From: Syntrophomonas sp. | Lineage (GTDB): Bacteria > Bacillota > Syntrophomonadia > Syntrophomonadales > Syntrophomonadaceae | Length of the DNA stretch: 64,000 bases | Direction of reading: 5' to 3' | Assembly (NCBI GenBank): GCA_028693695.1 | Contig: JAQUUV010000001.1 | Span: 959 to 64,958, forward strand | Part shown: piece by piece, positions 1 to 64,000 of the stretch | Layout: each line of letters opens with the position of its first letter | How positions within the stretch are numbered: position 1 is the stretch's first letter | The notes under the pieces: generated by a model | Seen by the model: the letters and a program-made list of their open reading frames with translations, nothing else | Databases searched by the model: none | Told to the model about the DNA's origin: nothing | Made by a program: the position numbers and the translations under genes

Positions 1-763
1 CCCTGACTTCTATGATCGGAGTGACATCGGGAGCAAAGGTCTCCGCAGCTTCTCCGCTTATGTACAGGTAGTTGTCGTCGGGCAAAGTATCGTTGGTTCG
101 AAAAGAAAAGGTATAATCCTCGCCTAAAACCTCACCACCTGATGACTTCAGACCCTTATCGACGGTAACCTTATAAAGGGTGTTGGGCTGAAGCCCATCC
201 GGGACAAAAACCCAGGTCTTTCCGTGTTTTTCAAATTTCCCGGCAACAACCGGTTCTATCTTAAAGCTGTTCTGGATATCTGCAACATCCAGGTAAGACA
301 GGCTGATTTCTATTCCAGTATTGACAGGAACTATTTTGGACTTGTCGGCGGGAAGTGTCTGAGTTACCCGAAAGACATTCTCAGTCTGGAAAGCCCATGA
401 ATAAGGTTGGACAGTATCAATCTGCTTAAAGCTTACAATGGAATCAGGTTTCAGCTTCTCATCAAACTTCAGAATATATTGATTACCGGACTGATGTTTA
501 AGTGTATAGTTGATTGCCGGTGCCACCGCAATGCTATTTCTGACCTCTTGCTCGTTTATATGGTCCGAACATTTAAGCATAAACCCCGTATCGATCTTCA
601 CTCCATGCCCGGTAGTATTCAAAGCGCTTACTTCTACAACCGTTCCGGAAACCGAATTTGCTCTGAAAACTGTAATGTAATAGACCGCCAGCCCCGTTGC
701 TGCCACTACTATTAATGCCAGGGTTATACAGAGCTTTTTGTTCATTATAATTTTATTAAGCAT
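1..763 (-). CDS. Membrane-anchored Ig-like (Big_5/SbsA-type) domain protein, N-terminal part; the ORF runs off the window start
   Basis: My own minus-strand translation (open-ended, so absent from the ORF track). ATG at 763 follows a GGGGGGAGA RBS. The product starts MLNKIIMNKKLCITLALIVVAATGLAVYY (signal anchor). It continues TQTLPADKSKIVPVNTGIEISLSYLDV..FKIEPVVAGKFEKHGKTWVFVPDGLQPNTLYKVTVDKGLKSSGGEVLGEDYTFSFRT, the bacterial Ig-like pattern seen at the N-terminus of alpha-2-macroglobulin-like or S-layer proteins. Confidence 0.6.
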   Translation of the reverse strand, partial: MLNKIIMNKKLCITLALIVVAATGLAVYYITVFRANSVSGTVVEVSALNTTGHGVKIDTGFMLKCSDHINEQEVRNSIAVAPAINYTLKHQSGNQYILKFDEKLKPDSIVSFKQIDTVQPYSWAFQTENVFRVTQTLPADKSKIVPVNTGIEISLSYLDVADIQNSFKIEPVVAGKFEKHGKTWVFVPDGLQPNTLYKVTVDKGLKSSGGEVLGEDYTFSFRTNDTLPDDNYLYISGEAAETFAPDVTPIIEVR

Positions 764-792
764 GGGTTTAATTTCTCCCCCCCATCACTTTC

Positions 793-1725
793 TTATTTGG
801 TGTTTTCTATTATTTGCCTACGCTCTTGACCGAGTTCCAATAGTCTTTGACTGCTTTGCTCCTTCATCAGGTTCAGGTCATGAATAATTGCCTGTACCTT
901 ACGTTGCAGCTGCTTGGTGCGAGTCTGGGCATCGTTGATTTTAAACTGAACGATTGCATCGAATAATAACCCATCCAGAAAGAAATCGGCAAATGTTGCT
1001 AATCCGCCGATTTGAATGGTGTCATTCGTGGGTTTGACATCAGCCAGTTCCCGCTGAAATTTGCGCAGCAGCAGCTGAGCCTGGTCTATTTCATTCCTGG
1101 CATCACTGATGTGTGAATGCTTTATCGCAGTGGTTAGAAGACCTCCCCCCAGCAAGTCAAAGGCACCCCAGCCTTCAGCGCTGCCCAAGCTTTTCTGCAC
1201 CTTAGAGAATGCTTTCTCCACCTTCTTACCGGCTTCAATTGCTTCTAGCAGTTCTTTTACCTCGGCTTTTAAGCGGCCCAACTGTTCGGCCATCTCAAAC
1301 AGGTGCTGGGCCTCAGATCCACCAGAGCGCAGCAAGTACTCTTCCTTGTCCTGTACCGCCTGCTGGTATTTAGTGTCCAGATCACCCATGTCGGCCAAAT
1401 TGTTGTCCATTCCAGTTAGATCTGCTTCAAGTGCTATCAGGGCAGCATTTGCTTCATCATACTTAAGCTTGGCGATAAGATATTCCTCCTGCTCTTTGCG
1501 TTTGGCCTCTTCCTTCGTTCCTCTGAGGCTATGCCAAAGATTAAGGAGTGTAATGCCGTCTAACCTGTCCACATCTCTGCTTTCCAAAGCCAATTGTCTT
1601 TGCAGTTGATCCCTAAGATTTTTCTGGCTTTGAATTAGATTAACGGTTGCTTCTCTGCGATGAAGCCACTTTTCTCTTTCCTGTACTAAGCGTACCGCCT
1701 CCGTTAAGCGTTCATGCACATTCAT
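793..1725 (-). CDS. Coiled-coil protein of unknown function
   Basis: Long ORF rich in E/K/Q/L heptad-like sequence, with one Gly-rich hydrophobic patch (GWGAFDLLGGGLLTTAI). AGGAGGAG RBS lies 7 nt before the ATG at 1725 (the ORF track starts at TTG 1731). The gene ends 29 nt upstream of the Big_5 gene on the same strand. Confidence 0.6.
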   Translation of the reverse strand: MNVHERLTEAVRLVQEREKWLHRREATVNLIQSQKNLRDQLQRQLALESRDVDRLDGITLLNLWHSLRGTKEEAKRKEQEEYLIAKLKYDEANAALIALEADLTGMDNNLADMGDLDTKYQQAVQDKEEYLLRSGGSEAQHLFEMAEQLGRLKAEVKELLEAIEAGKKVEKAFSKVQKSLGSAEGWGAFDLLGGGLLTTAIKHSHISDARNEIDQAQLLLRKFQRELADVKPTNDTIQIGGLATFADFFLDGLLFDAIVQFKINDAQTRTKQLQRKVQAIIHDLNLMKEQSSQRLLELGQERRQIIENTK

Positions 1726-2067
1726 TAGCAAACTCCTCCTTGCCCGTTAACTCTGGTGTTTATTTGGGGTAATCTATGTATAGTATTATTAAAAACAAAA
1801 TCACAAGTCACTGTTCTTTTATTTGCCATATTGTATGAATGCAGTCCAATAGATTGTGGATTATTGTCAATAACCATTCCTCTGATACATTGAATCGTTT
1901 AACAATCCGACTGCCTATCCTATGAATAATGGGAGGTTCAAGTCCTTGGCATTATTAGCCTACCGTACCGGGCACAAGCAAATATGACAATGCGCAGTCT
2001 GTTAAAGCACTCGACAGGGATAGGGAGAGAAGCTAGGATTATGTTGCTTCAAATCTTATCTCTTTCT

Positions 2068-2400
2068 TTACGATTTTTCATTCAGTATAGAAGTGATGTC
2101 ATTTACGAATTCAATTGTCTTCCTTTCAATATGCTTCATGAGTTCTGCAGAATGATCAAAATCCGGCTGCTCAGCCAGGGTAGACTCAATAATGGAATCC
2201 ACTCCCGGAAAAATCTGCGACAGTTTATATTTACCTAAATTTTTGCCGCTCAAAAGCTTGATATACTCAGCTTGGATCTTTCTGTTGCTTCCACCCAGCC
2301 AAACTTCGAATTTACCTAGTTCATGCAAATATACGATGGCAATCTTTAGTTTCTTGTTTTTCAAATCGGACGGTGTAAAAGAGAAATATGTCATATCCAT
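2068..2400 (-). CDS. Hypothetical protein, possibly the C-terminal part of a frameshifted gene
   Basis: 110-aa ORF. Overlapping upstream ORF 2321..2530 in another frame carries a Cys motif (APCGMNCRLCISYQ), so the two may once have been one gene. A truncated paralogous copy of its 3' half lies at 59959..60106. Confidence 0.5.
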   Translation of the reverse strand: MDMTYFSFTPSDLKNKKLKIAIVYLHELGKFEVWLGGSNRKIQAEYIKLLSGKNLGKYKLSQIFPGVDSIIESTLAEQPDFDHSAELMKHIERKTIEFVNDITSILNEKS

Positions 2401-2662
2401 ATAGCTGAAATCCTTGCTTGTTTAAATCGTTTTTCATCGCCTGATAACTAATGCATAATCTGCAATTCATTCCACAGGGAGCGATAAGCTTTTCTATCAT
2501 TTTTGACCTCATTACCTCATAATGAGACACATTCTCATTATGAGCCTAATAGAAATTTGGATAATGGGAGGTTTTTCAATGTTGACAACAACCCCGTCCC
2601 CCTGTCAATTCTCTGCCGGGGGGAGACAGATAATTATTCTTACTTCAGCCTCCATTGCAAAC

Positions 2663-3106
2663 TCAATACCTATGCGATTTGTTTTGCTCCTGGTAGAACT
2701 CCTCCACACCGATCTCCTTCATTCGCTGGTTAAATTTCATCCACCGTTCCTTTATTTGGATGTCAATCTTTTTGTCGCAGGGGAATTCCTCACACTGGAA
2801 GCAGAAATCCACTCCCTTTTCCCGGGTTCATGTACCTGCAACGCACTCGATAGGGCAGAGTACATTATTCCCCCGGCACCCGCTGCAAGCAGCCTGGGCG
2901 AATGACTGCAATACTTCTTCAAACTGGGGGTAGCCGGCAAATACCGGATTGATATCCGCTTTCACTCTGGCTACACGAGTGTAACCGCTTAAAAATTCAA
3001 CCAACCTGGCACTAAGTTCCTTGATCTCCCCGCTGACGTAATCGGCGCAACGGGAGCAGTCCAGTCCGCACGGAGCAAGCCGCGCCGCCGTTTCTTTACC
3101 GTCCAT
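2663..3106 (-). CDS. DUF3795-like Cys-rich protein with an in-frame TGA (candidate selenocysteine, or a nonsense pseudogene)
   Basis: ORF 2828..3106 (APCGLDCSRCADY..CSGCRGNNVLCPIECVAGT) stops at the TGA at 2828..2830. The same frame then continues for 54 codons: TREKGVDFCFQCEEFPCDKKIDIQIKERWMKFNQRMKEIGVEEFYQEQNKSHRY, ending at the stop at 2663..2665. That is the expected C-terminal half of this family. Confidence 0.6.
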
Positions 3107-3280
3107 ACCTCTACCTCCTAAAAATCATATAAAACCAGGACATTAATATTATCGGTAATTTTAGGCCTTGGATGAGTTTTTACGCATATAAATAAACTGC
3201 AAATCCTTAGTAACTTGTTCAGTTTTGTATTCTTTATGCTAGAGCTTTTTGGGCGAACTCCTGATCATTTTTCAGTCTTT

Positions 3281-3526
3281 CTATAAATGTAGATCTTTCA
3301 ATTTGAAATATATCTGCGAAAGTTCATTACCCCCCGACACACTATCTAAATCATTGTCACTTAACTCCTGTCCAGCCATCTTAAGCTCACTTGCTGTAAA
3401 ATCAAAACCAGCTTCCCGTTCGAATCTCATTCGCTCCTCTGTATCTGTGCAAGCTAGGGCTTTTTGGGCGAACTCCTGATCATTTTTCAGTTTTTCAATA
3501 AATAACCTTGCAGATTCAATACTCAT
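3281..3526 (-). CDS. Nif11-like leader peptide with a double-glycine motif (RiPP/bacteriocin-type precursor)
   Basis: MSIESARLFIEKLKNDQEFAQKALACTDTEERMRFEREAGFDFTASELK matches the Nif11 N-terminal leader pattern. It is followed by LSDNDLDSVSGG and a short tail, NELSQIYFKLKDLHL. Confidence 0.55.
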   Translation of the reverse strand: MSIESARLFIEKLKNDQEFAQKALACTDTEERMRFEREAGFDFTASELKMAGQELSDNDLDSVSGGNELSQIYFKLKDLHL

Positions 3527-3877
3527 ACCAATACCTCCATACTTTACTATAATGTGGATAGTTAAATTCTACCACAAGTTAATTTTTTGATGGCAATATC
3601 TGTACTATTATTACTGATAATGGGTTGACTGGATATAGTCTCTTCCCTCGCTGAATCACTGATACCTTGCAGCATAGCTGTTTTCGGTGTAGCATTTCCA
3701 GGTGTTTGTTCAAAATTACTTCCAGAGAGTATGATGTTGCGTATAATTAACAGACTGCGTCGTACTAAATACAAATAATTAGTATCTCATTACATATTTC
3801 CAATCTTCGTATTATTAGCCTAATCAGCTGTTTGCTTGAACTATGCATTATGAAGAATTTCGGGCAGCCCTAGTGTC

Positions 3878-4147
3878 ATGCTCATTTTTTTACCAAAATG
3901 GCCTTCAGGAGTATGGCATCAAGTAATCCATTTTCTTAAATGGGTAATAACATTTTCAGTGGTAGAATGGGTTTTATCTTTATTTGGAGAATTCACTTAT
4001 TATAACGGTTGGAATATCTGGTTTTCAGTTTTATTTGATTGTGTGATGTTTTCAACACTCGTGCTTCATCATAAACGACCACTATTAGCTTGGCTAGTAT
4101 CCATAGGGGTAGGTGCTGCAATCTTATATTCTTTCATATTCCTGTGA
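3878..4147 (+). CDS. Small integral membrane protein (possibly a truncated gene)
   Basis: 89-aa ORF with 3 hydrophobic segments. A short out-of-frame ORF just upstream suggests N-terminal decay. Confidence 0.35.
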   Translation: MLIFLPKWPSGVWHQVIHFLKWVITFSVVEWVLSLFGEFTYYNGWNIWFSVLFDCVMFSTLVLHHKRPLLAWLVSIGVGAAILYSFIFL

Positions 4148-4170
4148 GCTAATCCTGATAGACAATTTGA

Positions 4171-4740
4171 TTATTTAAGTAGGTCGTGTTGTCCTTCATC
4201 ATTTTTGCCCTGAGTTATACCTTCAAAAGAGTTAAAGAAAACTGTATCATTAATATCATAACGCTTGCCATGTAATTGATGTGGAGCTGAATCACTTCTT
4301 GGATAACCTATTGGAAGAAGTGCTACTGGAACAAGATATTCTGGTAATTCCAAGTTTTTTTTGATAATATCAGCATTAAAATGTCCTACCCAAGTGCTAC
4401 CTAATCCTAAGTCCGTAACTTGAAGCATCATATGAGTTGTGACAATGCTGGCATCAACAACTCCCATGTCTACTTTATCATAAGGCCTTTTCCAGCTAAC
4501 TGTGAAATCATAGCACACCAGCAATACTAGAGGTGCATTAAAATGATAAGGTGTGCATGATTTTAATTTAGTCAGGCTGTCTTCATTATCAATAACGAGT
4601 ATTCGTTGTGGCTGATAATTATCAGCCGTTGGAGCAACTCTACCAGCTTCTAAAATCAAATCTAATTTTTCTCTTTCTACTTTTTTGTCGCTAAATTTTC
4701 TAACTGCATGTCTTTCTTTTGCTAGTTGTAAAAAATTCAT
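4171..4740 (-). CDS. Nitroreductase family protein
   Basis: 189 aa. N-terminus AKERHAVRKFSDKKVEREKLDLILEAGRVAPTADNYQPQRILVI is typical of NAD(P)H-flavin nitroreductases. Confidence 0.85.
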   Translation of the reverse strand: MNFLQLAKERHAVRKFSDKKVEREKLDLILEAGRVAPTADNYQPQRILVIDNEDSLTKLKSCTPYHFNAPLVLLVCYDFTVSWKRPYDKVDMGVVDASIVTTHMMLQVTDLGLGSTWVGHFNADIIKKNLELPEYLVPVALLPIGYPRSDSAPHQLHGKRYDINDTVFFNSFEGITQGKNDEGQHDLLK

Positions 4741-5198
4741 ATTACCATCTCCCTATTTCAAAATGTTTCTGATAGATAGGAATTTACTTTTTTACCCTTC
4801 TCAGTATATCACTGGTTGATGTCGTAACCCTATTATTATCAAATATTACCCATGATATTATCCCTTATATGATTTGAACTGGTAACATAGTAGATTTAAG
4901 TGGAAAATAACCTGAGTATTGACAAGTAAAACCATTATCGTATAATGCAAATTTAGGGGCAGCCTGGCTGTTTCGGCCGTCTGCCCCAAAAAAATACCGC
5001 CTTATTTTACATCAATTTGGACTTTACACAAAGTTCGGGATAGACCCCATCTAGGGCTTGGTTCGCTTCTTTTGTCCGTGACGTGATAAAGAAAACGGCC
5101 AGCCACTAATCCTAATAGATCGCAGATTGGATCTCACACAGTCTGCCGTCCCTATGCTTCCCTTTTGCTTCCTTTTTACTGTTTGTTTTGTATTTAAG

Positions 5199-5558
5199 TT
5201 ATACTACAGGTTCAACTGGAAAATTCATTGTGTTCCAAGCACCTATTCCACCCGATAGTTCTAATACATCATATCCGTTTTCAAGAAGTATTATTGCAGC
5301 TTTTGCTGCCATGTTACACCATACTTCCCAGCAATAAACCACTACTGTTTTATCTTTAGGTATCTCACCAATTCTTTCTTTTAATTGCGATAAAGGGATA
5401 TGCTTTGCTCCAGCAATTTTTTGCTTCATAGCTTGTGGTGGAGCATTCCTCACATCAACAATCACAAATGCCTCTGGGGTAGCTTTCAATGCCTGCATAT
5501 ATTCCATTGGGCTGATCGTGGCTTCTATTTTTGCTTTAAAGAAATCCAACTTACTCAT
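5199..5558 (-). CDS. Rhodanese-like sulfurtransferase domain protein
   Basis: 119 aa. IVDVRN..HIPLSQL..VVVYCWEVWCNMAAKAA..GGIGAW has the rhodanese layout with an active-site Cys loop. Confidence 0.8.
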   Translation of the reverse strand: MSKLDFFKAKIEATISPMEYMQALKATPEAFVIVDVRNAPPQAMKQKIAGAKHIPLSQLKERIGEIPKDKTVVVYCWEVWCNMAAKAAIILLENGYDVLELSGGIGAWNTMNFPVEPVV

Positions 5559-5769
5559 AACTTTCCTCCTTTGATAATTTATTAATTAGATTCAAAAACA
5601 AATTTTCTTCTTTATTGTCCAAGGCGGATAGAATTTTGTCTTCACATTTCTTCATTGACTCCCACAATGAGCAAATCATTTCATCACCTTGCTTAGTCAA
5701 TTGCAGACAATAGGCTCTTCTATCACTTGGATGTCTACTCCGCATTAGCAACTGCTTTTCTTCCAGCAA
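5551..5769 (-). pseudogene. MarR-family regulator, N-terminally truncated
   Basis: Only the wing and C-terminal helix remain (LEEKQLLMRSRHPSDRRAYCLQLTKQGDEM). The HTH part is missing and no in-frame upstream sequence exists. Overlaps the rhodanese start by 8 nt. Confidence 0.5.
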
Positions 5770-6008
5770 ATCAACAAATATTCATCATATGAGATTATAA
5801 ATGCCATAATAGCAGCTATAGGGCTGAACACCAGACCTATGCAGATAAATAATTTTACTGTATTCATTAGTGTTCTTCTCCAACTTTTACCTACTGAAAG
5901 GCTTCAACAGGCAAACGTCCATGCACATATTTCCAGTATTTTTGCTGTTAATCCAAGCATCAAAGACTACTTTCTCTTTCTTTATCAATCCGCGAAAGCC
6001 TGTCATCG

Positions 6009-7676
6009 CTACAAACTCTTCTTTTCCAAGTCTCTAAATTTATATTCGATGCTATTGATCCTTTGCTGAATATAGGCACTGTCACCTCTTTGCTCGGTCA
6101 GCAGCGTTTCGATCAAATTGATTTCCTGGTTCATATAGGTCAGAGCTTGGGCAATTAGATTATCGATCTCATTATTAATTTTTTGGTTTAGATCCGAGGT
6201 CAGGCGATGCAGGTTCTTATCGACTTCTTTGGGGATCTGGCGGACGAAATGGCGCCGGAATATATTTCGGAGGAAAACCATCGGGAACAGAAACCACAAT
6301 AGGTCCAGATGGAAATCGAAGGCCCGGCTTACCGAAATATCAGGCCGTTCCAGCTCACCGATGTTGATCTCCCATTGTTCCAGCTGGGGCTGCACCCCTA
6401 GAACCTGCTCCAGGTTGTGGCTCAGTCTTTCCCGAAAAGACTTCAGGTAAAAAGCCAGGTGCTTTTTGACCGTACTCAATAGTTCAAAGGACTTTTCCTC
6501 GTTGAGTAAAATCTCTTGCAGTTCGGAATGCAGCGACTGATTAAGCCAGTGCTCAAACTGCCGGGTTACGACATACAGATTACCTTTCCATCCACCAAAA
6601 GCTCTCGCGTATTCCTGGCTGAGCTTGGTTTCCAACTCCTTGCGGAAGCTATCCAGATAGACCTTTATATTTTCGCGAGTCTTCTCCTTATAACTGCCGC
6701 TGATCAGCAAAAGTTCGCGCCGGACAAAGGGCGAGTTTAAATGCTCATCCAAAATAGTCGCCTTAAGTTTACCTTTTTCCGAATCCTGTTGCAGGGAGGC
6801 CTGATAGGATATGTTCAAATAGGTGAGGCAGCTATTGGCCAGCGAGCCAATTTTATGCCGCAGTATAGATGCGTATTTTTTATCCCGATTAAGGGCAAAA
6901 GGCTGAAATATTCTTTGTTCCAGTTCGGTATTATAACGGCAGGTATCCTTATATGCCGAATACCTGAGGATTGGGAAATCCTGATTAAAAGCATTGCGAA
7001 GTACCTTTGCAATAAATAATTCGATTTGCTGCAGATGGTCCTCAGTGAAAAGATCAGTTTTGGTGATCACGATAGCAATCTCGGGGGAATACAGATAGAT
7101 CTCTTGCAGAAGACCGAGTTCATTTTCGGATATCGGCCTTTCCGCACTGATGACGAACAAGACCCCACCGGTTTCCGGGAACCAGCTGGTGGTGGTTTCG
7201 GTATTGTGCTGCCATACGCTGCCAATGCCCGGAGTATCCACCAATCTTAGGGCCTGAATATTCTGCAGAGCCGGCACCTCCAGATCGAGCACCCTAACCT
7301 GCTTGATATTACCCGGGTTGCCGGACTCAGAAACATAATCCGGGATAGCTTGGATGGCAATAATTCTAGTGTTGCCATCCAAGAAAGTTACAGTCGCTTT
7401 CTCTTGTTTACCGTATCGTATGCGGCTAATTACGGAGGTAACTGGGATATCGCCCACCGGCAACAGATCTTTATCTAAATAGGCGTTAAGAAAAGAACTT
7501 TTGCCAGCCTTAAACTGACCCAAAACCGCCACGTCCAGATATTGGTTCTGGTCGGCAAAATTATTAATGCTGCGCAGAGTTATAAGCAGGGAATGCAGTT
7601 TGAAATCAGCACACACGGACTGGATTTCGGCCAGCAATTCCTTGGCCTGGGTTATAATATTAGGTTCTATGGCCAT
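6009..7676 (-). CDS. Dynamin-family GTPase (bacterial dynamin-like protein)
   Basis: 555 aa. G1 GQFKAGKSSFLNA, G3 DTPGIGS, G4 TKTD, then a long helical stalk-like C-terminus. Confidence 0.85.
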   Translation of the reverse strand: MAIEPNIITQAKELLAEIQSVCADFKLHSLLITLRSINNFADQNQYLDVAVLGQFKAGKSSFLNAYLDKDLLPVGDIPVTSVISRIRYGKQEKATVTFLDGNTRIIAIQAIPDYVSESGNPGNIKQVRVLDLEVPALQNIQALRLVDTPGIGSVWQHNTETTTSWFPETGGVLFVISAERPISENELGLLQEIYLYSPEIAIVITKTDLFTEDHLQQIELFIAKVLRNAFNQDFPILRYSAYKDTCRYNTELEQRIFQPFALNRDKKYASILRHKIGSLANSCLTYLNISYQASLQQDSEKGKLKATILDEHLNSPFVRRELLLISGSYKEKTRENIKVYLDSFRKELETKLSQEYARAFGGWKGNLYVVTRQFEHWLNQSLHSELQEILLNEEKSFELLSTVKKHLAFYLKSFRERLSHNLEQVLGVQPQLEQWEINIGELERPDISVSRAFDFHLDLLWFLFPMVFLRNIFRRHFVRQIPKEVDKNLHRLTSDLNQKINNEIDNLIAQALTYMNQEINLIETLLTEQRGDSAYIQQRINSIEYKFRDLEKKSL

Positions 7677-7730
7677 GGTTTGATCACCCTCTTTACCGCT
7701 CCGATCAACTTAGGGACCCTAATTTTACCT

Positions 7731-9050
<1,320 letters not shown>

Positions 9051-9865
9051 CTAGGCTTGGAGCTAGATAAATGCAAAAATAAAGACTCCTATCCCAAAAG
9101 ATAGGAGCCATTAGCACAGCTGTTTCGCATGGTATGCGAGGTGAGCTCCATCACCTGTACAATATATAGTTAATCTTAGCTTATGCAAAATTTTATAAAA
9201 GACTAAGGAAATTATATCACTAACATCCTCTGTTTTACATGCATAGTTTATTTGCCTAAAATCTCTTTTACCTCAACTCCAGTCATGAATACAAAAGTTG
9301 CTTCAACCAAAATTTTATGCTGACCTTCTCAATCAGTCTTCTAAATATTTGTTCGTTGAACCGCTCAAGTAGAGACTTCCGCGTTGCAGGAACTGCCTTA
9401 ATTCATCTATCCGCTATAACGATTATCTGCTAGGGACTACCTTTCGTTAAAAGGTTTATGAATCGTTAAATTTTGCATACCCTTCAAGATGGCCTATTTA
9501 TAGGGATTTGGTATATCCAGTGTATGCCTCCTCTCGTTTAAATTTTACCGGATGCCAAGAATTAGCTAAATGGATAATGACTGTCGGTATACCCGGCAGC
9601 AGTGTCAATACCTAAAATGTTATGATCAACCCAATTATCCCTTAATCTTTGCATCAAGAAACTTCTTGCGTATACTTTCTTCTATTGTTTGTGGTAATCC
9701 TGCTAATGCCATGTACTCCTCGCTGTGCTCATCTATTCTTGGTTTATGGCTACCGATAGTCGTGGTATTTTGCAGCTAGTTTTATCTATTCTTCACTATT
9801 CTCTCCTATTCCGGCTACTCCAGGGCTAAAATGCACATTATTAGCTTAATATGCTGTTTGCTTGA

Positions 9866-10319
9866 ACTGGGCATTCCTACGTATGCAATTGCCGTAGCGC
9901 TCCAATAATCGATAAAAATTTCGTTATTATTGACTTAGAGCTTATTAAATCGATTTCACTGAAGGAAATATACTCTTTCATTGCATACTGTCAAATAGAC
10001 CGAATGGTCTCAACTGGCACAAGGGCAAGAAGGATTGTATCCATTCGTCAATTTTGGAAATATTACAACCAGAGCAGTCCAGAATGTTGTTAAGAAATAT
10101 GTTATTGCATCCGGACTCAATCCGGCCGCAATATCTACCCATAAACTTCGGCACACGGCAGCAACGCTTATGTATAAATACGGAAGAGTGGATATCCGTT
10201 CTCTTCAACAAATCCTTGGTCACGATAGTATCGCTACAACTGAAATCTATACTCATATCGATGATCATCAGTTACAATCTGCAGTCAATTCTAATCCACT
10301 TGCTATGATGTTCAATTGA
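9866..10319 (+). pseudogene. Tyrosine recombinase (XerC/D-like) with an internal deletion
   Basis: 9866..10070 encodes a core-binding-domain piece (DLELIKSISLKEIYSFIAYCQIDRMVSTGTRARRIVSIRQFWKYY) with no start codon. ORF 10035..10319 encodes only the catalytic C-terminus (HKLRHTAATLM..LGHDSIATTEIYTH). The first half of the catalytic domain is absent. Confidence 0.65.
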
Positions 10320-10351
10320 TCTCCGCATATGTCGGAGAAGCAGGAGTCCCT

Positions 10352-11365
10352 TTAGTCACGTCTGTTTTTGTGAATCAATCGAAAAAGTGAGGTAGGGATC
10401 AGCCCAGAGCGCTGCTCGGGCAAATCGCTGGCATCGCTTTTGACCAAATGCAGCAGTATGTCCTCCAGACTGTTTTCCTTGAGACCAAAGGACAGTACAT
10501 TAGCGTTGTTGGCCACGGCCTCCTTCATGATTCGGGGACGCAGATCTTCGTTTTTGATCGCATTGATATCCAATTTGGCTCCACTGACTTCTACCTGGTT
10601 AACACCAGGGATGCTTCGTAAAGCTTGAACCACCAGTTGATTCGACTCAGCCATCACCATTTCTATATTTAGACTGTCACTGGCAGTGCTGCGTAGATGA
10701 TCGATAGTATCCATGGCTACCAGATGGCCGTGGTCAAAGATGCCAACCATATCGCAGATGGCTTCCACTTCCGGCAGTACGTGTGAGGACATCAGTACGG
10801 TTACTTCCTTCTCCTGACGCAGCCGCAGGATTAATCCCCGCATACTCTTCGCGCCCAGTGGGTCCAGCCCCAGAGTTGGCTCATCAAGGAAAAGGACCTG
10901 GGGTTCGGATAGCAAAGCCTGGGCCAAACCCAAACGATGCCGCATCCCCCGAGAATAGCCTCCAACCAGAACATTTTTCTTATCCGTTAGTCCAACCAAT
11001 CCCAGTACATAATCAATGCGCCGGTTCTGGTCATTTACCGGGACATCCAGCAGGCGGCACACATAGCGCAGGGTTTCCAGGGTGGTCTTGCGGGTATAAA
11101 ACGCTGGGTTTTCGGCCACATAGCCTATATGGGAGCGCACTTTCATAGGTGCTTTCACTACATCGCAGCCTGAAATTACGGCTGTACCACTGTCCGGCCG
11201 GATTAAACTCACCATCATTTTAAAAGTGGTGGTCTTGCCAGCCCCATTCAATCCTAATAGGCCGAAAGAACTACCCTTATGGACCTTAAAACTTACATTG
11301 TCCACTGCTTTTAGTTGTCCATACCATTTACTTAGTCCTTGAACATCAACTGCAAAATCGTTCAT
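10352..11365 (-). CDS. ABC transporter ATP-binding protein (ABC-2 exporter type)
   Basis: Walker A GLNGAGKTT, signature YSRGMRHRLGLAQAL, Walker B LFLDEPTLGLD. Confidence 0.9.
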   Translation of the reverse strand: MNDFAVDVQGLSKWYGQLKAVDNVSFKVHKGSSFGLLGLNGAGKTTTFKMMVSLIRPDSGTAVISGCDVVKAPMKVRSHIGYVAENPAFYTRKTTLETLRYVCRLLDVPVNDQNRRIDYVLGLVGLTDKKNVLVGGYSRGMRHRLGLAQALLSEPQVLFLDEPTLGLDPLGAKSMRGLILRLRQEKEVTVLMSSHVLPEVEAICDMVGIFDHGHLVAMDTIDHLRSTASDSLNIEMVMAESNQLVVQALRSIPGVNQVEVSGAKLDINAIKNEDLRPRIMKEAVANNANVLSFGLKENSLEDILLHLVKSDASDLPEQRSGLIPTSLFRLIHKNRRD

Positions 11366-11376
11366 CTTGCTTCCTC

Positions 11377-12165
11377 CTAATTCTTAAAGGCTACGTTTTG
11401 CCGCTCAAAAATGAAACTGGCAACGAAGAGCACCACAACTGTCATGATGAGCAGGGAAACACAAGTTAGCCTAGCGTCACCAGGGAGGTTAAGAGCGGAT
11501 TTTTGAAACATGGAGAAAACGCTGAGAAAAAATTTCACTACGATGGGCAGCTCCGCAAAACTGTCGATATGCAAGCGCAAGCCCACCTGTCTGAGGAATT
11601 CTCCCCCAAGGGGGTGGGCGGGAAACATAAAAACCAAGGCGCAGATAGCCGTGGTAGCGGTCGTCGGTGCAAACATGGATATCAGGGTGGTAATAGCCAG
11701 GAACAGCAAAGACACACAGGTGACAATAGCCACAAGTGTCATCCATTGACTGAAGGGGGGCATGGGAAGCTGCCAGCGATACTGTGAGATGCCAGAAACC
11801 TGTGCCCAGAAATAGGCGGCAATGAGTTCAGCCACCAACAGCGGCACGACCATCAGTACATAAGCAAAAAATTTGCCCAATAACAAGGAACGCCGTGGTA
11901 GTGGTTTGGATAGGACCAGTTCCAGGGTGCCCTTCTCCTTTTCACCAACCACGGCATCCATAGCCGTTAAAATACCGATGAAGGGGCAAAGAATAGCAAA
12001 CAATTCAAAGAAAGGGTCCAGAACGCTCGCGGAATTAGCGGTGGGACCCACCTCTGTATAGAGTGCCATTAATATTGCGCCAAATATGAACATAAGTAAA
12101 AATGCCGTCTTATAGTTGCGCACGTTCTCCTGTAATTCGTGCTGCATTACAGCTAGGGTCTTCAC
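11377..12165 (-). CDS. ABC-2 type transporter permease
   Basis: 262 aa, multi-pass hydrophobic. Ends 11 nt upstream of the ATPase gene on the same strand. Confidence 0.7.
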   Translation of the reverse strand: MKTLAVMQHELQENVRNYKTAFLLMFIFGAILMALYTEVGPTANSASVLDPFFELFAILCPFIGILTAMDAVVGEKEKGTLELVLSKPLPRRSLLLGKFFAYVLMVVPLLVAELIAAYFWAQVSGISQYRWQLPMPPFSQWMTLVAIVTCVSLLFLAITTLISMFAPTTATTAICALVFMFPAHPLGGEFLRQVGLRLHIDSFAELPIVVKFFLSVFSMFQKSALNLPGDARLTCVSLLIMTVVVLFVASFIFERQNVAFKN

Positions 12166-12177
12166 TGCCTATCGTCT

Positions 12178-12785
12178 CCGTTTCCGATCATATTTTGTAT
12201 ATAGTGAATTCAAACCTATTCAATCCTAGCATTATTGCCAAATGATGTCCAGATAAGGCATCTTTCTTGTAGAATTTGCTTTTCAAAAATTCTGGGCAAA
12301 AAATAAAGAGGCCTAAACCCTCTAAATTCTACGACGGGCAGTGTCAGAATAAAGGGCAAAGACCTTTCCGTAATGAAGGACCGGAAGCAAGCCTGCTGCA
12401 CAGGAGAGAAATAGGCTTCATTTTTCAATTCTATAATCTGATTCCTAATTTGACCGCGGAAGAAAACATTATGCTGCCGGTTTTGCTGGACGGAAAGAAA
12501 CTAAAAGACTATCGGTATAAGCTCGATGAAATCCTGGAGGACGTGAGCCTTACCGACCGCAGGAACCATACCCCGCGGGAACTGTCCGGAGGTCAGCAGC
12601 AAAGAGTAGCCATTGCACGGGCCCTGATAAACGAGCCGGACCTTATCCTGGCAGATGAACCGATAGGCAATTTGGATACCATAACCGGTTTCGATCTCCA
12701 GATTGATGTTTTCCAGTGCCTTTACCTCTACTAAACCCAGTGTAAATGTCTTACCCAGGCCTATCGCTTCCACCAGTGCCGCCAT
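12178..12785 (-). pseudogene. MacB/LolD-type ABC ATPase scrambled by an internal inversion plus frameshifts
   Basis: The N-terminal 35 codons read on the minus strand ([34 protein letters not shown], 12785 down to ~12684). The Q-loop to Walker B region reads on the plus strand ([39 protein letters not shown], ~12330..12681). A decayed C-terminal remainder reads on the minus strand below 12290. Confidence 0.6.
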
Positions 12786-12828
12786 CGTGGGTCCCTCCTC
12801 CGCTCGATCCGGTCAGGCTATTCGTATT

Positions 12829-13155
12829 TTATCGATTCAATAAGGTTGAGCCGGGATGAGATTTAAGGGCTGGGCTTATTGAAACTACCATCGTAATGAC
12901 TATGCTGGCCAATAGCGAAATCACCAGCAGGCTCGGCGCATAGCTGATAGGAATTGGCATGTCCAGGGCTTTCATTATGTAGGGAAAAACAGAAACCATT
13001 AAAACTCCGATCCCAACGTCGACGATTCCGCCAATTAATCCGCCGGTCATAGCTTCTATGAAAATCATTTTAATAATCTGCCGCTTACTCATACCCAGCG
13101 AACGCATTACTGCCAGCACCCGTTTACGCTCGATAAAACCATTAAAATCCCTCAC
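12829..13155 (-). pseudogene. FtsX-domain ABC permease, C-terminal fragment
   Basis: ERKRVLAVMRSLGMSKRQIIKMIFIEAMTGGLIGG plus two TM segments is the last third of a MacB/FtsX permease. The apparent GTG start lies inside the hairpin of the 95-bp repeat. Confidence 0.6.
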
Positions 13156-13237
13156 CTTTTAATAGTAAAGATGAGGGATTCATGGCAGATTGCTCTTAGG
13201 ATATATTTTTCTCTATCTTAAGTCATGACTTTTTTGG
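13143..13237. repeat. ~95-bp direct repeat, copy 1 (contains a terminator-like hairpin ATCCCTCA..TGAGGGAT)
   Basis: Aligns by eye with 17973..18067. The only divergent patch is about 15 nt. Confidence 0.85.
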
Positions 13238-13297
13238 GGACAGAAGAACTTCCTTTTCCTTCCTTCATAAAGATACGGATCATTCATAAAGCAACCC

Positions 13298-13525
13298 TTA
13301 ACTCTGCTTATGCTTTGCAATAAGCAGAGCTTTCATTTCTGCACCCGAAATTTCTCCCCGCACCCACCGGGCCGAGAGCTTTTTTGCTTGGGTCGAGACA
13401 GGGACACCTTCTATTTTATTCACAGCGTTTGCAAGCTTCACTGCCGCTAAACGCCGAACATGCGCACTTAATCGATGGCATATACACGGAACACGCATGT
13501 TTGCGTTAATTTTACCTTTACACAT
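13298..13525 (-). CDS. VbhA-like antitoxin domain protein (orphan; no Fic toxin gene adjacent)
   Basis: The C-terminal half, NAVNKIEGVPVSTQAKKLSARWVRGEISGAEMKALLI, resembles the VbhA/Fic-antitoxin motif. The start is uncertain. Confidence 0.45.
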   Translation of the reverse strand: MCKGKINANMRVPCICHRLSAHVRRLAAVKLANAVNKIEGVPVSTQAKKLSARWVRGEISGAEMKALLIAKHKQS

Positions 13526-13665
13526 TAATTAATGCAATAATGTTCATCGCATTTTTGTTCATCACATTTTCTATGCAGAAGCCATTGATATTTTCGCTCA
13601 GTTTGCATAGACTATTGATGTAAGGAAAGTAAGGAGTGCCTTGCTTGTGAAAGGAGTGATAACAC

Positions 13666-13923
13666 ATGGAGCTTGCAAAGATAACCTCGAAGGGACAGAT
13701 CACCATTCCGGTTAATATCCGCCGAAAGCTGGGCGTCAAGGAGGGTGACAAGGTTTTGTTCGTTGAAGAGGCCGGGAAGATATATATCCTAAATTCTTCA
13801 ATGGAGGCCCTTAAAGAAGCACAAGCCGCATTCGCCGGAGAAGCGGAACGCGTCGGACTGAAGGATGAGGATGATGTAGCCGCCATGATGAAGGAGTTTC
13901 GGCGGGAAAGAACGGTAAAGTAA
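13666..13923 (+). CDS. AbrB/MazE/SpoVT-family antitoxin
   Basis: ITSKGQITIPVNIRRKLGVKEGDKVLF is the swapped-hairpin DNA-binding motif. Its stop directly abuts the PIN gene start. Confidence 0.85.
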   Translation: MELAKITSKGQITIPVNIRRKLGVKEGDKVLFVEEAGKIYILNSSMEALKEAQAAFAGEAERVGLKDEDDVAAMMKEFRRERTVK

Positions 13924-14322
13924 ATGAGGGTCATGCTGGATACCAATGTGCTTATCTCCCTGCTTTTATTTCCAAATCCGCGCATGAACGCCATGATTGA
14001 GCTTATCTTCACTGAGCACGAGCTTGTGCTGTCCTCCTTTGTCGTCCGTGAACTGAAAGACGTTGTGCAGCGCAAATTCCCGACAAAGGTGAAGGACGTG
14101 GATAGGCTCCTTATGAAAATGAGTTACGACCTCGTTTACACGCCGGAGGAAATGGACGAAACGATGTTCAGCATCCGTGACGCGAAGGATTACCCTGTCC
14201 TCTATACGGCAATCATTGAGGATGTGGACGTTCTCATAACTGGCGACAAAGATTTTACCGACATTGAGATCGAAAAACCAGAGATAATGACCCCCGCCGA
14301 CTTCATGGAAAAGTACCTCTGA
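13924..14322 (+). CDS. PIN-domain toxin
   Basis: MLDTNVLISLL at the N-terminus and LITGDKDF at the C-terminus supply the acidic PIN residues. Forms an operon with the AbrB-type antitoxin. Confidence 0.85.
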   Translation: MRVMLDTNVLISLLLFPNPRMNAMIELIFTEHELVLSSFVVRELKDVVQRKFPTKVKDVDRLLMKMSYDLVYTPEEMDETMFSIRDAKDYPVLYTAIIEDVDVLITGDKDFTDIEIEKPEIMTPADFMEKYL

Positions 14323-14329
14323 TTGAGAA

Positions 14330-14416
14330 CATCATACTGCAAATCCTTAGGGGGACAATAGTTGCCATTCCAGAAGTTTGCCTCCGGCTTCCTTCAGATT
14401 ATCTGAGTTCTCAGAT
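14330..14416 (-). mobile_element. Group II intron domain I fragment (continuation beyond the RIT insertion)
   Basis: The minus strand reads AATCTGAAGGAAGCCGGAGGCAAACTTCTGGAATGGCAAC. This continues the intron sequence that breaks off at 17870 (..CGCGAGGTGGAATCTGAA). Confidence 0.5.
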
Positions 14417-14514
14417 AATCTGAATTATCCGAGGGAAAATATTATCCGAGGAATTGAAGAAGTGCGCTGGTATGCAAGTATAACAGACAAATTTCCTCGG
14501 ATAATTTTTCCCTG

Positions 14515-15525
14515 TTAAATCTTCTTTAAAAACTCTAATCCTATGTCCTCATAATCAAGAGCTGCCTTAACAGGCAGAATATTGGCTAAGCTGTGTTCCG
14601 CCAAATACTTATCCTTTAATGCATCGCTTACGGTTGCGTAAATCAACGTCGTTTCCAAAGAAACGTGTCCAAGGAAGTTTTTGATTACTGGTAAAGGCAC
14701 GCCAGCCTCCAGCATATGAACCGCTATGGAATGACGGAATGTATGGGGAGTATATTTTTTTTCCCTAAATAATGCCGAATGTTTTCTTTTTGCTTCCCTT
14801 ACATATTTCTTTACGATTTCCTCAACGCAGGAAATTGTCATATGTTCATGAGTTTGGCTTGAAAAAACATGGCTTTCCACCACTTTCTTTTCGTGTTCCA
14901 GATATGTTTTGAGCAGGACTGCACAATCATCAGGAATTGTAATAATCCGACCTTTTTTCCCTTTACCAATAAGCTTGATTGAAGTTTTCTCTCCAAAACG
15001 GATGTCACACACCTTTAAATCGCATAATTCCTGTGCTCGGGCACCGCTTGCATAGAGCACGCTTAACAGCACAAGATCCCTGTAGCCAACTCTTCCGATC
15101 CCGGAAGGAAGGTGCAGCATAATGAAAATTTCCTCTTTGGTAAAGTATACAGGCATTTTTTTGCTTTCCTTCTTTTTGGGGATGGAAGAAAGCGCCCCAT
15201 GGAACCCGGCTGCTTCAACCGGCTCCTTTCTGACTGCATACTTGGAGAATGAGGATATGCAACTCAGTCTCTGGTTGCGGGTGCTTATGCTACAGAATCT
15301 GCATTTTTCCAGCCACGACAGTAACTGCTCCGGCACATCTTTTTCCAGCGTATGGAATGTTACCTTTTCTGGAAGAATCCCTTTTTCTTCCTTTAAAAAG
15401 CTGAACAGGAGCTGGAATGAGTATTTATATGAACGGATGGAGTTACTGCTCAGCCCTTTGGTAACAGGCAGGTATTCCGTAAAGTATGCTGAAAGCACAT
15501 CAAGAAAAGCGCTGTTTTTTCTCAT
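14515..15525 (-). CDS. Tyrosine recombinase, third gene of the RIT trio
   Basis: HTFRHSIAVHMLEAGV..LGHVSLETTLIYA supplies the catalytic H-x-x-R, H and Y residues. Confidence 0.9.
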   Translation of the reverse strand: MRKNSAFLDVLSAYFTEYLPVTKGLSSNSIRSYKYSFQLLFSFLKEEKGILPEKVTFHTLEKDVPEQLLSWLEKCRFCSISTRNQRLSCISSFSKYAVRKEPVEAAGFHGALSSIPKKKESKKMPVYFTKEEIFIMLHLPSGIGRVGYRDLVLLSVLYASGARAQELCDLKVCDIRFGEKTSIKLIGKGKKGRIITIPDDCAVLLKTYLEHEKKVVESHVFSSQTHEHMTISCVEEIVKKYVREAKRKHSALFREKKYTPHTFRHSIAVHMLEAGVPLPVIKNFLGHVSLETTLIYATVSDALKDKYLAEHSLANILPVKAALDYEDIGLEFLKKI

Positions 15526-16484
15526 GCCTTCACCTCAGGGAACACCCCTCTTGTATATTCTGAGATTCTTTCCTGCGCCTCTGGATACAGTTCATAAGAA
15601 AACCTCAGATAACGGTCTGTTTTCATGATGTTTTCATGACCGAGATAGGTGGATAGAAAAGGAACTGTGCCGTCAAATGAATCACCTGAGCTCTGAAAAG
15701 AACGGAATACAAATGTATGGCGAAGACAATGGGGACAAATGCCCCTTTCTCCCGGATAACAGCGTTCCTGCTTTATGCCGCTTAATTCCAACGCTACAGC
15801 AAACCACCGTTCCACCCAGCTGTTGCTGTAGGGCTTTCCATCCGTTCCGGCAAAAAGATGAGCCTCCGCTTCCTGCAGGAGTCCTCTCCTGATGCAGTAT
15901 TTCATCAGCAAGTCAGCAGTGCTTTGTTTCATTGGCACAAGACGCTGCCGGTTGCGTTTGGCTTTACGGATAGTCAGGCAGCCCCTATCAAAATCTATAT
16001 CCCCGGATTTCAACGAAAGCGCTTCCGAAAGACGCAGCCCGCAGGCATAGAGGAGCCTTATGATCATCGGGAAAGCTATCGGCATATCGGAACCGGAAAC
16101 TTTTAAAGTGCATGAAAGATTGTCTGCTTCATGTATCATGTCCCTCCACTCTGATTCGTCGAATATGTAAGGCGTATATGCGCTTGCTGTTTTCCGAGGA
16201 GTTTCCGGGATATCGCAATGGATTCCTTCTGCTGAAAGATATCTCATGAACCCCCGCAATACAATATATTTTTTCTTTCTTGTTGCCTGAGAACCGGTCA
16301 GCTGGCTGTCCCATGCAAAAATGACCTGCGGCGAAAGTGCTTCTTCAGCAGAACTGTCTTTCGGAATGAACCGTTCCAGCTCCCTGAACAGGCTTTCAAC
16401 ATGTGGCGTATATCTTCCTGATTTGTCCAGCAGGTTGAGATATGCACACATTTCCTTCCCTAATACATTGGAATACAACCTCAT
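15522..16484 (-). CDS. Tyrosine recombinase, second gene of the RIT trio
   Basis: GLRLSEAL, HCLRHTFVF, LGHENIMKTDRYL. Confidence 0.9.
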   Translation of the reverse strand: MRLYSNVLGKEMCAYLNLLDKSGRYTPHVESLFRELERFIPKDSSAEEALSPQVIFAWDSQLTGSQATRKKKYIVLRGFMRYLSAEGIHCDIPETPRKTASAYTPYIFDESEWRDMIHEADNLSCTLKVSGSDMPIAFPMIIRLLYACGLRLSEALSLKSGDIDFDRGCLTIRKAKRNRQRLVPMKQSTADLLMKYCIRRGLLQEAEAHLFAGTDGKPYSNSWVERWFAVALELSGIKQERCYPGERGICPHCLRHTFVFRSFQSSGDSFDGTVPFLSTYLGHENIMKTDRYLRFSYELYPEAQERISEYTRGVFPEVKA

Positions 16485-17713
16485 TTCCAGGCACCTCCTT
16501 CCAGATAAGAAGTAAAACGCCCGGTTGCCTCAGGGCATTCCAGTGCACATTTGCGGAGCTTTTCTATGTCAATGGATGCATATCTCTTTGTTGCATTCGG
16601 ATCTGTATGCCCCAGCACTCTCTGTACTACCGCATATGGGACATCGTCAGCAATCAGTCCGCTTGCCATGCTTGAGCGGATTGCATGAGGCCCTCTTTTT
16701 CTACCGTCAGTATGAATTGTCTGTTTTAATTTTGAGTCCGCAATGCTCCAAAGAGCGCTTCTGGTCAAAGCACCATAGGGAGCAGAGTGTTTTTGAAAAA
16801 GAGGAGAGTGCGGGGAATCTGGTTTTGCTGCTGCCAGGTAAGACAGCAGCGCCTCTCTGACTGTTGGAAGCAGGTCAGCATGATATTCATTTCCTGTTTT
16901 GGACTGCACGAAAGAAAAATGGCTTCGCTGAAAATCTACGTTTGCCACTTTTAAGTTAATTAAGTCAGTTGCACGGATTCCATATGCTGTAAGCATCAGC
17001 ATGATGGCGTAATCCCTTTTGCCGGACGTGTTGACGCAATCAATGCTGTTCAGCATCTGCAGAAGTTCTTCTTTTTTGTATATGACAGGCAGCTTGATTT
17101 CTGCACGAAAGGAGGGAACAGCCTTGGATAAATCTGTTCTTGTTTTTCCGCTATGGTGCAGATATCTTAGAAAGCAGGGGGTTTTTTCACAAAACCCCTC
17201 TGGAGATCCTGCCGAAAGAAACGCTGCACCTACATGCGCCATCGTTATCTCCTCCGTATGGTCAATCCCCTGCTCCTCCATTGACCGCAAAAACTGTATG
17301 GCAAAAATGCGCCTGACTTTTATCGTGGCCGGTTTTAATCCTCTATCCTCCATTGATGCCAGATAACCTTCCAACACCCCTCGAAAAACCTCTGGGGGCT
17401 CAGAACTGTTCTTTGGACAGGAGTAAGCGTATGGTGTTCCAGACAAGTAATCATTAAATCTTCTTACGGCTGTCCGTACATGCCTTTTGTAGCTTTCCGA
17501 TAAGGAAAGCTCTGGAAGAACAGTGGCTAGGAAGGCTTCTGATGCATCTTTCGTGTATCCAGAATTCTCGCCAGATTTCATGAATAGCCATGCTTTTCTT
17601 AGGAAAGATCGGTAGCCTTTAAGTGTGGTTTCTGAATATCCCTTCTCTTTGAAAGCTGCAAGGGCTTCTGTCATTTTGCATTCAAGCTGCTGTTCAGGGA
17701 TAAAAAAATTCAT
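16481..17713 (-). CDS. Tyrosine recombinase, first gene of the RIT trio
   Basis: GIRATDLINL, HAIRSSMAS, LGHTDPNATKRYA. Start chosen at the ATG at 17713, behind a GGAG RBS; the ORF track extends to 17776. Confidence 0.85.
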   Translation of the reverse strand: MNFFIPEQQLECKMTEALAAFKEKGYSETTLKGYRSFLRKAWLFMKSGENSGYTKDASEAFLATVLPELSLSESYKRHVRTAVRRFNDYLSGTPYAYSCPKNSSEPPEVFRGVLEGYLASMEDRGLKPATIKVRRIFAIQFLRSMEEQGIDHTEEITMAHVGAAFLSAGSPEGFCEKTPCFLRYLHHSGKTRTDLSKAVPSFRAEIKLPVIYKKEELLQMLNSIDCVNTSGKRDYAIMLMLTAYGIRATDLINLKVANVDFQRSHFSFVQSKTGNEYHADLLPTVREALLSYLAAAKPDSPHSPLFQKHSAPYGALTRSALWSIADSKLKQTIHTDGRKRGPHAIRSSMASGLIADDVPYAVVQRVLGHTDPNATKRYASIDIEKLRKCALECPEATGRFTSYLEGGAWK

Positions 17714-17869
17714 AAAAATCATCTCCTCGTACAATGTCGGCATTGAAAATGCTGCACCATACATTATACTTGGCACAAAAACTTATCCTAGAAACTTTGC
17801 AAAACATCAGATGGAAGGAGGATTCCCTGAAATTCCTCGGATAATATTTTCCCTCGGATAATTCAGATT

Positions 17870-17969
17870 CCACCTCGCGATGGACATCCTTGCCCTTGGC
17901 TATGTGCTTGGCACTATCAACCCGCACTCGGGACTTTCACCCGTTAGACTGCGCCCATGCCGGGCGCAC
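17870..17969 (-). mobile_element. Group II intron 5' end fragment, interrupted by the RIT element
   Basis: The minus strand reads GTGCGCCCGGCATGGGCGCAGTCTAACGGGTGAAAGTCCCGAGTGCGGGTTGATAGTGCC..CGCGAGGTGG. It opens with the GUGCG 5' consensus directly after a hairpin plus TTTTA, which is a class-C-like insertion context. No intron ORF and no domains V/VI are present. Confidence 0.55.
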
Positions 17970-17972
17970 AAG

Positions 17973-18067
17973 TAAAATCCCTCACCTTTTAATAGTAAGG
18001 ATGAGGGATTCATGGCACATCGCCCCTGGGATATATTTTTCTCTATCTTAAGTCATGACTTTTTTGA
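17973..18067. repeat. ~95-bp direct repeat, copy 2
   Basis: See 13143..13237. Confidence 0.85.
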
Positions 18068-18088
18068 GGACACCCGGATGCTTCTGAA

Positions 18089-18643
18089 CTAATCAGGATA
18101 GTAAATTATCATATCAAGTAAGCAAGTTGAGTCGCCGGTATTTTCATAACTATGAGGTCCATCGGCCTTAAAGCGTATTGCCTTGCCGGAATTAACAACA
18201 TACTTTTTATCACCTATTACAACTGTCAATTCTCCCACAAATACGGTTATATACTCTTGAGTTCCTTGTAAATGAGGTACAGTGGACAAATATCCGTTCT
18301 TATCCAATTCAAGGTAATATATTTCAAAACGCCGAGTGCTATCAAAAGGAAATGTAGGATATATTTTCACCCTGCCTTCGCTTTCTATTAAAGGTTCTAT
18401 ATTGCTTGTATCTATTAATTCAACATTTGATTCTGCGTAATTAATGAACTGTGAAAAAGATATTTTAAGCCCATTTGCTATCTTCCACATAGTTGATACG
18501 GTTGGGTTCACGTCACAGCGTTCAATTTGTCCAAGCATACTTTTACTTACACCTGATAGTTTTGCAACAGTATCAAGACTAAGTTTCTTTTCTTCCCTAA
18601 TTCTTTTTAAATTTTCGGCAATTACGCTGCTAAGATTATCCAA
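18089..18643 (-). CDS. XRE-family HTH regulator with a C-terminal cupin domain
   Basis: LKRIREEKKLSLDTVAKLSGVSKSMLGQIERCDVNPTVSTMWKIANGL (HTH_3), followed by a beta-rich cupin-like C-terminus. Confidence 0.85.
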   Translation of the reverse strand: MDNLSSVIAENLKRIREEKKLSLDTVAKLSGVSKSMLGQIERCDVNPTVSTMWKIANGLKISFSQFINYAESNVELIDTSNIEPLIESEGRVKIYPTFPFDSTRRFEIYYLELDKNGYLSTVPHLQGTQEYITVFVGELTVVIGDKKYVVNSGKAIRFKADGPHSYENTGDSTCLLDMIIYYPD

Positions 18644-18771
18644 ATAAACACCTCTTTAACGATTGACATTATAGTGCACATGTATTATCTTTATAGTGCA
18701 CAGGCAACATACTGTCCTTTTTGTCCAGTATATCATGCGGTTAATTCAGAGTAAAGAGGTGAGATATAGCA

Positions 18772-19365
18772 ATGGTAAATTTACCCGCATTTTTATCATA
18801 TGTTTTTGTCGCAAACATTTCTCCGGGGCCTAACACAATCATATCAATGTCAAATGCAAGTAAGTTTGACCTAAAGAAAAGTATTCAGTTTAATTTAGGG
18901 GTATCTGTGGGTGCCTTTTTTGTACTACTGATATGTAGCTTTTTCAGCTTAACCATATTTAAGGTTTTTCCTTCGATTAAGTTGATTATGGTTTGGATAG
19001 GCGCTGGATATATTTTATGGCTATCATGGAAGATATTAAGGAGTAGACCTATTGCGGAAAATGAACAAAGTAATGGAAAAAGCAGTTTGTTTTTTCACGG
19101 TGTTGTTTTACAATTTGTCAACCCAAATACGATTTTGTATGGAGTGACTGCTTTTACAACATTTATTATTCCACAATATAACTCTCCTGTTCTATTAATA
19201 ATATTTAGCGTTCTTCTTTCTTTCAGCGCTTTTATATGCACGGTTTGTTGGACTCTGTTTGGTTCATTATTTCAAAAAATAATTGTAAAACACGGAAATT
19301 TCATTAATGTTGTCATGGCAATTCTTCTTGCGTATTGCGCTCTTTCTTTGATTGTTAAAAAATAG
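18772..19365 (+). CDS. LysE/RhtB-family amino-acid exporter
   Basis: 197 aa with 5-6 TM segments. N-terminal FVANISPGPNTIISM motif. Divergent from the XRE-cupin regulator. Confidence 0.8.
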   Translation: MVNLPAFLSYVFVANISPGPNTIISMSNASKFDLKKSIQFNLGVSVGAFFVLLICSFFSLTIFKVFPSIKLIMVWIGAGYILWLSWKILRSRPIAENEQSNGKSSLFFHGVVLQFVNPNTILYGVTAFTTFIIPQYNSPVLLIIFSVLLSFSAFICTVCWTLFGSLFQKIIVKHGNFINVVMAILLAYCALSLIVKK

Positions 19366-19973
19366 GCTAGGTACGTTGATGCATCAATGAAAAACAGGGT
19401 CGGGTCTTCATCCAGCCTGACCCCGATACCGTATAGGACTGCGGCTACATGTTTACACATCACCGCCCAATCCGGGCAGGAACATTTAAAGGTGATTTCC
19501 TTGGGTGCCGGGAAGAGACCGCTGCCCTGGGCTGTAAACAATTCTGACAGTCCGGGCGGAAATTTTCCATCGATCAATTCCTGCAGAGAATCAATTTTGC
19601 CCTCACCGGCAATGCGTATGTTTTCCCACACCTCGGGCAGCAGCGGGCGGATGGCAATCTCGACTTCATACGGTTTTCTGACACTCCCCTGCACCAACGC
19701 TTTGATAATGCCCTGTTCAATCTTCAGATCCAGCACCGCCCCGTTGCGCACATAGCTACGCCCACGGCCAATGCGGTTTGAGTAGTCCGAATAGCGCTGC
19801 AGATTGTCATTCCAGGCCTTTCCCCACCAGGTTCGAGCCAGCTGGCGACCGGTTATAATAACCGGGGTAAGCTCCGCTTTCCCTTTTTTCTTCAGCTTTG
19901 CGATGGTATTTTGAGCCATTTTTTCTCTTTCGGCTTTGGTTACATATTCAAGGTAGTAGTCGTCATACGCCAT
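19272..19973 (-). CDS. SWIM zinc-finger protein, C-terminally truncated or fused
   Basis: CSCPDWAVMCKHVAAVLY is the SWIM motif. Family-like sequence stops near 19389 (..DEDPTLFF). The remaining ORF is antisense to the lysE-like 3' end. Confidence 0.65.
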   Translation of the reverse strand: MAYDDYYLEYVTKAEREKMAQNTIAKLKKKGKAELTPVIITGRQLARTWWGKAWNDNLQRYSDYSNRIGRGRSYVRNGAVLDLKIEQGIIKALVQGSVRKPYEVEIAIRPLLPEVWENIRIAGEGKIDSLQELIDGKFPPGLSELFTAQGSGLFPAPKEITFKCSCPDWAVMCKHVAAVLYGIGVRLDEDPTLFFIDASTYLAYFLTIKERAQYARRIAMTTLMKFPCFTIIF

Positions 19974-19990
19974 AGTATCTTCCCTCCTGG

Positions 19991-21059
19991 CTAAATTGTG
20001 AGCCTGAAAAGGTCAAGCAACTGCTGGTTGTCCATTTCGGTTATCCAGGATTCGTTCAGGTCAGGAATGATTTCCTGAGTCATTTTGATTTTTTCCTCTA
20101 TCATAAGGTCAATTTTCTCTTCAATTGTACCCCTGGTTATGAACTTATGCACCAAGACATTCTTCTTCTGACCGATCAGGAAGGCTCTATCTGTGGCCTG
20201 GTTTTCCACCGCTGGATTCCACCAGCGGTCAAAGTGGATGACATGGTTGGCAGCGGTAAGGTTTAAGCCTACCCCGCCGGCTTTGATGGATAATATCATA
20301 AATGGCACATATTCCGGACCCTGAAATTTGGCTACAATATCTTTTCGTTTAGCCACCGGGGTTTGACCATGCAGGACCAGGCCCTCATGGTGGAACACAG
20401 TTTGCAGAAAGTCAGCCAGATGATTGGTAATTTCTCTAAACTGGGTAAACACGATAACCCGTTCCCTTTTGGCATAGATGGTTTCGCATATTTCCCGCTC
20501 TCATTAGCCAGGTATGCAGCCTGGCCCAGGTACTGGTCAGGATGGTTGCAGATCTGCTTGAATTTCATCAGTGAGGCCAAGACCAGCCCTTTTCTTTCGA
20601 TTCCGTCGCTGGTTTCCAGCTTTCTTTGCAAATCTTTTACCAGTGACATATATAGAGCAGCCTGTTTTTTACTAAGGATGGCGTAGCTTTTCATTTCTAT
20701 TTTCTCGGGCAGATCAGCTATGATACTTTTGTCGCTTTTTAAGCGGCGCAAAATAAAAGGTGAGTCACTACGGCTTGCTCGCGCAGCAGCTCCAGACCTG
20801 GAGTTCTAATCAGATTCTTAACGAAGGTCGCTGTCACCTTATATAAGTATTGCATTGATTCGGAAAGATCATGGTTGATTTTTGATACTCCTAGCGACCA
20901 CCAGGCGTAAGCACCGTCTGCTATATATTCTGCATAGAAATTTTCTTGCCATTCTTCAGCAGCCTGAGGTATACCTTGGGCAAGATATTGCCAATCCAGT
21001 GCATATCTTCCGTCAGGCTGGATGATAGCAATCAATTCCCGCTCTATATTTTCGTTCAT
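19991..21059 (-). pseudogene. SNF2-family helicase, frameshifted and internally deleted
   Basis: Three ORFs in different frames: an N-terminal piece (20739..21059), a linker (KQICNHPDQYL; 20332..20751) and the helicase C domain (GGVGLNLTAANHVIHFDRWWNPAVENQATDRA; 19991..20452). The Walker A/DEAH ATPase core is missing. Confidence 0.75.
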
Positions 21060-21082
21060 TTGCGGCCATCCTTCTCCTGTAA

Positions 21083-21283
21083 TTAAATATATTCGCTTAA
21101 AATAATGGTTGGCAAATATGAGCTGGCTTTTTGTATTAAACAGATATCATTTCCCAGTAACAGGTCACAGTGAGCATTAATTGCTGTGGCCACAATCATT
21201 GCATCCGGCAGCCGCAAACCCGATTCAGCCCTAATTTTCGCAGCCTGACGGCTGGTTTTCTTATCTATATTGTTATCCATCAA
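21083..21283 (-). pseudogene. PIN-domain (VapC-like) C-terminal fragment
   Basis: LRLPDAMIVATAINAHCDLLLGNDICL resembles the C-terminal PIN motif. The N-terminal half is absent. Confidence 0.4.
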
Positions 21284-21376
21284 ACATCATCCTTCTTTAT
21301 TTTCTGTAATGCTCCTTTATAACTTAATATAATTTATAGTATCTGTTAATCCTAGCGTTTACAATATAGAAAAGGA

Positions 21377-21787
21377 GTGATAGCTTTGGTACATAAAGTA
21401 CAACTACGCACAAGCAAGCATGATCAGATGATTGATATCACCGATCAAGTCCGAAGTATAATTACGCAAAATGAAATAGCGGAAGGAATAGCCTTGGTTT
21501 ATTGTCCGCATACAACTGCAGCAATTACAATTAATGAAAATGCCGATCCGGATGTAGTTCATGACATGTTAATGACCTTGAATAAGGTATATCCCTGGAC
21601 ATGCCCGGATTATCGCCATGGTGAAGGGAATTCAGCGGCTCATTTGAAAGCCAGTACTATTGGCTGCAGTCAACTTATACCTATAACCAACGGCAACCTG
21701 TTATTAGGAACATGGCAGGGAATATATTTCTGTGAATTTGATGGACCGCGCCAACGGTCTTTCTACCTGAAACTGCAAAAAGACTAG
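21377..21787 (+). CDS. YjbQ/UPF0047-family protein
   Basis: CPHTTAAITINENADPDVVHD..HGEGNSAAHLKAS..GTWQGIYFCEFDGPR are family signatures. Confidence 0.85.
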   Translation: MIALVHKVQLRTSKHDQMIDITDQVRSIITQNEIAEGIALVYCPHTTAAITINENADPDVVHDMLMTLNKVYPWTCPDYRHGEGNSAAHLKASTIGCSQLIPITNGNLLLGTWQGIYFCEFDGPRQRSFYLKLQKD

Positions 21788-21824
21788 TGTAGTACTTTTA
21801 GTTACAAAATATATTTCTTAAGGA

Positions 21825-22664
21825 GTGCTTATGAAGAATAATTACAGCGTGGGTCAGGCATCCTCTGCGAGTAACCTAACAACGAAGACCACTATTTTCT
21901 ATTTTTCCGGTACCGGTAATTCTTTGTGGGCAGCCCGGGCCTTGGCCCGCGAACTAGGCAATACAGAAATTATCTCCATGGTAGATTGGGATGTTAACCG
22001 GCACAATATCGATTCGCAGCTGATTGGCCTGGTATTTCCGGTACATATTTGGGGTGTACCGAAACGGGTTTTGGAATTTCTGGACCAATTGCCAGCAATG
22101 TCCCCAGAGTATATCTTTGCTGTTGCTAACAATGCCGGGCAAGTATCTAATACCCTGGTCCAATTGCATAAGGTTATGAAAACCAAGGGTTTAGTCCTAT
22201 CCAGCGGATGGTCGGTCGTTATGCCTTCGAATTATATCCCCTGGGGAGGTCCGGGTTCCTCGGAAAAACAAAATGAACTTTTTGCGGAGGCTCGTATAAA
22301 GATATCTAATATTGTGCGGGAAATTAGTCTTAGAGTTAAAATGCCAGTGGAGAAAGGACCTCTCTGGCAAAGAATCGTTTTTACCTGGCTATATAAACTT
22401 AGTTTTCCCCATATTCCTAAGATGGATGAAAAGTTCTGGGTTGATCAGCGATGCAATCAATGCGGGCTGTGTATCCAGCTCTGTCCTAGTAAAAATATTA
22501 TCATGCAGGATGAGAAACTGGTCTGGCAAAATCACTGCGAGCAATGTTTGGCATGTATACAATGGTGCCCCCAAGAGGCCTTGCAATACGGCAAAAAAAC
22601 ACCAGCCTATTCGCGTTATCACCATCCGGAGGTTAAGGTCAAGGATTTATTGAAGATTAATTAG
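21825..22664 (+). CDS. Flavodoxin-like / 2x[4Fe-4S] ferredoxin fusion protein (EFR1-like)
   Basis: Flavodoxin-type N-terminus IFYFSGTGNSLWAA. Two cluster motifs, CNQCGLCIQLCP and CEQCLACIQWCP. Confidence 0.75.
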   Translation: MLMKNNYSVGQASSASNLTTKTTIFYFSGTGNSLWAARALARELGNTEIISMVDWDVNRHNIDSQLIGLVFPVHIWGVPKRVLEFLDQLPAMSPEYIFAVANNAGQVSNTLVQLHKVMKTKGLVLSSGWSVVMPSNYIPWGGPGSSEKQNELFAEARIKISNIVREISLRVKMPVEKGPLWQRIVFTWLYKLSFPHIPKMDEKFWVDQRCNQCGLCIQLCPSKNIIMQDEKLVWQNHCEQCLACIQWCPQEALQYGKKTPAYSRYHHPEVKVKDLLKIN

Positions 22665-22728
22665 AACGCCTTCAGTTGCGATCTGAATATTTGCCGATAG
22701 TCTCCAAGGCATAGGCTATAATTGTCAA

Positions 22729-22774
22729 CAGGCTTACCGAGCAGTATCTTTACTGACCGGTAAGCCTGTTTTTA
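22729..22774 (+). terminator. Rho-independent terminator
   Basis: 11-bp stem CAGGCTTACCG/CGGTAAGCCTG followed by TTTTTA. Confidence 0.7.
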
Positions 22775-22786
22775 TGCCAATGTTAC

Positions 22787-22932
22787 TTAGATCTTTTCTA
22801 TCTTGGCGGCTGATACTTTATATTCAGGTATCTTGGCTACCGGGTCGAGACATTTGGCTTGGGTTAAGACATTGGCCGCAGCCTCAGCAAAATGGAAGAA
22901 GGTGAAAACAACACCATCTGGAATCATCTCGG
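22787..22932 (-). pseudogene. fdhA 3'-end fragment, copy A (last ~48 codons plus stop)
   Basis: Near-identical to 41765..41910. Homology also covers about 10 nt beyond the stop (CCAATGTTAC) and breaks after ..GGAATCATCTCGG. Confidence 0.9.
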
Positions 22933-23232
22933 AAATATGCTTTTTAACATGACCAGAAGATTCCAGTGCTCTTAAAATAAAACAAATCTGCCTAAATCGA
23001 CATGTGATGTGCTAAAATTTTAATTAGGAGTTTTCTTATCTGTCGATAGACAGACACCTTCTTGATTACCGGGAAATGACTAAGCAGTAGGTGTAGGAGA
23101 TACAATCGAATACATATACCAGGACTTCGAGTTTTGGATCCTAAAGGCTATGCCCACGGAGATAAAACCAATTAGTTTGCTGAGAAATCGGCAAGTTTTC
23201 CGTATTTGAGAAGAAGGCCATTATAACCGTTT

Positions 23233-23280
23233 ATCAAAAAGATAGGCATGTGTTTTTTGGCGCATGCCTATCTTTTTGAT
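23233..23280. terminator. 18-bp perfect palindrome (bidirectional terminator-like)
   Basis: ATCAAAAAGATAGGCATG-N12-CATGCCTATCTTTTTGAT, with T-runs on both strands. Confidence 0.5.
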
Positions 23281-23426
23281 AAAAATCATATTTTATCGAA
23301 TGGAGATCAAACAGACTTCAAGTCTCAGGGTTTTTACCCCGCAGCCAAGTGGTGGGCAACTGGCCGGAGGATACTAAATAAATATCCCCAAAGGATAAAT
23401 AAATTAAATTTATAAGGAGAATCATT

Positions 23427-24263
23427 ATGAAAGGACTTTTGAATTGGGAAGCAATCCATAAACTGACGCATGATAATTTGTCTAAAATGAATGAATCTGA
23501 TCAAAAAGAGATGTGGGGCCGTTCGGCTGAGATGTATGACTTCATGGCCAAGCTGGAAAAGGAGCATACCCAAAACCAAGTAAGTAAAATGATCTTGGAT
23601 TTCAATGATACCGTGGTGGATATTGGTTGCGGACCTGGAAGGCTGACAGTCCCCGTCGCCAAAAGAGTAAAAAGTGTAACCGCTGTGGATATTTCCACGA
23701 AAATGCTGGACAAGTGCATCACCAATGCTAAGGCAGAAGGATTAAACAATGTTGTTCCTCTAGAACTCAATTGGATGGAGAAAGGTGCGGAAAAGACAGT
23801 TGGGATGCATGACATTGCCATTGCTTCACGTTCGGTGGGTTTTTCCGATATCGTCAAACTAAACAACATTGCCAGAAAATATGTATTTGTTTTAAGCTGG
23901 GCAAATGCCCCCAGTCTGCGGGAAATTCAGTTGAGCTTCTTGGAGGGAATTACGGAAGATAAAGTACCTTCTGGAGCAAGCAATAGAATGTTTGGCTATA
24001 ACGTTATTTTTAATCTTCTTTATGATATGGGGATTGAGCCCAACGTAGTAATTGTCGAAGATGGGTTCAGTCGGGAATATGAAACAAAAGAACAAGCTTA
24101 TGAAGACTTGCACTCTATAGGAGAAATCCCTAAGGATAAGGAAATGCAGTTTCGAAGCAACATCGATAAGTATTTAACAGAAAAGCCTGCAGGAGGTTTC
24201 CTTCTACTAAGAAAAACGAAAACCTTTGTCATGTGGTGGAAGCCTCAAGTACTGGATATTTAA
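23427..24263 (+). CDS. Class I SAM-dependent methyltransferase (cassette 1)
   Basis: Motif I VVDIGCGPGRLTVPVA. Paralog of 28236..29114 (shared LLNW.., ELNW/HLNW, GYNVIFNLLYDMG/GFNVPFNILYDLG). AAGGAGA RBS. Confidence 0.85.
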   Translation: MKGLLNWEAIHKLTHDNLSKMNESDQKEMWGRSAEMYDFMAKLEKEHTQNQVSKMILDFNDTVVDIGCGPGRLTVPVAKRVKSVTAVDISTKMLDKCITNAKAEGLNNVVPLELNWMEKGAEKTVGMHDIAIASRSVGFSDIVKLNNIARKYVFVLSWANAPSLREIQLSFLEGITEDKVPSGASNRMFGYNVIFNLLYDMGIEPNVVIVEDGFSREYETKEQAYEDLHSIGEIPKDKEMQFRSNIDKYLTEKPAGGFLLLRKTKTFVMWWKPQVLDI

Positions 24264-24387
24264 GTGCTGTGCGTGAGGAATACTTATGTAGTTCTATGTG
24301 TCTTTTAGGACAACAAATTGTTAAGCGTCATTTTTTAGAAATACCCATATTATCTAGGGAATAACCGGTGAAGATAGGATTGATTAA

Positions 24388-25488
24388 ATGCAGCAGGAGA
24401 TAAAACCCGAGGACCCGCTCAAATTAACCTCTAATAAATATGGTGTGACTGATAATACTGTTAATAAGAGCGAGAGCCGAGACCGATACATATTGCTTAG
24501 CCTCGGCATCCTGCTTATCGTAACCGTGCTCATTTCGCTGGTTATAGGGCGATATGGAATCTCACTCCATCAGATGCTGGATATCATTCAATCGTGGATT
24601 ACCGGTAAGGAAAACCCCAACAACCACGAGGCGGAGGTCGTTATTTCAATCATTCGTGTTCCCCGTATTCTGCTCGCTATCCTGGTTGGGGCTGCGCTGT
24701 CGGCTTCGGGAGCCGCCTACCAGGGGCTGTTTAAAAACCCGATGGTATCGCCCGATTTATTGGGAGTATCTGCTGGTGCGGGGGTAGGTGCCTCCATAGC
24801 TCTTTTATTGTCCTTTAGTTATTTAGGGGTTCAACTAATGGCGTTTGTGTTCGGGTTGGGAGCGGTTTTTTTGGTACTTGGACTTAGCTCCGCCATCGGC
24901 CGGGGAAACGGCTCCCTGCTTATCATGGTATTGGCTGGAACAGTTATATCAGCGCTGTTCGCCTCTTTCACCTCCCTGGCAAAATACCTGGCCGATGCAG
25001 ATGCCAAACTTCCAGAGCTTACCTTTTGGCTGATGGGAAGCTTCGCAAAGTCAGGCAGCTATAAGAATGTTCTGGTTCTTCTCATCATTATGCTGATTAC
25101 GGGCTTGCCGCTCTTCCTCCTTCGCTGGAAGATCAATGTGCTTTCCTTTGGCGAGGAGGAAGCACAGGCAATGGGTGTGAATACCAAAAGGCTCACCATT
25201 ATTATTATACTTTGCTCTACCATGTTGACAGCCTCGTCAGTCGCGCTGTGCGGGATGATCAGCTGGGTGGGATTAATCATGCCGCATATCGCCAGGCTTC
25301 TGGTCGGCCCTAACTACAAGTCGCTGCTGCCCACCGCAATGCTGGGTGGTTCAGTATTTATGCTGGCGGTGGACAACATTGCACGGTCGCTCATTGCGGG
25401 AGAGATTCCCATTGGGGTGCTTACCTCGATGATAGGTGCTCCCATTTTTATCTATCTATTGTTTAAAGGAAGGAGAAGTTGGGTATGA
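24388..25488 (+). CDS. FecCD/BtuC-family ABC permease (cassette 1)
   Basis: 366 aa, multi-pass. GAALSASGAAYQGLFKNPMVSPDLLGVSAGAG and GAPIFIYLL are family motifs. Confidence 0.9.
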   Translation: MQQEIKPEDPLKLTSNKYGVTDNTVNKSESRDRYILLSLGILLIVTVLISLVIGRYGISLHQMLDIIQSWITGKENPNNHEAEVVISIIRVPRILLAILVGAALSASGAAYQGLFKNPMVSPDLLGVSAGAGVGASIALLLSFSYLGVQLMAFVFGLGAVFLVLGLSSAIGRGNGSLLIMVLAGTVISALFASFTSLAKYLADADAKLPELTFWLMGSFAKSGSYKNVLVLLIIMLITGLPLFLLRWKINVLSFGEEEAQAMGVNTKRLTIIIILCSTMLTASSVALCGMISWVGLIMPHIARLLVGPNYKSLLPTAMLGGSVFMLAVDNIARSLIAGEIPIGVLTSMIGAPIFIYLLFKGRRSWV

Positions 25489-26282
25489 AGCTGGAAATTC
25501 GCAATGTCGTTTGCGGCTATGGCTTCAAGACGGTGGTGAACGATTTCAGCGCTACGGTCAGCTCGGGGGAGATTCTTTGCCTGCTCGGGCCCAACGGCGT
25601 AGGAAAAACCACGCTCTTTAAAAGCGTTCTGGGCTTTTTAAAGCTGCAGGGCGGAGCGGTACTCGTTGACGGGCTGGATGTGAGAAATCTATCGAAAAAA
25701 GCATTTGCACAAGTGCTGGGATATGTGCCGCAAGCACATGTACCGCCCTTCCCCTTTACGGTGAGGGATGTGGTCGTCATGGGCAGAAGCTCATACCTCG
25801 GGGCGTTTGGCACCCCCGGGAAGCATGATATTGAGGTGGCCGAAAGCTGCTTGGAAAGCCTGGGCGTGTCGTTTTTAGCGAACCGCGTCTATACCGAGCT
25901 TAGCGGAGGGGAGCGGCAGATGGTGCTGATTGCCCGCGCTCTTACGCAGGAGCCCGCCTTTATCATGATGGACGAGCCCACCTCTAATCTGGATTTCGGC
26001 AACCAGGTTCGGGTGCTGAGGCATATCAGCAAGCTCGCCCAAGATGGGTTGGGCATAATTATGACAACCCATTTTCCTGACCATGCTTTTCAGTGCCACT
26101 GCAAGGTGGCCTTAATGCAAAGAAACGATGTTTTCATCTTCGGCTCCGCAGAAGAGGTCGTCACCGAAAAAAACCTTTACGATGCCTATGGCATCGAGGT
26201 GAAGGTGAAAGATACCCATTTTGAATACTTTACCATTCGTTCCTGCATGCCCATTATTGAAGAGACCGATTCTTCCCCGTAG
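25485..26282 (+). CDS. ABC ATP-binding protein (cassette 1)
   Basis: ATGA overlap with the permease stop. [27 protein letters not shown]. Confidence 0.9.
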
Positions 26283-26337
26283 TTTCCACCATCCGGCGTT
26301 TACATATAAACTCAAACAAAAACAAGGAGGAGTTATC

Positions 26338-27438
26338 ATGAGAAAATTATTTAAGACGCTAAGAGTCTCAAAAATCATTGTGGCCATATTTATGATTTCG
26401 TGTTTGCTGCTGACGGGCTGTTCAGGTACAAAATCGGGTAACACAGCACCTGCAACCAGGGTTGTTCAAGATGGCAGCGGCAAGGATGTGACCATCCCGG
26501 CTACGGTTTCCCGTGTTGCACCGGGTATTGGTGCATTTGCTCAGATGACCGAGATGCTCGGAGGCAAAGGCACAATTGTTGCTTCCGTTACTACTCTTTC
26601 CGATGAGTTTAAGAAAGTCTTCCCCGATTTTCTTCAGAGCAACCCCAATGGCAGAAATTCAGCCAATATTGAGGATATCATTGCTGCCAAAGCGCAGGTG
26701 GTGTATGGCCCAACCTACACCGATGAGCAGATAGCGCAGCTCAAGGCAGCGGGCATTGCGGTTGTACCAATAAAAGCCTTCTCCACAGTGGAGGAGATGA
26801 AGAAGGATGTTCTGATTATAGCCAGCATCCTCGGTGGAGACGCACCGGCAAAGGCCGCCAAGTTCAACGCATATTATGATGGCAATATAAAATATGTTCA
26901 GGATAAAACAAGCAGTCTGAAGGATGCGGATAAGGTTAAAATCCTATCCCTCAACTACAGTGCCGGCAACTACTCAACCATTAACTCCACCGACATTGGC
27001 TCCGTTTATATGGTTGCAGCCGGTGGTATAAACGCGGCTGCCAGTTATACAGGTCTGGCGGGCAGCACCACAGGAACAACCATGAATGTAAACACTGAGC
27101 AGATTGTAAAATGGGCACCGGATGTAATCATTACAAGCAGTAAAGCCAGCCAGGCCCAGATACTTAAAGAAGCCACCCTTGCAACGGTACCGGCTATTAA
27201 GAATAAAAAAGTATATGTTGTTCCTACCGGAACTTATCTGTGGTCGGTTCGCAGCGGAGAAGGCGCCTTGCAGCCACTGTGGCTGGCAAAGACGATGTAT
27301 CCCGATATCTTTAGCGATCTGGATATGTCCGCCAAGGTAAAAGATTTTTATGAAACCTTCTATGGCTATAATATTCAGCCGGATGAGATCAAAGCAATTC
27401 TAAATGGCGATCTCGCCATGACCACGTTAACAAGATAG
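26338..27438 (+). CDS. Periplasmic-binding-protein (siderophore/heme/B12 class) lipoprotein (cassette 1)
   Basis: Start at the ATG behind GGAGGAG. Lipobox LLTGC. The C-terminal YLWSVRSGEGALQPLWLAKTMYPDIF is typical of Peripla_BP_2 proteins. Confidence 0.85.
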   Translation: MRKLFKTLRVSKIIVAIFMISCLLLTGCSGTKSGNTAPATRVVQDGSGKDVTIPATVSRVAPGIGAFAQMTEMLGGKGTIVASVTTLSDEFKKVFPDFLQSNPNGRNSANIEDIIAAKAQVVYGPTYTDEQIAQLKAAGIAVVPIKAFSTVEEMKKDVLIIASILGGDAPAKAAKFNAYYDGNIKYVQDKTSSLKDADKVKILSLNYSAGNYSTINSTDIGSVYMVAAGGINAAASYTGLAGSTTGTTMNVNTEQIVKWAPDVIITSSKASQAQILKEATLATVPAIKNKKVYVVPTGTYLWSVRSGEGALQPLWLAKTMYPDIFSDLDMSAKVKDFYETFYGYNIQPDEIKAILNGDLAMTTLTR

Positions 27439-27513
27439 CTCAGGATAACGAGCTTATTAAGCAGCTTGTTGTGTATAAAATTTAAACTGCAGAGCTCCTT
27501 CTCCGCCAAGTTA

Positions 27514-27560
27514 AAGGGGCCGCAACGAAACTTAGGTTTTGTTACGGCCCCTTCTTTTAC
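27514..27560 (+). terminator. Rho-independent terminator
   Basis: AGGGGCCGCAAC..GTTACGGCCCCT stem followed by TCTTTTACTTTT. Confidence 0.6.
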
Positions 27561-27581
27561 TTTTGGAATTGCTCCTATTAC

Positions 27582-27779
27582 TTAGATCTTTTCTATCCTG
27601 GCGGCTGATACTTTATATTCAGGTATCTTGGCTACCGGGTCGAGACATTTGGCTTGGGTTAAGACATTGGCCGCAGCCTCAGCAAAATGGAAGAAAGTGA
27701 AAACAACACCATCTGGAATCATCTCGGTAACACGAGCTTTAACCTCAATGTAACCTCGACGGGTAATGAGTTTCACCAA
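27582..27779 (-). pseudogene. fdhA 3'-end fragment, copy B (last 65 codons)
   Basis: [65 protein letters not shown] is identical to the fdhA C-terminus (41765..). It is fused head-on to the SIR2-like fragment at about 27778. Confidence 0.9.
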
Positions 27780-28136
27780 ACGTCCCAGGCATTAAACGAA
27801 ATCATCTGCAATCTAATCATAAAATATAATGACTGCACCATGGAAGATCTGGAAGGTATATTTCCATTATCGCGAAAGCTTTTTGACACTGTTCCCCATT
27901 CGGAGATCCGCTCATTTAATCTTGATTACCTGACGGAAATTGAAGTGGAACCATATAAACACGACTTTTTAAACGTTGATGACTGGCCCCGGACCTATAC
28001 CTTTAACGATGACAACGCCATTGAAAGCAATGGCAATTTTTAGGCGCTGGCACCCTATTATAATTACAAAAATTATGTTATCACGCGAAAAACCGTATAT
28101 AAACTGTATGGTGATGCATATACAGAAGCGATGTTG
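27779..28136 (+). pseudogene. Internal fragment of the SIR2-like gene (copy of 37437..37795), with an in-frame stop
   Basis: TSQALNEIICNLIIKYNDCTMEDLEGIFPLSRKLFDTVP.. is almost identical to the paralog at 37306..38145. There is a stop after ..AIESNGNF. Homology continues to ..YKLYGDAYTEAM. Confidence 0.85.
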
Positions 28137-28235
28137 AAACTTAAATTTTGGCAGTGTCAAGAATTTTTCCATATTAATTTTTGGGAGCAACCTCAAGTGT
28201 CCTTTTTGAACATATTGGGGTAAAAAAGACCATAT

Positions 28236-29114
28236 CTATTTGTCGATGGAGTTCCAGTCCAATTCATTGGGATTCCATCCCAGAACGCTCATCTGCGTTT
28301 TGGTAATGTAGCGTACGCGACCGTTTTCCAACTCAACAATGCGTTTATCCACATTTTTGCGAAACATATCTTCTTTGCCGGGGATAATTTTACCAAAGTC
28401 CGAAAGGTAGTCATAGATATCTTCGCGGGTTGCGCCCTCATATTCCCAGCCACCCTCAACATAGTTAAGGGTCGGGTTTGCACCAAGATCGTATAATATG
28501 TTGAAAGGAACGTTGAATCCCAACGCTCTATTGTCATGTGATGTAGTACTTAATTTCTTAAATTTCTCTGTGAAATCGCCCTGCCATTCGTCAGATGCCC
28601 CTGCAAATATTTCCGCCATGACATGTCTGTAGGCCAGAGGCCGACTAAAGGTTATCGAATAGCAGTGCTTTGTCGCTGCTCGGCTCAGTTTCACAATATC
28701 CGCCTGTGCAGGCGAGATACATGCAACAACGATATCATGCTTGGGAAAGTCTATACCGGGTGTAGATTTATGCCAATTTAAATGCAGCGTCTCTACATTT
28801 GTCAAGCCCTCTTCCCTTGCGTTTTTTGCGCAGTACGCCAACATATTTTCGCCTGCATCCATTCCAGTTACGCGCTTCACACGCTTTGCAATGGGCAGCG
28901 TTAGGCGGCCTGCGCCGCAGCATGCGTCAAGCACGGTATCCTCGGGAGAAAGATTGAGCGCGTTGACTTGTTTTTCAGTAAATTTCTTTTCAAACCCTCT
29001 CCGTCTGTCCCAGCTGTCCGCAGTAGTATCCCAATGTGCCGTTGATTCGTCGTCCATGGAAGTTGCCCAACCTGTCATTTTTTCCAGCATGCGCCAGTTT
29101 AGTAGTCCTTCCAT
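28236..29114 (-). CDS. Class I SAM-dependent methyltransferase (cassette 2)
   Basis: Motif I VLDACCGAGRLTLPIA. Start at the ATG at 29114, behind a GGACGGAG RBS. Confidence 0.85.
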   Translation of the reverse strand: MEGLLNWRMLEKMTGWATSMDDESTAHWDTTADSWDRRRGFEKKFTEKQVNALNLSPEDTVLDACCGAGRLTLPIAKRVKRVTGMDAGENMLAYCAKNAREEGLTNVETLHLNWHKSTPGIDFPKHDIVVACISPAQADIVKLSRAATKHCYSITFSRPLAYRHVMAEIFAGASDEWQGDFTEKFKKLSTTSHDNRALGFNVPFNILYDLGANPTLNYVEGGWEYEGATREDIYDYLSDFGKIIPGKEDMFRKNVDKRIVELENGRVRYITKTQMSVLGWNPNELDWNSIDK

Positions 29115-29153
29115 TATATTACTCCGTCCTTTCTTACATATCTGCACCGCTTT

Positions 29154-29933
29154 TTATAGCTTGGCAATGCAAACATTTCGTCCAACTTTTTCAACATGTT
29201 CAATTTTAACATCGATCTGATAAACCGATGAAAGCATTTCCTCTGTAATGGCGTCTTTAGACAAACCTACTGTTAAGTGCCCACTTCTATCAAGAACGCC
29301 CACGGTATCTTCCAACATGATGGCATGATCGGGGTTATGCGTTGTCATAATAATGGCGAACCCCCGTTTTGACAGGTCTTTGATCATGCGGATCGTCTTG
29401 AGCTGGTTCCCAAAATCCAACGCAGAGGTTGGTTCGTCCATTATAATTATCTTGGGCTCCTGCACTATGGCGCGAGCAATCATCGCTTGCTGGCGCTCGC
29501 CGCCGCTGATATCTGTATACGGACGGTCTGCCAGATGTGCGATTCCCATCGACTCAATTGCGGCATTTGTCTTGACAAAGTCCTCATTGCTGGGCATTCG
29601 ATAGATGCTAATATAGGGTGCCCGCCCCATAACGACAAAATCGCGTACAGAATATCCATAGGTGGCATTGTGTGTCTGTGGCACATAGCCGATGTTTTTA
29701 GCAATCGTTTTTCTATCCAATTCTTTAATCAGCTTGCCATCGATAAAAATCTCACCCGTATTGAGCTGCAGGAGGTTTGTGATACAATTTAAGAGCGTGG
29801 ACTTCCCTGCGCCGTTTGGCCCTATTATGGAAAATATCTGCCCTTCTTCTATTGTAAAGTTAACATTTCCAAACACTTCATGGCCATCCAGGTAAGAAAA
29901 CCCAGCGTTTTTCACTTTCATTAAAACGTTCAT
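29154..29933 (-). CDS. ABC ATP-binding protein (cassette 2)
   Basis: GPNGAGKST, ISGGERQ, IIMDEPTSALD. 4-bp overlap with the permease gene. Confidence 0.9.
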   Translation of the reverse strand: MNVLMKVKNAGFSYLDGHEVFGNVNFTIEEGQIFSIIGPNGAGKSTLLNCITNLLQLNTGEIFIDGKLIKELDRKTIAKNIGYVPQTHNATYGYSVRDFVVMGRAPYISIYRMPSNEDFVKTNAAIESMGIAHLADRPYTDISGGERQQAMIARAIVQEPKIIIMDEPTSALDFGNQLKTIRMIKDLSKRGFAIIMTTHNPDHAIMLEDTVGVLDRSGHLTVGLSKDAITEEMLSSVYQIDVKIEHVEKVGRNVCIAKL

Positions 29934-31012
29934 CGCAATTTCATCCTTTGCTTAAACAACAGCCATGCAAACAACGGCGCACCAATAAATCCCGTGATTA
30001 CGCTAAGAGGTACCTCCGCGGCAGTTACCGTGCGCGCCAGCGTATCCACTACCAACATAAACGATGCGCCCACAAATACCGAAATGGGCATGACCTTGGA
30101 ATTATCCGGTCCAACAATCATTCTGCACATATGCGGAATGATTAGTCCCACCCATCCAACCGTACCACTTATGCATACTGCGCAGCCCGTCAATACGGTG
30201 GAACAAATGATGGCGCAGCCGCGAATCGCCTTAATGTTTGTCCCCAGTAAGCTAGCCTCGTTTTCCCCTAGTGATATAATATTGATACGCCAACGGATGA
30301 CAATAAGTATTATCATTGCCACAAACATTGCTGGAAAGACCGCAATGACATCTTCTGCTTTGACGGACGAGATACTTCCCAGTTGCCAATAAGTAATAGC
30401 CGCCAACTGTGTTTCCGGGTCGGCAATGTATTTTAACAAGCCGATGGTAGATATCATGAATCCCGATACAATGACGCCTGAAAGCACAAGCATCAACGAT
30501 GAACTATTGCGCATCAGTTTGGGAATGGCAGTTGCGATGAATACTGCAACCAAACCAAAAGCCAATGCGAAGAGCTGAATTCCTATATGTCCCAGACCCA
30601 TTAGTATAGCCAGCGCTGCACCTACACACGAACCCGAGGATACACCGAGCAGGTCTGGAGAAACCAACGGGTTTTTAAATATGCCTTGATAGGTTGCGCC
30701 AGAAAGCGAGAGTGCCGCACCGACAAGCAAAGCTGCTATCATACGCGGAAGCCTTACCTTTAATACCACGTTTTCCATGATGTCTGTCCATGTTCGTTCT
30801 ATTGGAAAAATGGGAGAAAGCAGGATTCTTATTATATCTTCCAGACTTAAACTGTATCTGCCTAAGCAGAGGGAAACTAAGCTTAGTACAAGAGTTAAGA
30901 TAATCATCAGAACGAGCACCCGACATCGCCGCTTGTCATTTGCCATTCTTACCAATTCCACAGATTTATTCGAATTCATTCCAACTTCACTGCCCCTTAT
31001 TACATCCCACAT
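29930..31012 (-). CDS. FecCD/BtuC-family ABC permease (cassette 2)
   Basis: GAALSLSGATYQGIFKNPLVSPDLLGVSSGS, GAPLFAWLL. The start is uncertain (31012 or 30979). Confidence 0.9.
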   Translation of the reverse strand: MWDVIRGSEVGMNSNKSVELVRMANDKRRCRVLVLMIILTLVLSLVSLCLGRYSLSLEDIIRILLSPIFPIERTWTDIMENVVLKVRLPRMIAALLVGAALSLSGATYQGIFKNPLVSPDLLGVSSGSCVGAALAILMGLGHIGIQLFALAFGLVAVFIATAIPKLMRNSSSLMLVLSGVIVSGFMISTIGLLKYIADPETQLAAITYWQLGSISSVKAEDVIAVFPAMFVAMIILIVIRWRINIISLGENEASLLGTNIKAIRGCAIICSTVLTGCAVCISGTVGWVGLIIPHMCRMIVGPDNSKVMPISVFVGASFMLVVDTLARTVTAAEVPLSVITGFIGAPLFAWLLFKQRMKLR

Positions 31013-31083
31013 CCATTTTGTAAACTCACCCCAACTTTGTTGGAGTGAGTTTAAATTAGCGCATAATCACCCAAGTTTTATTT

Positions 31084-32157
31084 TTACGGAGCTGTCGGGA
31101 AGAGAATATCCTGAATTTCTTTTTCTGTGGGCGTATATTTATAATACGTATTATAGAAATTAGTTACTTCCGCTTTCATGTCGATATCGGCAAAAAGCTT
31201 AGGCTGAATAACGGTGGCTGCCCACAGCACCTGTAAGGCTTCATCAGCGCTTCTTACGCACCATGGAAACACGCCCCTGGGATTAACATATACTTTGTCA
31301 TTCTTGATAGCTGAGAGTTTGGCCAATCTTGCGTCTGCTAAATAGGCTTTCTTATGAGCATAATCCCTGCAAATGATAATATCAGGATTCCATTGAAGCA
31401 ACTGCTCAGGAGATACGTCTTTGAACGTTCCTTCAATGCCATTTTCAGCAGCAATATTTACACCGCCTGCCATTTCAATCCATGATTTAACAATGGTGCC
31501 ATTGCCTTCTGTATTAAGGATACCGTTTGCAGCATAAAACACGGTAGGGCGGTCTGCCTTCGCGATGGCAGTTGTTTTTGCTGTAACATTATCTATGTTT
31601 TTCTGATAGAACGCACTCAGTTGTGCAGCAATCTTCGTTTCCTTTTCACCCATAATCTCACCAAGAAGATTGACGCATTTAATAAGAGTTTCAGGAGAAG
31701 TACCCATCATCATTACTGCGGGGATACCGGCGTTTTCAACTGTGCTTTTTTGTTCTTTGGTGCTGACGATGACAACATCCGGCTTAAGGCTCATTAGCAT
31801 CTCGACATTAATCTCGCTTGTGGCTGAAATGAACATGGGCAGTTTTGTGATCTCGGGGTAAAATTTAATGTACCATTTATTGTTGACGTTGGATGTGTTG
31901 ACAGCTATGTTTTTTCCAGGGCTGCCAAGCAACAAGAACATTTCTTCAACCGCGGGATAAGTACTGCAGATGCGATTTACTACCTTGGGGATTTTCACTT
32001 CAGCGCCTGTGAAGTCAACGACTGTGCGGGTTTCCGCAACGGTCTTGGTGGATTTATTAGAAGTAGTGGTTGTGGTTTTCTGGCAGCCTGTAGCAAATAC
32101 AGCCATCATCATTATTGCCAACGCAATCGCCAATACCCGTGTTAATTTCTTTTTCAT
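31084..32157 (-). CDS. Periplasmic-binding-protein lipoprotein (cassette 2)
   Basis: Lipobox FATGC. PDVVIVST, PWCVRSADEALQVLWAATVIQPKLF. Confidence 0.85.
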   Translation of the reverse strand: MKKKLTRVLAIALAIMMMAVFATGCQKTTTTTSNKSTKTVAETRTVVDFTGAEVKIPKVVNRICSTYPAVEEMFLLLGSPGKNIAVNTSNVNNKWYIKFYPEITKLPMFISATSEINVEMLMSLKPDVVIVSTKEQKSTVENAGIPAVMMMGTSPETLIKCVNLLGEIMGEKETKIAAQLSAFYQKNIDNVTAKTTAIAKADRPTVFYAANGILNTEGNGTIVKSWIEMAGGVNIAAENGIEGTFKDVSPEQLLQWNPDIIICRDYAHKKAYLADARLAKLSAIKNDKVYVNPRGVFPWCVRSADEALQVLWAATVIQPKLFADIDMKAEVTNFYNTYYKYTPTEKEIQDILFPTAP

Positions 32158-32220
32158 TTTCTTTCCTCCTCGTATAATAATTTTAGAGCCATTAAGTAAT
32201 ACACCTAAAACCCGGCTATT

Positions 32221-32256
32221 ACTAACCTATAACCTAACCTATAACCTAACCTATAG
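32221..32256. repeat. Short tandem repeat (about 2.5 units of TAACCTATAACC)
   Basis: ACTAACCTATAACCTAACCTATAACCTAACCTATAGC, located in the long AT-rich leader of cassette 2. Confidence 0.7.
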
Positions 32257-32504
32257 CACTCTGCTTTTATTGTCCATCTACTTTAAACGGTATGAAATAT
32301 GGGTTATAATTTTATATTTCCCACTACAAAAACCATACTTTTATAAATTTCTTACAATCATTCAGTCGATGCAATTGCCTAATAATGATTTTTTGTTTTC
32401 GGGAAAGAACGGCTTAAACATGTTTCATGTTTACACAAAAAAATATGTAATAAGGCTATCGCATAATAGTCGCGCTTATTACATAAAAATACACACATTT
32501 ATTC

Positions 32505-32620
32505 ATTCTACATTGCACTCCTTTCCAAATTCGGGAGGCATACCAGTTTCCTAGCATACCCATAGGTTACTTTTCATGGCATTAATGCTTTAGAAAAAGC
32601 AACTCGAATTGCATTTATGT
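32505..32620 (-). promoter_or_regulatory. Moco (molybdenum/tungsten cofactor)-type riboswitch candidate
   Basis: The minus strand reads ..TTCGAGTTGC..CTAGGAAACTGGTATGCCTCCCGAATTTGGAAAGGAGTGCAATG. The GGAAAC, GCCUCCC and UGGAAAGGAG blocks keep the same order and spacing as the other two copies and as the E. coli moaA leader I recall (GCCUCCCGUAUCUGGAAAGGUG). The 5' block is less canonical. Confidence 0.55.
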
Positions 32621-32974
32621 TTGTTTTCATTTTTGTTAATGTTATTACCGAACTTTTTTATTGTCAATCCATAATGTGGTAAATACTATTTTATTGTCAA
32701 AACAAGGTTTGTATTACATAAATACTAAGAGATACTATTAGTACAGCAGAACAATTTATTTAACAGACTACCCCGGTATAAAGGCAATCCGTACCTAAAA
32801 GATCGAGGCGTCACCCTTTTCGATAGAAAAAGCCAGGCCCTTCAAACCCCTATGCCCCCCTATCATTATATTTTCTGAAAGGACATCAATTTAAGTCGTC
32901 AATAAATTCAAACATTGCAGGATTCCACATTTTTATGTCGAAATTGAACGCTGTAAACATATATACAACTAAAT

Positions 32975-33070
32975 ATACTCCGAGCCAGTTAACCTAAAGT
33001 GAAACCCAAGGTTTTCAGGACGATAGGGTTTGTCGGGAAACTGACATGCCTCCCAATGTGGAAAGGAGAA
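32975..33070 (+). promoter_or_regulatory. Moco (molybdenum/tungsten cofactor)-type riboswitch candidate
   Basis: ACTCCGAGCCAG..GTCGGGAAACTGACATGCCTCCCAATGTGGAAAGGAGAAG. All three conserved blocks are present (CCGAGCC, GGGAAAC, GCCUCCC-N4-UGGAAAGGAG), and CUCC/GGAG can close P1. A weak hairpin plus T-rich tail lies at 33092..33121. Confidence 0.7.
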
Positions 33071-33266
33071 GCTGAATTCGGCCAGATAACGGGCGGACTG
33101 CTTTTGCGGTTCGCCTTTCTTGTTAATTTGGTTGTGGTTGACTATTAAAAATAGTTTTTTTGCTCGGCATTTCCTTCTGCCGGGCTTTTGCTATTTCTGG
33201 AATCGACTACCTGCCAAGGTTTGCCATAGTAAGCCTTAAGAATTAAATAGACAAGGTGGGATAAAT

Positions 33267-34343
33267 TTGCATGATTCAAATAGTTCTGAAATAGATTTAT
33301 CAATCAAAACAAAAAAAGACGTTGCCAGAAAATTTAATAAGAAATGGATACTTCTTATCCTTAGCCTATTACTAATTGCTACTTTTGCCATTTCTTTCAC
33401 TCTTGGCAGGTATGCAATTCCATTATCGCAGCTTTTTGAAATTCTTTTTTCAAAACTATTTGGGTTTCAGGCGACTTGGGACGCTACGATGGATACCGTA
33501 CTGTTTAAAGTCAGACTGCCAAGGCTTTTAGCAGCCATAATGATTGGGGCGGTCCTGTCTTTATCAGGAGCTACCTATCAGGGATTGTTTAAAAACCCAA
33601 TGGTTTCGGCCGATATTCTGGGAGCCTCGGCTGGAGCTGGGTTTGGAGCTGCTATAGCTATGCTGCTTTCTTTCGATGCCGTTGGAATTCAACTTATGTC
33701 CTTTGCATTCGGTCTGGGTGCGGTTGCGATTACCACCGTAGTCAGCACGATAGTGGGACGCGGCAACGATTCAACCCTATTGCTGGTTCTTACCGGAATG
33801 GTGGTTACTTCACTTTTCTCCTCAGCTATTGCATTAATTAAATATGTTGCAGACCCAGATCTCAAGCTGCGAGAAATAACTTTCTGGCTTATGGGGGGGC
33901 TTTCCGCCATCAGAATGAGCGATTTAAAAATTGTTCTTATTCCAATGATTTTAGGGGCGGTTCCATTGCTGCTTTTGAGATGGAAACTAAATGTTCTTTC
34001 CTTTGGAGATGAAGAGGCCCAAGCAATGGGAATTGACACGTCGCGGTTGAGATTAATCACCATCATTTGTTCTACCCTACTGACCGCCAGTACCGTTTCT
34101 ATTGGTGGGATTATCGGCTGGGTGGGATTGGTCATTCCGCATTTGGCACGAATGCTGGTTGGACCAAATTACAGTATTCTTTTGCCGACATCCTTATTAG
34201 TTGGAGGCTTATACTTGCTGATTGTTGATAATGTTGCAAGATGTATGTTCGCTATGGAAATTCCCCTTGGAATATTAACATCTGTCATTGGAGCACCCTT
34301 CTTCATTTACTTACTTATGCACGGAAAGAGAGGATGGGTATGA
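33267..34343 (+). CDS. FecCD/BtuC-family ABC permease (cassette 3)
   Basis: TTG start behind an AAGGTGGG RBS. GAVLSLSGATYQGLFKNPMVSADILGASAGAG, GAPFFIYLL. Confidence 0.9.
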   Translation: MHDSNSSEIDLSIKTKKDVARKFNKKWILLILSLLLIATFAISFTLGRYAIPLSQLFEILFSKLFGFQATWDATMDTVLFKVRLPRLLAAIMIGAVLSLSGATYQGLFKNPMVSADILGASAGAGFGAAIAMLLSFDAVGIQLMSFAFGLGAVAITTVVSTIVGRGNDSTLLLVLTGMVVTSLFSSAIALIKYVADPDLKLREITFWLMGGLSAIRMSDLKIVLIPMILGAVPLLLLRWKLNVLSFGDEEAQAMGIDTSRLRLITIICSTLLTASTVSIGGIIGWVGLVIPHLARMLVGPNYSILLPTSLLVGGLYLLIVDNVARCMFAMEIPLGILTSVIGAPFFIYLLMHGKRGWV

Positions 34344-35122
34344 AACTAGAAATCAATAATGCTGTTTGTGGATATGGTTCCAAGAAGGTAATAGAAGACA
34401 TATCATTTGATGTAAAGTCAGGAGAAATCCTTTGCTTGCTGGGACCAAACGGAGTGGGCAAGACAACCCTATTTAAAACCATTTTGGGCTTTTTAAGGTT
34501 ACAGAGCGGGGAAATTCTAATTGAAGGAGATAACGTAAAAAACTGGTCTAGAAATCGGTTGGCAAAAGCAATCGGCTATGTACCTCAAGCACATACGCCG
34601 CCCTTCCCTTTTAATGTCCTTGATGTAGTAGTCATGGGAAGGACTGCTCATATAGGTCCTTTTTCATCCCCATCCAAAAAGGATGTTCTAATTGCTGAAG
34701 AAGCATTAGAAACATTAAATATCTCTTTTCTAAAAGACAGAATTTACACCGAAATAAGCGGAGGAGAACGGCAGATGGTGCTGATTGCCCGTGCCCTTAC
34801 TCAGCAACCCGACATTTTAGTAATGGATGAACCGACGGCAAATCTGGATTTTGGGAATCAAATAAAAGTGCTTGAGCAAATAAACCGCTTATCCAAAAAC
34901 GGTTTGGCTGTTTTTATGACTACGCATTTCCCGAATCAGGCGTATCTTTGCTCAACAAAGGTTATCATCCTCCAAAAAAACAATGAGTTTAAAATGGGTC
35001 AAGTTGAGGAGGTGATTACCGAAGAAACCCTTAAAGCAACCTATGGAATCGATGTTAGAATTACCAGTGTAAAAAATCAAAACGGTGACAAAATCAGTGC
35101 TTGCATCCCATTACTCAATTAG
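34340..35122 (+). CDS. ABC ATP-binding protein (cassette 3)
   Basis: ATGA overlap with the permease stop. [27 protein letters not shown]. Confidence 0.9.
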   Translation: MKLEINNAVCGYGSKKVIEDISFDVKSGEILCLLGPNGVGKTTLFKTILGFLRLQSGEILIEGDNVKNWSRNRLAKAIGYVPQAHTPPFPFNVLDVVVMGRTAHIGPFSSPSKKDVLIAEEALETLNISFLKDRIYTEISGGERQMVLIARALTQQPDILVMDEPTANLDFGNQIKVLEQINRLSKNGLAVFMTTHFPNQAYLCSTKVIILQKNNEFKMGQVEEVITEETLKATYGIDVRITSVKNQNGDKISACIPLLN

Positions 35123-35185
35123 CTTGGCCGAGATTCTTTATTCCCGAAAATCATTGATAAATCAAGACAGGAAAGGATGATTAAG

Positions 35186-36250
35186 ATGAAAAATATCAAT
35201 AAAAGCATGGCAGTTGTGGTATTGCTCTTATTAATTCCGATGATTCTGGTCGGCTGCGGTAACAATAAAGCCAATGTTCAAGTACAAACGCCCGCCAAAC
35301 AAACCATCACAGATATGATGGGAAATAAGGTAGAAATTCCGGTTGAAGTGAAAAGGCTAGGCGATAGTTGGCAAGCTCATAATGAAGTGGTGGCAATGCT
35401 AGGGGCTGGCGATCGAATTGTTGCTACAATTCATACACCTCAAAGCAGACCCTGGTTATTTAAAGTTGTTCCTGCCATGAATAATGCCGTCCAAACTTTC
35501 GATGCAAATGGTGTGAAAATTGAAGAATTGATCAAAACAAAACCAGATCTTGTCTTTGTCTCACAAGGTGACAAAAGCGCCAAAACAATTACCGAGGCTG
35601 GCATTCCAGTGGTTGAATTTAAAACCTTTACAAACTATGACGAATTAAAAGAACTTTTCAAATTTACAGCCAGTATGCTCGGAGAAGATGCTAAAAAACG
35701 AGCTGATCTATATGCTTCTTATCTCGACAGTAAAATCAAAATGCTGACTGATGTAACTTCCAAAATACCTGAGGATAAGAAACCGAAAGTATTGCACATA
35801 ACTTCCCTTTCTCCGCTCTCGGTAGATGGTAATAATACCATTATTAATTCCTGGATCGAAGTTGCCGGCGGTATTAATGCAGCTAAAGAAACCAGTGGAA
35901 ACATGGTTAAGGTTAACATGGAGCAGGTATTAAAGTGGAACCCTGATGTAATCATAATAGGCAATACAGTTAAAGATTGGGACAAAGTTCTAACAGACCC
36001 CGAATGGGCAAATATATCTGCTATCAAGACCAAAAAGGTTTATCTTAATCCTGACGGAGCCTTTTATTGGGACCGTTATGGAGCGGAGGAAGCTCTGCAA
36101 ATTCAATGGGCAGCTAAATTATTAAATCCAGACCAGTTCCCAGATCTAGATATAGCCAAAGAAACCAAGACCTTCTACAAAACTTTTTTTAGCTATGACC
36201 TTACTGATGACGATGTGCAACTGATATTGAAAGGATTACCCCCCAAATAA
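35186..36250 (+). CDS. Periplasmic-binding-protein lipoprotein (cassette 3)
   Basis: Lipobox LVGC. PDVIIIGN, FYWDRYGAEEALQIQWAAKLLNPDQF. The start could also be 35177. Confidence 0.85.
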   Translation: MKNINKSMAVVVLLLLIPMILVGCGNNKANVQVQTPAKQTITDMMGNKVEIPVEVKRLGDSWQAHNEVVAMLGAGDRIVATIHTPQSRPWLFKVVPAMNNAVQTFDANGVKIEELIKTKPDLVFVSQGDKSAKTITEAGIPVVEFKTFTNYDELKELFKFTASMLGEDAKKRADLYASYLDSKIKMLTDVTSKIPEDKKPKVLHITSLSPLSVDGNNTIINSWIEVAGGINAAKETSGNMVKVNMEQVLKWNPDVIIIGNTVKDWDKVLTDPEWANISAIKTKKVYLNPDGAFYWDRYGAEEALQIQWAAKLLNPDQFPDLDIAKETKTFYKTFFSYDLTDDDVQLILKGLPPK

Positions 36251-36367
36251 AATAGATTTCTAAGCCATTAAAATTTCGGTGCCGTGATGGCGATGTTGCC
36301 TGCCTATCTGATCAGCAATATCGTCTATTGCGGCAATATTAATTATATTTAATGAGGTGAAACAAAT

Positions 36368-37216
36368 ATGGGTATTAAAATCGTTGATGTTCAGGAAGGT
36401 AGCGCTATGGCAGCTAGACTGGCTCTTGAAAAGAAATTGATTCCGTTTATAGGATCAGGATTTACTGCCTATTGCAAGTCAAGGCAGGGATATTGTCCGA
36501 CTGTGGAACAATTAAAAGAGATCAGCCGCAATTTATTAATTAAATTTAATGATTACTTACTTGAGGATATTAATGAAATAAAAACTCATCCAATACGGAC
36601 GTTTTTTGATATTGCTCCACGGTCTGATGTTAAAACATTTTTTCTTGATTACTTTACAGAAATAGAGTTGGAACAATATAAGATGGATTTTTTGAATGTA
36701 ATTGATTGGCCGCGAGTTTACACCTTTAATATTGATAATGCCATTGAAACCCATGGTAATTTTCAAGCGTTACTACCTTATACAAATTATAAGGATTATG
36801 TTATATCTAGGAGGCCTGTTTATAAATTATATGGTGACGCATACAGTGAAGCAGTATTTGATGATTGTGAAGGTGTATCCTTCAGAAATGGTTATGTCAA
36901 AAACCTTACTGCTAAAAAGAATGCGGATTTTGTTGAAAGTATAGGCAACGATTTTGCCAGCAATAATATTATTTATGTCGGTACGAGAATAACACAGAAG
37001 CATATCAGAGACATTTATCAGAAGAGTAAACCAGTGCAAAGTTTGCAACGCATTATTGTACTCGACACAGTACCCACGCCTGAAGAAGAAGAAGGCTTAT
37101 TAGTTGCGGGTGTTAATCTGATTATTCTTGTTAAAGAATATAAGCCGTTTTACACGACGTTTGTCGACTGCTATCGAAAAATGGCTGCCAATCGTAATTC
37201 ATCAGAATCGGCATAA
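36368..37216 (+). CDS. SIR2-like (SIR2_2-type) domain protein, paralog 1
   Basis: The SIR2_2 blocks occur in order: LIPFIGSGFT (GAG-type NAD loop), VYTFNIDNAIE (the TTNYD..E block), VYKLYGDA (the position of the HG block, with Tyr in place of His) and NNIIYVGTRITQKHI. Confidence 0.6.
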   Translation: MGIKIVDVQEGSAMAARLALEKKLIPFIGSGFTAYCKSRQGYCPTVEQLKEISRNLLIKFNDYLLEDINEIKTHPIRTFFDIAPRSDVKTFFLDYFTEIELEQYKMDFLNVIDWPRVYTFNIDNAIETHGNFQALLPYTNYKDYVISRRPVYKLYGDAYSEAVFDDCEGVSFRNGYVKNLTAKKNADFVESIGNDFASNNIIYVGTRITQKHIRDIYQKSKPVQSLQRIIVLDTVPTPEEEEGLLVAGVNLIILVKEYKPFYTTFVDCYRKMAANRNSSESA

Positions 37217-37305
37217 CGAGGGGAGTGTCGCCGCTATGACTGCCGAACGGGGCCATATTTGGACGAACCAAATTTTTGTTCGTATTCTTTTGTTAGGAGG
37301 TAACG

Positions 37306-38145
37306 ATGGGTATTCATATATTAGATATTCCGGAAGGATGCAGCATGGCCGCAGGGCTGGCTTTTGAAAAGAAATTGATCCCGTTTTTTGGTGCGGGATT
37401 TACCGCGAATTGCAGGTCGAAAAACGGGCGCTGCCCGACGTCCCAAGCATTAAACGAAATCATCTGCAATCTGATCATAAAATATAATGACTGCACCATG
37501 GAGGATCTGGAAGGTATATTCCCTTTGTCGCGAAAGCTTTTTGACACAGTTCCCCCTTCGGAGATCCGCTCATTTTATCTTGATTATCTGACGGAAATTG
37601 AGCTGGAACAGTATAAATTCGATTTTTTAAACGTTGTTGACTGGCCCCGCGCCTACACATCCAATGTTGACAACGCCATTGAAAGCAATGGTAGTTTTCA
37701 AGCACTGTTACCATACTATAATTATAAAAACTATGTTATTACCCGAAAACCAGTATATAAACTGTATGGTGATGCATACGCAGAAGCAATGTTTGATGAT
37801 TGCGAAGGAATTGCCTTCAGAAACTCCTATCTTCCAAACCTTACAGCCAAGAAGAACTGGGATTTTGTAGAAAGCCTAATAAGCGATTATTCAAACTATA
37901 ATTTTATTTTTGTCGGAAGCAGCCCAAAAGGCAAAAAGCATATGGCATACATCTTTGAGTGTAGCAAACCCAGCCAGGATTTACAGCGTTTTCTGGTGTG
38001 CAATGCAGTACCCACTCAGGAGGAAGAAGAAAATTTATTAGCCATAGGTGTTGAGCAAATCATTCTTGTTGAAGATTTCGAGCTGTTTTACACAATATTT
38101 GTAGACTGCTATCGAAAAATAGCAGCCAATCGTGCTTCGTTGTAA
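37306..38145 (+). CDS. SIR2-like (SIR2_2-type) domain protein, paralog 2
   Basis: LIPFFGAGFT, AYTSNVDNAIE, VYKLYGDA, YNFIFVGSSPKGKKH. Clear paralog of 36368..37216. Source of the fragment at 27779..28136. Confidence 0.6.
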   Translation: MGIHILDIPEGCSMAAGLAFEKKLIPFFGAGFTANCRSKNGRCPTSQALNEIICNLIIKYNDCTMEDLEGIFPLSRKLFDTVPPSEIRSFYLDYLTEIELEQYKFDFLNVVDWPRAYTSNVDNAIESNGSFQALLPYYNYKNYVITRKPVYKLYGDAYAEAMFDDCEGIAFRNSYLPNLTAKKNWDFVESLISDYSNYNFIFVGSSPKGKKHMAYIFECSKPSQDLQRFLVCNAVPTQEEEENLLAIGVEQIILVEDFELFYTIFVDCYRKIAANRASL

Positions 38146-38295
38146 CCGGCATAATCAGGGTATTCTAAACAATGTATTATGTACCCAACAGCAGACCCTA
38201 TATACTCGCTATAGATTAATTGTATTGTTTGCATATTCTTCACAGTAATGTGAGAAATGCGTTGCGGAAAAAGATCGACAAAAGAAGGGGGAAAT

Positions 38296-39042
38296 ATGAA
38301 AAAAATTGCAATTTACGGCAAGGGCGGAATTGGGAAATCCACAATAACCGCGAATTTGTCGGCGGCTTTGAGCAAGAAAGGCTACAAGGTTATGCAGATC
38401 GGCTGCGATCCCAAGTCCGATTCCACCAAAGCACTGATGCACGGAGTTAAAATCCCCACCGTTTTGGACCAAATCAAGAAAAACGGCAAAAAAGTAACAC
38501 TCAAGGAAATTGTGTTTGAAGGGTATAACGGTGTTCTGTGTGCGGAGGCCGGCGGACCTACGCCCGGGATCGGCTGTGCCGGGCGGGGCATCATTACGGC
38601 TTTTGAAAAGCTGGAGGAGCTGGGGGCTTATGAGATACTCAAACCCGACCTCGTCTTTTACGATGTTTTGGGGGATGTAGTGTGCGGAGGCTTTGCCATG
38701 CCAATCCGCAATGGATACGCCGACCAGGTGTTTATTGTCACTTCTGGAGAGATGATGGCCATGTATGCCGCTTCCAATATCGTAGCCGCCATCGAGGGCT
38801 TCGGAAAACGAGGCTATGCAAAATACTGCGGACTTATCTTAAATTCGCGCGACATAGAGAACGAATATGAGCTGGTCTCAAAGCTAGCGAGAGAAACCAA
38901 AGGCCAGATTATCGGGGTTATACCCCGTAACATCAGTGTTCAAAATGCGGAACGCCTGAATCAAACCGTGGTGGAGGCTTTTCCTGATTCCGAAATGGCC
39001 ATCTGCTATCGAGATTTGGCTGATAAAGTGATGGAGGTGTAA
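38296..39042 (+). CDS. NifH/BchL/CfbC-family ATPase (nitrogenase iron protein-like)
   Basis: MKKIAIYGKGGIGKST (P-loop), CDPKSDST (switch I), and both [4Fe-4S] Cys motifs, GIGCAGRG and DVLGDVVCGGFAMP. Only 248 aa. Start at the ATG behind a GGGGGA RBS. Confidence 0.9.
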   Translation: MKKIAIYGKGGIGKSTITANLSAALSKKGYKVMQIGCDPKSDSTKALMHGVKIPTVLDQIKKNGKKVTLKEIVFEGYNGVLCAEAGGPTPGIGCAGRGIITAFEKLEELGAYEILKPDLVFYDVLGDVVCGGFAMPIRNGYADQVFIVTSGEMMAMYAASNIVAAIEGFGKRGYAKYCGLILNSRDIENEYELVSKLARETKGQIIGVIPRNISVQNAERLNQTVVEAFPDSEMAICYRDLADKVMEV

Positions 39043-39046
39043 GGGC

Positions 39047-40285
39047 ATGTATAATGACTCGGTTTTTGAAAACACACTTCAATATCATAATCCGTCACCG
39101 GCGCGAGTTCAGTTAGAAGTAAGAACAGGCCTCCCCGAAACCCATCGGCTGCATGTGTCGCCGTCTGCCTGCGGACGACGATTTGCGATAAGTGACCTTC
39201 GCCATGGAGTCAAGGAAAATCGTTCTCATTTGTTCATCAGCGAAGAAGATATTTTTTCTAGTTGCTATGAGGATTTGATACCCGATGCGGTTGAGGAAAT
39301 GCTTAATATTATGGAAAAGCAGCCGAGAGCCATCATTGTATATGTGACCTGTATCGATAATTTTCTGGGAACAGACCATAACGCGCTAGTCTCCTTGCTG
39401 GCTCAACGGTTCCCCGATATAAAATTCACCGTTTGCGCTATTAACCCCATTGCCCGGGATAAGGGGGCCCCGCCCAACGTAAATCTGCAGAATGTATACT
39501 ACGGGCTTTTAGACAGAACCGAAAATACAGAAGATGCTGTAAATCTTGTCGGGAATCACCTGCCGCTTGTAAAAGGATGCGAAATTTTCGAGATTCTGCA
39601 CGGGCTGGGAATGAAAGCGAAGGAAATTTGCAGCTGCAATACCTTTGACGAGTTTTTGTCCATGGCGAATAGCCGCTTAAATGTTGTCGTGGGACACGTG
39701 GCTCAGATGGCTGCCGAGCAGATGGAACAAAAGCTGGGTATTCCGTTTTTATCTGCACCGCGCTCCTATAAAATTGACGAAATAATACAGTTGTATAATG
39801 ATATGGCCTCTGCTTTGGGGCGCGGCAAACCCGATTTGAAAGGGTACATCGCCCGGTCAAGAGAGAAGATTGAAAAGACGTGCAAGTATCTTAACAATAT
39901 GCCGATCGTGGTCGATTCCTCCGGGAGACCTTTTTCTTTGGCAAAAGCGCTTTTGAATTACGGCTTCAATGTTAAAATGGTCTTTGGCGGGGTGGTTTTG
40001 ATCAGCGATATGCCAGACTATGAGTGGATAAAGAATAACCGGCCGGATATCACGATTGCCGACGCACGCCGATTTGATGTGATAAACGCCAATAATCAAT
40101 TGGGTGAATGCCTTTGTATCGGATTTTCAGGCGCCTATACGCTGGGAGCTAAACATATGGTGGATATGGATGGGGGAAATGCCTATGGATTTTACGCCAT
40201 TGAGGTCTTGATGGACAAGATGAACGAGGCCCGCGACTCAACAGTAGATTTCAATGCGCTTCTAAATGAAAGCGAGGTTTGGTAA
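39047..40285 (+). CDS. Nitrogenase component-1-like subunit (NifD/NifE-like, short form)
   Basis: 412 aa, 4 nt after the NifH-like stop, GGAGGTG RBS. Oxidored_nitro-like pattern (VSPSACGRR.., VYVTCIDNFLGTD). About 100 aa shorter than true NifD. Confidence 0.7.
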   Translation: MYNDSVFENTLQYHNPSPARVQLEVRTGLPETHRLHVSPSACGRRFAISDLRHGVKENRSHLFISEEDIFSSCYEDLIPDAVEEMLNIMEKQPRAIIVYVTCIDNFLGTDHNALVSLLAQRFPDIKFTVCAINPIARDKGAPPNVNLQNVYYGLLDRTENTEDAVNLVGNHLPLVKGCEIFEILHGLGMKAKEICSCNTFDEFLSMANSRLNVVVGHVAQMAAEQMEQKLGIPFLSAPRSYKIDEIIQLYNDMASALGRGKPDLKGYIARSREKIEKTCKYLNNMPIVVDSSGRPFSLAKALLNYGFNVKMVFGGVVLISDMPDYEWIKNNRPDITIADARRFDVINANNQLGECLCIGFSGAYTLGAKHMVDMDGGNAYGFYAIEVLMDKMNEARDSTVDFNALLNESEVW

Positions 40286-40288
40286 AAC

Positions 40289-41458
40289 ATGAGTCAGCTG
40301 TGTGTATATTTGCCCCCCTTTTCGAGCGACTATTCCGGCGTGTGCACCTGCCTTTTTGATCTGAACGGCATGGTGGTCATTCATGATGCATCCTGTTGCT
40401 GTGCCAACTACGTAAGTTATGACGAACCACGCTGGTTTGGCAACAAAAGGCCGATTTATTGTTCGGCGCTGCGGGAGATTGACGCTATTTTAGGAGACGA
40501 CGAGAAATTTATTCGCAAAGTTATTTCGGCATGTGACAGCATGAAGCCGGAGTTTATCGCGGTGCTGGGCAGCCCTGTGCCAACGATCATCGGCTCCGAT
40601 ATGAACGGAATCGCCCAGGAGATTGAGGGAAAAACGGGGGTGCCAACTTTTGGATTTAGCACTACCGGGTTTCGTTATTATAACCGTGGAGTGGCCGAGG
40701 CCATGGTTAAGTTTGCCAAATATTACGGAGGCAAAAGCAGTCAGCAAAATCCTGGCGGTGTCAATATCCTGGGGCTCACAGTGCTAGATTTTTCCGACAA
40801 CTCCAATGCCGCCGATATCCGAAATCTTTTTGAGGGAAACGGCTTTGAAGTGATTTGCAGCTTTATGATGGGCTGCAACCTAATGGATATACAAAGATCC
40901 ACGCAGGCTGAGGTGAATATTGTAGTGTCCCAGTCGGGAATGGCTTTGGCAGCTTTTATGGAGAAAGAATGGGGAATCCCCTATGTTGCGGCAACCCCTT
41001 TGGGCAATGAGGGCAGCGAAGCCGTTGTGCGCACTGTTCGGCAGGTCTGCGAGGACCACAAGAGCCGGGTTTTGCACGGTGAGGGTCTGCATGACGGCGA
41101 GGTTCTGATCCTGGGCGAGCAGATGATTGCTAACTCCTTGCGCAACTCCCTAGCGCAGAGCTACGGAATAAAGGGGGTTACGGTAGGGTGCCTATTCGGC
41201 ATGGATAAGGCATTGGCGCAGGATTTCGATATTGACATCAGGGACGAACGACATATTCGGGATTTGATTACAAGCGGAAAGTATAGCAAGCTGGTTGCCG
41301 ACCCTCTCATGAAAGTTATGCTTAAAGATAGGGATATTTCTTTCTTCCCCCTGCCCCATGTGGCGGTATCGAGTAAGCTATACTGGCACCGCTACAAGAC
41401 CTTTATCGGAGATAAGATGGAAGCTTTTCTCGCGCAAATTGCTGGAATCCCGATGTAA
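40289..41458 (+). CDS. Nitrogenase component-1-like subunit (NifK/NifN-like, short form)
   Basis: 389 aa, 3 nt after the preceding stop. VIHDASCCCANY.., AVLGSPVPTIIGSDMNG are typical of the component-1 family. Confidence 0.7.
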   Translation: MSQLCVYLPPFSSDYSGVCTCLFDLNGMVVIHDASCCCANYVSYDEPRWFGNKRPIYCSALREIDAILGDDEKFIRKVISACDSMKPEFIAVLGSPVPTIIGSDMNGIAQEIEGKTGVPTFGFSTTGFRYYNRGVAEAMVKFAKYYGGKSSQQNPGGVNILGLTVLDFSDNSNAADIRNLFEGNGFEVICSFMMGCNLMDIQRSTQAEVNIVVSQSGMALAAFMEKEWGIPYVAATPLGNEGSEAVVRTVRQVCEDHKSRVLHGEGLHDGEVLILGEQMIANSLRNSLAQSYGIKGVTVGCLFGMDKALAQDFDIDIRDERHIRDLITSGKYSKLVADPLMKVMLKDRDISFFPLPHVAVSSKLYWHRYKTFIGDKMEAFLAQIAGIPM

Positions 41459-41537
41459 TACAAACAATTGAACAGTAAGCGTTCAATAGCGGAACCTTTA
41501 CCTCAGGAAATACTTAAAGTAGTATTATCCTTATGAT

Positions 41538-41671
41538 CCTGAATGGGCAAATATATCTGCTATCAAGGCCAATAAAGTTCATCTTAATCCTGATGGAGCC
41601 TTTGCGTGGGACCGTTATGGAGTGGAGGAAGCCCTGTGAATTTAATGGGTTGCTAAATTATTAAATCCAGA
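41538..41671 (+). pseudogene. Fragment of a binding-protein gene (copy of 36003..36136)
   Basis: CCTGAATGGGCAAATATATCTGCTATCAAGGCC..GGGACCGTTATGGAGTGGAGGAAGCCCTGTGAATTTAATGGG aligns with the 3' part of the cassette-3 binding-protein gene but carries stops. Confidence 0.8.
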
Positions 41672-41710
41672 TGGCTAATAAGATTTGAACTTTATTATTA
41701 CTTCATAGAA

Positions 41711-41750
41711 ATACCGGGCAGTAAATAAACTGCCCGGTATTTTTGTTTTA
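41711..41750 (+). terminator. Rho-independent terminator
   Basis: ATACCGGGCAG-N8-CTGCCCGGTAT followed by TTTTGTTTT. Confidence 0.8.
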
Positions 41751-41764
41751 TGAGCCAATGTTAC

Positions 41765-44461
41765 TTAGATCTTTTCTATCCTGGCGGCTGATACTTTATA
41801 TTCAGGTATCTTGGCTACCGGGTCGAGACATTTGGCTTGGGTTAAGACATTGGCCGCAGCCTCAGCAAAATGGAAGAAGGTGAAAACAACACCATCTGGA
41901 ATCATCTCGGTAACACGAGCTTTAACCTCGATGTAACCTCGACGGGTAATGAGTTTAACCATTTCATTATCAACTATATCTAATCTAGCTGCCGTTTCGG
42001 GATTTACCTGAACTTCGTTGGACGGCCTGAATTCATTAAGAGCGCTGGATCTTCTGGTCATGGTACCAGTGTGATAATGGAACAGGCTACGACCGGTAGA
42101 CAGGATTAATGGGTATTCGGCATCAGGAAGTTCATACGCTTCCTTAAACTCAATCGCATGGAAAAGACCCAATCCTCGGTTAAATTTCTCCCCATGCAAT
42201 ATGGGTGTTCCGGGATGATCTGTATTAGGACAGGGCCAGTGAATACCGGTCTTATCAATACGTTGGTAGTTAATACCGGCATACGATGGTGTAACCGTTC
42301 GAATTTCTTCGAAAATCTCTTCTGGCGAACTGAAGTTCATAGGATATCCCAACCGGTTGGATAAGTCGCACAGAATCTGCCAATCAGGTCGTGCATCACC
42401 TTTGGGGGTAATGGCCTGGCGTACTCGCTGTACTCTTCTCTCTGTATTGCTAAAGGTACCATTCTTTTCCGCAAAGGTTACACCGGGGAACACTACATGG
42501 GCCTTCATGGCGGTTTCGGTTAGGAATATATCCTGTACGATCAAAAGCTCCAGATTATCCATGGCCTCGCCCACATGGCGGAGATCTGGATCACTGACCA
42601 TTGGATTTTCTCCAAAAACCATTAATCCCTTGATTTCGCCATGATGCGCCTTGTCAACTACGTCCGGAATGGTTAAGCCATTATTCGGAGACAGAGGAAC
42701 GCCCCAGAACTTTTCAAACTTCTCGCGCACCTCAGGGTTGGTAACCTGCTGATAAGCAGGATAAGTTACCGGCAGCGCTCCCATATCACATGCTCCCTGC
42801 ACGTTGTTCTGCCCGCGCAGGGGATTTACCCCGGTTCCTGGCTTGCCAAGGTTCCCGGTTAGCAGAGCTAGGTTACACATTGTTTTTACATTATCGGTCC
42901 CGGTACTGTGCTGGGTCAATCCCATAGCATAACATATGGACCCTCTCTCAGCGGTAGCATAAATACGAGCCGCTTTTCTAATGTCTTCCGCGTCTACCCC
43001 ACATATTTGGGCGACCAATCCCGGAGGATATTTTTCTACTACTTTGACTAATTCCTCGTAGTTTTCAGTTCTATTGGCAATAAAGTCTTGGTCCTCCAGA
43101 CCCTCAGTGATAATGACGTTCATCATGGCATTTACCAGTGCGACATCAGTTCCGGGCCTAAAGCGTAAATCTACATCCGCTATATTGCTCAATTCAATTC
43201 TTCTTGGATCAGCCACTATTAGTTTAGCACCATTAAAACGCACATTTTTTCTGATTTTATATCCTATTATAGGATGATTGTCAGTCGTATTAGTACCTAT
43301 TATGAAAATTGCCGTGGCATCCTTTTCCAATTCATTAATAGAATTGGTCATGGCACCACTACCAAATGCTGCCCCCAGACCGGCGACAGTTACAGAGTGT
43401 CAGAGACGGGCACAATGATCAACATTGTTAGTTCCTATCGCCGCCCGGAATAGTTTCTGGGCCAGGTAATTTTCCTCATTAGTCGCTCTAGCTGAGGAAA
43501 ATAGGGCTAATGAATTAGGTCCATCTTTTTCTTTAATGGCTTTAATCTTAGTAGCGGCATAATCCAGAGCCTCATCCCAGGAAGCAGGCCGTAATTCTCC
43601 ATTTTCGCGAATTAATGGGGTCGTGAGCCTCTCGGGAGATTCAATGAAATCCCAGCCAAAGCGTCCTTTTACACACAGCGCGCCTTTATTAACCGGGCTG
43701 AATTCTGAATCTCTTACTGAGGTTACTCCTACCACATGGTTGTCCTTAATATTTAATTCAAAGGTACAGCCGGTGCCACAGTAGGTACAAGTCGTTAATA
43801 CATTTTGGGTCTGATATGATTTGCCTTTGCCGGCTGATACTTTACTGGTCAAAGCTCCTACCGGGCAGACCATTACACATTGTCCGCAAAATACACAGCT
43901 TGAATCGGCCAGTTTGCCATCGAAAACGGTAGCTATCTTGGCATGATGTCCACGATGCTTAACATTTATCGCCTGGGCGCCGGTGATCTCATCACAAACC
44001 CGTACACACCTGGTACACATGATACATTTATCATAATCTCTCTTGAAAAACGGGTTGGGATCTTCCATGCCAAAATGCGGTCCCTGGCCTGCATAGCGCG
44101 AATCGGTAACACCGTAACGGTAGCAATAATCCTGTAGTTTGCAGATCCCGTCTTTTTCACAGGTATGGCACTCCAGTTTGTGGCGGGCCAGCAATAATTC
44201 CAGGATTATTTTTCTGGATTCAACTACATCCGGGCTTTCTGTTTCAATAACCATTCCATTTTCAGCCGGGCTTACACAGGCCGCCATCAGGTTAGGTCTC
44301 CCTTTGGCTTCCACTACACACATACGGCATGATCCGGCTAATTTTAAATCCGGATCATAGCACAGGGTGGGGACATCAGCGCCCGCCTGTTGGCAGGCAT
44401 CCAGAACCATTGTCCCTTTCGGCACCTGTATTTCTCGGCCGTTTACCGTTAGTTTTATCAT
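41765..44461 (-). CDS. fdhA: Formate dehydrogenase alpha subunit (NAD-linked FdhA/FdsA type), selenocysteine-containing
   Basis: ORFs 43400..44461 and 41765..43351 are one in-frame gene joined across the TGA at 43400..43402: ..[30 protein letters not shown], the classic Sec active-site context. N-terminal 2Fe-2S and 4Fe-4S Cys clusters, RGQNNVQG, and a C-terminal molybdopterin-dinucleotide-binding domain. Confidence 0.9.
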
Positions 44462-44492
44462 CGTTTTCCTCCTTTCCTAAGAATTATAAGAA

Positions 44493-45713
44493 TTAAACTA
44501 TTTTTCTAGCATATTCGTGAGCAAAATGTTTGATCGTCGATTGGATCGGGAAGGGAGCTGCCTGCCCCAAACCACATAAAGCCGCTTTTTGCATGACGCG
44601 GGTTAATAATAATAGGTTGTCTATATCCTTTTGACTGGCTTTGCCGGAGTTGATCTTCTCCATTATCTCTCTGCAACGGAAGGTTCCTTCCCGACAGGGG
44701 TTGCATTTACCACAAGATTCATGTTCAAAAAACTTGGATATTCTGGTTACAATATCAACGATGTCACGGGTCTCGTCCAATACTAAAACCGCACCTGATC
44801 CTAAAGCTGCACCGATGGCGCCCATTGAATCAAAGTCTATCTGGGTATCCAGATTCTGTTCGGGTATGAATGATCCCGAAGTTCCTCCTACCTGAACTGC
44901 CTTTAATTTTTTGCCGCCTTTTACTCCACCGCCCAGTTTATAAATTACATCCCGCAGTATATAATCAGTCGGCACCTCAAAGAAGGTAGTATTGACTGCA
45001 TCTCCAGTCAGGGTAACTATTTTGGTGCCCGGATATTTGGCTGCACCGATGCCGGCAAACCAATCCGAGCCATTGGTGAGAATATAAGGCAGACATGCAA
45101 AGGTTTCTACATTATTTACCACCGTGGGCACTCCCCAAAGTCCTGCAACTCCCGGAAAAGGTGGCTTAAATCTGGGTTCTCCCCGGTGCCCTTCGATAGA
45201 TTCGATAAGGGCGGTTTCTTCTCCGCATACATAAGCTCCCGCACCCATTCTGACTTCGATATTGAAATCTCCTAAGGCCCCTAATTCTTTGGCGCTCTGT
45301 ATGGCATTTTTAAGCAGTTTAACTGTGAATGGATATTCTCCCCTACAATAAATATAGCCCTGTTTGGAGCTTATGGCCGTTCCACAGATAGCCATACCTT
45401 CCAACAGAGCCTGGGCATTCTTCTCGCAGATGATCCGATCTTTATATGTGCCGGGCTCACCTTCATCCAAATTGCAGACTACATATTTGATCTCAGCATT
45501 CTTGGGTACAAAGCTCCACTTCATACCGGCATTAAAACCTGCTCCGCCACGACCTCTCAGCCCGGAGCTCTTCACTTCCTGAATCAAATCGTTAATTACC
45601 ATTTTTCGTGCTTTTTCTAAACCGGCATATCCGCCGACCTTGACATATTCATCCGCACTTTCCGGATTTATTTTATCGGCATATTCTAATAGGACTCGCA
45701 TTTCCTCAGCCAT
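44493..45713 (-). CDS. NuoF/HydB-like NAD(H)-binding FMN/[4Fe-4S] subunit
   Basis: GRGGAGFNAGMKW, GEPGTYKDR, ESCGKCNPCREG. Confidence 0.9.
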   Translation of the reverse strand: MAEEMRVLLEYADKINPESADEYVKVGGYAGLEKARKMVINDLIQEVKSSGLRGRGGAGFNAGMKWSFVPKNAEIKYVVCNLDEGEPGTYKDRIICEKNAQALLEGMAICGTAISSKQGYIYCRGEYPFTVKLLKNAIQSAKELGALGDFNIEVRMGAGAYVCGEETALIESIEGHRGEPRFKPPFPGVAGLWGVPTVVNNVETFACLPYILTNGSDWFAGIGAAKYPGTKIVTLTGDAVNTTFFEVPTDYILRDVIYKLGGGVKGGKKLKAVQVGGTSGSFIPEQNLDTQIDFDSMGAIGAALGSGAVLVLDETRDIVDIVTRISKFFEHESCGKCNPCREGTFRCREIMEKINSGKASQKDIDNLLLLTRVMQKAALCGLGQAAPFPIQSTIKHFAHEYARKIV

Positions 45714-45732
45714 CTAATCCCCTCCTTTCTAT

Positions 45733-46179
45733 TTATTTATAGGCAGCTAGAATCTGCGGTAAAATTTTTCTAGTTACGTTGAACACTGGTTCACTATTAA
45801 CCGTTATAACTGGAGTTGCCTGGCATTGTCCCACGCACTCGGTCAGTTCCAAAGTAAATTTGCCATCTGAAGTCGTTTCACCGACCTTAATGCCCAGTTG
45901 GCTCTCTAACGCTTTTAATAATTCATCAGCTCCGGCCACATGACAGGGAGCGCTTTCACACATACGGATAATATATTTGCCGCGCTTTTCAACGGACAAA
46001 TATGAATAAAAGGTCGCCACTCCATAAGCCTGTGCCTCGGAAATACCGAATACCTGCGCTGCTTCAACCAGTGCTTCGTGAGGAATATAATTGAATTCGT
46101 TCTGTAAGGCATGGAAGGCTTCAATGATGCCTCCCTTTTGGTCTTTGCAAGCGACAATGACATCCTTGTAATTTGCCAT
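45733..46179 (-). CDS. NuoE/HydC-like [2Fe-2S] subunit
   Basis: 148 aa. CESAPCHVAG..ECVGQCQATPV is the thioredoxin-like 2Fe-2S motif. Confidence 0.9.
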   Translation of the reverse strand: MANYKDVIVACKDQKGGIIEAFHALQNEFNYIPHEALVEAAQVFGISEAQAYGVATFYSYLSVEKRGKYIIRMCESAPCHVAGADELLKALESQLGIKVGETTSDGKFTLELTECVGQCQATPVITVNSEPVFNVTRKILPQILAAYK

Positions 46180-46201
46180 GCTATAACCTCCTTCCTATTA
46201 A

Positions 46202-46279
46202 GTGTGTCAAGGGGACGGTTCTCCTGACACCTCTTTAAGATCTTCGAAAGGTGTCAGGAGAACCGTCCCCTTGACACAC
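46202..46279. repeat. Perfect 30-bp inverted repeat with an 18-nt spacer
   Basis: GTGTGTCAAGGGGACGGTTCTCCTGACACC-N18-GGTGTCAGGAGAACCGTCCCCTTGACACAC, lying 21 nt beyond the premature end of the second fdhA. Confidence 0.9.
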
Positions 46280-46300
46280 CTTCCGATACTATATCTTGAA

Positions 46301-48640
46301 TTATGATTCCTTGTCGGGCAATTCATCCGGTTCTTTAAATTCAATAGCATGGAATAGACCTAGTCCGCGGCTAAACGTCTCTTTGTGCAGAATGGGGGTT
46401 CCGGGATGGTTTTCAGTTGGACAGGGCCAATGAAGACCTGAACCTTGCAATCTAGCATAGCTCATGCCGGCATAGGAAGGCGTGAGTAATCGCATTTCTT
46501 CGAAAATCTCCTCGGCATTGGTATAGGACATGGGGTATCCCAGTCTAGTAGCCAACTCACATAATATCCACCAGTCATCCTGCGCTTCACCTGGTCCGCT
46601 GACTGCTTTGCGTACTAGTTGTACCCGACGTTCGGTACTGGTGAAGGTTCCCTCTTTTTCAGCAAAGGAGAGACCCGGGAAGACTATATCCGCCTTTTGC
46701 GCGATTTCAGTCAGGAATATGTCCTGTACTATCAGGCATTCCAGTTTTTCCAGAGATTCTTCCATATGTAGAATATCCGGATCGCTAACTATCGGATTTT
46801 CTCCCAGCACAAACAGGCCCTTAATCTGGCCTGCATGGGCGGCATGAATGGTTTGGGCAACAGTTAAGCCATTCTCACCGGACAGTGTGAGCCCCCAGGC
46901 CTTTTCGAACTTATCGCGAATCTCACTATTAGTTGCCGCCTGATAGGCAGGATAGGAACCCATATCACAGGCTCCCTGTAGATTGTTCTGTCCCTTCAGA
47001 GCATTGACCCCAGTTCCGGGTCTTCCCACATTTCCAGTCAGCATGGCTAAATTGCACACTGATTTTACATTGTCGGTTCCGGTGCTGTACGGGGTTAGTC
47101 CCATGGAATAGCAGATAGCACTGGCTTCAGATTCGGCATAAATCCGAGCCGCTTTTCTGATGTCATCGGCCAGTACACCTGTAATAGGCTCTACATATTC
47201 GGGGGTATATTTTTCTAAAATCTGTTTTAAAGCTGCAAAATTTTCGGTACGGCTCTCAATAAATTCCTTATCCAGAAGACTTTCTGTAATAATGACATTC
47301 ATCATGCCATTAAGCAGGGCCACATCGGTACCGGGTCGGAAATGCATATGAACATCGGCCATTGTGGCTAGGTCTGTGTAATGTGGGTCAGCTACTATTA
47401 ATTTGGCACCATTCTTACGAACAGTTTGCTTGATCTTATAACCGATGATCGGATGGCTTTCTGTGATGTTGCTGTCTATGACAAAAATAGCCCGGGCATC
47501 CTCGCCCATATCATTAATGGTATTGGTCATAGCCCCACTGCCAAATGCAGCACCGATTCCGGCTATACTGGAGGAATGGCGCCGGCGGGCACAAATGTCA
47601 ATGTTGTTGGTTCCCAGGACAACTCTGGCAAACTTCTGGGCCAGATAGTTTTCTTCGTTGGTCCCCCGCGCTGAGGAGAACATTGCCACGCTATCTGCGC
47701 CATATTTATCTTTCATACCCTTGAGTTTTTCAACTGCAAGATTCAATGCTTCGTCCCAGGATGCCGGGCGAAACTCCCCGTTTTCTTTAATTAAAGGAGT
47801 TGTAAGCCTTTCAGGAGAATGAATTAAATCCCATCCGAAGCGTCCTTTTACACACAGGGCACCTTTGTTAACCGGGCTGAATTCTAAATCTCTTACTGAG
47901 GTTACTCCTACTACATGATCGTCCTTGACATTCAATTCAAAGGTGCAGCCGGTACCGCAGTAGTTACAGGTAGTAAGTACCCCCTTAGTCTGAAATGACC
48001 TGCCTTTGCCGGCTGATACTTTACTGGTCAAAGCTCCTACTGGGCAGACCATTACACATTGGCCGCAAAATACGCAGCTTGAATCGGCCAGCTTGCCATC
48101 AAAAACGGTAGCTATCTTGGCATGATGGCCTCGATCTTTAACATTTATGGCCTGAGCACCGGTAATCTCTTCGCATGCCCGTACACACCTGGTACACATG
48201 ATACATTTATCATAATCCCTTTTAATAAACGGATTGGGATCTTCCATGCCAAAATGCGGTCCTTGGCCCGCATAGCGGGAATCGGCAACTCCATAACGGT
48301 AACAATAATCTTGTAGCTTGCAGCTGCCATCTCTGTCGCAGGTATGGCATTCCAGTTTGTGACGGGCCAGCAATAATTCCAGGATAATTTTTCTGGATTC
48401 AACGACATCGTGGCTTTCAGTTTCTATAACCATGCCATTTTCAGCGGGGCTTACACAGGCAGCCATAAGGTTAGGTCTCCCTTTGGCTTCCACTACACAC
48501 ATACGGCATGATCCGGCTAATTTTAAATCAGGATCATAGCACAGGGTAGGGACATTAGCGCCCGCCTGTTGACAGGCATCTAGAACCATTGTCCCTCTGG
48601 GCACTTGTATTTCCTTGCCATTTATCGTTAGTTTTATCAT
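46301..48640 (-). CDS. Degenerate fdhA paralog (Sec position replaced by Arg, C-terminal domain missing); possibly a pseudoenzyme or pseudogene
   Basis: The 779-aa ORF is colinear with fdhA. It reads ..DICARR-R-HSSSIAG where fdhA has CARL-U-HS (Arg codon at 47579..47581). It has LKGQNNLQG instead of LRGQNNVQG and GLTPYSTG instead of GLTQHSTG. It stops right after FHAIEFKEPDELPDKES, so the last ~120 aa are lacking. Confidence 0.8.
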   Translation of the reverse strand: MIKLTINGKEIQVPRGTMVLDACQQAGANVPTLCYDPDLKLAGSCRMCVVEAKGRPNLMAACVSPAENGMVIETESHDVVESRKIILELLLARHKLECHTCDRDGSCKLQDYCYRYGVADSRYAGQGPHFGMEDPNPFIKRDYDKCIMCTRCVRACEEITGAQAINVKDRGHHAKIATVFDGKLADSSCVFCGQCVMVCPVGALTSKVSAGKGRSFQTKGVLTTCNYCGTGCTFELNVKDDHVVGVTSVRDLEFSPVNKGALCVKGRFGWDLIHSPERLTTPLIKENGEFRPASWDEALNLAVEKLKGMKDKYGADSVAMFSSARGTNEENYLAQKFARVVLGTNNIDICARRRHSSSIAGIGAAFGSGAMTNTINDMGEDARAIFVIDSNITESHPIIGYKIKQTVRKNGAKLIVADPHYTDLATMADVHMHFRPGTDVALLNGMMNVIITESLLDKEFIESRTENFAALKQILEKYTPEYVEPITGVLADDIRKAARIYAESEASAICYSMGLTPYSTGTDNVKSVCNLAMLTGNVGRPGTGVNALKGQNNLQGACDMGSYPAYQAATNSEIRDKFEKAWGLTLSGENGLTVAQTIHAAHAGQIKGLFVLGENPIVSDPDILHMEESLEKLECLIVQDIFLTEIAQKADIVFPGLSFAEKEGTFTSTERRVQLVRKAVSGPGEAQDDWWILCELATRLGYPMSYTNAEEIFEEMRLLTPSYAGMSYARLQGSGLHWPCPTENHPGTPILHKETFSRGLGLFHAIEFKEPDELPDKES

Positions 48641-48663
48641 TGTCTTTCCTCCTTTCCTTAGAA

Positions 48664-48738
48664 TTAAAATATTTTCCCAGCATATTCGTGAGCAAAAGGT
48701 TTAATGGCAGATTGATTTTCCTTTCCGTCGATGATAAG
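48664..48738 (-). pseudogene. Remnant of a nuoF-like 3' end
   Basis: The minus strand encodes ..SAIKPFAHEYAGKIF*, versus ..STIKHFAHEYARKIV* at the end of 44493..45713. The following RBS region is also duplicated. Confidence 0.65.
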
Positions 48739-48780
48739 TTTGATTGATTACACTCTAAACACTCCCTTCAAAATAGCCGT

Positions 48781-48808
48781 AAAAAAACCTCCTATCTGTA
48801 CAGGAGGG
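48781..48808 (-). terminator. Terminator hairpin, candidate expression platform of the upstream riboswitch
   Basis: The minus strand reads CCCTCCTGTACAGATAGGAGGTTTTTTT. Confidence 0.6.
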
Positions 48809-48962
48809 TAGACTTATTTGCCATAGTAAATCCATGACAATATACTGCATTCAAATGCATGCTCCCCCCTGACCAGAAACACCTCAAAGCGCAAAACGCA
48901 TACTAGCACCCGACTTCCCTTGTAAAGAAAGTCTGGGCAACACAAATTGCCTTTACTGACCA

Positions 48963-49080
48963 GTAACTCCTTTCCAAGCAAGGGAGGCAAATCCGTTTCC
49001 CGATTTACCGTGCCGGTAAAGAAAACCGAGTCGGCTAAATCCCCATGGCCGAAGCTTTAGGCGAAGTAGCTTTGGAGCTA
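48963..49080 (-). promoter_or_regulatory. Moco (molybdenum/tungsten cofactor)-type riboswitch candidate
   Basis: The minus strand reads AGCTCCAAAGC..TTAGCCGACTCGG..AATCGGGAAACGGATTTGCCTCCCTTGCTTGGAAAGGAGTTAC. It lies upstream of a Mo/W-enzyme operon, which is the expected genomic context. Confidence 0.7.
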
Positions 49081-49365
49081 AACGTTTGAATATTATTTAG
49101 TTGTTTTCGAAATATTTTTATTATTCTTACAGGTATTATTCTTCATCCGGATGCAAACGAATAATAATATACACATCTATACATATATTAACATAACACA
49201 ACATAACATTACTAGATTACTTTTTATTTTAATTTAATAATGACTCGTCATATAAAAACTATACTCGACTTTACTTAACAGCATTAAAATGCTACAGAAT
49301 GAAATCGCTAGTATCCGCAGGATTGAGTGATCAATATTGTTCTAATTTATCTATAAAATCACTAA

Positions 49366-49470
49366 TTTGCCGCAGAGAATGCCATATGGCTCTTCAGCGA
49401 CATTTCATTGAAATTTAATAGTTTGCTATTCGCTTACCGTTTTTGGGGTTGAAAATGGGCAGTATATTAC
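49366..49470. repeat. ~105-bp direct repeat, copy 1 (ends in GGGGTTGAAAATGGGCA)
   Basis: Aligns by eye with 51877..51983: TTTGC(C/G)GCAGAG..TGCCA..GGCTC..ATAGTTT..TATTCG..GGGGTTGAAAATGGGCA.TATATTAC. Confidence 0.75.
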
Positions 49471-49500
49471 GAGCTAAATATTTAAACTTACAATAAAAAA

Positions 49501-50250
49501 TTATTTAGCAGCATATTTTCGTAAACACTCCTGTATTCGTTGTCTAAGGATAGTCTGATTTGAAATTTCCATGTGGCTAAAATTCGTTGGGGAATTCTCC
49601 AGAAACAAATCCAGTAGTAATTCAACAATCATACTGTTTGTTATTTCCTGGTCCTTCACGGAGCGGCTGGTCATTATCTTGATCCGCAGCTTATTGAGAG
49701 CATCATGAGTTTTATCGGATACCTTATACCCCCTGTTTTTAAGCACGATTTCATCCACCGAAATATTTGGTACAGGCAGCTCATTAATATACTTTTCTAA
49801 TAAACCGCTTATAATGCTTTCTTTAGACATTAATTGGAGTTTATCCTGGGCATCATTATCTCTAATATCGATGGTCATCTTCAGTACCGGATTACCTTCG
49901 ATATTATATAGATTCCACTGTACCCCGTTTGTAGACACCAAATATTTTGAAGGTGACGCTTTTGCTGTAGCAGATATTTTGGGCAGTACCTGGCTTAGAT
50001 CAGAATACAGAGGTCGAATATCAACTAATAATATAGGAAGCAACTGGGCAAACAAAGCATATGAAATCTCACTACCCTGCTTTAACCCCATCGGTTTGTA
50101 ATCTGCAACAACTTCGCTCAGGTTTGATAGATTCCAGCCAATTGATTCAAGTACCGGGCTAACAAATGCTCGGTCTGTATTCCTCTCATTTAAACCCGTA
50201 TTAGCAGCTTTTAATGTGGCGCTTAAAGTAATCAATGTTTCCCTTATCAT
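49501..50250 (-). CDS. Hypothetical protein with an HsdR-N/restriction-endonuclease-like N-terminal region
   Basis: NERNTDRAFVSPVLESIGWNL resembles the opening motif of type I restriction R-subunit N-terminal (PD-(D/E)xK-like) domains. It is followed by ..ISYALF..LPILLVDIRPL. The locus is AT-rich. Confidence 0.4.
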   Translation of the reverse strand: MIRETLITLSATLKAANTGLNERNTDRAFVSPVLESIGWNLSNLSEVVADYKPMGLKQGSEISYALFAQLLPILLVDIRPLYSDLSQVLPKISATAKASPSKYLVSTNGVQWNLYNIEGNPVLKMTIDIRDNDAQDKLQLMSKESIISGLLEKYINELPVPNISVDEIVLKNRGYKVSDKTHDALNKLRIKIMTSRSVKDQEITNSMIVELLLDLFLENSPTNFSHMEISNQTILRQRIQECLRKYAAK

Positions 50251-50599
50251 ATATTAACCTCACTTTTTAATATTTTAATAATATTATATTTGTAAAGTTA
50301 CTTTATGTAAATAGATATATGTAATTTAGATTATTATATTTTTAACTTTTACAAAATCTTTAAGCTATTTTCCTTGCATTATTGATATATTGTGATGTTT
50401 ATAAAAGCACAGTATTATAAACATATTTATTTTTCAACGTATTACTATATTGTTTTTATGTTGTTGTTAAACTTTTTATCGTATATACTTTAACTAAGTT
50501 AACGTTACTTTATAATATATAGCCAGCATTTTTATATCTATTATTATTTAGGAGGTATATATAATTAACGGAGATTTAATTATCAACCAACCAAATATT

Positions 50600-51562
50600 T
50601 TGAATCCCCCAGTCGCAGGTGTAAATAGCGATGCACATCTAATAGCAATGTTTTTGTCCAGTCGAAAAAGAAAATCAGCAAACACTGCCTATGTCTATTC
50701 TGGGGTTCTGAATGAATTTTTCGCCCTTTTGGGCAATAAATCTATCCGCACCATTACATATAGTGATCTGGTGGACTATTCCGAGTACCTGGCTGCGCCC
50801 GATTATGATCGTAATCCTGCAACGCTGGCAGTCAGCACCCAGAACCGCAAAATAGCCACTATTAAAAGCCTTTTTTCCTATGCTAAAAAAATCGGATATG
50901 TAACATTTAATCCGGCTGAACCCCTGGAAACAAAGCGGGTAGACTCTAAAATAGCCCAAAGGATTTTAATGGAGACAGAATTAGAAAGCATTGTCATGGC
51001 GGCTCAGGAGACAGGGAAACTATCTTTATTGGTTGTAATATTTTTCGCCTGTACCGGTTGCAGGGTAAGTGAATTGGCCAATGCGATGTGGAAATCCATA
51101 TTTATCGCACCTCAAGGAGAACGATGTATAACGATAACTGGTAAAGGAAACAAGGATCGGATTATCAAAATACCAGATTTGTTGTGGGATACAATATTAG
51201 ATTACCGGGAAGATAAGGGGCTTATATGTGGGATAGATGCGCAATCCTACTCTCCATTAATAGTAAATAAATTCGGGAACAGTATGTCTACCCAATCCAT
51301 CTGGAAAATAATTAAAGACGTAACGACCCGGTCTGGGGTAAAGAAAAATGTTTCCCCTCACTGGCTCAGACATACGTTTGCCACGGAGGTAGCTAAAAAT
51401 AAAAACAGTAATCTTTGGCAATTACAAAATGATTTAGGGCACAGCAGTATCCGAACCACAGAGGGATATGTTCATATAGCTCAAGGGATGGCCGAAACCA
51501 GTGTTGATCATCTTAATTACCTTCCTACTCTAGGAAAACATATTACCAAAAAAGACATTTAA
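50600..51562 (+). CDS. Tyrosine recombinase/integrase
   Basis: TGCRVSELANA (Arg), HWLRHTFATEV (H-x-x-R), LGHSSIRTTEGYVH (His, Tyr). TTG start. Confidence 0.85.
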   Translation: MNPPVAGVNSDAHLIAMFLSSRKRKSANTAYVYSGVLNEFFALLGNKSIRTITYSDLVDYSEYLAAPDYDRNPATLAVSTQNRKIATIKSLFSYAKKIGYVTFNPAEPLETKRVDSKIAQRILMETELESIVMAAQETGKLSLLVVIFFACTGCRVSELANAMWKSIFIAPQGERCITITGKGNKDRIIKIPDLLWDTILDYREDKGLICGIDAQSYSPLIVNKFGNSMSTQSIWKIIKDVTTRSGVKKNVSPHWLRHTFATEVAKNKNSNLWQLQNDLGHSSIRTTEGYVHIAQGMAETSVDHLNYLPTLGKHITKKDI

Positions 51563-51876
51563 CCGTCCGTTAAACCATAAAAATTAAAAACTCCACCGTA
51601 CTTCTCGCAGACCATGTTGCGATGAAGTTAATTCCGATTGAGTTCCTTCATTATAATATGTAATAATTTTGCCTGCTTTCAGCAAGGGCACATTATTGAA
51701 TGAGACTTTTTACCCCCTGCCCTATTATCTCAAATTCAAGAAAGATGTCCTCCCCCACGAAATACTCACCATTTATAGGCGATAATCTATATGAATGCCA
51801 GCGATTGGTTTACATAATATTTATTATTGTCAACCTATATGCTATACTTTCCCATATCATGACCCATAATATTACG

Positions 51877-51983
51877 TTTTTGCGGCAGAGGCTGCCAAAC
51901 GGCTCACCAGGACCTTTTTGCACATTTTTGATAGTTTAATATTCGGCTGCCGCTTTTAGGGGTTGAAAATGGGCATATATTAC
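51877..51983. repeat. ~105-bp direct repeat, copy 2
   Basis: See 49366..49470. This copy has an internal GCGGCAG..CTGCCGC inverted repeat. Confidence 0.75.
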
Positions 51984-52023
51984 ATGGTGTTTTTGTGGTA
52001 ACAGCAAGTTTCATTGTCGCTCT

Positions 52024-52287
52024 TTATTTATCGCCGTAATGTGTTCGACATTGCAGAATAATAATTTGGTCATCTTCGATGTAGTACACAAGACGGTTTG
52101 TTTCATCTATCCTTCTGCTCCAGCACTTTTGGGCATCGTATTTCAATGGCTCGGGTTTACCTATGCCATCGTAACCGTTCTTTTCAATATCTTTGAGTAA
52201 TTGGTTGATTCTTTTTAGGGTTCGCTTATCCTGCGTTTGCCAATAAAGGTAATCTTCCCATGCGTCATCATGCCATATTTTATTCAT
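52024..52287 (-). CDS. yoeB: YoeB/Txe-family toxin
   Basis: WEDYLYWQTQDKRTLKRINQLLKDI..GIGKPEPLK..WSRRIDETNRLVY..ILQCRTHY. Confidence 0.9.
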   Translation of the reverse strand: MNKIWHDDAWEDYLYWQTQDKRTLKRINQLLKDIEKNGYDGIGKPEPLKYDAQKCWSRRIDETNRLVYYIEDDQIIILQCRTHYGDK

Positions 52288-52549
52288 CGTCCACCTCTAT
52301 CAAGTCGTGGACAACCCCCTTGCCAACCTTAATATCGGCAATAGCTTCTCTAATCCTGTTTTGGTTGTATTCGTTGAAAAAGCCATCTTTGGGCATAGCA
52401 ATCTCAAACGGTATTTTTTGCTCTCTCACAACCGCTTTTATAAAAATTGTGAATGCCGTTGTCATATTCATGCCAAACTCAGAAAATAGGTACTCTGCTT
52501 GCTTTTTTAAATCCTCATCTATGCGAATGTTTATGCTCGTTTGTGCCAT
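52280..52549 (-). CDS. RelB/DinJ-family antitoxin
   Basis: TSINIRIDEDLKKQAEYLFSEFGMNMTTAFTIFIKAVVREQKIPFEI. Overlaps yoeB by 8 nt. Confidence 0.85.
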   Translation of the reverse strand: MAQTSINIRIDEDLKKQAEYLFSEFGMNMTTAFTIFIKAVVREQKIPFEIAMPKDGFFNEYNQNRIREAIADIKVGKGVVHDLIEVDDE

Positions 52550-52722
52550 TTAAAAACACTCCTTCTATCACATTGTATATTCAATGTACATCAATAACTA
52601 TTATATGTAAAGTCATTGTGTTTAAACATCAATATTTTTTGGGGTTATATAGCCTTTCGGGTGGGATCATTTATCCCTACCGTAATTATCTATCCATAAA
52701 TCCAAGAAGCTAATTCTATAAA

Positions 52723-53115
52723 TCAGAATTTAATTATTTTTGGGGCAGCAGTAAAAGAAGAAATCGTAGCAACGGCATCTTTCAGATACAATACCTGCGT
52801 GTTATCGTCTGTTGCAGAATACATGGCCTGTAATTCAGGATAGTTATCGAGCATACACTGCTTTGCATCCACACGGTCATCCTCTAACGCAATTGCCTGA
52901 ATCCGAATCCATTCGCCGCCATTCATGGCACAAATCTCAACTTTGGGATTTGCCATCATTTGTTTTGAAACATCCTTGACCTTACCTGTCTGGATATAAA
53001 GTTTATCCTCAAAGAGATTAACAGTTCCGAATGGGCGAACTCTTGGTTGGTCACCATCCACCGTTGCCAGATAATAGGTCCCACACTTTTTTAAAAAATC
53101 ATAGACTTCCTGCAT
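52723..53115 (-). CDS. Pyridoxamine 5'-phosphate oxidase-family (FMN-binding split-barrel) protein
   Basis: YYLATVDGDQPRVRPFG..LYIQTGKVKDVSKQMMANPKVEICAM. Confidence 0.8.
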   Translation of the reverse strand: MQEVYDFLKKCGTYYLATVDGDQPRVRPFGTVNLFEDKLYIQTGKVKDVSKQMMANPKVEICAMNGGEWIRIQAIALEDDRVDAKQCMLDNYPELQAMYSATDDNTQVLYLKDAVATISSFTAAPKIIKF

Positions 53116-53640
53116 AGATTATTTCCTCCGTTCATATTGGAATTGACTTTTCCAAGCATTTACAGTTCCATTGTATCATGAACTCTGCAAAATATTAGAA
53201 ACAATACTCAACGCATCTTCAAATAGCCTGTACCTTACGTTGTAGTTGCTTTATTACTTGTGCTTTTATAGTACCAATGTGTAGATAAGTGTTCAAAAAC
53301 AAAGCCATGAAAAATCTCTTTCAATGCATCAGCATTGATCTAAGTGAACCGACAAATAATCGTCATCCATTGGAAGCTGATAATACTGCCAGATTTTGAT
53401 ATTTACAAAGGCAATCAACGAATCTGAAACCGGCTTTTCTCAGGTCATTGTCCATGTCCCATAGTGTACCTGGCATATCCCTCATGGCTTTGTAGTTTTC
53501 AAGTTGTTTTTTCTTCAATGCGTCTCCAAGATCAATCTTCATTAAACCCACAGCCATTTCAATTACGTTATATGGCAGGCTGTGTGAAAACCATTAATAA
53601 GCCTAATACCAAAATAGTGTAACTGTGCTGCCGAACTGAT

Positions 53641-54015
53641 TTATGGTTTCCATAGAATAATTCCTTCAGTTTTGTTCTGACTTTCGTAGGCCAGAAAGTC
53701 AGAATATGTTTTTACTTTGCCTTCAATCACCGCTCTGCAAACATTTATTCCCGGAACCTTTCTATTTAGTCTGCATGCTGTATTTTTTATGGTCAAAATT
53801 ATTTCTTTAGACTCAGGGGTTAAAGAATCTAGTATTCTCTCTGCAACCTCCTCAAATACGCCTGCATATGGTGAGGCCTTGGCAATATGGATCATATAGA
53901 TTTGCCAGATATCATTTTGCTCGTCCTCATATAAAGCATGCCATTCCAGACACATATCATCTTCATTTAACAGGTTAGAGTATTCTATTTTAGGATTTAG
54001 ATACGAGCTTTTCAC
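53641..54015 (-). CDS. Hypothetical protein
   Basis: 124-aa ORF with no motif I recognise. Confidence 0.45.
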   Translation of the reverse strand: MKSSYLNPKIEYSNLLNEDDMCLEWHALYEDEQNDIWQIYMIHIAKASPYAGVFEEVAERILDSLTPESKEIILTIKNTACRLNRKVPGINVCRAVIEGKVKTYSDFLAYESQNKTEGIILWKP

Positions 54016-54048
54016 TGGCCATCTGAGCCATAAGAATCTTGCGCTTTA

Positions 54049-54330
54049 TCAAAAGGAGTAATCCGGGTGAACTATCAATTTCCCTATGTAACAAGTTCCA
54101 TCGTTTCCAAAGGCTCTGACCGAGCCGACAATTTTTCGGTCCTCAACCGCCTTAAGGATAATTGAGTTTTTTGCCTCTTCCTGGAGCCCTCCCAGGGTTT
54201 GAACAAGTGGCGGTATTCCATAATCATTATAGATGGCTGCTTCACTTTGGTAAGCGAGTTTCTGAAGATTCAGGATTTCTTTCAAAATCATCCTTTGATG
54301 CAATATCCACTGACGGAAAAATATAATCAA
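54049..54330 (-). pseudogene. GNAT acetyltransferase, truncated before the acetyl-CoA motif
   Basis: ..KAVEDRKIVGSVRAFGNDGTCYIGKLIVHPDY, then a stop where Q/RxxGxG/A should follow. Confidence 0.55.
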
Positions 54331-54791
54331 TCCCGGAAGACGCTTTTAATCGTTCTGATAATTCTTTCATGCAGACCAGCTTCTTTCTCTTTCTCTTGCA
54401 TAATACTGCGCAGCAATAATAAGTTTATTCACTCTGTTAAATGATGTAAAATATAATCATTAATAACAAACATTGGAGGTCTTTAATTTGAGTAAATATC
54501 AAAAGTGGACCGTTGCATTTTGCCTTTTATTTGCTGCATCAAGTATGATTGGGCAAGTAACAAGAACATCTACCTACATGCATTCGGTTTCGATCTTTAC
54601 CACGATATTATTTGTTATTTTAGCTTCTATTTACGCATATAAAGCATATTATAATGGGCGCTAATGATTCGCACTCATCTTAATGTTCTTTTTTAACATT
54701 ATGCGCAGCAGTATATTTTCAACAGAACAAAAAGTTATTAATAACTAAACTAGAGAATCCATTATAAAAGTAATATTAAAGGTGGATAACT

Positions 54792-55301
54792 ATGAACCAT
54801 TTCATTAAAGCTATATTGCTTAATTCTATAGTTAACGTTTGGCCTTGGATACGAATATCTTTAATCGGATTTATAATTGGTATCAGTCTCTGTGGTTTTT
54901 GCATTTGGGTAAACCCCAGCACGGTAATTTTTTCTGTAGATATGGCAACAATAAATAGCAGTTCACATTTGGAAATTGCAGGAATATTAGCTGCTAAAAT
55001 TATAAAGATTTTATTGATTGTAATAATATGTTTATTTATTCCTAGGAATAAGTTTGGTGTTGCAATAGGTAAAATATTGTTTTTATTGATATCAATATAT
55101 CTGGGCTTTTGCTTCGTATTATTTTTTAAGAGCTCAGGCGAAGATTATTTAACTCTTGTTTATCTAAGTGTACAGGTATTTTCTGTCCTCTGGTGCCTTT
55201 ACATTGGAACTTTAAAAACAGATTTTATTGAAAAAACCAAGTTAGGCATAATGCCGTTTTTGCTTTTAGCGGCTGTTAGTATATGTCAAACCTTTTTTTA
55301 A
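54792..55301 (+). CDS. Integral membrane protein, unknown function
   Basis: 169 aa with 5 hydrophobic segments. AAAGGTGGA RBS. Confidence 0.55.
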   Translation: MNHFIKAILLNSIVNVWPWIRISLIGFIIGISLCGFCIWVNPSTVIFSVDMATINSSSHLEIAGILAAKIIKILLIVIICLFIPRNKFGVAIGKILFLLISIYLGFCFVLFFKSSGEDYLTLVYLSVQVFSVLWCLYIGTLKTDFIEKTKLGIMPFLLLAAVSICQTFF

Positions 55302-55689
55302 CACTCCCAGAGGTCCTAACAAAATCATTACTGCGTATATTTTTTAGGTGCACTAAAATAAAACCAATCTGACCTTAAACCATCCCTGTGGTTCCCCAAA
55401 AAAACAATTGTAAAAGGCAGGAATTTTCACATGCCAATAACACTCAGTTGACGTTATATATGCCACATAAACCCTATTTTAGCTTATATCTTTAAGGCTA
55501 ACACCGGACATGATTTCGTTTGAAACCGAGCCGTCCCTTGGCTGCCGCTTTTTGGATTGCCTCAGCCGCCACGGGGACGCTGCATTTCGTTTTGCCACTG
55601 AATACCTCCACGGTTCCTATAGCCTTTGCGACGGACAGAGCCTGGCTCCTCCGCAAGCGCCTGATTGATCTTGATTTTTCGGACGATCG

Positions 55690-56037
55690 GCTTCATCGCG
55701 CCCGCTTGCAATTTCAATAGTATGTTCAATTAGTTTTGCACCAATTCCCTGCTTGTGGTAGGACGGCAAAACACTAATTGGTCCAAATCCAATTACTTTT
55801 TGCTTAGTACCTGCATCATCTACAACGATAGCTTTGCTATATACAATATTTCCAACGATTTCTCCGCCAAGTTCTGCAACAAAGTCAAGATCTTATATAA
55901 ATGCTTGGGAACTTCTCAATTTGTGCAAAATAAAATGCTCGTTGCAGCCTGGTCTATAAACATTCCAAAATGCCTCTCTAGTCAGATTTTCTACTGTTCT
56001 AAAATCTTTCTCGTCCTCTATTTGAGTTAATCTTCAT
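55690..56037 (-). pseudogene. GNAT acetyltransferase with an in-frame stop and a degraded C-terminus
   Basis: My own minus-strand translation: MKINSNRGREKDFRTVENLTREAFWNVYRPGCNEHFILHKLRSSQAFI*DLDFVAELGGEIVGNIVYSKA..ISVLPSYHKQGIGAKLIEHTIEIA. The stop is at 55894..55896. Confidence 0.6.
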
Positions 56038-56109
56038 CTTCTTAAGTTGTAGCAAAATAGCGAATTCTTTATCATTATTATGATATAATAGTATCAATAT
56101 AAATGCGAG

Positions 56110-56385
56110 GTGAGTATAATGCCTGTTATTCGTCCAGTTTCTGATTTACGAAATAAGACACCCGAAATTGAAGAAATATGTATCAAGGAACAAAAGCCAG
56201 TTTTCATCACCAAGAACGGAAATGGTCATCTGGTAGTTATGAGTCAAAGACTATATGAGGAACAGCAAGCACTTATGGAGTTATATGACAATCTGGATGA
56301 AGCCGAAGTCCAAAGCTCTCAGGGAGCCAAACGAATACCTCACCGTGAAGTCATGGCAAGGCTAAGGGCGCGACTTAATGGGTAA
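56110..56385 (+). CDS. Phd/YefM-type antitoxin
   Basis: PVIRPVSDLRNKTPEIEEICIKEQKPVFITKNGNGHLVVMS. Confidence 0.8.
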   Translation: MSIMPVIRPVSDLRNKTPEIEEICIKEQKPVFITKNGNGHLVVMSQRLYEEQQALMELYDNLDEAEVQSSQGAKRIPHREVMARLRARLNG

Positions 56386-56680
56386 ATATAGTGTTGAATA
56401 TTTGCCACTGGCTTACGATGATTTAGAAGATATTTTTACTTATATTATTGCTGATGACCCAGAAGCGGCGGAAAATCTTTTGAATGAGATTGATGCAGCT
56501 ATCCTTCATTTAGAAGAATTCCCTGATATGGGGGTCACCCCTAAAAACAGGCGATTGGCCAATAAGGGCTATAAAATACTCATTGTTAATGCCTACCTGG
56601 TTTTTTATGTTGTGGCTGGTGATATCGTAGAAATCAGGCGTATAGTTTCCAGTAAGCGAAACTATACTAAATTGCTTTAA
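56378..56680 (+). CDS. RelE/ParE-family toxin
   Basis: 8-nt overlap with the antitoxin gene. ..DDLEDIFTYIIADDPEAAENLLNEI..LEEFPDMG..YLVFYVVAGDIVEIRRIVSSKRNY. Confidence 0.8.
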   Translation: MGKYSVEYLPLAYDDLEDIFTYIIADDPEAAENLLNEIDAAILHLEEFPDMGVTPKNRRLANKGYKILIVNAYLVFYVVAGDIVEIRRIVSSKRNYTKLL

Positions 56681-56874
56681 AAAATGGTTTTTTAGAGCTT
56701 CCTGAGCATATTTAATTCTGAAACCAAGATTTATAACAATCTATGCAGAAGTTAATATGGATAACGCGAAGCTGATGAATCTTGTATTGCATATAATCAA
56801 TAAGCGCTTTCTGTTGGTAATCTGGCATCATCTATGACTTCAATTTATGTCAACGAAACCGTTCTCTTGATACT

Positions 56875-57282
56875 TTAATAATTTGGTTTATTCTCACTGA
56901 AAGAAATAACCCCTGGCATCATACCCTTAACTTCCAATGATGCACCGATTAATTGGTGCTTATCGTTCAATAGAAATTTAGCATAAATTGCAGATTCTCC
57001 GTTTCCATTTTCATACATATGACGCTCCAGAAGTCCGTATTGTAACACTTCAACCTTCTTTCCTTTATAGGGTTGTAGATTATAGCCCAGTTCCTTTGAT
57101 GCTTCATTGAATGAGTCAAATGTTATTTCGTCCAAAACAATACTTGTGTGTTTAGGCATACCAACAGGATGGAAATCATAAGTTCTTAAAATATGTCTGG
57201 CTTGATAATCAGGGCTATGCCAAACAATTAAACCTAAAAAAACAATTAGACCAGCTAAACCAGCAATAATGAATCGTTTCAT
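56875..57282 (-). CDS. DUF4830-like membrane-anchored protein
   Basis: N-terminal TM segment, then ..FNEASKELGYNLQPYKGKKVEVLQYGL..LIGASLEVKGMMPGV, matching the DUF4830 pattern as I recall it. Confidence 0.6.
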   Translation of the reverse strand: MKRFIIAGLAGLIVFLGLIVWHSPDYQARHILRTYDFHPVGMPKHTSIVLDEITFDSFNEASKELGYNLQPYKGKKVEVLQYGLLERHMYENGNGESAIYAKFLLNDKHQLIGASLEVKGMMPGVISFSENKPNY

Positions 57283-57372
57283 CTATCTATCCCCTTTATT
57301 GGCAAATTGTGTTTTCCTGCTTCAGTTTCACACTTCGCCCGAACTTCTATGATGATGCCAATATAATTTTAA

Positions 57373-57933
57373 TCAAAAAGTCTGTCTGTAAGTAAACCAA
57401 TGAGGCGCAATACGTTCCGTATAAAAACTGTTGTCGCCCTTTGATTCTTGCCATGTCCAGATTTCCGAATCACTTGGCTTTAATGTATTTTCTTGTTGCT
57501 TAACATTTTCAGGCGCTTGCGTTTCCATCAAATTACATGGCGTATCATTAATGGAATAATAGAGCCCGTAATAACTCATAGACGGCACAATCCCAAAAGC
57601 ACCTAAAGACAGCACATAAGCTTGATCATCACCACCTGCACGAACCCAATATATAGTATTTACATCACTCGGAAGCGTTGGCGGCTTTTTAAGCTCGATA
57701 TAATTTTCTTTATTATTTACAGGGTCTTCTGTCAAAGTATTTTGTAAAGTTGACTCTAAAACATCAATGCTGTCTTCTAAAGCAGGTTGATTATTTTTGA
57801 AAAAGTGCTTCGCTTTATGTAACTGTCCTGTCTGAGATCCAAAATAACCTATAGAAAGAAAAGGAATTGACAAGATTAAAAGCACAATCAAAAAGATTAG
57901 CAGAACTTTTTTTCTCTTTTTCATATGTTCCAC
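57373..57933 (-). CDS. Membrane-anchored hypothetical protein
   Basis: 186 aa with an N-terminal signal anchor (KKVLLIFLIVLLILSIPFLSIGYF). Confidence 0.55.
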   Translation of the reverse strand: MEHMKKRKKVLLIFLIVLLILSIPFLSIGYFGSQTGQLHKAKHFFKNNQPALEDSIDVLESTLQNTLTEDPVNNKENYIELKKPPTLPSDVNTIYWVRAGGDDQAYVLSLGAFGIVPSMSYYGLYYSINDTPCNLMETQAPENVKQQENTLKPSDSEIWTWQESKGDNSFYTERIAPHWFTYRQTF

Positions 57934-58190
57934 CTCTTCTCTTTTTCTTCACAAAACAACATCATCAGCCACGATCTAGCCCCATTCGTAAAATATAATC
58001 AATTAATATCTCATGACAGATATCCAGGCTTCCCATTATTAGCCTAATAGGCAGAAGCAAGCCATTATAAATTGGGCCAAATTTTTATAATTTAGCCTAA
58101 TCGATATATGTATAACTGGGAACTGGTAAGTGTCTATACCCTATTTGGATGGGTACTTTGAGTAGCAGTTTTTGCTTGATCCCTCTAAAA

Positions 58191-59243
58191 CTATTTAACT
58201 TTGTTTTTAAGTCTGTGCTGCCACTTTCCGTCCATCAGCGGAATTTCTTTTAGTTCAACCGTACCTTCCCAGCTATAGTTAACTGGCCAATTCCTAAATA
58301 TTTTCACAAATATGAATAATAATCTATAGCCTATAGGATATCCTGCTGGTTGCCATTCCTCCAATTGATTCAGTTCGACATGAACCTGATCCGCAATTTT
58401 TTCAAGCAGGTATTGACCTCCGGTTATTTTATCCGATGATATAAATATATCAAAGTAACCCCTGATACGCTGATTTTCAGGCAAATCCAGCAAATTGGGG
58501 AATCCGCCCGGAAAATTTAGCACAGCACTATTTGTATCCTTCACGATTTGAATTTGATCAACTATTCCTTCAGCATTACAGTGGATTTGTGTTTCGTTTT
58601 GCATCGTGGTTTTACCCGGTACTGCATCAAAGCATAAAGGATTTGCGCCATCGGGATTGAGAGCCGCAATGTTTAGCCGGGAACAATATCTTGCCAGGTA
58701 AGCGCGGTGTCCACTAATCAAAAGCGGGAGAGTTGCAGGTTCAAGGATGCGTCCATCCAGTGAGCAGTGTATCTGTGTGGTTTTACGGTATGCAAAGTCG
58801 AAGTCATTCATATAAACGAAAAATAGCTTCTTAGGTTTTTCTATGCCGCCGCCAACCGGAGCTAAAAGCGGAACAGGATGCTTGCAAGCACTTTTTTCTT
58901 CCACTTTCAACTCGTTCTTCCGGCCTTGAGCATCTGTGAAGATTAGCTGGACTTGCAGCCCGCTTTCAGTAATTTCGAAAAGGTTTTTATCGAAATGGGT
59001 CATTTTTGAATCCGCTATTCCGGTTCCGATACTAAAATTTTTATCCGGTATGATGCCAGCTTCATAGTAGACATCTACTTTTCCATTCTTCCGATAACGG
59101 AGCAGACGAATTCCTTTACCATTAACCGGGTCATCAAAGAGTTGCGGTTCGTAGCCTTCAAATTCTTCATTCCCGATAAAACTGATAACAGCAAGCCTTA
59201 TCATAGGTTCAAATTCAAAATGAAACGGAAGCACATATTTCAT
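58191..59243 (-). CDS. Hypothetical protein (350 aa)
   Basis: Long ORF. Start placed at the ATG at 59243, 7 nt after GGAGGGA. No recognisable motif. Confidence 0.6.
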   Translation of the reverse strand: MKYVLPFHFEFEPMIRLAVISFIGNEEFEGYEPQLFDDPVNGKGIRLLRYRKNGKVDVYYEAGIIPDKNFSIGTGIADSKMTHFDKNLFEITESGLQVQLIFTDAQGRKNELKVEEKSACKHPVPLLAPVGGGIEKPKKLFFVYMNDFDFAYRKTTQIHCSLDGRILEPATLPLLISGHRAYLARYCSRLNIAALNPDGANPLCFDAVPGKTTMQNETQIHCNAEGIVDQIQIVKDTNSAVLNFPGGFPNLLDLPENQRIRGYFDIFISSDKITGGQYLLEKIADQVHVELNQLEEWQPAGYPIGYRLLFIFVKIFRNWPVNYSWEGTVELKEIPLMDGKWQHRLKNKVK

Positions 59244-59307
59244 ATTGGTCCCTCCATTCCTATTTTTTTGTTTTTTCTCAATCACTAAATTAATACTCAG
59301 TAAACAT

Positions 59308-59937
59308 CTAAAGGGATTTTATAATAGCATAACTTTCGATAATTGCTCCTAATAGCATAAATATTAAGCCTATGCTAAATACAAATAATTCTTGTCTTGA
59401 AAGCCCAATACTTCTCCAGTTTTTAGTTATGGTTTCTTTCCCAACGGTTATTATTAATGAAATTTTGGCGGTTGCACAAAGGATAAACAGCTGCCCGGTC
59501 ATTTCCCACAGCCCCGCTCTGTGAAAAAGATCAAATGTTCTAATAAATCTATCCGCTAACGGTATCGCATCAGATACAGGCGAAAATGACCATGTTCCCA
59601 GAAAAACCGCATTAACTGAAATCAAACCGAAAAATGCAATATTCCCATAAGGCAAAAAATATTGTGCCTTATTACTTTTGGATGCCAAGGTATTGCCAAG
59701 GATTATTACTATAACTGAGATTAAATTATAAGAAAAGATCTGCAATGTTGAGATGGCCCAATTTGATGAAGTCTCCCAGTTATGAAGCGGATGCTTGCCG
59801 CACAAAATACCCTCCGGCAATAAATAATAACTTACAACGGTGATGGTAAAAAAAGTTATCAAAAAACAAATATAGGTGGTTATTATTCTCTCAGCAAGAC
59901 TGTCAGATGTCAGTTTCTTTTTAATGCTGTCAAACAT
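59308..59937 (-). CDS. Integral membrane protein (possibly SpoIIM/DUF95-like)
   Basis: 209 aa with 5-6 TM segments. Lies immediately upstream of 58191..59243 on the same strand. Confidence 0.5.
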   Translation of the reverse strand: MFDSIKKKLTSDSLAERIITTYICFLITFFTITVVSYYLLPEGILCGKHPLHNWETSSNWAISTLQIFSYNLISVIVIILGNTLASKSNKAQYFLPYGNIAFFGLISVNAVFLGTWSFSPVSDAIPLADRFIRTFDLFHRAGLWEMTGQLFILCATAKISLIITVGKETITKNWRSIGLSRQELFVFSIGLIFMLLGAIIESYAIIKSL

Positions 59938-59958
59938 TTCAATTTAGTCCTTTCGAAA

Positions 59959-60106
59959 GTATAGAAGTGATGTCATTTACGAATTCAATCGTCTTCCTCT
60001 CAATATGTTTCTTGAGTTCTTCAGGATGATCAAAATCCGGCTGCTCAGCCAGGGTAGACTCAATGATGGAATCCACTCCAGGAAGAGCCTGCGACAGTTT
60101 ATATTT
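59959..60106 (-). pseudogene. 3' fragment paralogous to the gene at 2068..2400
   Basis: GTATAGAAGTGATGTCATTTACGAATTCAAT..GCTGCTCAGCCAGGGTAGACTCAAT..GCGACAGTTTATATTTA aligns with 2095..2235. Homology ends exactly at an ATGGATAAT motif (60107..60115). Confidence 0.8.
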
Positions 60107-60176
60107 ATGGATAATACTACGCTTAAGTTGTTATTTATCAAATACCCAATATGCTTATAATCTTAAGTGATTGGAA

Positions 60177-60608
60177 TTACATTTTTATCATATCATTATC
60201 ATCAAACTCAAAGTTAGGCCCCCAAGCCACTTCCCAATAATATCCGTCAGGGTCTGAAAAATATGCGTGAAAGCCACCCCAAAAAACGTCTTGCGGCTCT
60301 TTGACAATAGTTGCCCCAGCTTTTCGTGCAAGTTCAATTACTTCTCTTACTTCTTCTTTTGTTTTAGCATTATAGGCAAGAGTAATACCACCAAACCCAG
60401 AAGAAATCTCTGGCGGATTGTCATTGTTAATGTCTTTCGCCAATAACTCAAGAGGATATAATTCAAGCTTGGTCCCGGATGTGCTGAAAAAAACCACCTC
60501 TGGATTGTTGCTCTTTTCATCTGTTTTAAAGCCAAGTCCGTCACGATAAAACTTGATTGCTTTCTCCATATTCCTGACACCTAAACAAATAATATTTAGT
60601 CTGTTCAT
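60177..60608 (-). CDS. VOC/glyoxalase-bleomycin-resistance-family protein
   Basis: NIICLGVRNMEKAIKFYRDGLGF..FWGGFHAYFSDPDGYYWEVAWGP. Confidence 0.85.
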   Translation of the reverse strand: MNRLNIICLGVRNMEKAIKFYRDGLGFKTDEKSNNPEVVFFSTSGTKLELYPLELLAKDINNDNPPEISSGFGGITLAYNAKTKEEVREVIELARKAGATIVKEPQDVFWGGFHAYFSDPDGYYWEVAWGPNFEFDDNDMIKM

Positions 60609-60846
60609 ATCTGTCCTCTCCTTCGTAAACTATAAATCATTAATATACCATGATATATAGACTTCGTATTATTAGCCAAATGTGCAGTTCCAAATAAACA
60701 TAATTGGTATATGGATAATCAGGAATTCTTCGATGGTGACGACAACCCCGTCCCCTTGTCACTCTTACAGCATTGCGTTTATCATCTGCCTACTAAATAT
60801 ATTGAAGAGTTATTGACGTTGTAAAACTTTCCATGTAGTCAGTACT

Positions 60847-61146
60847 TTATTCGCCATTTTCATCAGAGGCTTCGCATTCTGGCTTTTTATGATCTTCCAT
60901 CAAGCGAGTTGAGACTTCTTTTACCAGTTGCTCGATACATCCAAACGCTCGTTTTCCATCTTTATTATCTGGTATAGAATTGTGCAGTTCAATATCCGAA
61001 CAATCCATGTTATCTGCAAAAAAGGCGCTATAAAACGTCTTTACATCTACCTGCAAATCATCTTTATTAATTTCAAAAATAATGTTTCCATTCTCAGAGA
61101 AGGTATACTTATCATCAGATATCTGAAATTCGATTGTTCTTTTCAT
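60847..61146 (-). CDS. Small acidic hypothetical protein, translationally coupled partner of the PHP-ATPase gene
   Basis: 99-aa ORF whose start overlaps the last 32 nt of 61115..63511. GGAG/GGAAG lies upstream of the ATG. Confidence 0.55.
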   Translation of the reverse strand: MKRTIEFQISDDKYTFSENGNIIFEINKDDLQVDVKTFYSAFFADNMDCSDIELHNSIPDNKDGKRAFGCIEQLVKEVSTRLMEDHKKPECEASDENGE

Positions 61147-63511
61147 ATCGCTTCCATCTCCTCTTCAATGTGTCCAATCCACCGTCAATATGGGTAGAAA
61201 TAATATCAAGCACACTATATTCATCATCTTTATATTCAAGAGCACCCGATTGCACAACCATACCCACTTCTGTCTTCCCGATATAAATTACATTGTCTAC
61301 GTCGAGATTTACAATAAACTGGGGATTGTGCGTGACAATTATAACTTGCCTTCTTTCTCCCATTACTTTAAATCTGTTTAACAAATACTCTTTAATTGCC
61401 TTCTGCGATATATTGTCTTCTGGCTGGTCTATCAAATAAATTCCATAATGGTCACTCTCGTATGAGAGAAGATCAAAATATATTTTTGCATTAAACCCAT
61501 CAGATAGCTCCTGGGTTTTATCCATACCATGCATTGTTATGGTATACTTTTCTTTAAAATCCTCATCCAGCAGCTTCTTAATATCATCCTTTAACCTTTG
61601 TAGGGCTTCTGACGGAGATCCATCAAATCTCAGCAAAGCTTCGGCTAATTGTTCTCGCGTCATATCAAGAACGGACAAAGCTATATCTTTCTTAAACACT
61701 CTTTCAAACAGAGATTCAATATATTCGCTATCCACAGAAAAAGCACAAAGTCTGCTGTTAAATTCATACTCAAATACTCGATTGGTTTGTATCTCGATAT
61801 CTTTTCTGTGTATCTCTATCTTAGGCTTCACATTTTTTCTTCTTCTCAAAAGGAGTTCCACTATACGAGCAATAGTTCTTTCAATGCCCTCATTGTAAAA
61901 AGATAGTCTTTTCTGTGAATCTGAAACTGTTTGGGAATACCTTTGCTTGAAATCATTCATTACTGATTGAAAAGCACTGATTTTCGCATTTTCAACATCT
62001 ACAACCACTTTCTTGGCATCGTATTCCTTTTCCAATTTCTCTAAGATAGTTTCAACTTCCTGTAAGGTTTTCACATCAGATTCTTCAATCCATTGGTCGC
62101 CTTCTATAGTCTTCACAGACTCAATGACTGTTCTAATATTACTGCTGATTGCGCCTAATCCCTGTGCTTTCTTGTTGTTTCTTGATGGCTGTCCAACAAA
62201 GGTCAAGCTTTCTGCTAGCACTCCATCCAAATCAACAATTTGAAATGACCCTAAATTTTCTTCAATATCGTCAAGAGCAAATTCTTCTTCTATATAAACG
62301 AAGATTTTATTTAACTCACGCTGTACCACTTGACGATATGGGTCCGGATTAATTGCAGCGGGATAGTAGTTTTTAAGGAATTCATCTGTTTTAATCTTGG
62401 ATTCCTCAAACTTTTCTCGCACTTCGCCCTGCATATCAAATCCAAAAATTTGGTCTGCTGTAAGGCTAGTTTGAATCTCAACCCCATTACTTCGAAGATA
62501 TCTGTCATAGCTTATAGTCAAAGTTTGCTTTATCTGTTTACTTTGTTTTTTTCTATATCCAGTCAACTTGTGAAGCAGAAGTGATTTTCCAATAGAGTTG
62601 TCACCAATGATGACATTCAATCCTCTTGAAAGTGGAATGTTGATTTCCACTCTATTTATTGTCATCTCAATCTGAGAAAGATACACTGCCGAAGGATTGA
62701 AGAAACTATTTACTGTTTTGATTCTTCGGTAATCGGTAATTGCCATAACAAGCCCCCTAAATGAGGGCAAGCATTTCATATATGTATATATGAATTCTGA
62801 GGTATCTTCAGATGTTTCTTTTGGATACACACTCCAGCAATGGCAATCAGTCCCTGTAATAAAGCGAATAGATTCTTTCATTCCTGTTTTTTCCAAATAA
62901 CTCTTATTAAATACCTCGTTTTTCTTATTCCTAAACTCAAAGGCCTCGAAGTAATCTGTATATACAAATTCTTGGAATCGGTCGGCTCCAACTGTATTCG
63001 CATCGCTCTTTCTAGGAGCATTACTGGTCAATGAATTCTTTTGATGGGCAATCAAAATAGTATCCAAATTAATTTGTCTAAGAATATCTAGAAATTTCCC
63101 TTCCGAAAATGCCATATTGCGGTCATATGTTACATCACCTTTTTCATCAAGAAGAGTATCCGAAATCTTTTTGATTTGTTCTTCTGAACTATCATTAAAT
63201 ATAGCTATAACATGCACTACAGGGGCAGCCGTATCACCTTCAAATTCAACAGAAAACTCTACTCCTGGAAATACTTTGACGATAGAGCAACCGTCTTGTT
63301 GCTCATTTTTTTTTAATGCAGCATACATATCATAGTTAAAAGCATCATGGTCTGTAATTGCACACATCTGAACACCATTCTCGGTCAATTTTTGAACCAA
63401 TACACCGATATTTTCGAGAGTATTAAATTTTACTTTATCGCCATCTTTTCCTTTAGAATAGATGGAGTGGATGTGTAAATCTAACTTGTAGCCAGCTTCA
63501 ACAACTTTCAT
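61115..63511 (-). CDS. PHP-domain / ABC-type (SMC/OLD-like) ATPase fusion protein, Ppl-like candidate defence protein
   Basis: N-terminal PHP motifs LDLHIHSIYS, AITDHD, PGVEF, IAHQ, GTDCH. Then Walker A IIGDNSIGKSLL, a long coiled-coil insert, signature-like LSDGFNAK, Walker B IYLIDQPEDNIS and H-loop IIVTHNP. Confidence 0.75.
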   Translation of the reverse strand: MKVVEAGYKLDLHIHSIYSKGKDGDKVKFNTLENIGVLVQKLTENGVQMCAITDHDAFNYDMYAALKKNEQQDGCSIVKVFPGVEFSVEFEGDTAAPVVHVIAIFNDSSEEQIKKISDTLLDEKGDVTYDRNMAFSEGKFLDILRQINLDTILIAHQKNSLTSNAPRKSDANTVGADRFQEFVYTDYFEAFEFRNKKNEVFNKSYLEKTGMKESIRFITGTDCHCWSVYPKETSEDTSEFIYTYMKCLPSFRGLVMAITDYRRIKTVNSFFNPSAVYLSQIEMTINRVEINIPLSRGLNVIIGDNSIGKSLLLHKLTGYRKKQSKQIKQTLTISYDRYLRSNGVEIQTSLTADQIFGFDMQGEVREKFEESKIKTDEFLKNYYPAAINPDPYRQVVQRELNKIFVYIEEEFALDDIEENLGSFQIVDLDGVLAESLTFVGQPSRNNKKAQGLGAISSNIRTVIESVKTIEGDQWIEESDVKTLQEVETILEKLEKEYDAKKVVVDVENAKISAFQSVMNDFKQRYSQTVSDSQKRLSFYNEGIERTIARIVELLLRRRKNVKPKIEIHRKDIEIQTNRVFEYEFNSRLCAFSVDSEYIESLFERVFKKDIALSVLDMTREQLAEALLRFDGSPSEALQRLKDDIKKLLDEDFKEKYTITMHGMDKTQELSDGFNAKIYFDLLSYESDHYGIYLIDQPEDNISQKAIKEYLLNRFKVMGERRQVIIVTHNPQFIVNLDVDNVIYIGKTEVGMVVQSGALEYKDDEYSVLDIISTHIDGGLDTLKRRWKRYEKNNRISDI

Positions 63512-64000
63512 CGCATATTCTCCTTTTCTATCCTTTAGAATTTAAATTAATATTTACAGCGTCATTACCATCCAACCCAACTACCAGCGATTTCTCCATA
63601 TTGAAACCAACACAAATTTCCCATTATGGTACTGACCTGCCATTTGGTGAGTTTCCCATTATTGCTATAACGAGTTAAATCTTGAACTGCCGGTTATTAG
63701 CCAAATGTGCAGCTCCAAATATGGATAATGCGAAGCTCTGAAGCCTTTTTCCTACTCAGTATAAGAACTGTAAGCGTCAAACAAAGTGGATAGAAAATGG
63801 CAAAACCCAGTATAACAGGTATATGGAGAATGCCCGAAAAAGGCTGTCCAATTTACCATAAGCTTTTTCAAAAAAAGATGCCCATTTTATCTTTTACTAA
63901 GGGTCTTGGTTTCCGCACTCCCTAATCCTTATAATTCATTATGTACAACATAAACAGGGCTGAAGGCAAAACCCCTTCACGTAGCCCGATACGACTGATC

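Follow-up and report, generated by a model that had tools for sequence, protein, structure and literature searches.

The window (the whole 64,000-nt stretch of Syntrophomonas DNA that was analysed) contains two RNA elements lying back to back between two ABC importer cassettes. What are these elements, and what do they do for the importers that they face? No genus is recorded with more Moco RNA copies than Syntrophomonas (Regulski et al. 2008, PMC2408646). The original prediction held that the elements are two divergent Moco-like riboswitches, each facing a paralogous chelate-type importer cassette, and suggested that the minus-strand riboswitch was re-used after its original gene had been lost. 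The features of the locus and of two further Moco RNA copies in the window are listed in Table 1.

Table 1. Positions of riboswitch copies, importer operons, and control signals in the window
Feature	Position	Strand	Details
Moco/Tuco riboswitch aptamer, P3-less (minus copy)	32502..32621	-	faces cassette 2; RF01055 76.6 bits, E 9e-17
Moco/Tuco riboswitch aptamer, P3-less (plus copy)	32966..33084	+	faces cassette 3; RF01055 55.8 bits, E 1e-10
Third P3-less Moco-family aptamer (cassette-1 copy)	23113..23232	+	ahead of cassette 1; RF01055 55.2 bits
P3-containing Moco riboswitch (fdh copy)	48951..49089	-	ahead of formate dehydrogenase operon; RF01055 70.3 bits, P3 aligned; comparison copy
Cassette 2 operon	28236..32157	-	binding protein 31084-32157, FecCD permease 29930-31012, ATPase 29154-29933, SAM methyltransferase 28236-29147 (Pfam)
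Cassette 3 importer	33267..36250	+	FecCD permease (TTG start), ATPase (ABC_tran), binding protein (Peripla_BP_2) (Pfam)
Cassette 1	23427..27438	+	methyltransferase, FecCD permease, ATPase, binding protein (Pfam)
Genes downstream of cassette 3, same strand	36368..41458	+	two SIR2-like, NifH-like 38257-39042, two NifD/K(E/N)-like 39047-41458 (Pfam, NCBIfam)
Terminator-like hairpin (11-bp perfect arms, 20-nt loop, then U7)	32437..32485	-	16 nt past minus aptamer match; proposed expression platform
Two serial terminator-like hairpins	33091..33195	+	33091-33116 then TTCTTGTT; 33162-33185 then TTTTGCTATT
Long hairpin right behind cassette-1 aptamer	23231..23282	+	core GATAGGCATG/CATGCCTATC, then TTTTTGAT; complementary upstream A-tract
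Terminator-like site	48807..48788	-	downstream of fdh copy
Two tandem promoter-like sites (TTGACA-18-CATTAT, TTGACA-17-TAACAT)	32639..32700	-	just upstream of minus aptamer; 10/12 matches each
AT-rich leader, terminator to binding-protein start	32158..32436	-	12-nt tandem repeat; third TGGACAATAAAA copy (32267-32278)

Two Moco-family aptamers and the P3 stem

The Rfam Moco covariance model (RF01055, gathering score 36 bits, model positions 1-135) has four matches in the window, and the cassette-1 copy is additional to the three that had been predicted. The two elements of the pair, on opposite strands as predicted, both scored above the gathering score and covered the full model (1-135 of 135). 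Both are true Moco-family RNAs. A permissive Rfam rescan of 32100..33300 returned just these two Moco matches and no further family in the intergenic region or the leaders. The block GGAAAC-N6-GCCTCCC-N4/5-TGGAAAGGAG, which had been noticed in both elements and in the fdh copy, occurs exactly three times in the window (32518-32551 on the minus strand, 33036-33068 on the plus strand, and 48967-49000 on the minus strand); 0.00 occurrences were expected by chance (100 shuffles).

In the RF01055 alignments, both aptamers have helices P1, P2 (two-part), P4, and P5 with few non-canonical pairs, and the junction CCUCCC...GGAAAGGAG. The GAAA tetraloop of P4 and its receptor in P2 are also present (CUAAAG...CAUGA in the minus copy, CCUAAAG...CAAGG in the plus copy). 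This consensus fold, with the same helices, tetraloop and receptor, and junction, is that of RF01055 and of the E. coli moaA element (PMC2408646). Free-energy folding recovered the P2 and P4 hairpins of the minus copy and P1 and P4 of the plus copy. The cassette-1 aptamer has a variant core (UUUUCC...GAGAAGAAG), and its changes in P5 and P1 are compensatory in the RF01055 alignment. The helices were judged from the Rfam alignments. MAFFT alignments of the aptamers (10, 7, 6, and 3 sequences) misplaced a one-base loop-length difference to the 3' end and shifted P2b, and they were unfit for counting pairs or for building a covariance model of our own. Pairwise aptamer identities were inflated by gap placement and were rejected as a basis for phylogeny.

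The pair is a clear fresh example of a published arrangement and not a novel type of element. Regulski et al. 2008 (PMC2408646) described tandem Moco RNAs in Geobacter metallireducens and, as a series of three, in Syntrophomonas wolfei. The window resembles S. wolfei in having several P3-less copies close together. However, those tandems are serial on one transcript, whereas the window pair is on opposite strands and belongs to two operons. Since the two copies are on opposite strands and in different operons, they would not give cooperative 'digital' control.

The two copies of the pair had been seen to be shorter than the fdh copy, and it was suggested that this may reflect the published split between Moco RNAs with and without P3. 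Scoring of the stem agreed with this suggestion. The P3 hairpin positions are deleted in the minus, plus, and cassette-1 copies, where P2 and P4 are just 3-4 nt apart, while P3 is retained in the fdh copy, downstream of which formate dehydrogenase genes were identified. Both forms are therefore found within one genome, as described for Clostridia (PMC2408646). Outside the window, P3 was retained in every copy checked, including the aptamers of orthologous importer operons in seven other loci. The plus copy aligns with the aptamers of two of these related operons (L014 and L102) except for a clean 13-nt deletion, and it is a Desulfosporosinus-type aptamer minus the 13-nt P3.

Moco RNAs with and without P3 segregate, and the link of the two forms to the molybdenum and tungsten cofactors is a correlation, not a measured specificity (Regulski et al. 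2008, PMC2408646). For the P3-less copies of the window, the ligand form (tungsten versus molybdenum cofactor) is something that we infer. It is quite possible, at somewhat less than even odds, that P3 has no bearing on ligand choice and that all three copies without P3 share the ligand of the fdh copy, either the molybdenum cofactor or both metal forms. The P3-containing aptamers at the seven orthologous loci point that way, as do the clean deletion that mainly separates the plus copy from its two relatives and the correlative nature of the rule itself. On the other hand, the split within this genome is non-random and follows the published pattern (three of three importer copies without P3, the formate dehydrogenase copy with it), and all five RF01055 copies of the tungsten-using E. 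limosum lack P3 (PMC11725836). The near-identical natural aptamer pairs with and without P3 before orthologous operons are material for testing the unproven Moco/Tuco P3 rule.

Putative expression platforms and the proposed switch

All three importer copies are followed by terminator-like hairpins. The minus-copy hairpin is an inverted repeat with 100% complementarity that is found in both the MFE and the centroid folds, and its U7 corresponds to an A7 run on the plus strand (32437-32443). The two plus-copy hairpins, with 11 and 8 pairs in the terminator scan, are both in the MFE fold. The cassette-1 hairpin has 25 bp in the MFE fold and was missed by the terminator scan because of its loop-length limit. 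In four related genomes (L001, L003, L004, and L005), a terminator begins 6-30 nt beyond each plus-strand aptamer, and in L004 another begins 108 nt beyond a minus-strand copy; the leaders after these terminators are about 80-230 nt. Since a hairpin and U-tract follow all three importer copies of the window and the copies in these four genomes, attenuation of transcription ahead of a long leader would be the usual design for these importer copies. The E. coli moaA element is different, because it has P3 and its ribosome-binding site is hidden in P1, whereas the importer copies of the window have no P3 and carry terminator-like hairpins and then long leaders.

We propose, with a probability of about 0.7, that the P3-less Moco/Tuco aptamers are OFF switches that act by transcription termination on type II importer operons for tungsten or molybdenum supply. 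Each aptamer would be transcribed from its own promoter in the common 344-nt intergenic region and would control the operon that it faces. When the cofactor is plentiful, the pterin cofactor would bind the aptamer, the downstream hairpin and U-tract would form, and transcription would halt ahead of the operon. Under cofactor scarcity, the polymerase would continue past the long leader and transcribe the operon. Selective cofactor binding and ligand-dependent control are assigned to the window copies by analogy with E. coli and E. limosum. Coupling of aptamer and terminator is likewise presumed: thermodynamic folding gives the terminator both with and without P1, aptamer and terminator coexist, and the free-energy folds contain no convincing antiterminator pairing. 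The promoter-like sites upstream of the minus aptamer are within a duplicated 16-nt block (direct repeat). A consensus scan found no sigma-70-like promoter between either aptamer and its first gene, and thus no independent promoter of the importer genes downstream of the elements, although a weak one could escape such a scan.

The proposed re-use of the minus copy after gene loss was not supported, while the observations behind it were mostly confirmed. The ATG that is followed at once by a stop is present (ATG-TAG at 32511-32506, 4 nt past GGAG). The spacer is AT-rich as described, but instead of the predicted 360 nt or so it measures 344 nt, from the aptamer end (32502) to the binding-protein ATG (32157). 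The 12-nt tandem repeat is there as well (CTAACCTATAAC, 2.8-3 copies at 32222-32257). From these features, the minus copy could be seen as a leftover translational switch that has lost its original gene except for ATG-TAG and is now co-opted or idle; the importer would then be driven from another site within that 344-nt spacer. The GGAG in the 3' strand of P1 with ATG-TAG behind it fits this history, and so do the AT-rich leader with its repeat past the hairpin and the TGGACAATAAAA box in that leader, which resembles the -35 regions of the upstream promoters. We consider such a history very unlikely. It is not needed, since the minus aptamer is followed by the perfect 11-bp hairpin and U7 (32485..32437), the plus and cassette-1 copies have similar terminator-like hairpins, and a terminator-type platform with a comparable leader was found in every related copy examined. 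Terminator-type platforms of Moco RNAs have been published, and in S. wolfei the first two copies of the tandem are followed by terminators, and the first ORF comes only after a long gap (Regulski et al. 2008, PMC2408646). Moreover, the interval between aptamer and gene has no consensus promoter, and the minus aptamer does not look decayed, because its score of 76.6 bits is the highest of the four. An ATG within a few nucleotides of GGAG is not improbable in AT-rich sequence, and chance explains ATG-TAG after GGAG as easily as history does.

For the OFF-switch reading, the minus copy leaves an AT-rich hairpin with about 280 nt of unexplained leader beyond it. The tandem repeat and the third TGGACAATAAAA box in this leader could be a second control point. 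A 39-aa ORF at 32379-32498 and other short ORFs had no coding signs and were rejected as genes, and a long-range inverted repeat (32823-32838/33179-33194) was set aside as probable chance.

Importer operons and their relatives

FecCD-type cassettes were identified by Pfam on either side of the pair, in agreement with the prediction that each element faces a chelate-type importer. Cassette 2 contains Peripla_BP_2, FecCD, ABC_tran, and class I methyltransferase domains. The cassettes are paralogous (31-57% identity to each other). They have the make-up of the type II molybdate/tungstate importer MolBC-A of Haemophilus influenzae (HI1470/71/72, PMC4031551), with a FecCD-family permease, an ABC ATPase, and a cluster-A (Peripla_BP_2) binding protein homologous to MolA. 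The operons encode type II (FecCD/BtuC-like) importers related to MolBC-A. MolA is the closest relative of the binding proteins among functionally characterised structures. The cassette 3 protein matched it (3psa/3psh) over its full length with E 1e-28 (residues 43-339), the binding-protein profile matched MolA (HI_1472) with E 1e-38, and the cassette 2 protein is homologous to both PDB 4ovk and MolA (3psa). An exact-sequence lookup of the cassette 2 protein was empty, yet a 100% identical cluster representative exists.

Downstream of cassette 3 are a NifH-like protein (338-340 bits against NCBIfam cut-offs of 394-402) and two D/K-like proteins, for which the best match is NifE (40-71 bits against a cut-off of 505) and the nearest PDB entry is also NifE (E 5e-11). 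With an Oxidored_nitro domain in both D/K-like subunits and scores below the cut-offs for nitrogenase, CfbCD, and DPOR, these proteins are placed by sequence in an uncharacterised nitrogenase-like (NFL) clade. Cassette 3 would be coupled to this nitrogenase-like reductase. No nitrogenase-like gene accompanies cassette 1 or cassette 2.

The riboswitch-importer link is conserved in related genomes. RF01055 is found upstream of orthologous binding proteins in five clostridial loci (L001, L003, L004, L005, and L014), and the two copies in L004 are also back to back. A Sporobacter genome shows this back-to-back arrangement too, between the same two types of cassette. RF01055 also precedes related importer operons in L032 and L102. 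The pairing of a Moco RNA with an "iron-type" ABC importer is already known, as it was tabulated in 2008 and reported for E. limosum in 2024, and the riboswitches of the window are ordinary members of their class.

In the E. limosum study, P3-less 'Tuco' elements precede the fetABC1 and fetABC2 operons of 'Fe ABC-type' transporters, and fetABC1, which is induced under tungsten limitation, carries a terminator platform (PMC11725836). Similar to the window, E. limosum has a P3-less RF01055 before an iron-complex-type ABC importer and two such operons in a single genome; this likeness is drawn from the described gene type, and no E. limosum protein is named among the matches. The window differs in its back-to-back pair and third cassette, and the E. 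limosum authors read the substrate as iron.

Moco RNA operons with importer genes were also listed for Desulfitobacterium hafniense (Dha-2-2, Dha-1-3, and Dha-1-1; Regulski et al. 2008, supplement). There, one Moco RNA precedes MoeA, NifH, two NifDK-like, MoeA, FecCD, FepC, TroA_e, and radical SAM genes, and a second one is ahead of Crp, FepD, FepC, COG2014, and TroA_e. Cassette 3 and its nitrogenase-like genes belong to the same gene families. However, the operons of the window have no MoeA, and the gene order runs from the importer genes to the nitrogenase-like genes, with the two SIR2-like genes between them. L032 repeats the Dha-2-2 gene order, and its aptamer, judged by length, appears to contain P3. 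The operons of L032 and L101 contain MoeA genes, and in Agrilactobacillus a homologous importer is inside a nar-moaEDA cluster.

The transported substrate

In our proposal, the importers would most likely supply cofactor synthesis with a tungsten or molybdenum species. The regulatory logic and the neighbouring genes argue that "iron" importers under these riboswitches are in fact there to provide tungsten or molybdenum, in which case the annotations of many anaerobes would need correction.

Alternatively, the importers could transport iron or an iron chelate, in line with their annotation and with the proposal for E. limosum, and the riboswitch would merely match iron supply to iron-rich tungsten or molybdenum enzymes. 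The Pfam families Peripla_BP_2 and FecCD and the source annotations ('iron complex transport') agree with this, and many PDB relatives of the binding proteins are siderophore, heme, or B12 binders. In addition, the E. limosum authors call the Tuco-controlled operons Fe transporters and found higher cellular iron on lactate (PMC11725836). We regard iron as an unlikely cargo, since an OFF switch would cut its import precisely when the cofactor is abundant, and induction under tungsten limitation (PMC11725836) is expected of a tungsten-acquisition system. The closest characterised structure, MolA, is a molybdate/tungstate binder, and MoeA and moa/nar genes are within or beside the operons.

The substrate is probably a tungsten or molybdenum species, and it may be other than free molybdate or tungstate. 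The binding proteins have only about 25-30% identity to MolA, and since their invariant residues NTEG and WCVRSADE are missing in MolA, the substrate may differ from the free oxyanion. The mol papers considered here report no methyltransferase or nitrogenase-like partner (PMC4031551). Simple uptake of an oxyanion does not easily account for the conserved methyltransferase and the nitrogenase-like reductase. One could imagine that the cargo is an organic or complexed form, which the importers would take up and process together with the nitrogenase-like HDK (in relatives also with MoeA, radical SAM, DUF364, and methyltransferase). Metallophore- or sulfide-bound molybdenum or tungsten, the pterin cofactor, or its breakdown product would be candidates, and salvage would be analogous to the control of BtuFCD by the B12 riboswitch.

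Bulky chelates are the usual cargo of type II importers, and the methyltransferase is conserved across Firmicutes, Actinobacteria, and Archaea. NifH/D/K-like genes are linked in one operon with the importer family in 65 of the 80 metagenome loci and also in Sporobacter, L032, L101, L102, L103, and the window, and Dos Santos et al. suggested a coupling of metal transport with the assembly of cofactors in clusters of this kind. Together with the binding-site motifs unlike those of MolA, these points favour a complexed substrate. We still hold it to be improbable. The nitrogenase-like genes are absent from cassettes 1 and 2, and most nitrogenase-like/importer modules among the 80 loci have no Moco riboswitch or MoeA, so the general substrate is perhaps unrelated to molybdenum or tungsten. 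The 80 loci were scanned with a regular-expression core descriptor that recovers all 10 Rfam-confirmed copies, and a subset was rechecked with Rfam; the descriptor was tuned to known copies and divergent aptamers may escape it.

More broadly, the Moco/Tuco riboswitches of the window, together with those of Sporobacter, Desulfitobacterium-like, and Desulfosporosinus genomes, might mark an unrecognised pathway for acquisition or salvage of the tungsten or molybdenum cofactor, consisting of a type II importer and a widespread, uncharacterised nitrogenase-like HDK enzyme, joined in some genomes by MoeA, radical SAM, DUF364, and methyltransferase. That three of three importer copies have cleanly lost P3, which their orthologues contain, would then reflect a recent switch from molybdenum to tungsten sensing. 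This is a tentative and rather doubtful idea. The locus links a large nitrogenase-like clade of uncharacterised function, which is common among Clostridia of guts and digesters, to control that responds to the cofactor in some lineages, and it gives the nitrogenase-like field a concrete testable hypothesis. As a separate observation, the nitrogenase-like enzyme and the importer form a widespread module that is sometimes under a Moco riboswitch.

Moco riboswitches and their importer cassettes

The two divergent elements between cassettes 2 and 3 had been described as Moco-like, and an Rfam scan over the whole window confirmed this. Rejection of either element by the covariance model was looked for, and both were accepted by RF01055, the Moco RNA family (gathering score 36). 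Two further matches were found, one upstream of cassette 1 and one upstream of the formate dehydrogenase (fdh) operon, and all four covered the full model (table). A permissive Rfam rescan of 32100..33300 found nothing beyond the minus and plus copies.

The block GGAAAC-N6-GCCTCCC-N4/5-TGGAAAGGAG, said to be common to both elements and the fdh copy, occurs exactly three times in the window (0.00 expected). Regulski et al. 2008 (PMC2408646) described two structural types of Moco RNA and found that the RNAs without P3 correlate with tungsten-cofactor metabolism. The original prediction had suspected this split behind the shorter elements, and indeed the model alignments have the P3 hairpin deleted in the minus, plus and cassette-1 copies and present in the fdh copy. 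Each of the three importer cassettes has a P3-less aptamer of its own. All four copies have a GAAA tetraloop on P4 and a CCUAAAG/CAUGG-type receptor in P2, which are Moco RNA features according to Regulski et al. The core of the cassette-1 copy is altered (UUUUCC...GAGAAGAAG versus CCUCCC...GGAAAGGAG), with compensatory changes in P1 (CUCC/GGAG to CUUC/GAAG) and in P5 (CC/GG to UC/GA); the P5 change was also seen in an Oscillospiraceae aptamer. Both elements are real, and their classification was correct.

Features of the window
Feature	Position	Strand	Remarks
Minus copy, RF01055	32621..32502	-	76.6 bits, E 9e-17
Plus copy, RF01055	32966..33084	+	55.8 bits, E 1e-10
Cassette-1 copy, RF01055	23113..23232	+	55.2 bits
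fdh copy, RF01055	49089..48951	-	70.3 bits
Inverted repeat, minus copy	32485-32475 / 32454-32444	-	perfect, 11 bp; starts 16 nt past aptamer match
U7 after inverted repeat	32443-32437	-	
Hairpin, plus copy	33091-33116	+	11 pairs, then TTCTTGTT; starts 7 nt past aptamer
Second terminator-like site, plus copy	33162-33185	+	further downstream
12-nt repeat, minus-copy leader	32222-32257		~3 units
Binding-protein ATG, cassette 2	32157	-	344 nt from aptamer
T(T/G)GACAATAAAA motif	32267-32278, 32656-32667, 32689-32700	-	
Tandem SIR2-like genes	36368-37216, 37306-38145	+	between cassette 3 binding protein and NifH-like gene
SIR2-like fragment	27687-28043		118 aa, past cassette 1
NifH/D/K-like genes	38257-41458	+	
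Second formate dehydrogenase catalytic subunit	41765-44461	-	split by in-frame TGA
In-frame TGA	43400-43402	-	motif HCARL*HS
Upstream formate dehydrogenase paralogue	46301-48640		779 aa
Fluoride riboswitch, RF01734	9095-9164	-	34.7 bits, threshold 34
Enolase gene	7731-9032		directly downstream of fluoride riboswitch
Tyrosine-recombinase genes	14515-17776	-	three, consecutive
Integrase gene	50600-51562	+	

The flanking cassettes are paralogous importers as predicted: by Pfam, cassettes 1, 2 and 3 each encode a Peripla_BP_2 binding protein, a FecCD permease and an ABC ATPase, with 31-57% identity among cassettes, and cassettes 1 and 2 additionally encode a class I SAM methyltransferase. Cassette 3 is followed on the same strand by two SIR2-like genes, a NifH-like gene and two NifD/K(E/N)-like genes. 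The NifH- and NifD/K(E/N)-like proteins score far short of the curated nitrogenase, CfbCD and DPOR cut-offs. The SIR2-like genes are 62% identical to each other and resemble the N-terminal domain of Avs5; the fragment past cassette 1 shares 88% identity with the second gene, and no such genes turned up in related loci. In the second formate dehydrogenase catalytic subunit, the in-frame TGA is at the usual selenocysteine position, and the upstream paralogue has no such interruption.

Leaders and terminator-like hairpins

The minus-copy leader was predicted to contain an ATG followed at once by a stop, a 12-nt tandem repeat and a spacer of about 360 nt, from which re-use of the riboswitch after loss of its original gene was proposed. 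The features are there, with ATG-TAG 4 nt past GGAG, but gene loss is not needed as an explanation, and attenuation with terminator-like hairpins is the best model. Such a hairpin, followed by U7, starts closely downstream of the minus copy, and the plus copy is followed by two terminator-like sites. In the cassette-1 copy, a 25-bp hairpin lies immediately 3' (core GATAGGCATG/CATGCCTATC, then TTTTTGAT). Expression platforms of the terminator type, as well as of the RBS type, were reported by Regulski et al. 2008, as was an S. wolfei operon with a long gap ahead of the first ORF.

Promoter-like sites (TTGACA-17/18-TAACAT/CATTAT) are located closely upstream of the minus aptamer. A search for independent importer promoters found no sigma-70-like site between aptamer and first gene for either copy. 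Two of the three T(T/G)GACAATAAAA motifs provide the -35 regions of the promoter-like sites, which are arranged in tandem. The third, situated some 110 nt ahead of the binding-protein gene and adjoining the 12-nt repeat of the leader, may serve as a second, weak promoter or be bound by a regulator. In the best model, the two divergent importer operons would be under cofactor-responsive transcription attenuation. Since no antiterminator was identified and aptamer and terminator coexist in free-energy folds, we infer the step that couples them.

Riboswitch-importer linkage in other genomes

Genomes were scanned with the family of the cassette 2 binding protein, which gave 13 loci. In all four clostridial loci (L001 Syntrophomonadaceae, L003 Oscillospiraceae, L004 Sporobacter sp. 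and L005 S. termitidis), RF01055 immediately precedes the orthologous binding-protein gene (61-79 bits), and a terminator starts 6-30 nt downstream of every plus-strand aptamer. The actinobacterial and archaeal loci encode the importer, often with the methyltransferase, and have no riboswitch. An aptamer is also upstream of an importer operon, including binding-protein genes, in Desulfosporosinus (L102), and upstream of the binding proteins on contig L014, which share 72% and 83% identity with their cassette 2 and cassette 3 counterparts. The linkage recurs in related genomes. The Sporobacter sp. loci L004/L016 contain the same back-to-back pair, between a cassette-2-like operon (binding protein, permease, ATPase, NifD-, NifK- and NifH-like) and a cassette-3-like operon (NifD-like, NifK-like, permease, ATPase, binding protein). 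Their aptamers have P3 and an extra 21-23-nt hairpin in the P5 loop, and the island has transposase genes on both flanks.

P3 was present in all seven outside aptamers with alignments, and apparently also, judged by length, in the metagenome locus L032. When the plus copy was compared with L014:1479-1611 and L102:6753-6885, P1, P2, P4 and P5 aligned, with a clean 13-nt gap at the site of their P3 hairpin, and the binding proteins downstream are up to 83% identical. The plus copy and the Desulfosporosinus-type aptamers are a natural pair for testing the role of P3. The added value of this locus lies in part in such pairs, in which orthologous operons are preceded by aptamers that have or lack P3.

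The arrangement in the window already has direct published precedent, expression data included. The window is from a metagenome-assembled genome of Syntrophomonas sp., and for this genus at least 15 Moco RNAs were counted by Regulski et al. 2008. Their supplement lists, in D. hafniense, one Moco RNA before MoeA, NifH, two NifDK-like, MoeA, FecCD, FepC, TroA_e and radical SAM genes and another before Crp, FepD, FepC, COG2014 and TroA_e; these importer operons are not discussed in the main text. In Eubacterium limosum (2024, PMC11725836), five P3-less RF01055 elements were reported, and two of them precede operons for "Fe ABC-type" transporters. At fetABC1, one of the two, the platform is a terminator, and the operon was up-regulated under tungsten limitation, which fits an OFF switch.

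Importer substrate and nitrogenase-like partners

Induction at cofactor or tungsten scarcity is expected of a metal-supply system, unlike an iron importer. Among functionally characterised structures, the closest to the window binding proteins is MolA (HI_1472; E 1e-28 with a single sequence, 1e-38 with a family profile), which binds molybdate/tungstate for a type II importer. In Agrilactobacillus yilanensis, a homologous FecCD/ATPase/binding-protein importer without a riboswitch directly follows narH-J-I, moaE, moaD, moaA and an MFS transporter gene, an independent pointer to a molybdenum role. MoeA genes are within the operon in L032 and in Acetobacterium tundrae (L101); the latter operon starts with MoeA and encodes, between the binding protein and the NifH-like gene, a DUF4213/DUF364 protein (7255-8019), which is COG2014, also found in the D. 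hafniense operon. The invariant motifs of the binding-protein family (NTEG, WCVRSADE) differ from those of MolA, the accompanying methyltransferase is conserved across phyla, and the importer is fused to the nitrogenase-like genes in most places where these occur, which together argue against a simple oxyanion. Overall, the substrate is likely to be a W/Mo species. The locus is also of value for the case it makes that these "iron" importers, perhaps together with their nitrogenase-like partners, should be reinterpreted as serving the supply of tungsten/molybdenum cofactor.

Nitrogenase-like genes have been found beside ABC transporters (Dos Santos et al.). According to a 2026 review of nitrogenase-like systems, which mentions neither riboswitches nor molybdopterin, most clades of Group IV are uncharacterised. 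Our metagenome scan with the NifK-like family gave 80 loci, and importer genes of the cassette family were found in 65 of them, where the genes for binding protein, FecCD permease and ATPase almost invariably come straight after nifH/D/K-like genes; nearly all other loci were contigs ending closely past nifK. The NifH/D/K-like genes of the window are members of a nitrogenase-like clade that is widespread and uncharacterised. When the 80 loci were scanned with a descriptor of the aptamer core, which may miss divergent copies, and a subset was checked with Rfam, a Moco riboswitch was found only in L032, and none was found in six other 21-kb loci or in the Acetobacterium and Eubacterium loci. The riboswitch and MoeA genes accompany the module in some lineages only (L032, D. 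hafniense). A Crp/Fnr-family regulator gene adjoins the importer and nitrogenase-like operons in L014, L102, L103 and the D. hafniense rows of the supplement, and several genomes with this neighbour have no Moco riboswitch. It may control the module in place of the riboswitch or alongside it.

The tyrosine-recombinase and integrase genes bracket a region of about 30 kb that contains all four Moco riboswitches, and proteins 78-93% identical are encoded by Desulfosporosinus, by Desulfitobacteriaceae and even by a 'Parabacteroides' MAG. Together, these observations suggest that the region has been transferred as an island, or that the 'Parabacteroides' MAG was wrongly binned.

Follow-up and report, generated by a model that had tools for sequence, protein, structure and literature searches.

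A P3-less Moco/Tuco riboswitch heads a string of Fec-type importer, SIR2-like and nitrogenase-like genes with a possible role in molybdenum or tungsten supply

Nitrogenase-like (NFL) genes next to an importer, downstream of Moco RNAs, were tabulated without comment for two strains of Desulfitobacterium hafniense (Y51 and DCB-2) in the supplement of Regulski et al., 2008, in the order RNA, COG0303 (MoeA), NifH, NifDK-like, COG0303, FecCD, FepC, and TroA. The corresponding entries in Regulski et al. (2008), Dha-1-3 and Dha-2-2, are those of the D. hafniense 'Nif operon III' (Dhaf_1537-1545), and D. hafniense has two Moco-RNA operons with chelate-type importers. For this operon, the authors of the D. 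hafniense genome paper proposed a role 'other than nitrogen fixation', and a 2026 review of NFL enzymes is silent on the riboswitch, MoeA, molybdopterin, and tungsten. Eubacterium limosum carries two Fec-type transporters controlled by Tuco riboswitches, fetABC1 and fetABC2, of which fetABC1 has a terminator platform in its leader and is upregulated under W limitation; the authors assigned both to iron, and cellular Fe was higher on lactate. In Haemophilus influenzae, MolA, the binding protein of the MolBC-A importer, binds molybdate and tungstate, and molB transcription is repressed by molybdate. An earlier reading of our locus, made from the sequence only, had stated that the characterized nitrogenase-like enzymes have no reported link to Mo/W-cofactor sensing and that chelate-type importers lie outside the classical Moco riboswitch regulon. 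The first statement is contradicted by the D. hafniense table, and the second by D. hafniense, E. limosum, MolBC-A, and three operons in the DNA analyzed here. The gene arrangement itself is thus not new; what is new is the comparative linkage of importer, riboswitch, MoeA, and DUF364.

The window, by which we mean the whole 64,000-nucleotide stretch of Syntrophomonas sp. DNA that was analyzed, contains the following features.

23113..28043, plus strand: third sister operon, with a P3-less RF01055 at 23113..23232
28236..32621, minus strand: divergent sister operon, with a P3-less RF01055 at 32502..32621
32966..33084, plus strand: Moco/Tuco riboswitch aptamer, P3-less variant (RF01055 by cmscan)
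33091..33125, plus strand: intrinsic terminator hairpin and U tract, presumed expression platform (11-bp stem with 7 G-C pairs, then TTCTTGTT)
33162..33195, plus strand: second terminator-like leader hairpin (8-bp stem at 33162..33185 with 6 G-C pairs, then TTTTGCTATT)
33267..34343, plus strand: FecCD-family (type II ABC importer) permease (PF01032, 285 bits)
34340..35122, plus strand: ABC importer ATPase (PF00005, 117 bits)
35177..36250, plus strand: class III substrate-binding lipoprotein (Peripla_BP_2), 4ovk/MolA-like (PF01497, 106 bits)
36368..37216, plus strand: SIR2-like accessory protein a (Avs5 SIR2 domain match, 1.3e-22)
37306..38145, plus strand: SIR2-like accessory protein b, paralog of a (Avs5 SIR2 domain match, 7e-21)
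38296..39042, plus strand: NifH-like ATP-dependent reductase (Fe protein homolog), 248 aa (PF00142, Fer4_NifH, 319 bits)
39047..40285, plus strand: NifD/E-like catalytic subunit, 412 aa (PF00148, Oxidored_nitro, 69.7 bits)
40289..41458, plus strand: NifK/N-like catalytic subunit, 389 aa (PF00148, 127 bits)
41523..41639, plus strand: binding-protein gene remnant, 38 codons (translates to YYPYDPEWANISAIKANKVHLNPDGAFAWDRYGVEEAL and a stop)
41711..41750, no strand assigned: strong hairpin terminator, operon end (ATACCGGGCAG-loop-CTGCCCGGTAT-TTTTTGTTTT)

Profiles placed every member of the gene string that the sequence-only reading had described, namely the importer, two SIR2-like genes, and a NifH-D-K-like trio. 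The Moco-type riboswitch that it had proposed upstream is real: cmscan scored RF01055 at 32966..33084(+) with 55.8 bits (gathering score 36, E 1.2e-10), aligning the full model (1-135) with positions 58-73 (the P3 stem) deleted, and the aptamer reached 99.9 bits with a covariance model of our own (R1). The claim needs amending in two respects, as the variant is the P3-less 'Tuco' form and RF01055 occurs four times in the window, this aptamer included. The first leader hairpin (33091..33116) begins 7 nt past the aptamer end, and the terminator is present in the minimum-free-energy fold of the leader with the aptamer. By analogy with E. limosum fetABC1, the ligand-bound aptamer is presumed to be the off state; folding of the leader yielded no convincing anti-terminator, which counts against a role of the operon in Mo/W supply. 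The strong terminator said to close the run was confirmed by reading its hairpin directly in the sequence, as it is missing from the pattern-scanner list, and it also serves the convergent fdhA gene. From 33185 to 41711, the pattern scan returned no terminator of any strength on the plus strand, and we infer that all eight genes are co-transcribed. The remnant follows the NifK-like stop codon, ahead of the final terminator; its DNA is 88% identical to 35996..36132, and it is a relic of the family-typical order NifHDK, binding protein, FecCD, ATPase. The window holds three RF01055-headed Fec-type importer operons: in the divergent sister operon, the RNA and a terminator precede binding protein, FecCD, ATPase, and class I methyltransferase, and in the third, the RNA is followed by methyltransferase, FecCD, ATPase, binding protein, and a truncated SIR2-like fragment (27687..28043). 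The neighborhood also includes two formate dehydrogenase operons, of which one has a selenocysteine codon.

The FecCD permease starts with TTG downstream of an AAGGTGG ribosome-binding site, and its top NCBIfam matches (BtuC, FhuB, and FecD) each fall under the cut-off. The ATPase gene begins in an ATGA shared with the permease stop codon, and the homologous gene calls on a sister contig (L094) also overlap by 4 nt. The binding protein, in whose translation an LVGC lipobox is seen, matches 4ovk (7e-43) and MolA HI_1472 (1.4e-28) in the PDB, the latter being its nearest characterized relative in that comparison. Against Mo or W as substrate, the similarity to MolA is modest (65-113 bits) and common to the whole binding-protein clade, and 4ovk, the closest structure to this clade, has no known ligand. 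The two SIR2-like proteins, 62% identical to each other, both match Pfam SIR2_2 weakly. Protein a has a Tyr at the catalytic His position (KLYGD versus KVHGD in P0125) and only 5 homologs among 5.8 billion proteins; the order RNA, importer, SIR2-like is found again in an unrelated 5.4-Mb genome (L093).

The assignment of the last three proteins as nitrogenase-like held up against the Fer4_NifH and Oxidored_nitro profiles at the scores listed above, and the view that this is not a nitrogen-fixation cluster agrees with the absence of nifB, nifE, nifN, nifV, and PII genes among the annotated ORFs. The P-loop and both cluster cysteines (Cys94 and Cys130) of the NifH-like protein, already reported as intact, are invariant in all 60 relatives compared; NCBIfam scored CfbC at 340 bits and NifH at 338 bits, both under their cut-offs. 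For the NifD/E-like subunit, NifE is the best match of the family profile (7e-18). Its Cys42 and Cys102 are invariant, and Cys102 aligns to the Cys in the conserved TC..LIGDD motif of NifE; in the same profile alignment no Cys occurs at the position of the MMVCSKAM motif, whose Cys is an L-cluster ligand of NifE. Among 86 NifK/N-like sequences, Cys37 and Asp33 are fully conserved and His32 nearly so, and the family profile is about equidistant from NifD, NifE, and BchB. The best PDB match of the NifK-like protein has an E-value of 5e-11, and the NifD-like protein as a single sequence has none. The conserved residues point to a probable [4Fe-4S] cluster of the DPOR type between the subunits of the NifD/K-like heteromer. 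Every NCBIfam score lies far under its cut-off, which places the trio in a functionally uncharacterized clade outside every characterized family.

Of 42 informative loci of the NFL subfamily, we found 41 to have the importer adjacent, including all 21 with both flanks visible. Outside Acetobacterium, the riboswitch is present in 5/5 loci with a NifK-like protein that shares 56% identity or more with that of the window; besides the window, these RNAs occur in L002, L003, L004, and L005 (56-95% identical). In L005, the RNA is followed by FecCD, ATPase, binding protein, methyltransferase, and NifHDK, and in L004, a Desulfosporosinus contig, the aptamer and terminator lie directly 5' of the nifH-like gene, about 100 nt before its ATG. 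The sister contig L094, 93-95% identical to the window, has kept the RNA, the importer, and SIR2a and has lost most of SIR2b to a deletion, along with almost the entire set of NFL genes, so that the NFL module is dispensable, at least in that strain. This loss, together with the 89-150 nt gaps upstream of SIR2a, SIR2b, and the nifH-like gene, the nearly equal CfbC and NifH scores, and the simple DPOR-like cluster suggested by the conserved ligands, would fit passenger genes with their own promoter that serve, as CfbCD or DPOR do, to make or modify an unrelated metallocofactor or tetrapyrrole, the riboswitch serving the importer only. We consider this very unlikely, given the position of the RNA and terminator in L004, the D. 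hafniense RNA that precedes MoeA-NifH, the terminator-free plus strand between 33185 and 41711, and the finding of tetrapyrrole genes at none of the loci examined.

The clusters of Acetobacterium tundrae, A. paludosum, and L087, which share the same flanking genes, lack the Moco RNA in 3/3 cases and instead begin with MoeA and contain one to three DUF364 genes. DUF364 is elsewhere tied to molybdate and tungstate transporters, including ModABC-type oxyanion transporter operons, and the paper on its structure predicted that the ligand resembles a pterin or flavin. That prediction bears on a salvage role, in which the importer would take up molybdopterin, Moco/Wco, cPMP, or breakdown products, the accessory and NFL enzymes would repair or reduce the pterin-dithiolene, and MoeA, whose adjacency fits this step, would re-metallate it. 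Fec-type importers belong to the class that takes up B12 and haem; B12, TPP, and FMN riboswitches likewise control salvage transporters, and riboswitch-headed importers occur in many genomes; the SIR2-like proteins have a dinucleotide-binding fold, and characterized NFL enzymes carry out heterocycle reduction or C-S cleavage. In several loci, L003 among them, there are multiple paralogous binding proteins per importer, a pattern more readily explained by varied organic complexes than by a bare oxyanion. We nevertheless regard salvage as improbable: no pterin-cofactor transporters are known, Moco is extremely labile, DUF364 also occurs with oxyanion transporters, and oxyanions are the ligand of the nearest characterized binding protein.

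About 40 distant NFL-plus-importer members (31-46% identity, mostly from gut Firmicutes) have no Moco RNA, and their sampled flanks contain neither MoeA nor DUF364. One gut lineage among them adjoins FeoAB and a DtxR-type repressor. On these grounds together, the substrate of the ancestor may have been another metal complex. The FeoAB neighborhood, the annotation of the importer as iron-siderophore class, and the E. limosum authors' own interpretation of fetABC1 and fetABC2 would suit an importer of iron chelates (or haem or siderophores) that simply shares its regulation with W/Mo enzymes, with the NFL enzyme reductively freeing iron for Fe-S-rich tungsto- and molybdo-enzymes. Such a role seems unlikely to us, since an off-switch would lower iron import just when the cofactor is abundant and demand for Fe-S apoenzymes is therefore high. 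Moreover, expression of the E. limosum transporter goes up under W limitation, orthologous clusters contain MoeA and DUF364, and the 23-49 kb segment of the window holds no Fur- or DtxR-type gene.

With moderate confidence, we propose that the string is a cofactor-repressed Mo/W scavenging operon whose NFL enzyme reductively processes an imported Mo/W species. Abundant W (or Mo) cofactor would bind the aptamer, the terminator at 33091..33125 would form, and transcription would stop, while scarcity would allow read-through into the eight genes. The MolBC-A-like type II ABC importer would then take up Mo/W as tungstate or molybdate, although a thio- or ligand-complexed form, as found in sulfidic anoxic habitats, is more likely. 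A cytoplasmic Rossmann-fold accessory protein (SIR2-like here, DUF364 or class I methyltransferase in orthologous clusters) would act on this species, and the NFL enzyme would then process it by ATP-driven, low-potential reduction, allowing MoeA to insert the metal into molybdopterin. This proposal is supported by the RF01055 score well above threshold with its terminator, the recurrence of the RNA with close NFL relatives and of the RNA, importer, and SIR2-like order in L093, the importer adjacency, the oxyanion-binding MolA relative, the fetABC1 response, and the adjoining formate dehydrogenase operons. MoeA in the D. hafniense operon and MoeA and DUF364 in the Acetobacterium-type clusters strengthen it further. 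It is weakened by the NFL loss in L094, the RNA-less distant members, and the multiple binding proteins; the canonical MoeA reaction, which does not need molybdate to be reduced, also argues against it. Thus, of the two functions offered by the sequence-only reading, Mo/W uptake with ATP-dependent reductive processing survives, and we found nothing in favor of a tetrapyrrole chelate. Overall, our findings suggest a role for this NFL clade in providing anaerobes with Mo or W for cofactor synthesis.

Each described system shares only part of this architecture. MolBC-A (HI1470/71 and MolA HI1472) likewise combines a FecCD permease, an ATPase, and a class III binding protein, but has no NFL, SIR2-like, or DUF364 partner. 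NifH with NifEN mobilizes Mo from molybdate during FeMo-cofactor maturation, a precedent for the handling of Mo by this protein pair, and the window similarly pairs an ATP-dependent Fe protein with a NifE/N-type heteromer. Unlike NifEN, however, this heteromer has a partial cluster-ligand set without the MMVCSKAM Cys, NifB and NifV are missing, and the NCBIfam scores (40 and 71 bits) fall far short of the cut-off of 505. DPOR/COR and CfbCD share the two-component architecture without a complex cofactor site, and the conserved residues fit a DPOR-like [4Fe-4S] cluster, probably the only one between the subunits, whose fourth ligand is not Cys (Asp33 and His32 are conserved in the K/N-like subunit). 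In contrast, the BchB (61.6 versus 490) and CfbD (23.6 versus 268) scores are far from their cut-offs, CfbD is a single subunit whereas the window encodes two distinct ones, and there are no tetrapyrrole genes nearby. By arrangement, E. limosum fetABC1 and fetABC2 resemble the window in having a P3-less RF01055 at the head of a Fec-type ABC importer, but no NFL genes were reported there. The D. hafniense Nif operon III has the Moco RNA, NifH-like, two Oxidored_nitro, and FecCD/FepC/TroA genes on one strand, with cysteines likewise reduced to two in the D/E-like and one in the K/N-like subunit (Dos Santos, 2012). Since D. hafniense proteins were absent from the homolog-search results, this likeness is one of gene arrangement and cysteine pattern rather than of direct orthology. 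Unlike the string described here, that operon lacks SIR2-like genes, includes two copies of MoeA and a BioB-like radical SAM gene, and places the NFL genes first and the importer second.

Searching the whole window with Rfam cmscan, we found four matches to RF01055, the model of the Moco riboswitch, and one fluoride riboswitch. The 23 to 49 kb segment is a Mo/W island, and the RF01055 matches are the following:

23113..23232, + strand: P3-less RF01055 match, heads a Fec-type (FecCD) importer
32502..32621, - strand: P3-less RF01055 match, heads a Fec-type (FecCD) importer
32966..33084, + strand: P3-less RF01055 match, heads a Fec-type (FecCD) importer
48951..49089, - strand: the only P3-containing RF01055 match, heads the formate dehydrogenase gene 46301-48640

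The 32966..33084 RNA matches the full-length model at 55.8 bits (gathering score 36; E 1.2e-10), which bears out the Moco riboswitch that the sequence-only reading had placed 5' of the operon. In the cmscan alignment it retains the conserved core, namely P1, P2 (with a few non-canonical pairs), P4 with its GAAA tetraloop, P5 and the GCCUCCC...UGGAAAGGAG block, and the blocks CCGAGCC, GGAAAC and GCCUCCC..UGGAAAGGAG fall in the expected helices. The P3 stem that marks the Moco-specific subclass is deleted (model positions 58-73), and the RNA is therefore of the 'Tuco' type, as P3 presence was found to correlate with Moco and P3 absence with Tuco (Regulski 2008). The fluoride riboswitch (RF01734, 9095-9164, minus strand) scores 34.7 bits, just over its gathering score of 34, and lies ~60 nt upstream of the minus-strand enolase gene 7731-9032.

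Sequence and folding reveal a terminator platform 3' of the aptamer, followed by a string of importer, SIR2-like and NifHDK-like genes, just as the sequence-only reading had described it, and a closing hairpin:

33091..33125, + strand: 11-bp, G+C-rich terminator hairpin followed by TTCTTGTT, 7 nt 3' of the aptamer
33162-33195: second, weaker terminator-like element of the leader (hairpin 33162..33185), 3' of the riboswitch terminator and 5' of the permease start codon
33267..34343: FecCD permease
from 34340: ABC ATPase, in ATGA overlap with the permease
35177..36250: Peripla_BP_2 lipoprotein, the binding protein
36368..37216: SIR2-like paralog a (SIR2a)
37306..38145: SIR2-like paralog b (SIR2b)
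38296..39042: NifH-like protein, 248 aa
downstream of the NifH-like gene: two Oxidored_nitro proteins, 412 and 389 aa
41711..41750: closing hairpin, plain in the sequence

Constrained and stepwise folding yielded no clear anti-terminator. In E. limosum, P3-less riboswitches were described in 2024 5' of two 'Fe ABC-type' transporters, and fetABC1, which has a terminator platform, rises under W limitation; by analogy, the cofactor-bound RNA would be the off state here as well.

The NifH-like protein belongs to the NifH/Fe-protein family (PF00142, 319 bits) and carries a GKGGIGKS P-loop. This P-loop and the cluster cysteines Cys94 and Cys130, both of which had been noticed from the sequence, are invariant in 60/60 relatives. 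The protein scores below the curated equivalog cut-offs for NifH (338 vs 394 bits) and CfbC (340 vs 402). As a single sequence, the 412-aa NifD/E-like subunit found no relative in the PDB, and a 27-sequence profile of it matched NifE best (7e-18). Its invariant cysteines are Cys42 and Cys102, the latter aligned with the Cys of the NifE TC..LIGDD motif, which is cluster ligand Cys124. In the family-profile alignment no Cys of this subunit stands opposite the NifE MMVCSKAM motif, whose Cys, L-cluster ligand Cys250 (Azotobacter numbering), occupies the homologous cofactor-Cys position of nitrogenase. The 389-aa NifK/N-like subunit has an invariant Asp33, a near-invariant His32 and Cys37 as its sole invariant Cys, and its profile is about equidistant from NifD, NifE and BchB. 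A nitrogenase (Nif/Vnf/Anf DK) would be marked by six P-cluster cysteines, the alpha-subunit cofactor ligands Cys275 and His442 (Azotobacter NifD numbering) and nifB/E/N; the cysteines listed here are the only invariant ones, and nifB, nifE and nifN genes were not found in the window. With TIGR01283, used as the test for a NifEN scaffold, the scores were 40 and 71 bits, where the cut-off is 505. Judged by sequence, these ligand patterns exclude a nitrogenase and a NifEN scaffold, and we rejected nitrogen fixation and the scaffold function on this evidence; the earlier statement that this is not a nitrogen-fixation cluster thus stands. The same patterns would fit one DPOR-like inter-subunit [4Fe-4S] cluster.

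The cysteine pattern of the two subunits is also that of Dhaf_1539/1540 and Mlab_1040/1039 (Dos Santos et al. 2012), and the profile of the 389-aa subunit collects 815 clusters (50% identity) at E <= 1e-30 among 1.84 billion representatives. At residue 197 of the NifD/E-like subunit (window ~39635-39637), the riboswitch-linked clade and many distant members have Cys, and many of the gut relatives have Tyr, Phe or His; such a variable ligand-type residue might contact the substrate.

The partners of these nitrogenase-like (NFL) genes were surveyed in 84 loci with relatives of the 389-aa subunit, within which we defined a subfamily by a score of at least 280 bits (roughly at least 38% identity). 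A Fec-type importer adjoins the NFL genes on the same strand in 41/42 informative subfamily loci, and in 21/21 of those with both flanks visible, compared with 3/19 among more distant relatives; the importer is therefore a defining partner of the subfamily. Outside Acetobacterium, every locus with a NifK-like protein sharing 56% identity or more with that of the window has RF01055:

L002, Desulfitobacteriaceae MAG: NifK-like 95% identical, RF01055 without P3
L003, Desulfosporosinus: NifK-like 78% identical, RF01055 with P3
L004, Desulfosporosinus: NifK-like 78% identical, RF01055 with P3
L005, Oscillospiraceae MAG: NifK-like 56% identical, RF01055 with P3

Aptamer and terminator hairpin precede the nifH-like ATG of L004 by ~100 nt, which makes the NFL genes themselves the target in this locus. 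The order in L005 is RNA, FecCD, ATPase, binding protein, methyltransferase and NifHDK-like genes, then a second importer. Besides Rfam, these searches used model R1, which was built from ten Moco RNAs with P3 cut by hand and the structure supplied, MAFFT alone having misplaced P2 and P3. With both R1 and Rfam, neither the Moco RNA nor another riboswitch turned up in ~80 more distant metagenome loci, in seven long loci or in the Acetobacterium loci, and the RNA link is therefore clade-restricted; the seven long loci that we sampled contained no other Rfam element either. Word-indexed homolog searches did not yield a D. hafniense ortholog. An unrelated cofactor or tetrapyrrole function to which the RNA is linked only incidentally is a rival reading that we consider very unlikely; tetrapyrrole genes occur in none of the loci examined.

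The clusters of Acetobacterium tundrae (L086), A. paludosum (L097) and L087 (with the same flanks as A. tundrae) lack the RNA, start with MoeA and contain one to three DUF364 genes. A radical SAM gene is present in the L087 and L097 clusters, the L087 copy being HmdB/HydE/BioB-like. MoeA catalyses the insertion of Mo or W into molybdopterin. DUF364 otherwise adjoins molybdate/tungstate transporters, and in Methanococcus maripaludis it lies in a modABC operon cofit with nifH. Two independent signals, the cofactor-sensing riboswitch and the MoeA and DUF364 genes of orthologous clusters, point this NFL clade at Mo/W cofactor supply, which offers a definite class of substrates to test and a handle on regulation.

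We propose, with about an even chance of being right, that this is a cofactor-repressed Mo/W scavenging operon, in which a MolBC-A-like importer is combined with an NFL enzyme that processes the imported species for MoeA. Cofactor binding to the aptamer would terminate transcription at 33091..33125, and a shortage of cofactor would lead to synthesis of the importer together with its accessory proteins and the NFL reductase. The importer would then take up a Mo/W species, and the NFL enzyme would process it for MoeA by transferring electrons at low potential, driven by ATP. Four elements of this scheme are inferences: that the switch turns the genes off, that they are co-transcribed, the substrate, and the reaction. 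A precedent for such a role of NFL proteins is FeMo-cofactor maturation, in which NifH with NifEN mobilises Mo from molybdate; against it, the MoeA reaction needs no reduction.

The importer itself has the MolBC-A-type architecture, with a FecCD permease, an ATPase and a class III binding protein homologous to MolA (HI_1472), which binds molybdate and tungstate for the FecCD-type importer MolBC. In the PDB, MolA is the second match of the binding protein at 1.4e-28, behind 4ovk at 7e-43, a structure without an assigned ligand. Every NFL-linked binding protein is likewise closer to 4ovk than to MolA, and when all binding proteins were scored against MolA, 4ovk and 4hn9, the riboswitch-linked ones were not separable from the others. 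The similarity to MolA is modest and not specific to the riboswitch-linked proteins, which speaks against scavenging of Mo/W, as does the wider subfamily, which has no visible Mo link and includes one lineage that adjoins feoAB and a DtxR-type repressor. The feoAB lineage would sit well with uptake of an iron or haem chelate, co-regulated with W enzymes; we regard this as improbable in view of the MoeA and DUF364 genes. A further point against scavenging is the presence of several binding proteins per locus, which hints at organic complexes. Salvage of the pterin cofactor or its precursors would be an alternative, unlikely in our judgement. In the Desulfosporosinus locus L003 (11248-18593), the NFL genes are followed by two more importers that include three consecutive binding-protein genes, and the opposite strand carries a riboswitch-controlled importer operon ending in an HmdB/HydE/BioB-like radical SAM gene. 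In the window, 41523-41639, just 3' of the NifK-like stop, is a 38-codon remnant of a binding-protein C-terminus (DNA 88% identical to 35996-36132), a relic of the family-typical order NifHDK-BP-FecCD-ATPase.

The accessory proteins vary between genomes. In the slot after the importer, the Acetobacterium clusters have DUF364, L005 and both sister operons of the window have a class I methyltransferase, and the window operon, L002, L094 and the unrelated genome L093 have a SIR2-like protein. In L093 the SIR2-like gene comes after RNA, binding protein, FecCD and ATPase and is followed by flavodoxin-like and radical SAM genes. The methyltransferases, found in two of the three importer operons of the window, are paralogs (38% identical). 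The SIR2-like proteins match the Avs5 SIR2 domain at 1e-22 and have only five homologs among 5.8 billion proteins searched. Of the superfamily features (Rossmann GxG, Asn/Asp motif, catalytic His), the motifs GSGFT and NIDN are found, and Tyr replaces the His (KLYGD) in the two window copies as well as in homologs P0122-P0124; the distant homolog P0125 keeps the His. We rejected an inserted Avs5-type defence gene, as the NTPase and sensor parts are absent and SIR2-like genes follow riboswitch-controlled importers in L093 and L094 too.

L094 is 93-95% identical to window 28.1-37.3 kb and keeps both riboswitches, both importers and SIR2a. A clean 3.6-kb deletion of window 37340..40966 has removed SIR2b, the genes for the NifH-like and NifD-like proteins and two thirds of the NifK-like gene, counted from its start. 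A close relative can therefore dispense with the NFL module, a further point against the scavenging operon; L094 represents a naturally occurring NFL-minus variant, or may reflect an artefact of assembly.

Repeats in the window show segmental duplication and decay. A 201-nt repeat occurs three times (22783-22983, 27578-27778 and 41761-41961); one copy is the 3' end of fdhA, to which the 27578 copy is 99% identical. The 27578 copy abuts 27780-28079, a 300-nt copy of the SIR2b interior (37438-37737; 88% identical), and the two together are a decayed duplicate of a SIR2..FDH junction behind the first importer operon, with a 118-aa SIR2-like fragment (27687-28043). The FDH alpha subunit gene (41765-44461, minus strand) has an in-frame TGA within DHCARL-TGA-HSVT (motif CARL-U-HS), a classic selenocysteine site, and is partnered by NuoF- and NuoE-like genes (44493-46179); the second FdhA-like gene (46301-48640) is a single, uninterrupted frame. 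Three consecutive tyrosine-recombinase genes, a 'recombinase trio' (14515-17776, minus strand), and a fourth integrase beyond the Mo/W segment (50600-51562, plus strand) may mark mobile or rearranging DNA.

The sequence-only reading was right to set nitrogen fixation aside, but its claim that nitrogenase-like enzymes have no reported link to Mo/W-cofactor sensing does not hold. For two D. hafniense strains, the supplement of Regulski 2008 lists the order RNA, COG0303 (MoeA), NifH, Oxidoreductase_nitrogenase twice, COG0303, FecCD, FepC and TroA (then BioB), and a second D. hafniense operon with RNA, Crp, FepD, FepC, COG2014 (DUF364) and TroA. The main text discusses neither operon, a 2026 Chemical Reviews article on NFL enzymes does not mention riboswitch, MoeA, molybdopterin or tungsten, and the literature we searched for both terms draws no link between Moco riboswitch and nitrogenase; the arrangement has therefore been recorded but not interpreted. 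The reading's companion claim, that chelate-type importers lie outside the Moco regulon, is contradicted by D. hafniense, by E. limosum and by the three importer operons of the window. The two signals for Mo/W supply also suggest reassigning 'iron' transporters found under Tuco riboswitches. The 2026 review names uncharacterised clades as the field's main open problem and finds gene context of little help beyond links to sulfur and tetrapyrrole metabolism. Going further, it is possible, if rather doubtful, that in strict anaerobes the NFL clade is an unrecognised part of W/Mo cofactor biosynthesis. As a low-potential reductase driven by ATP, the enzyme would turn a Mo/W species taken up by the importer, be it a thiometalate, a chelate or simply tungstate, into what MoeA then inserts into molybdopterin, and the Wco/Moco riboswitch would directly set its expression. 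This could matter for the poorly understood W/Mo supply of anaerobes in sulfidic habitats, and cultivable carriers exist in A. tundrae, A. paludosum, A. fimetarium and D. hafniense.

Compared with the characterised systems, the window's proteins differ from DPOR/COR in scoring far below the curated cut-offs (BchL 193 vs 345, BchB 61.6 vs 490, BchZ 43.6 vs 529) and from CfbCD likewise (CfbD 23.6 vs 268), and the tetrapyrrole-pathway context of both is missing. For methylthio-alkane and isethionate reductases (NFL groups IV-C and IV-F), we looked for a NifB-like gene and sulfur-assimilation genes and found neither in the window, and we found no placement of the clade in group IV-D, IV-E or another named NFL group. 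Among nitrogenase-like enzyme systems, this one is a new variant without an assigned function, whose gene arrangement had been tabulated as early as 2008, and the comparative evidence yields a specific, testable hypothesis on Mo/W cofactor supply.

Follow-up and report, generated by a model that had tools for sequence, protein, structure and literature searches.

Tandem SIR2-like genes behind an ABC importer

The 64,000-nucleotide stretch of Syntrophomonas sp. DNA analyzed here (contig JAQUUV010000001.1, hereafter the window) carries two adjacent same-strand genes, sirA and sirB, each encoding a standalone SIR2-like protein (Table 1). Their coordinates are exactly those given in a first-pass annotation made from the sequence alone, and the four motif blocks quoted there were all found in both products. 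The two genes share 62% identity at the protein level and 69% at the DNA level, and both are preceded by strong Shine-Dalgarno sequences (GAGGTGA for sirA and AGGAGG for sirB). The neighbors were also correctly described: a Peripla_BP_2 binding-protein gene precedes the pair, and a NifH-like gene, truly starting at 38296, follows it. A search for RNA-seq evidence returned DNA metagenome runs (landfill and fermenter) as the only runs carrying the sequence.

Table 1. Features of the sirA/sirB region and of the related second operon in the window.
Feature	Position	Strand	Description
Second P3-less Moco/Tuco riboswitch	23113..23232	+	Rfam 55.2 bits, P3 absent
Broken SIR2-like copy, sirB-type	27780..28136	+	3' end of second riboswitch-controlled FecCD operon
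Moco/Tuco riboswitch aptamer (RF01055), P3-less	32966..33084	+	Rfam 55.8 bits; leads the sirA/sirB operon
Terminator-like hairpin	33091..33116	+	Directly 3' of aptamer; pattern match only
FecCD-family permease	33267..34343	+	Type II ABC importer; PF01032, E 8e-85
ABC ATPase	34337..35122	+	Start overlaps permease stop; PF00005, E 1e-33
PBP3	35177..36250	+	Peripla_BP_2 substrate-binding lipoprotein; PF01497, E 1.8e-30
sirA	36368..37216	+	282-aa standalone Avs5-type SIR2-fold protein, KLYGD motif
sirB	37306..38145	+	279-aa sirA paralogue, KLYGD motif
NflH	38296..39042	+	NifH-like Fe protein; PF00142, E 2.4e-95
NflD-like	39047..40285	+	Nitrogenase component-1-like protein; PF00148, E 2.8e-19
NflK-like	40289..41458	+	Nitrogenase component-1-like protein; PF00148, E 8.2e-37

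Descent from the SIR2 head of Avs5

The Avs5 models of NCBIfam (NF041814) and PADLOC (PDLC02170) matched sirA and sirB between model positions ~17 and 279, with E values of 1e-19 to 1e-22, and the PDB Avs5 chain 9nah matched at E 1.9e-18. The Pfam SIR2_2 profile (PF13289), which the first-pass annotation had named for this purpose, scored sirA at 22.6 bits, below the gathering score of 24.5, and gave no match for sirB; support for SIR2 homology therefore comes from structure and from the Avs5 models. An AlphaFold (AF2) model reached a pLDDT of 91.6 and a pTM of 0.90 from an Avs5-rich alignment of 80 sequences, by which the Avs5 likeness of the model is partly built in; with six clade sequences alone, the pLDDT was 38.9. 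Foldseek aligned the AF2 model to the AVAST5 filament structure (TM 0.81, E 7.6e-15), and the top matches were AVAST5, ThsA, KomC, EfAvs5 and DSR2. The fold search thus returned the SIR2-type Rossmann fold that had been anticipated, and the SIR2-like identity of both proteins stands far above chance.

The similarity is confined to the head of Avs5. The NCBIfam scores were 74-80 bits against a cut-off of 1000; the STAND/NOD ATPase and C-terminal sensor of full Avs5 proteins (~760-850 aa) are absent from sirA and sirB, and the open reading frames downstream of sirA, namely sirB and the NifH-like gene, contain no STAND domain. The clade proteins are 279-289 aa long and end where the SIR2 domain ends. 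An exhaustive HMMER scan covered 1.84 billion representatives, and all close relatives that fell outside the clade were Avs5-type proteins of ~790 aa. Taken together, these data establish that sirA and sirB descend from the NAD-hydrolysing N-terminal SIR2 head of Avs5-type antiviral STAND proteins. The best whole-length match in both sequence and structure is the Avs5 SIR2 domain (9nah/9nc9; EfAvs5 9jap; PaAvs5-1), which shares with sirA and sirB the GxGxT motif, a TFNID-type TxNxD motif, K-x-[H/Y]-G-D and the order of helices and strands. Avs5 differs in carrying a ~500-aa STAND ATPase and sensor, in using His or Asn where the sirA/sirB branch uses Tyr, and in its setting, since sirA and sirB sit in a riboswitch-controlled importer operon and not in a defence island.

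Among ~15 billion proteins the clade accounts for only some nine distinct sequences, all of them standalone, and it is monophyletic (bootstrap 100/100). A profile search of genome contigs yielded no further members, only the same Desulfitobacteriaceae MAG, long Avs5-type genes and two short, unrelated His-type SIR2_2 genes. The dN/dS ratios of orthologue pairs were 0.15-0.17 for both sirA and sirB, showing that the two genes are under purifying selection, and full-length SIR2-like reading frames were present in all seven types of genomic context.

Substitutions in the catalytic pocket

Among 156 aligned relatives, the catalytic-His column contains His in 146, a gap in three and Tyr in seven, the Tyr rows representing five distinct clade proteins and one 158-aa fragment, with sirA of the window counted twice. 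The KIHGD motif of 9nah aligns with KLYGD, which bears out the earlier reading of Tyr at the catalytic-His position in both copies and in a pseudogene fragment. In sirA this Tyr is residue 155; Tyr codons (TAT/TAC) occur in sirA, sirB, the broken fragment and all Desulfitobacteriaceae-type members. Only the sister branch (P0005 and P0216) keeps His. The change to Tyr is derived and happened once, within one branch, and does not characterize the family.

The first-pass annotation was right that YG replaces HG, but its focus on this position overlooked a broader loss of residues invariant in Avs5. In the GCSLxxExD motif of 74 Avs5 relatives, position 210 is Glu in all and position 212 is Asp in 73; the clade has Gln, Lys or Ser at 210 and His, Asp or Arg at 212, so that the Glu is lost everywhere and the Asp in all members but P0004. 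Judging by the spacing, this Glu probably corresponds to E202 of PaAvs5, and E202A abolishes PaAvs5 defence (PMC12931631). Avs5 variants with NG in place of HG are active, Asn being tolerated at the His position (PMC12931631). Three further positions, D124N, V43C and C167, are invariant in the clade, giving two new invariant cysteines (Cys43 and Cys167), and some 90 residues are invariant throughout. Conserved in all clade members are G29, G31, T33, T119, N121 and D123, and the catalytic Asn and the Asp of TxNxD are present in 156 of 156 aligned relatives. The dinucleotide-binding core (GxGxT, TxNxD with its catalytic Asn, and KxxGD) therefore appears intact within a remodelled pocket.

A conserved importer operon with a Moco/Tuco riboswitch leader

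The aptamer at the head of the operon scored well above the RF01055 gathering score of 36 bits. The adjacent hairpin has an 11-bp stem, seven of whose pairs are GC, and a T-rich tail behind it, and a second hairpin lies at 33162-33185; to judge from this sequence pattern, the first probably serves an OFF switch as its expression platform. In the alignment, the columns of the P3 hairpin are deleted in all three aptamers of the window that precede FecCD operons and retained in another aptamer at 48951-49089. The orthologous leaders of L001, L002, L007, L019 and L029 scored 59-73 bits, and their P3-less form was judged from aptamer length alone (119-121 nt). P3-less RF01055 forms correlate with the tungsten cofactor (PMC2408646; PMC11725836), and in Eubacterium limosum such aptamers control Fe-ABC-type transporters, one of which is induced by tungsten limitation (PMC11725836). 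Within the window, no plus-strand terminator was predicted between 35610 and 38717, and the same-strand gaps toward the distal genes measure 90-150 bp; on these grounds the distal sirA and sirB are presumably also under riboswitch control. Promoter-like matches within the two genes were fewer than expected from shuffled sequence and were disregarded.

The order riboswitch, FecCD/ABC/Peripla_BP_2 and SIR2-like gene was found in six of the seven context types (the window, L007, L002-6, L019-22, L001 and L029), with ATPases of 259-262 aa in the homologous loci and gaps as small as 25-30 bp. PBP3 is 80% identical to the binding protein of L019, 42% to that of L001 and 31-33% to its two paralogues in the window. 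The layout has been kept over 42% binding-protein and 51% SIR2 identity and in two different gene orders, though in so small a clade it partly reflects shared ancestry. In the remaining context, one clade member (P0004/P0155, L023/24) has no transporter or riboswitch around it. Across contexts, the SIR2-like gene adjoins importer subunits, nitrogenase-like (NFL) genes, PadR, flavodoxin-like and NUDIX genes, the NUDIX hydrolase gene following it in L029.

The first-pass annotation had left open whether the pair was a defence-type insertion or a functional part of a metabolic operon. Pfam and PADLOC revealed nothing defence-like adjoining sirA and sirB, including any STAND, sensor or partner defence gene, PADLOC 2023 being older than Kongming so that KomA/B lie outside its model set. 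PADLOC mad2 matches of two methyltransferases reflected a generic SAM-binding motif only and were not taken as defence. With purifying selection and a riboswitch-controlled operon in addition, the insertion option loses its footing. The metabolic option is favored in an altered form: when homologs were examined for co-occurrence, as had been suggested, nitrogenase-like genes were present in only two contexts, and the conserved partner proved to be the FecCD importer with its riboswitch; no defence island adjoins sirA and sirB.

Nitrogenase-like genes are a variable neighbor

The two contexts in which NFL genes lie directly downstream of the SIR2-like gene are the window and L007; four others carry the SIR2-like gene without any NFL genes. 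In L002, one deletion of ~3.6 kb took sirB together with NflHDK and left sirA and the importer intact. Conversely, NFL homologues in Acetobacterium, Pseudoflavonifractor and one other locus have no SIR2-like gene. NflH is thus a neighbor in some lineages and not an obligate partner of the SIR2-like protein.

The NFL genes have a recurrent setting of their own. NflD homologues elsewhere adjoin FecCD importers and MoeA; besides MoeA, a MobA-like NTP_transf_3 gene and DUF364 are present in related importer operons. No RF01055 aptamer was found within ±9 kb of the NFL loci in other genera, so that their Mo/W link rests on the adjacency of MoeA and MobA-like genes only. The best NCBIfam matches of NflH were CfbC and NifH, both below their cut-offs. 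Compared with Group IV/VI NFL systems, the window NflH/D/K-like proteins are short, divergent members of the superfamily (best matches CfbC and NifE, below curated cut-offs), and their recurrent context of FecCD importers and MoeA differs from the sulfur or tetrapyrrole contexts named for those groups (review PMC13474568). A shared radical SAM module was also considered and dropped, the radical SAM gene near the SIR2-like gene of L001 having no similarity (E>1e-3) to those near NFL in L026/L027; the CxxxCxxC region of the L001 protein looks RlmN/Cfr-like.

A broken third copy

The pseudogene fragment noted in the first-pass annotation is real. It corresponds to sirB residues 45-163 (87% amino-acid and 87.4% nucleotide identity), retains KLYGD, is interrupted by a stop codon in frame and lacks both ends. 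Its dN/dS against sirB of 0.12 at this divergence indicates that it was formerly a functional gene. It terminates a second operon (23427-27438) with the order methyltransferase-FecCD-ABC-PBP.

Discussion

With moderate confidence, we propose that sirA and sirB represent an exapted Avs5-type SIR2 domain that acts as a dinucleotide-binding accessory of tungsten-cofactor-regulated uptake and not as an antiphage NAD+ depleter. SIR2 heads that had lost the STAND ATPase and sensor would have been recruited to a FecCD importer operon as its last gene, encoding a cytoplasmic product. As a P3-less Moco/Tuco riboswitch and its terminator-like hairpin stand at the head of the operon, sirA and sirB would be made along with the importer when the tungsten (or molybdenum) cofactor is scarce. 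The remodelled protein is expected still to bind NAD+ or a related ADP-ribose-type dinucleotide and to have lost cell-killing NAD+ depletion, so that a controlled NAD-linked or ligand-handling step could support use of the imported cargo during cofactor starvation. NADase activity may nevertheless persist, since the Asn and Asp of TxNxD have been kept and Asn in place of the His is tolerated in Avs5. The two proteins might form a heterodimer, as Avs5 SIR2 domains are active as dimers, and the downstream nitrogenase-like genes would form another accessory module of this importer type, separable from the first.

B12 riboswitches control btuFCD, a parallel for a Tuco-controlled importer. The adjacency of MoeA suggests a W/Mo species as cargo, whereas the E. 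limosum authors call the cargo of related transporters iron (PMC11725836). More tentatively, the SIR2-like proteins could be the enzymes or carriers of a hitherto unrecognized W/Mo salvage route, in which the importer would bring in a W/Mo complex or pterin cofactor and the cargo would be processed by the SIR2-like protein, the nitrogenase-like reductase, methyltransferases, DUF364 and MoeA.

Two other roles for the proteins are each unlikely. One is that sirA and sirB have remained NADase effectors, antiphage or toxic, in the form of a minimal Avs5 head or of a KomC-like standalone protein switched on by an unlinked sensor or a small-molecule signal, and merely happen to lie beside the importer. 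All close relatives are defence proteins, the catalytic TxNxD Asn/Asp and GxGxT are intact, the His position is flexible given that NG-type Avs5 is active (PMC12931631), and standalone SIR2 effectors of ~270 aa such as KomC exist, with a structural match of TM ~0.68. However, the neighborhood is not defence-like and offers no sensor, STAND or partner gene, six of seven contexts, down to 51% identity, preserve the place after an importer under riboswitch control, and the Avs5-invariant Glu needed for PaAvs5 defence is lost clade-wide; moreover, defence genes usually turn over and are rarely syntenic with a housekeeping operon. At the other extreme, sirA and sirB could be catalytically dead carriers or sensors whose pocket binds the cargo, a pterin or another dinucleotide (e.g. 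an MGD-type cofactor or MPT-AMP) and hands it on to downstream enzymes without NAD chemistry. The His to Tyr change, the neutral or basic residues at formerly acidic pocket-region positions (D124N, E210Q/K/S and D212H/R, P0004 keeping its Asp), the two new invariant cysteines, the pterin-cofactor riboswitch and the MoeA, MobA-like NTP_transf_3 and DUF364 genes of related importer operons all fit such a carrier. Yet His persists in the sister branch, the catalytic Asn, which would be superfluous in a pure binder, has been retained by all members, and the NUDIX hydrolase after the L029 gene fits ADP-ribose production.

We consider it improbable that sirA and sirB are dedicated NFL partners, for example a DraT-like NAD-dependent ADP-ribosyltransferase switching the NifH-like Fe protein. 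In the window and in L007 they directly precede the NifH-like gene, NAD-dependent ADP-ribosylation is the classical mode of NifH regulation, and ADP-ribosyltransferase activity is known from some sirtuins; but the four contexts lacking NFL genes, the L002 lineage that lost NflHDK and sirB while keeping sirA, and the NFL loci of Acetobacterium, Pseudoflavonifractor and one other locus lacking a SIR2-like gene speak against such a partnership. Still harder to credit is that the genes are functionless, decaying remnants of a truncated Avs5 gene, even though the domain is a piece of a larger architecture, one window copy is clearly broken and sirB is deleted in L002. The low dN/dS of both copies, the full-length reading frames in all seven context types, the ~90 clade-invariant residues and the strong ribosome-binding sites of both genes speak against decay, and the broken copy, too, was under purifying selection during its divergence until it broke.

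Bacterial SIR2_2-type domains are now read near-automatically as antiphage NADases. What this clade shows, with its conserved riboswitch and importer, purifying selection and lost defence-essential residues, is the genomic logic of a regulon for metal or cofactor starvation. If the exaptation proposed here is true, defence-effector domains move back into housekeeping, and annotation by fold alone is risky. The context also ties together three orphan elements, the Tuco-regulated 'iron' ABC importers, MoeA and a recurrent nitrogenase-like group, and so suggests a testable hypothesis of W/Mo acquisition in anaerobic Firmicutes. Should the W/Mo salvage route hold, a defence-type SIR2 domain would for the first time be seen exapted into metal-cofactor metabolism, a SIR2 under riboswitch control would likewise be a first, and the orphan nitrogenase-like group would gain a functional handle. 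A literature search for SIR2 linked with tungsten and a riboswitch found nothing. The series of HG, NG (Avs5) and YG, with or without the ExD Glu, is in itself a natural probe of the residues that SIR2 NADase chemistry needs.

KomC (Kongming), ThsA (Thoeris) and DSR2 also match the sirA model in their SIR2_2-type fold (TM 0.6-0.7), KomC being standalone and similar in size to sirA and sirB. All three have the catalytic His, and KomC works with KomA/B, ThsA has a SLOG domain and ThsB, and DSR2 a C-terminal sensor; among the neighbors of sirA and sirB, screened with Pfam and with PADLOC 2023 models that predate Kongming, no partner like those of Kongming, SIR2-HerA or Thoeris was found. No E. 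limosum protein was among the SIR2-like homologues found. The E. limosum fetABC1/2 loci likewise have a siderophore-type ABC importer preceded by a P3-less RF01055 aptamer, which in one case is combined with a terminator (PMC11725836); unlike the window operons, they are not reported to contain SIR2-like, nitrogenase-like or methyltransferase genes.

SIR2 assignment and the tyrosine at the catalytic histidine position

The first-pass annotation had placed two SIR2-like ORFs (sirA and sirB) in tandem between an ABC binding-protein gene and a NifH-like gene, with YG at the HG motif in both and in a pseudogene fragment. The coordinates and + strand of both ORFs proved correct, every motif block quoted was found in them, and the flanking genes and the YG of the third copy (KLYGD) were borne out. 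sirA and sirB share 62% identity at the protein level and 69% at the DNA level, and each ATG is preceded at 5-8 nt by a strong Shine-Dalgarno sequence (GAGGTGA for sirA, AGGAGG for sirB). The third copy corresponds to sirB residues 45-163 (87% identity), with an in-frame stop and both ends missing.

Features of the window
Feature	Position	Strand	Remark
Fluoride riboswitch RF01734	9095-9164	-	34.7 bits, gathering threshold 34
Short adjoining ORFs	19991-21059	-	resemble SNF2-type helicase pieces
RF01055	23113-23232	+	before methyltransferase-FecCD-ABC-PBP and broken SIR2 copy
FecCD/ABC/Peripla_BP_2 operon	23427-27438	+
Class I SAM-dependent methyltransferase	23427-24263
Third SIR2-like copy, broken	27780-28136
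FecCD/ABC/Peripla_BP_2 operon	28236-32157	-
Class I SAM-dependent methyltransferase	28236-29147
RF01055	32502-32621	-	before PBP-FecCD-ABC-methyltransferase
RF01055	32966-33084	+	before sirA/sirB operon
Terminator-like hairpin	33091-33116		directly after aptamer
FecCD/ABC/Peripla_BP_2 operon	33267-36250	+
Peripla_BP_2 gene (PBP3)	35177-36250		flanks sirA
sirA	36368-37216	+	282 aa
sirB	37306-38145	+	279 aa
NifH-like gene (NflH)	38296		actual start
Formate dehydrogenase/NADH-dehydrogenase-like cluster	41765-48640	-
Formate dehydrogenase alpha	41765-44461	-	in-frame TGA 43400-43402
Formate dehydrogenase alpha, second	46301-48640		full length
RF01055, fourth	48951-49089	-	upstream of formate dehydrogenase cluster
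Low-GC segment	~50000-64000		36-38% GC, ~45% elsewhere
Tyrosine integrase	50600-51562
ATPase, 798 aa	61115-63511

The SIR2 assignment did not come from PF13289 (Pfam SIR2_2), which sirA approached marginally (22.6 bits, cut-off 24.5) and sirB did not match; it came from NCBIfam and PADLOC Avs5 models, which match both proteins across the N-terminal SIR2 region (E 1e-19 to 1e-22). A PDB sequence search returned the Avs5 protein 9nah/9nc9 as sole match (E 1.9e-18), its TFNIDDAIE and KIHGD aligning to TSNVDNAIE and KLYGD of sirB. Structure prediction and fold search agreed: the AlphaFold model from an 80-sequence alignment reached pLDDT 91.6 and pTM 0.90 (pLDDT 38.9 with six sequences), and Foldseek ranked the AVAST5 filament first (TM 0.81, E 7.6e-15), followed by ThsA, KomC, EfAvs5 and DSR2, an agreement with Avs5 structures that is only partly independent as the alignment is Avs5-rich. 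A profile alignment of 156 relatives, in which GxGxT/S, TxNxD and K-x-x-G-D are otherwise virtually invariant, confirmed tyrosine at the catalytic position: the column holds His in 146 rows, including 118 of 118 long proteins (≥600 aa), and Tyr in seven, every one from the sirA/sirB standalone clade.

Active-site changes

Avs5-type relatives carry a near-invariant GCSLxxExD after the strand ending at G205 (Glu 74/74, Asp and Leu 73/74 each, Cys and Ser 72/74 each). Throughout the standalone clade, the His-bearing P0005 included, Q, K or S stands in place of this Glu, and H, D or R at the Asp position. N replaces D124 (TxNxD-D) and C replaces V43 in every member, and a further Cys, C167, is both new and invariant. 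Each of N110A, D112A and E202A abolishes defence by PaAvs5-1, and about half of Avs5 homologues have NG for HG and are still active, Ala or Gln there being dead (PMC12931631). Judged by spacing, E202 is most probably the invariant Glu of GCSLxxExD. The clade thus retains the catalytic Asn and, by prediction, the dinucleotide-binding core. It appears to have lost one of the residues required in Avs5 (His branch) or two (Tyr branch), and its pocket region is predicted to be less acidic now. Our literature search found no experimental test of Tyr at the SIR2 His position.

Family size and descent

A word-indexed search of 5.8 billion clusters yielded five clade proteins, and a second search with the clade profile added one, P0216. 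HMMER, run exhaustively over 1.84 billion 50%-identity representatives, gave 340 relatives, of which the standalone clade makes up only two clusters and nearly all others are Avs5-type proteins of ~760-870 aa; remote matches in species-representative genomes were likewise long Avs5-type ORFs, with identifiable HGD in all but one. This rarity restricts the general importance of the clade. In a neighbour-joining tree rooted on 20 Avs5 SIR2 domains, the eight standalone genes are monophyletic (support 100/100); among them the Tyr carriers group together (87/100) as sister to the His-bearing L001 gene, and the sirA and sirB groups are supported at 100 and 99. Tree and relatives together indicate that the standalone gene arose from an Avs5-type SIR2 head, underwent one His-to-Tyr change (CAT to TAT) and was then duplicated into sirA and sirB.

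The importer as conserved partner

Genomic context was examined for every clade member. A Desulfitobacteriaceae MAG (L007/L008) has the window order, FecCD-ABC-PBP-sirA-sirB-NifH-NifD-NifK-like. In L002-L006, FecCD-ABC-PBP-sirA is followed by a 61-aa ORF (L002 10939-11124, compared with window 37306-41513) that fuses the first 11 codons of sirB to the NflK C-terminus, so that a single ~3.6 kb deletion took sirB, NflH, NflD and most of NflK; sirA and the importer are intact beside it. In L019-L022, FecCD-ABC-PBP is followed after 25 bp by a sirB-like gene, then PadR and others, without nitrogenase-like genes. Both His-type loci read PBP-FecCD-ABC-SIR2-like, followed in L001 (51% identical) by a flavodoxin-like gene and in L029 (30 bp spacing) by a NUDIX hydrolase gene (10971-11360, 100 bp downstream), whose product might use ADP-ribose as substrate, should the SIR2-like protein be an NAD+-cleaving enzyme. 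The sole exception is L023/L024, where the gene is flanked by a Zip-transporter/GNAT block on one side and a glucokinase gene on the other. The importer is thus the conserved partner, and the nitrogenase-like genes, missing from L002-L006 and L019-L022, are not. PBP3 is closer to the L001 binding protein (42% identity) than to its two window paralogues (31-33%, as among all three), which argues that importer and SIR2-like gene were co-inherited.

Riboswitches and their probable control of the operon

An Rfam scan revealed four Moco/Tuco riboswitches (RF01055) in the window, three of them leading the three adjoining, paralogous FecCD-type operons, two of which include a methyltransferase. Alignments showed that the P3 hairpin is missing from these three and present in the fourth, Moco-type aptamer, so that both types stand side by side. 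Importer-preceding RF01055 also occurs in L001, L002, L007, L019 and L029, and was not found in L023/24. The L001 aptamer lies back to back with a NiCo riboswitch (6665-6741, -) facing a cation-efflux (CzcD-like) gene. P3-less aptamers go with tungsten-cofactor genes (Regulski et al., PMC2408646), and in Eubacterium limosum two 'Fe ABC-type' transporter operons lie under such aptamers, one being up on tungsten limitation (PMC11725836); its fetABC is a published regulon type matching the transporter/riboswitch part here. No terminator-like site was predicted on the + strand at 35610-38717, and a transcript joining sirA and sirB to the importer genes is plausible; runs containing the window sequence were DNA metagenomes only (landfill, fermenters).

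Nitrogenase-like neighbours

NflH has the complete set of Fe protein features (PF00142, E 2.4e-95); the component-1 proteins NflD and NflK are short and divergent, with every NCBIfam match far under cut-off. NflD homologues occur in Desulfosporosinus, Acetobacterium, Treponema, Oscillospiraceae, Pseudoflavonifractor and Adlercreutzia. Three such loci were inspected (L026, Acetobacterium paludosum; L027; L028, Pseudoflavonifractor sp.), and in all three the homologues sit amid FecCD/ABC/PBP sets, with neither a SIR2-like gene nor, within 9 kb, RF01055 being found. MoeA, the enzyme inserting Mo or W into molybdopterin, is encoded directly upstream on the same strand in two, which points to Mo/W for these systems; a MobA-like NTP_transf_3 gene occurs in one, other neighbours being DUF364/DUF4213 genes and one for a radical SAM protein. 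The nitrogenase-like genes appear to be a further accessory module of such importers, and one that is separable. A 2026 review of nitrogenase-like systems counts Group VI and several clades of Group IV as uncharacterised and assigns them sulfur or tetrapyrrole contexts (PMC13474568).

Possible role of the SIR2-like proteins

An Avs5-derived standalone SIR2 fold under selection thus follows the importer genes in an operon headed by a P3-less pterin-cofactor riboswitch. We propose that at low tungsten cofactor the terminator would not form, and importer and cytoplasmic SIR2-like protein(s) would be made together; the latter would bind NAD+ or a related dinucleotide and perform a controlled NAD-linked or ligand-handling step aiding use of the imported cargo, the NAD+ pool not being collapsed. 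Since Avs5 SIR2 domains are active as dimers (PMC11897194), sirA may pair with sirB in genomes that carry both, and a lone copy may form a homodimer. The general reading, a riboswitch-controlled, dinucleotide-binding importer accessory, is somewhat favoured; its specific chemistry is rated much lower.

A defence or toxin NADase that is still active is unlikely. Fold and ancestry tie sirA/sirB to the SIR2 domain of Avs5, yet they fall outside Avs5 itself: they lack the STAND or sensor part, the ExD and a defence context, and score far under cut-off. By the strict HG criterion they fall outside SIR2 enzymes as well. A catalytically dead ligand carrier deserves no more credence, the catalytic Asn being present in every member. 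A regulator dedicated to NflH would suit the window order, but the nitrogenase-like genes are missing from other contexts, and we consider it improbable. A decaying remnant, as the broken copy might suggest, is scarcely credible: Nei-Gojobori dN/dS is 0.15-0.17 among sirA orthologues (window, L007, L002), 0.17 for sirB (window vs L007) and 0.155 between the paralogues, and Tyr, a single transition from His, is yet retained in every member despite saturated synonymous divergence. By sequence, sirA and sirB are not pseudogenes; even the broken copy gives 0.12 against sirB and was therefore a working gene through most of its history.

On the reading favoured here, a rare SIR2 of defence type, bearing YG, would have been exapted and brought under riboswitch control, the transporter/riboswitch part being of an already published type; our literature search found no paper linking SIR2-like proteins to Mo/W riboswitches. 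Its context makes the clade useful for probing an uncharacterised importer/NFL/MoeA system.

Other features of the window

An in-frame TGA (HCARL-TGA-HSVTVAG) divides the first formate dehydrogenase alpha subunit into two ORFs; formate dehydrogenases typically have selenocysteine at this site, so the two probably make one Sec-containing protein. The full-length paralogue lies upstream. The fluoride riboswitch is barely over threshold. The ORFs at 19991-21059 resemble parts of a single C-terminal region of an SNF2-type helicase, as if the gene were frameshifted or broken. The low-GC segment, with its integrase and an ATPase weakly matching PADLOC models (PDC-M49A, GajA-, AriA- and PtuA-type ATPases), is probably a mobile element with a defence-like gene, >12 kb from the SIR2-like genes.
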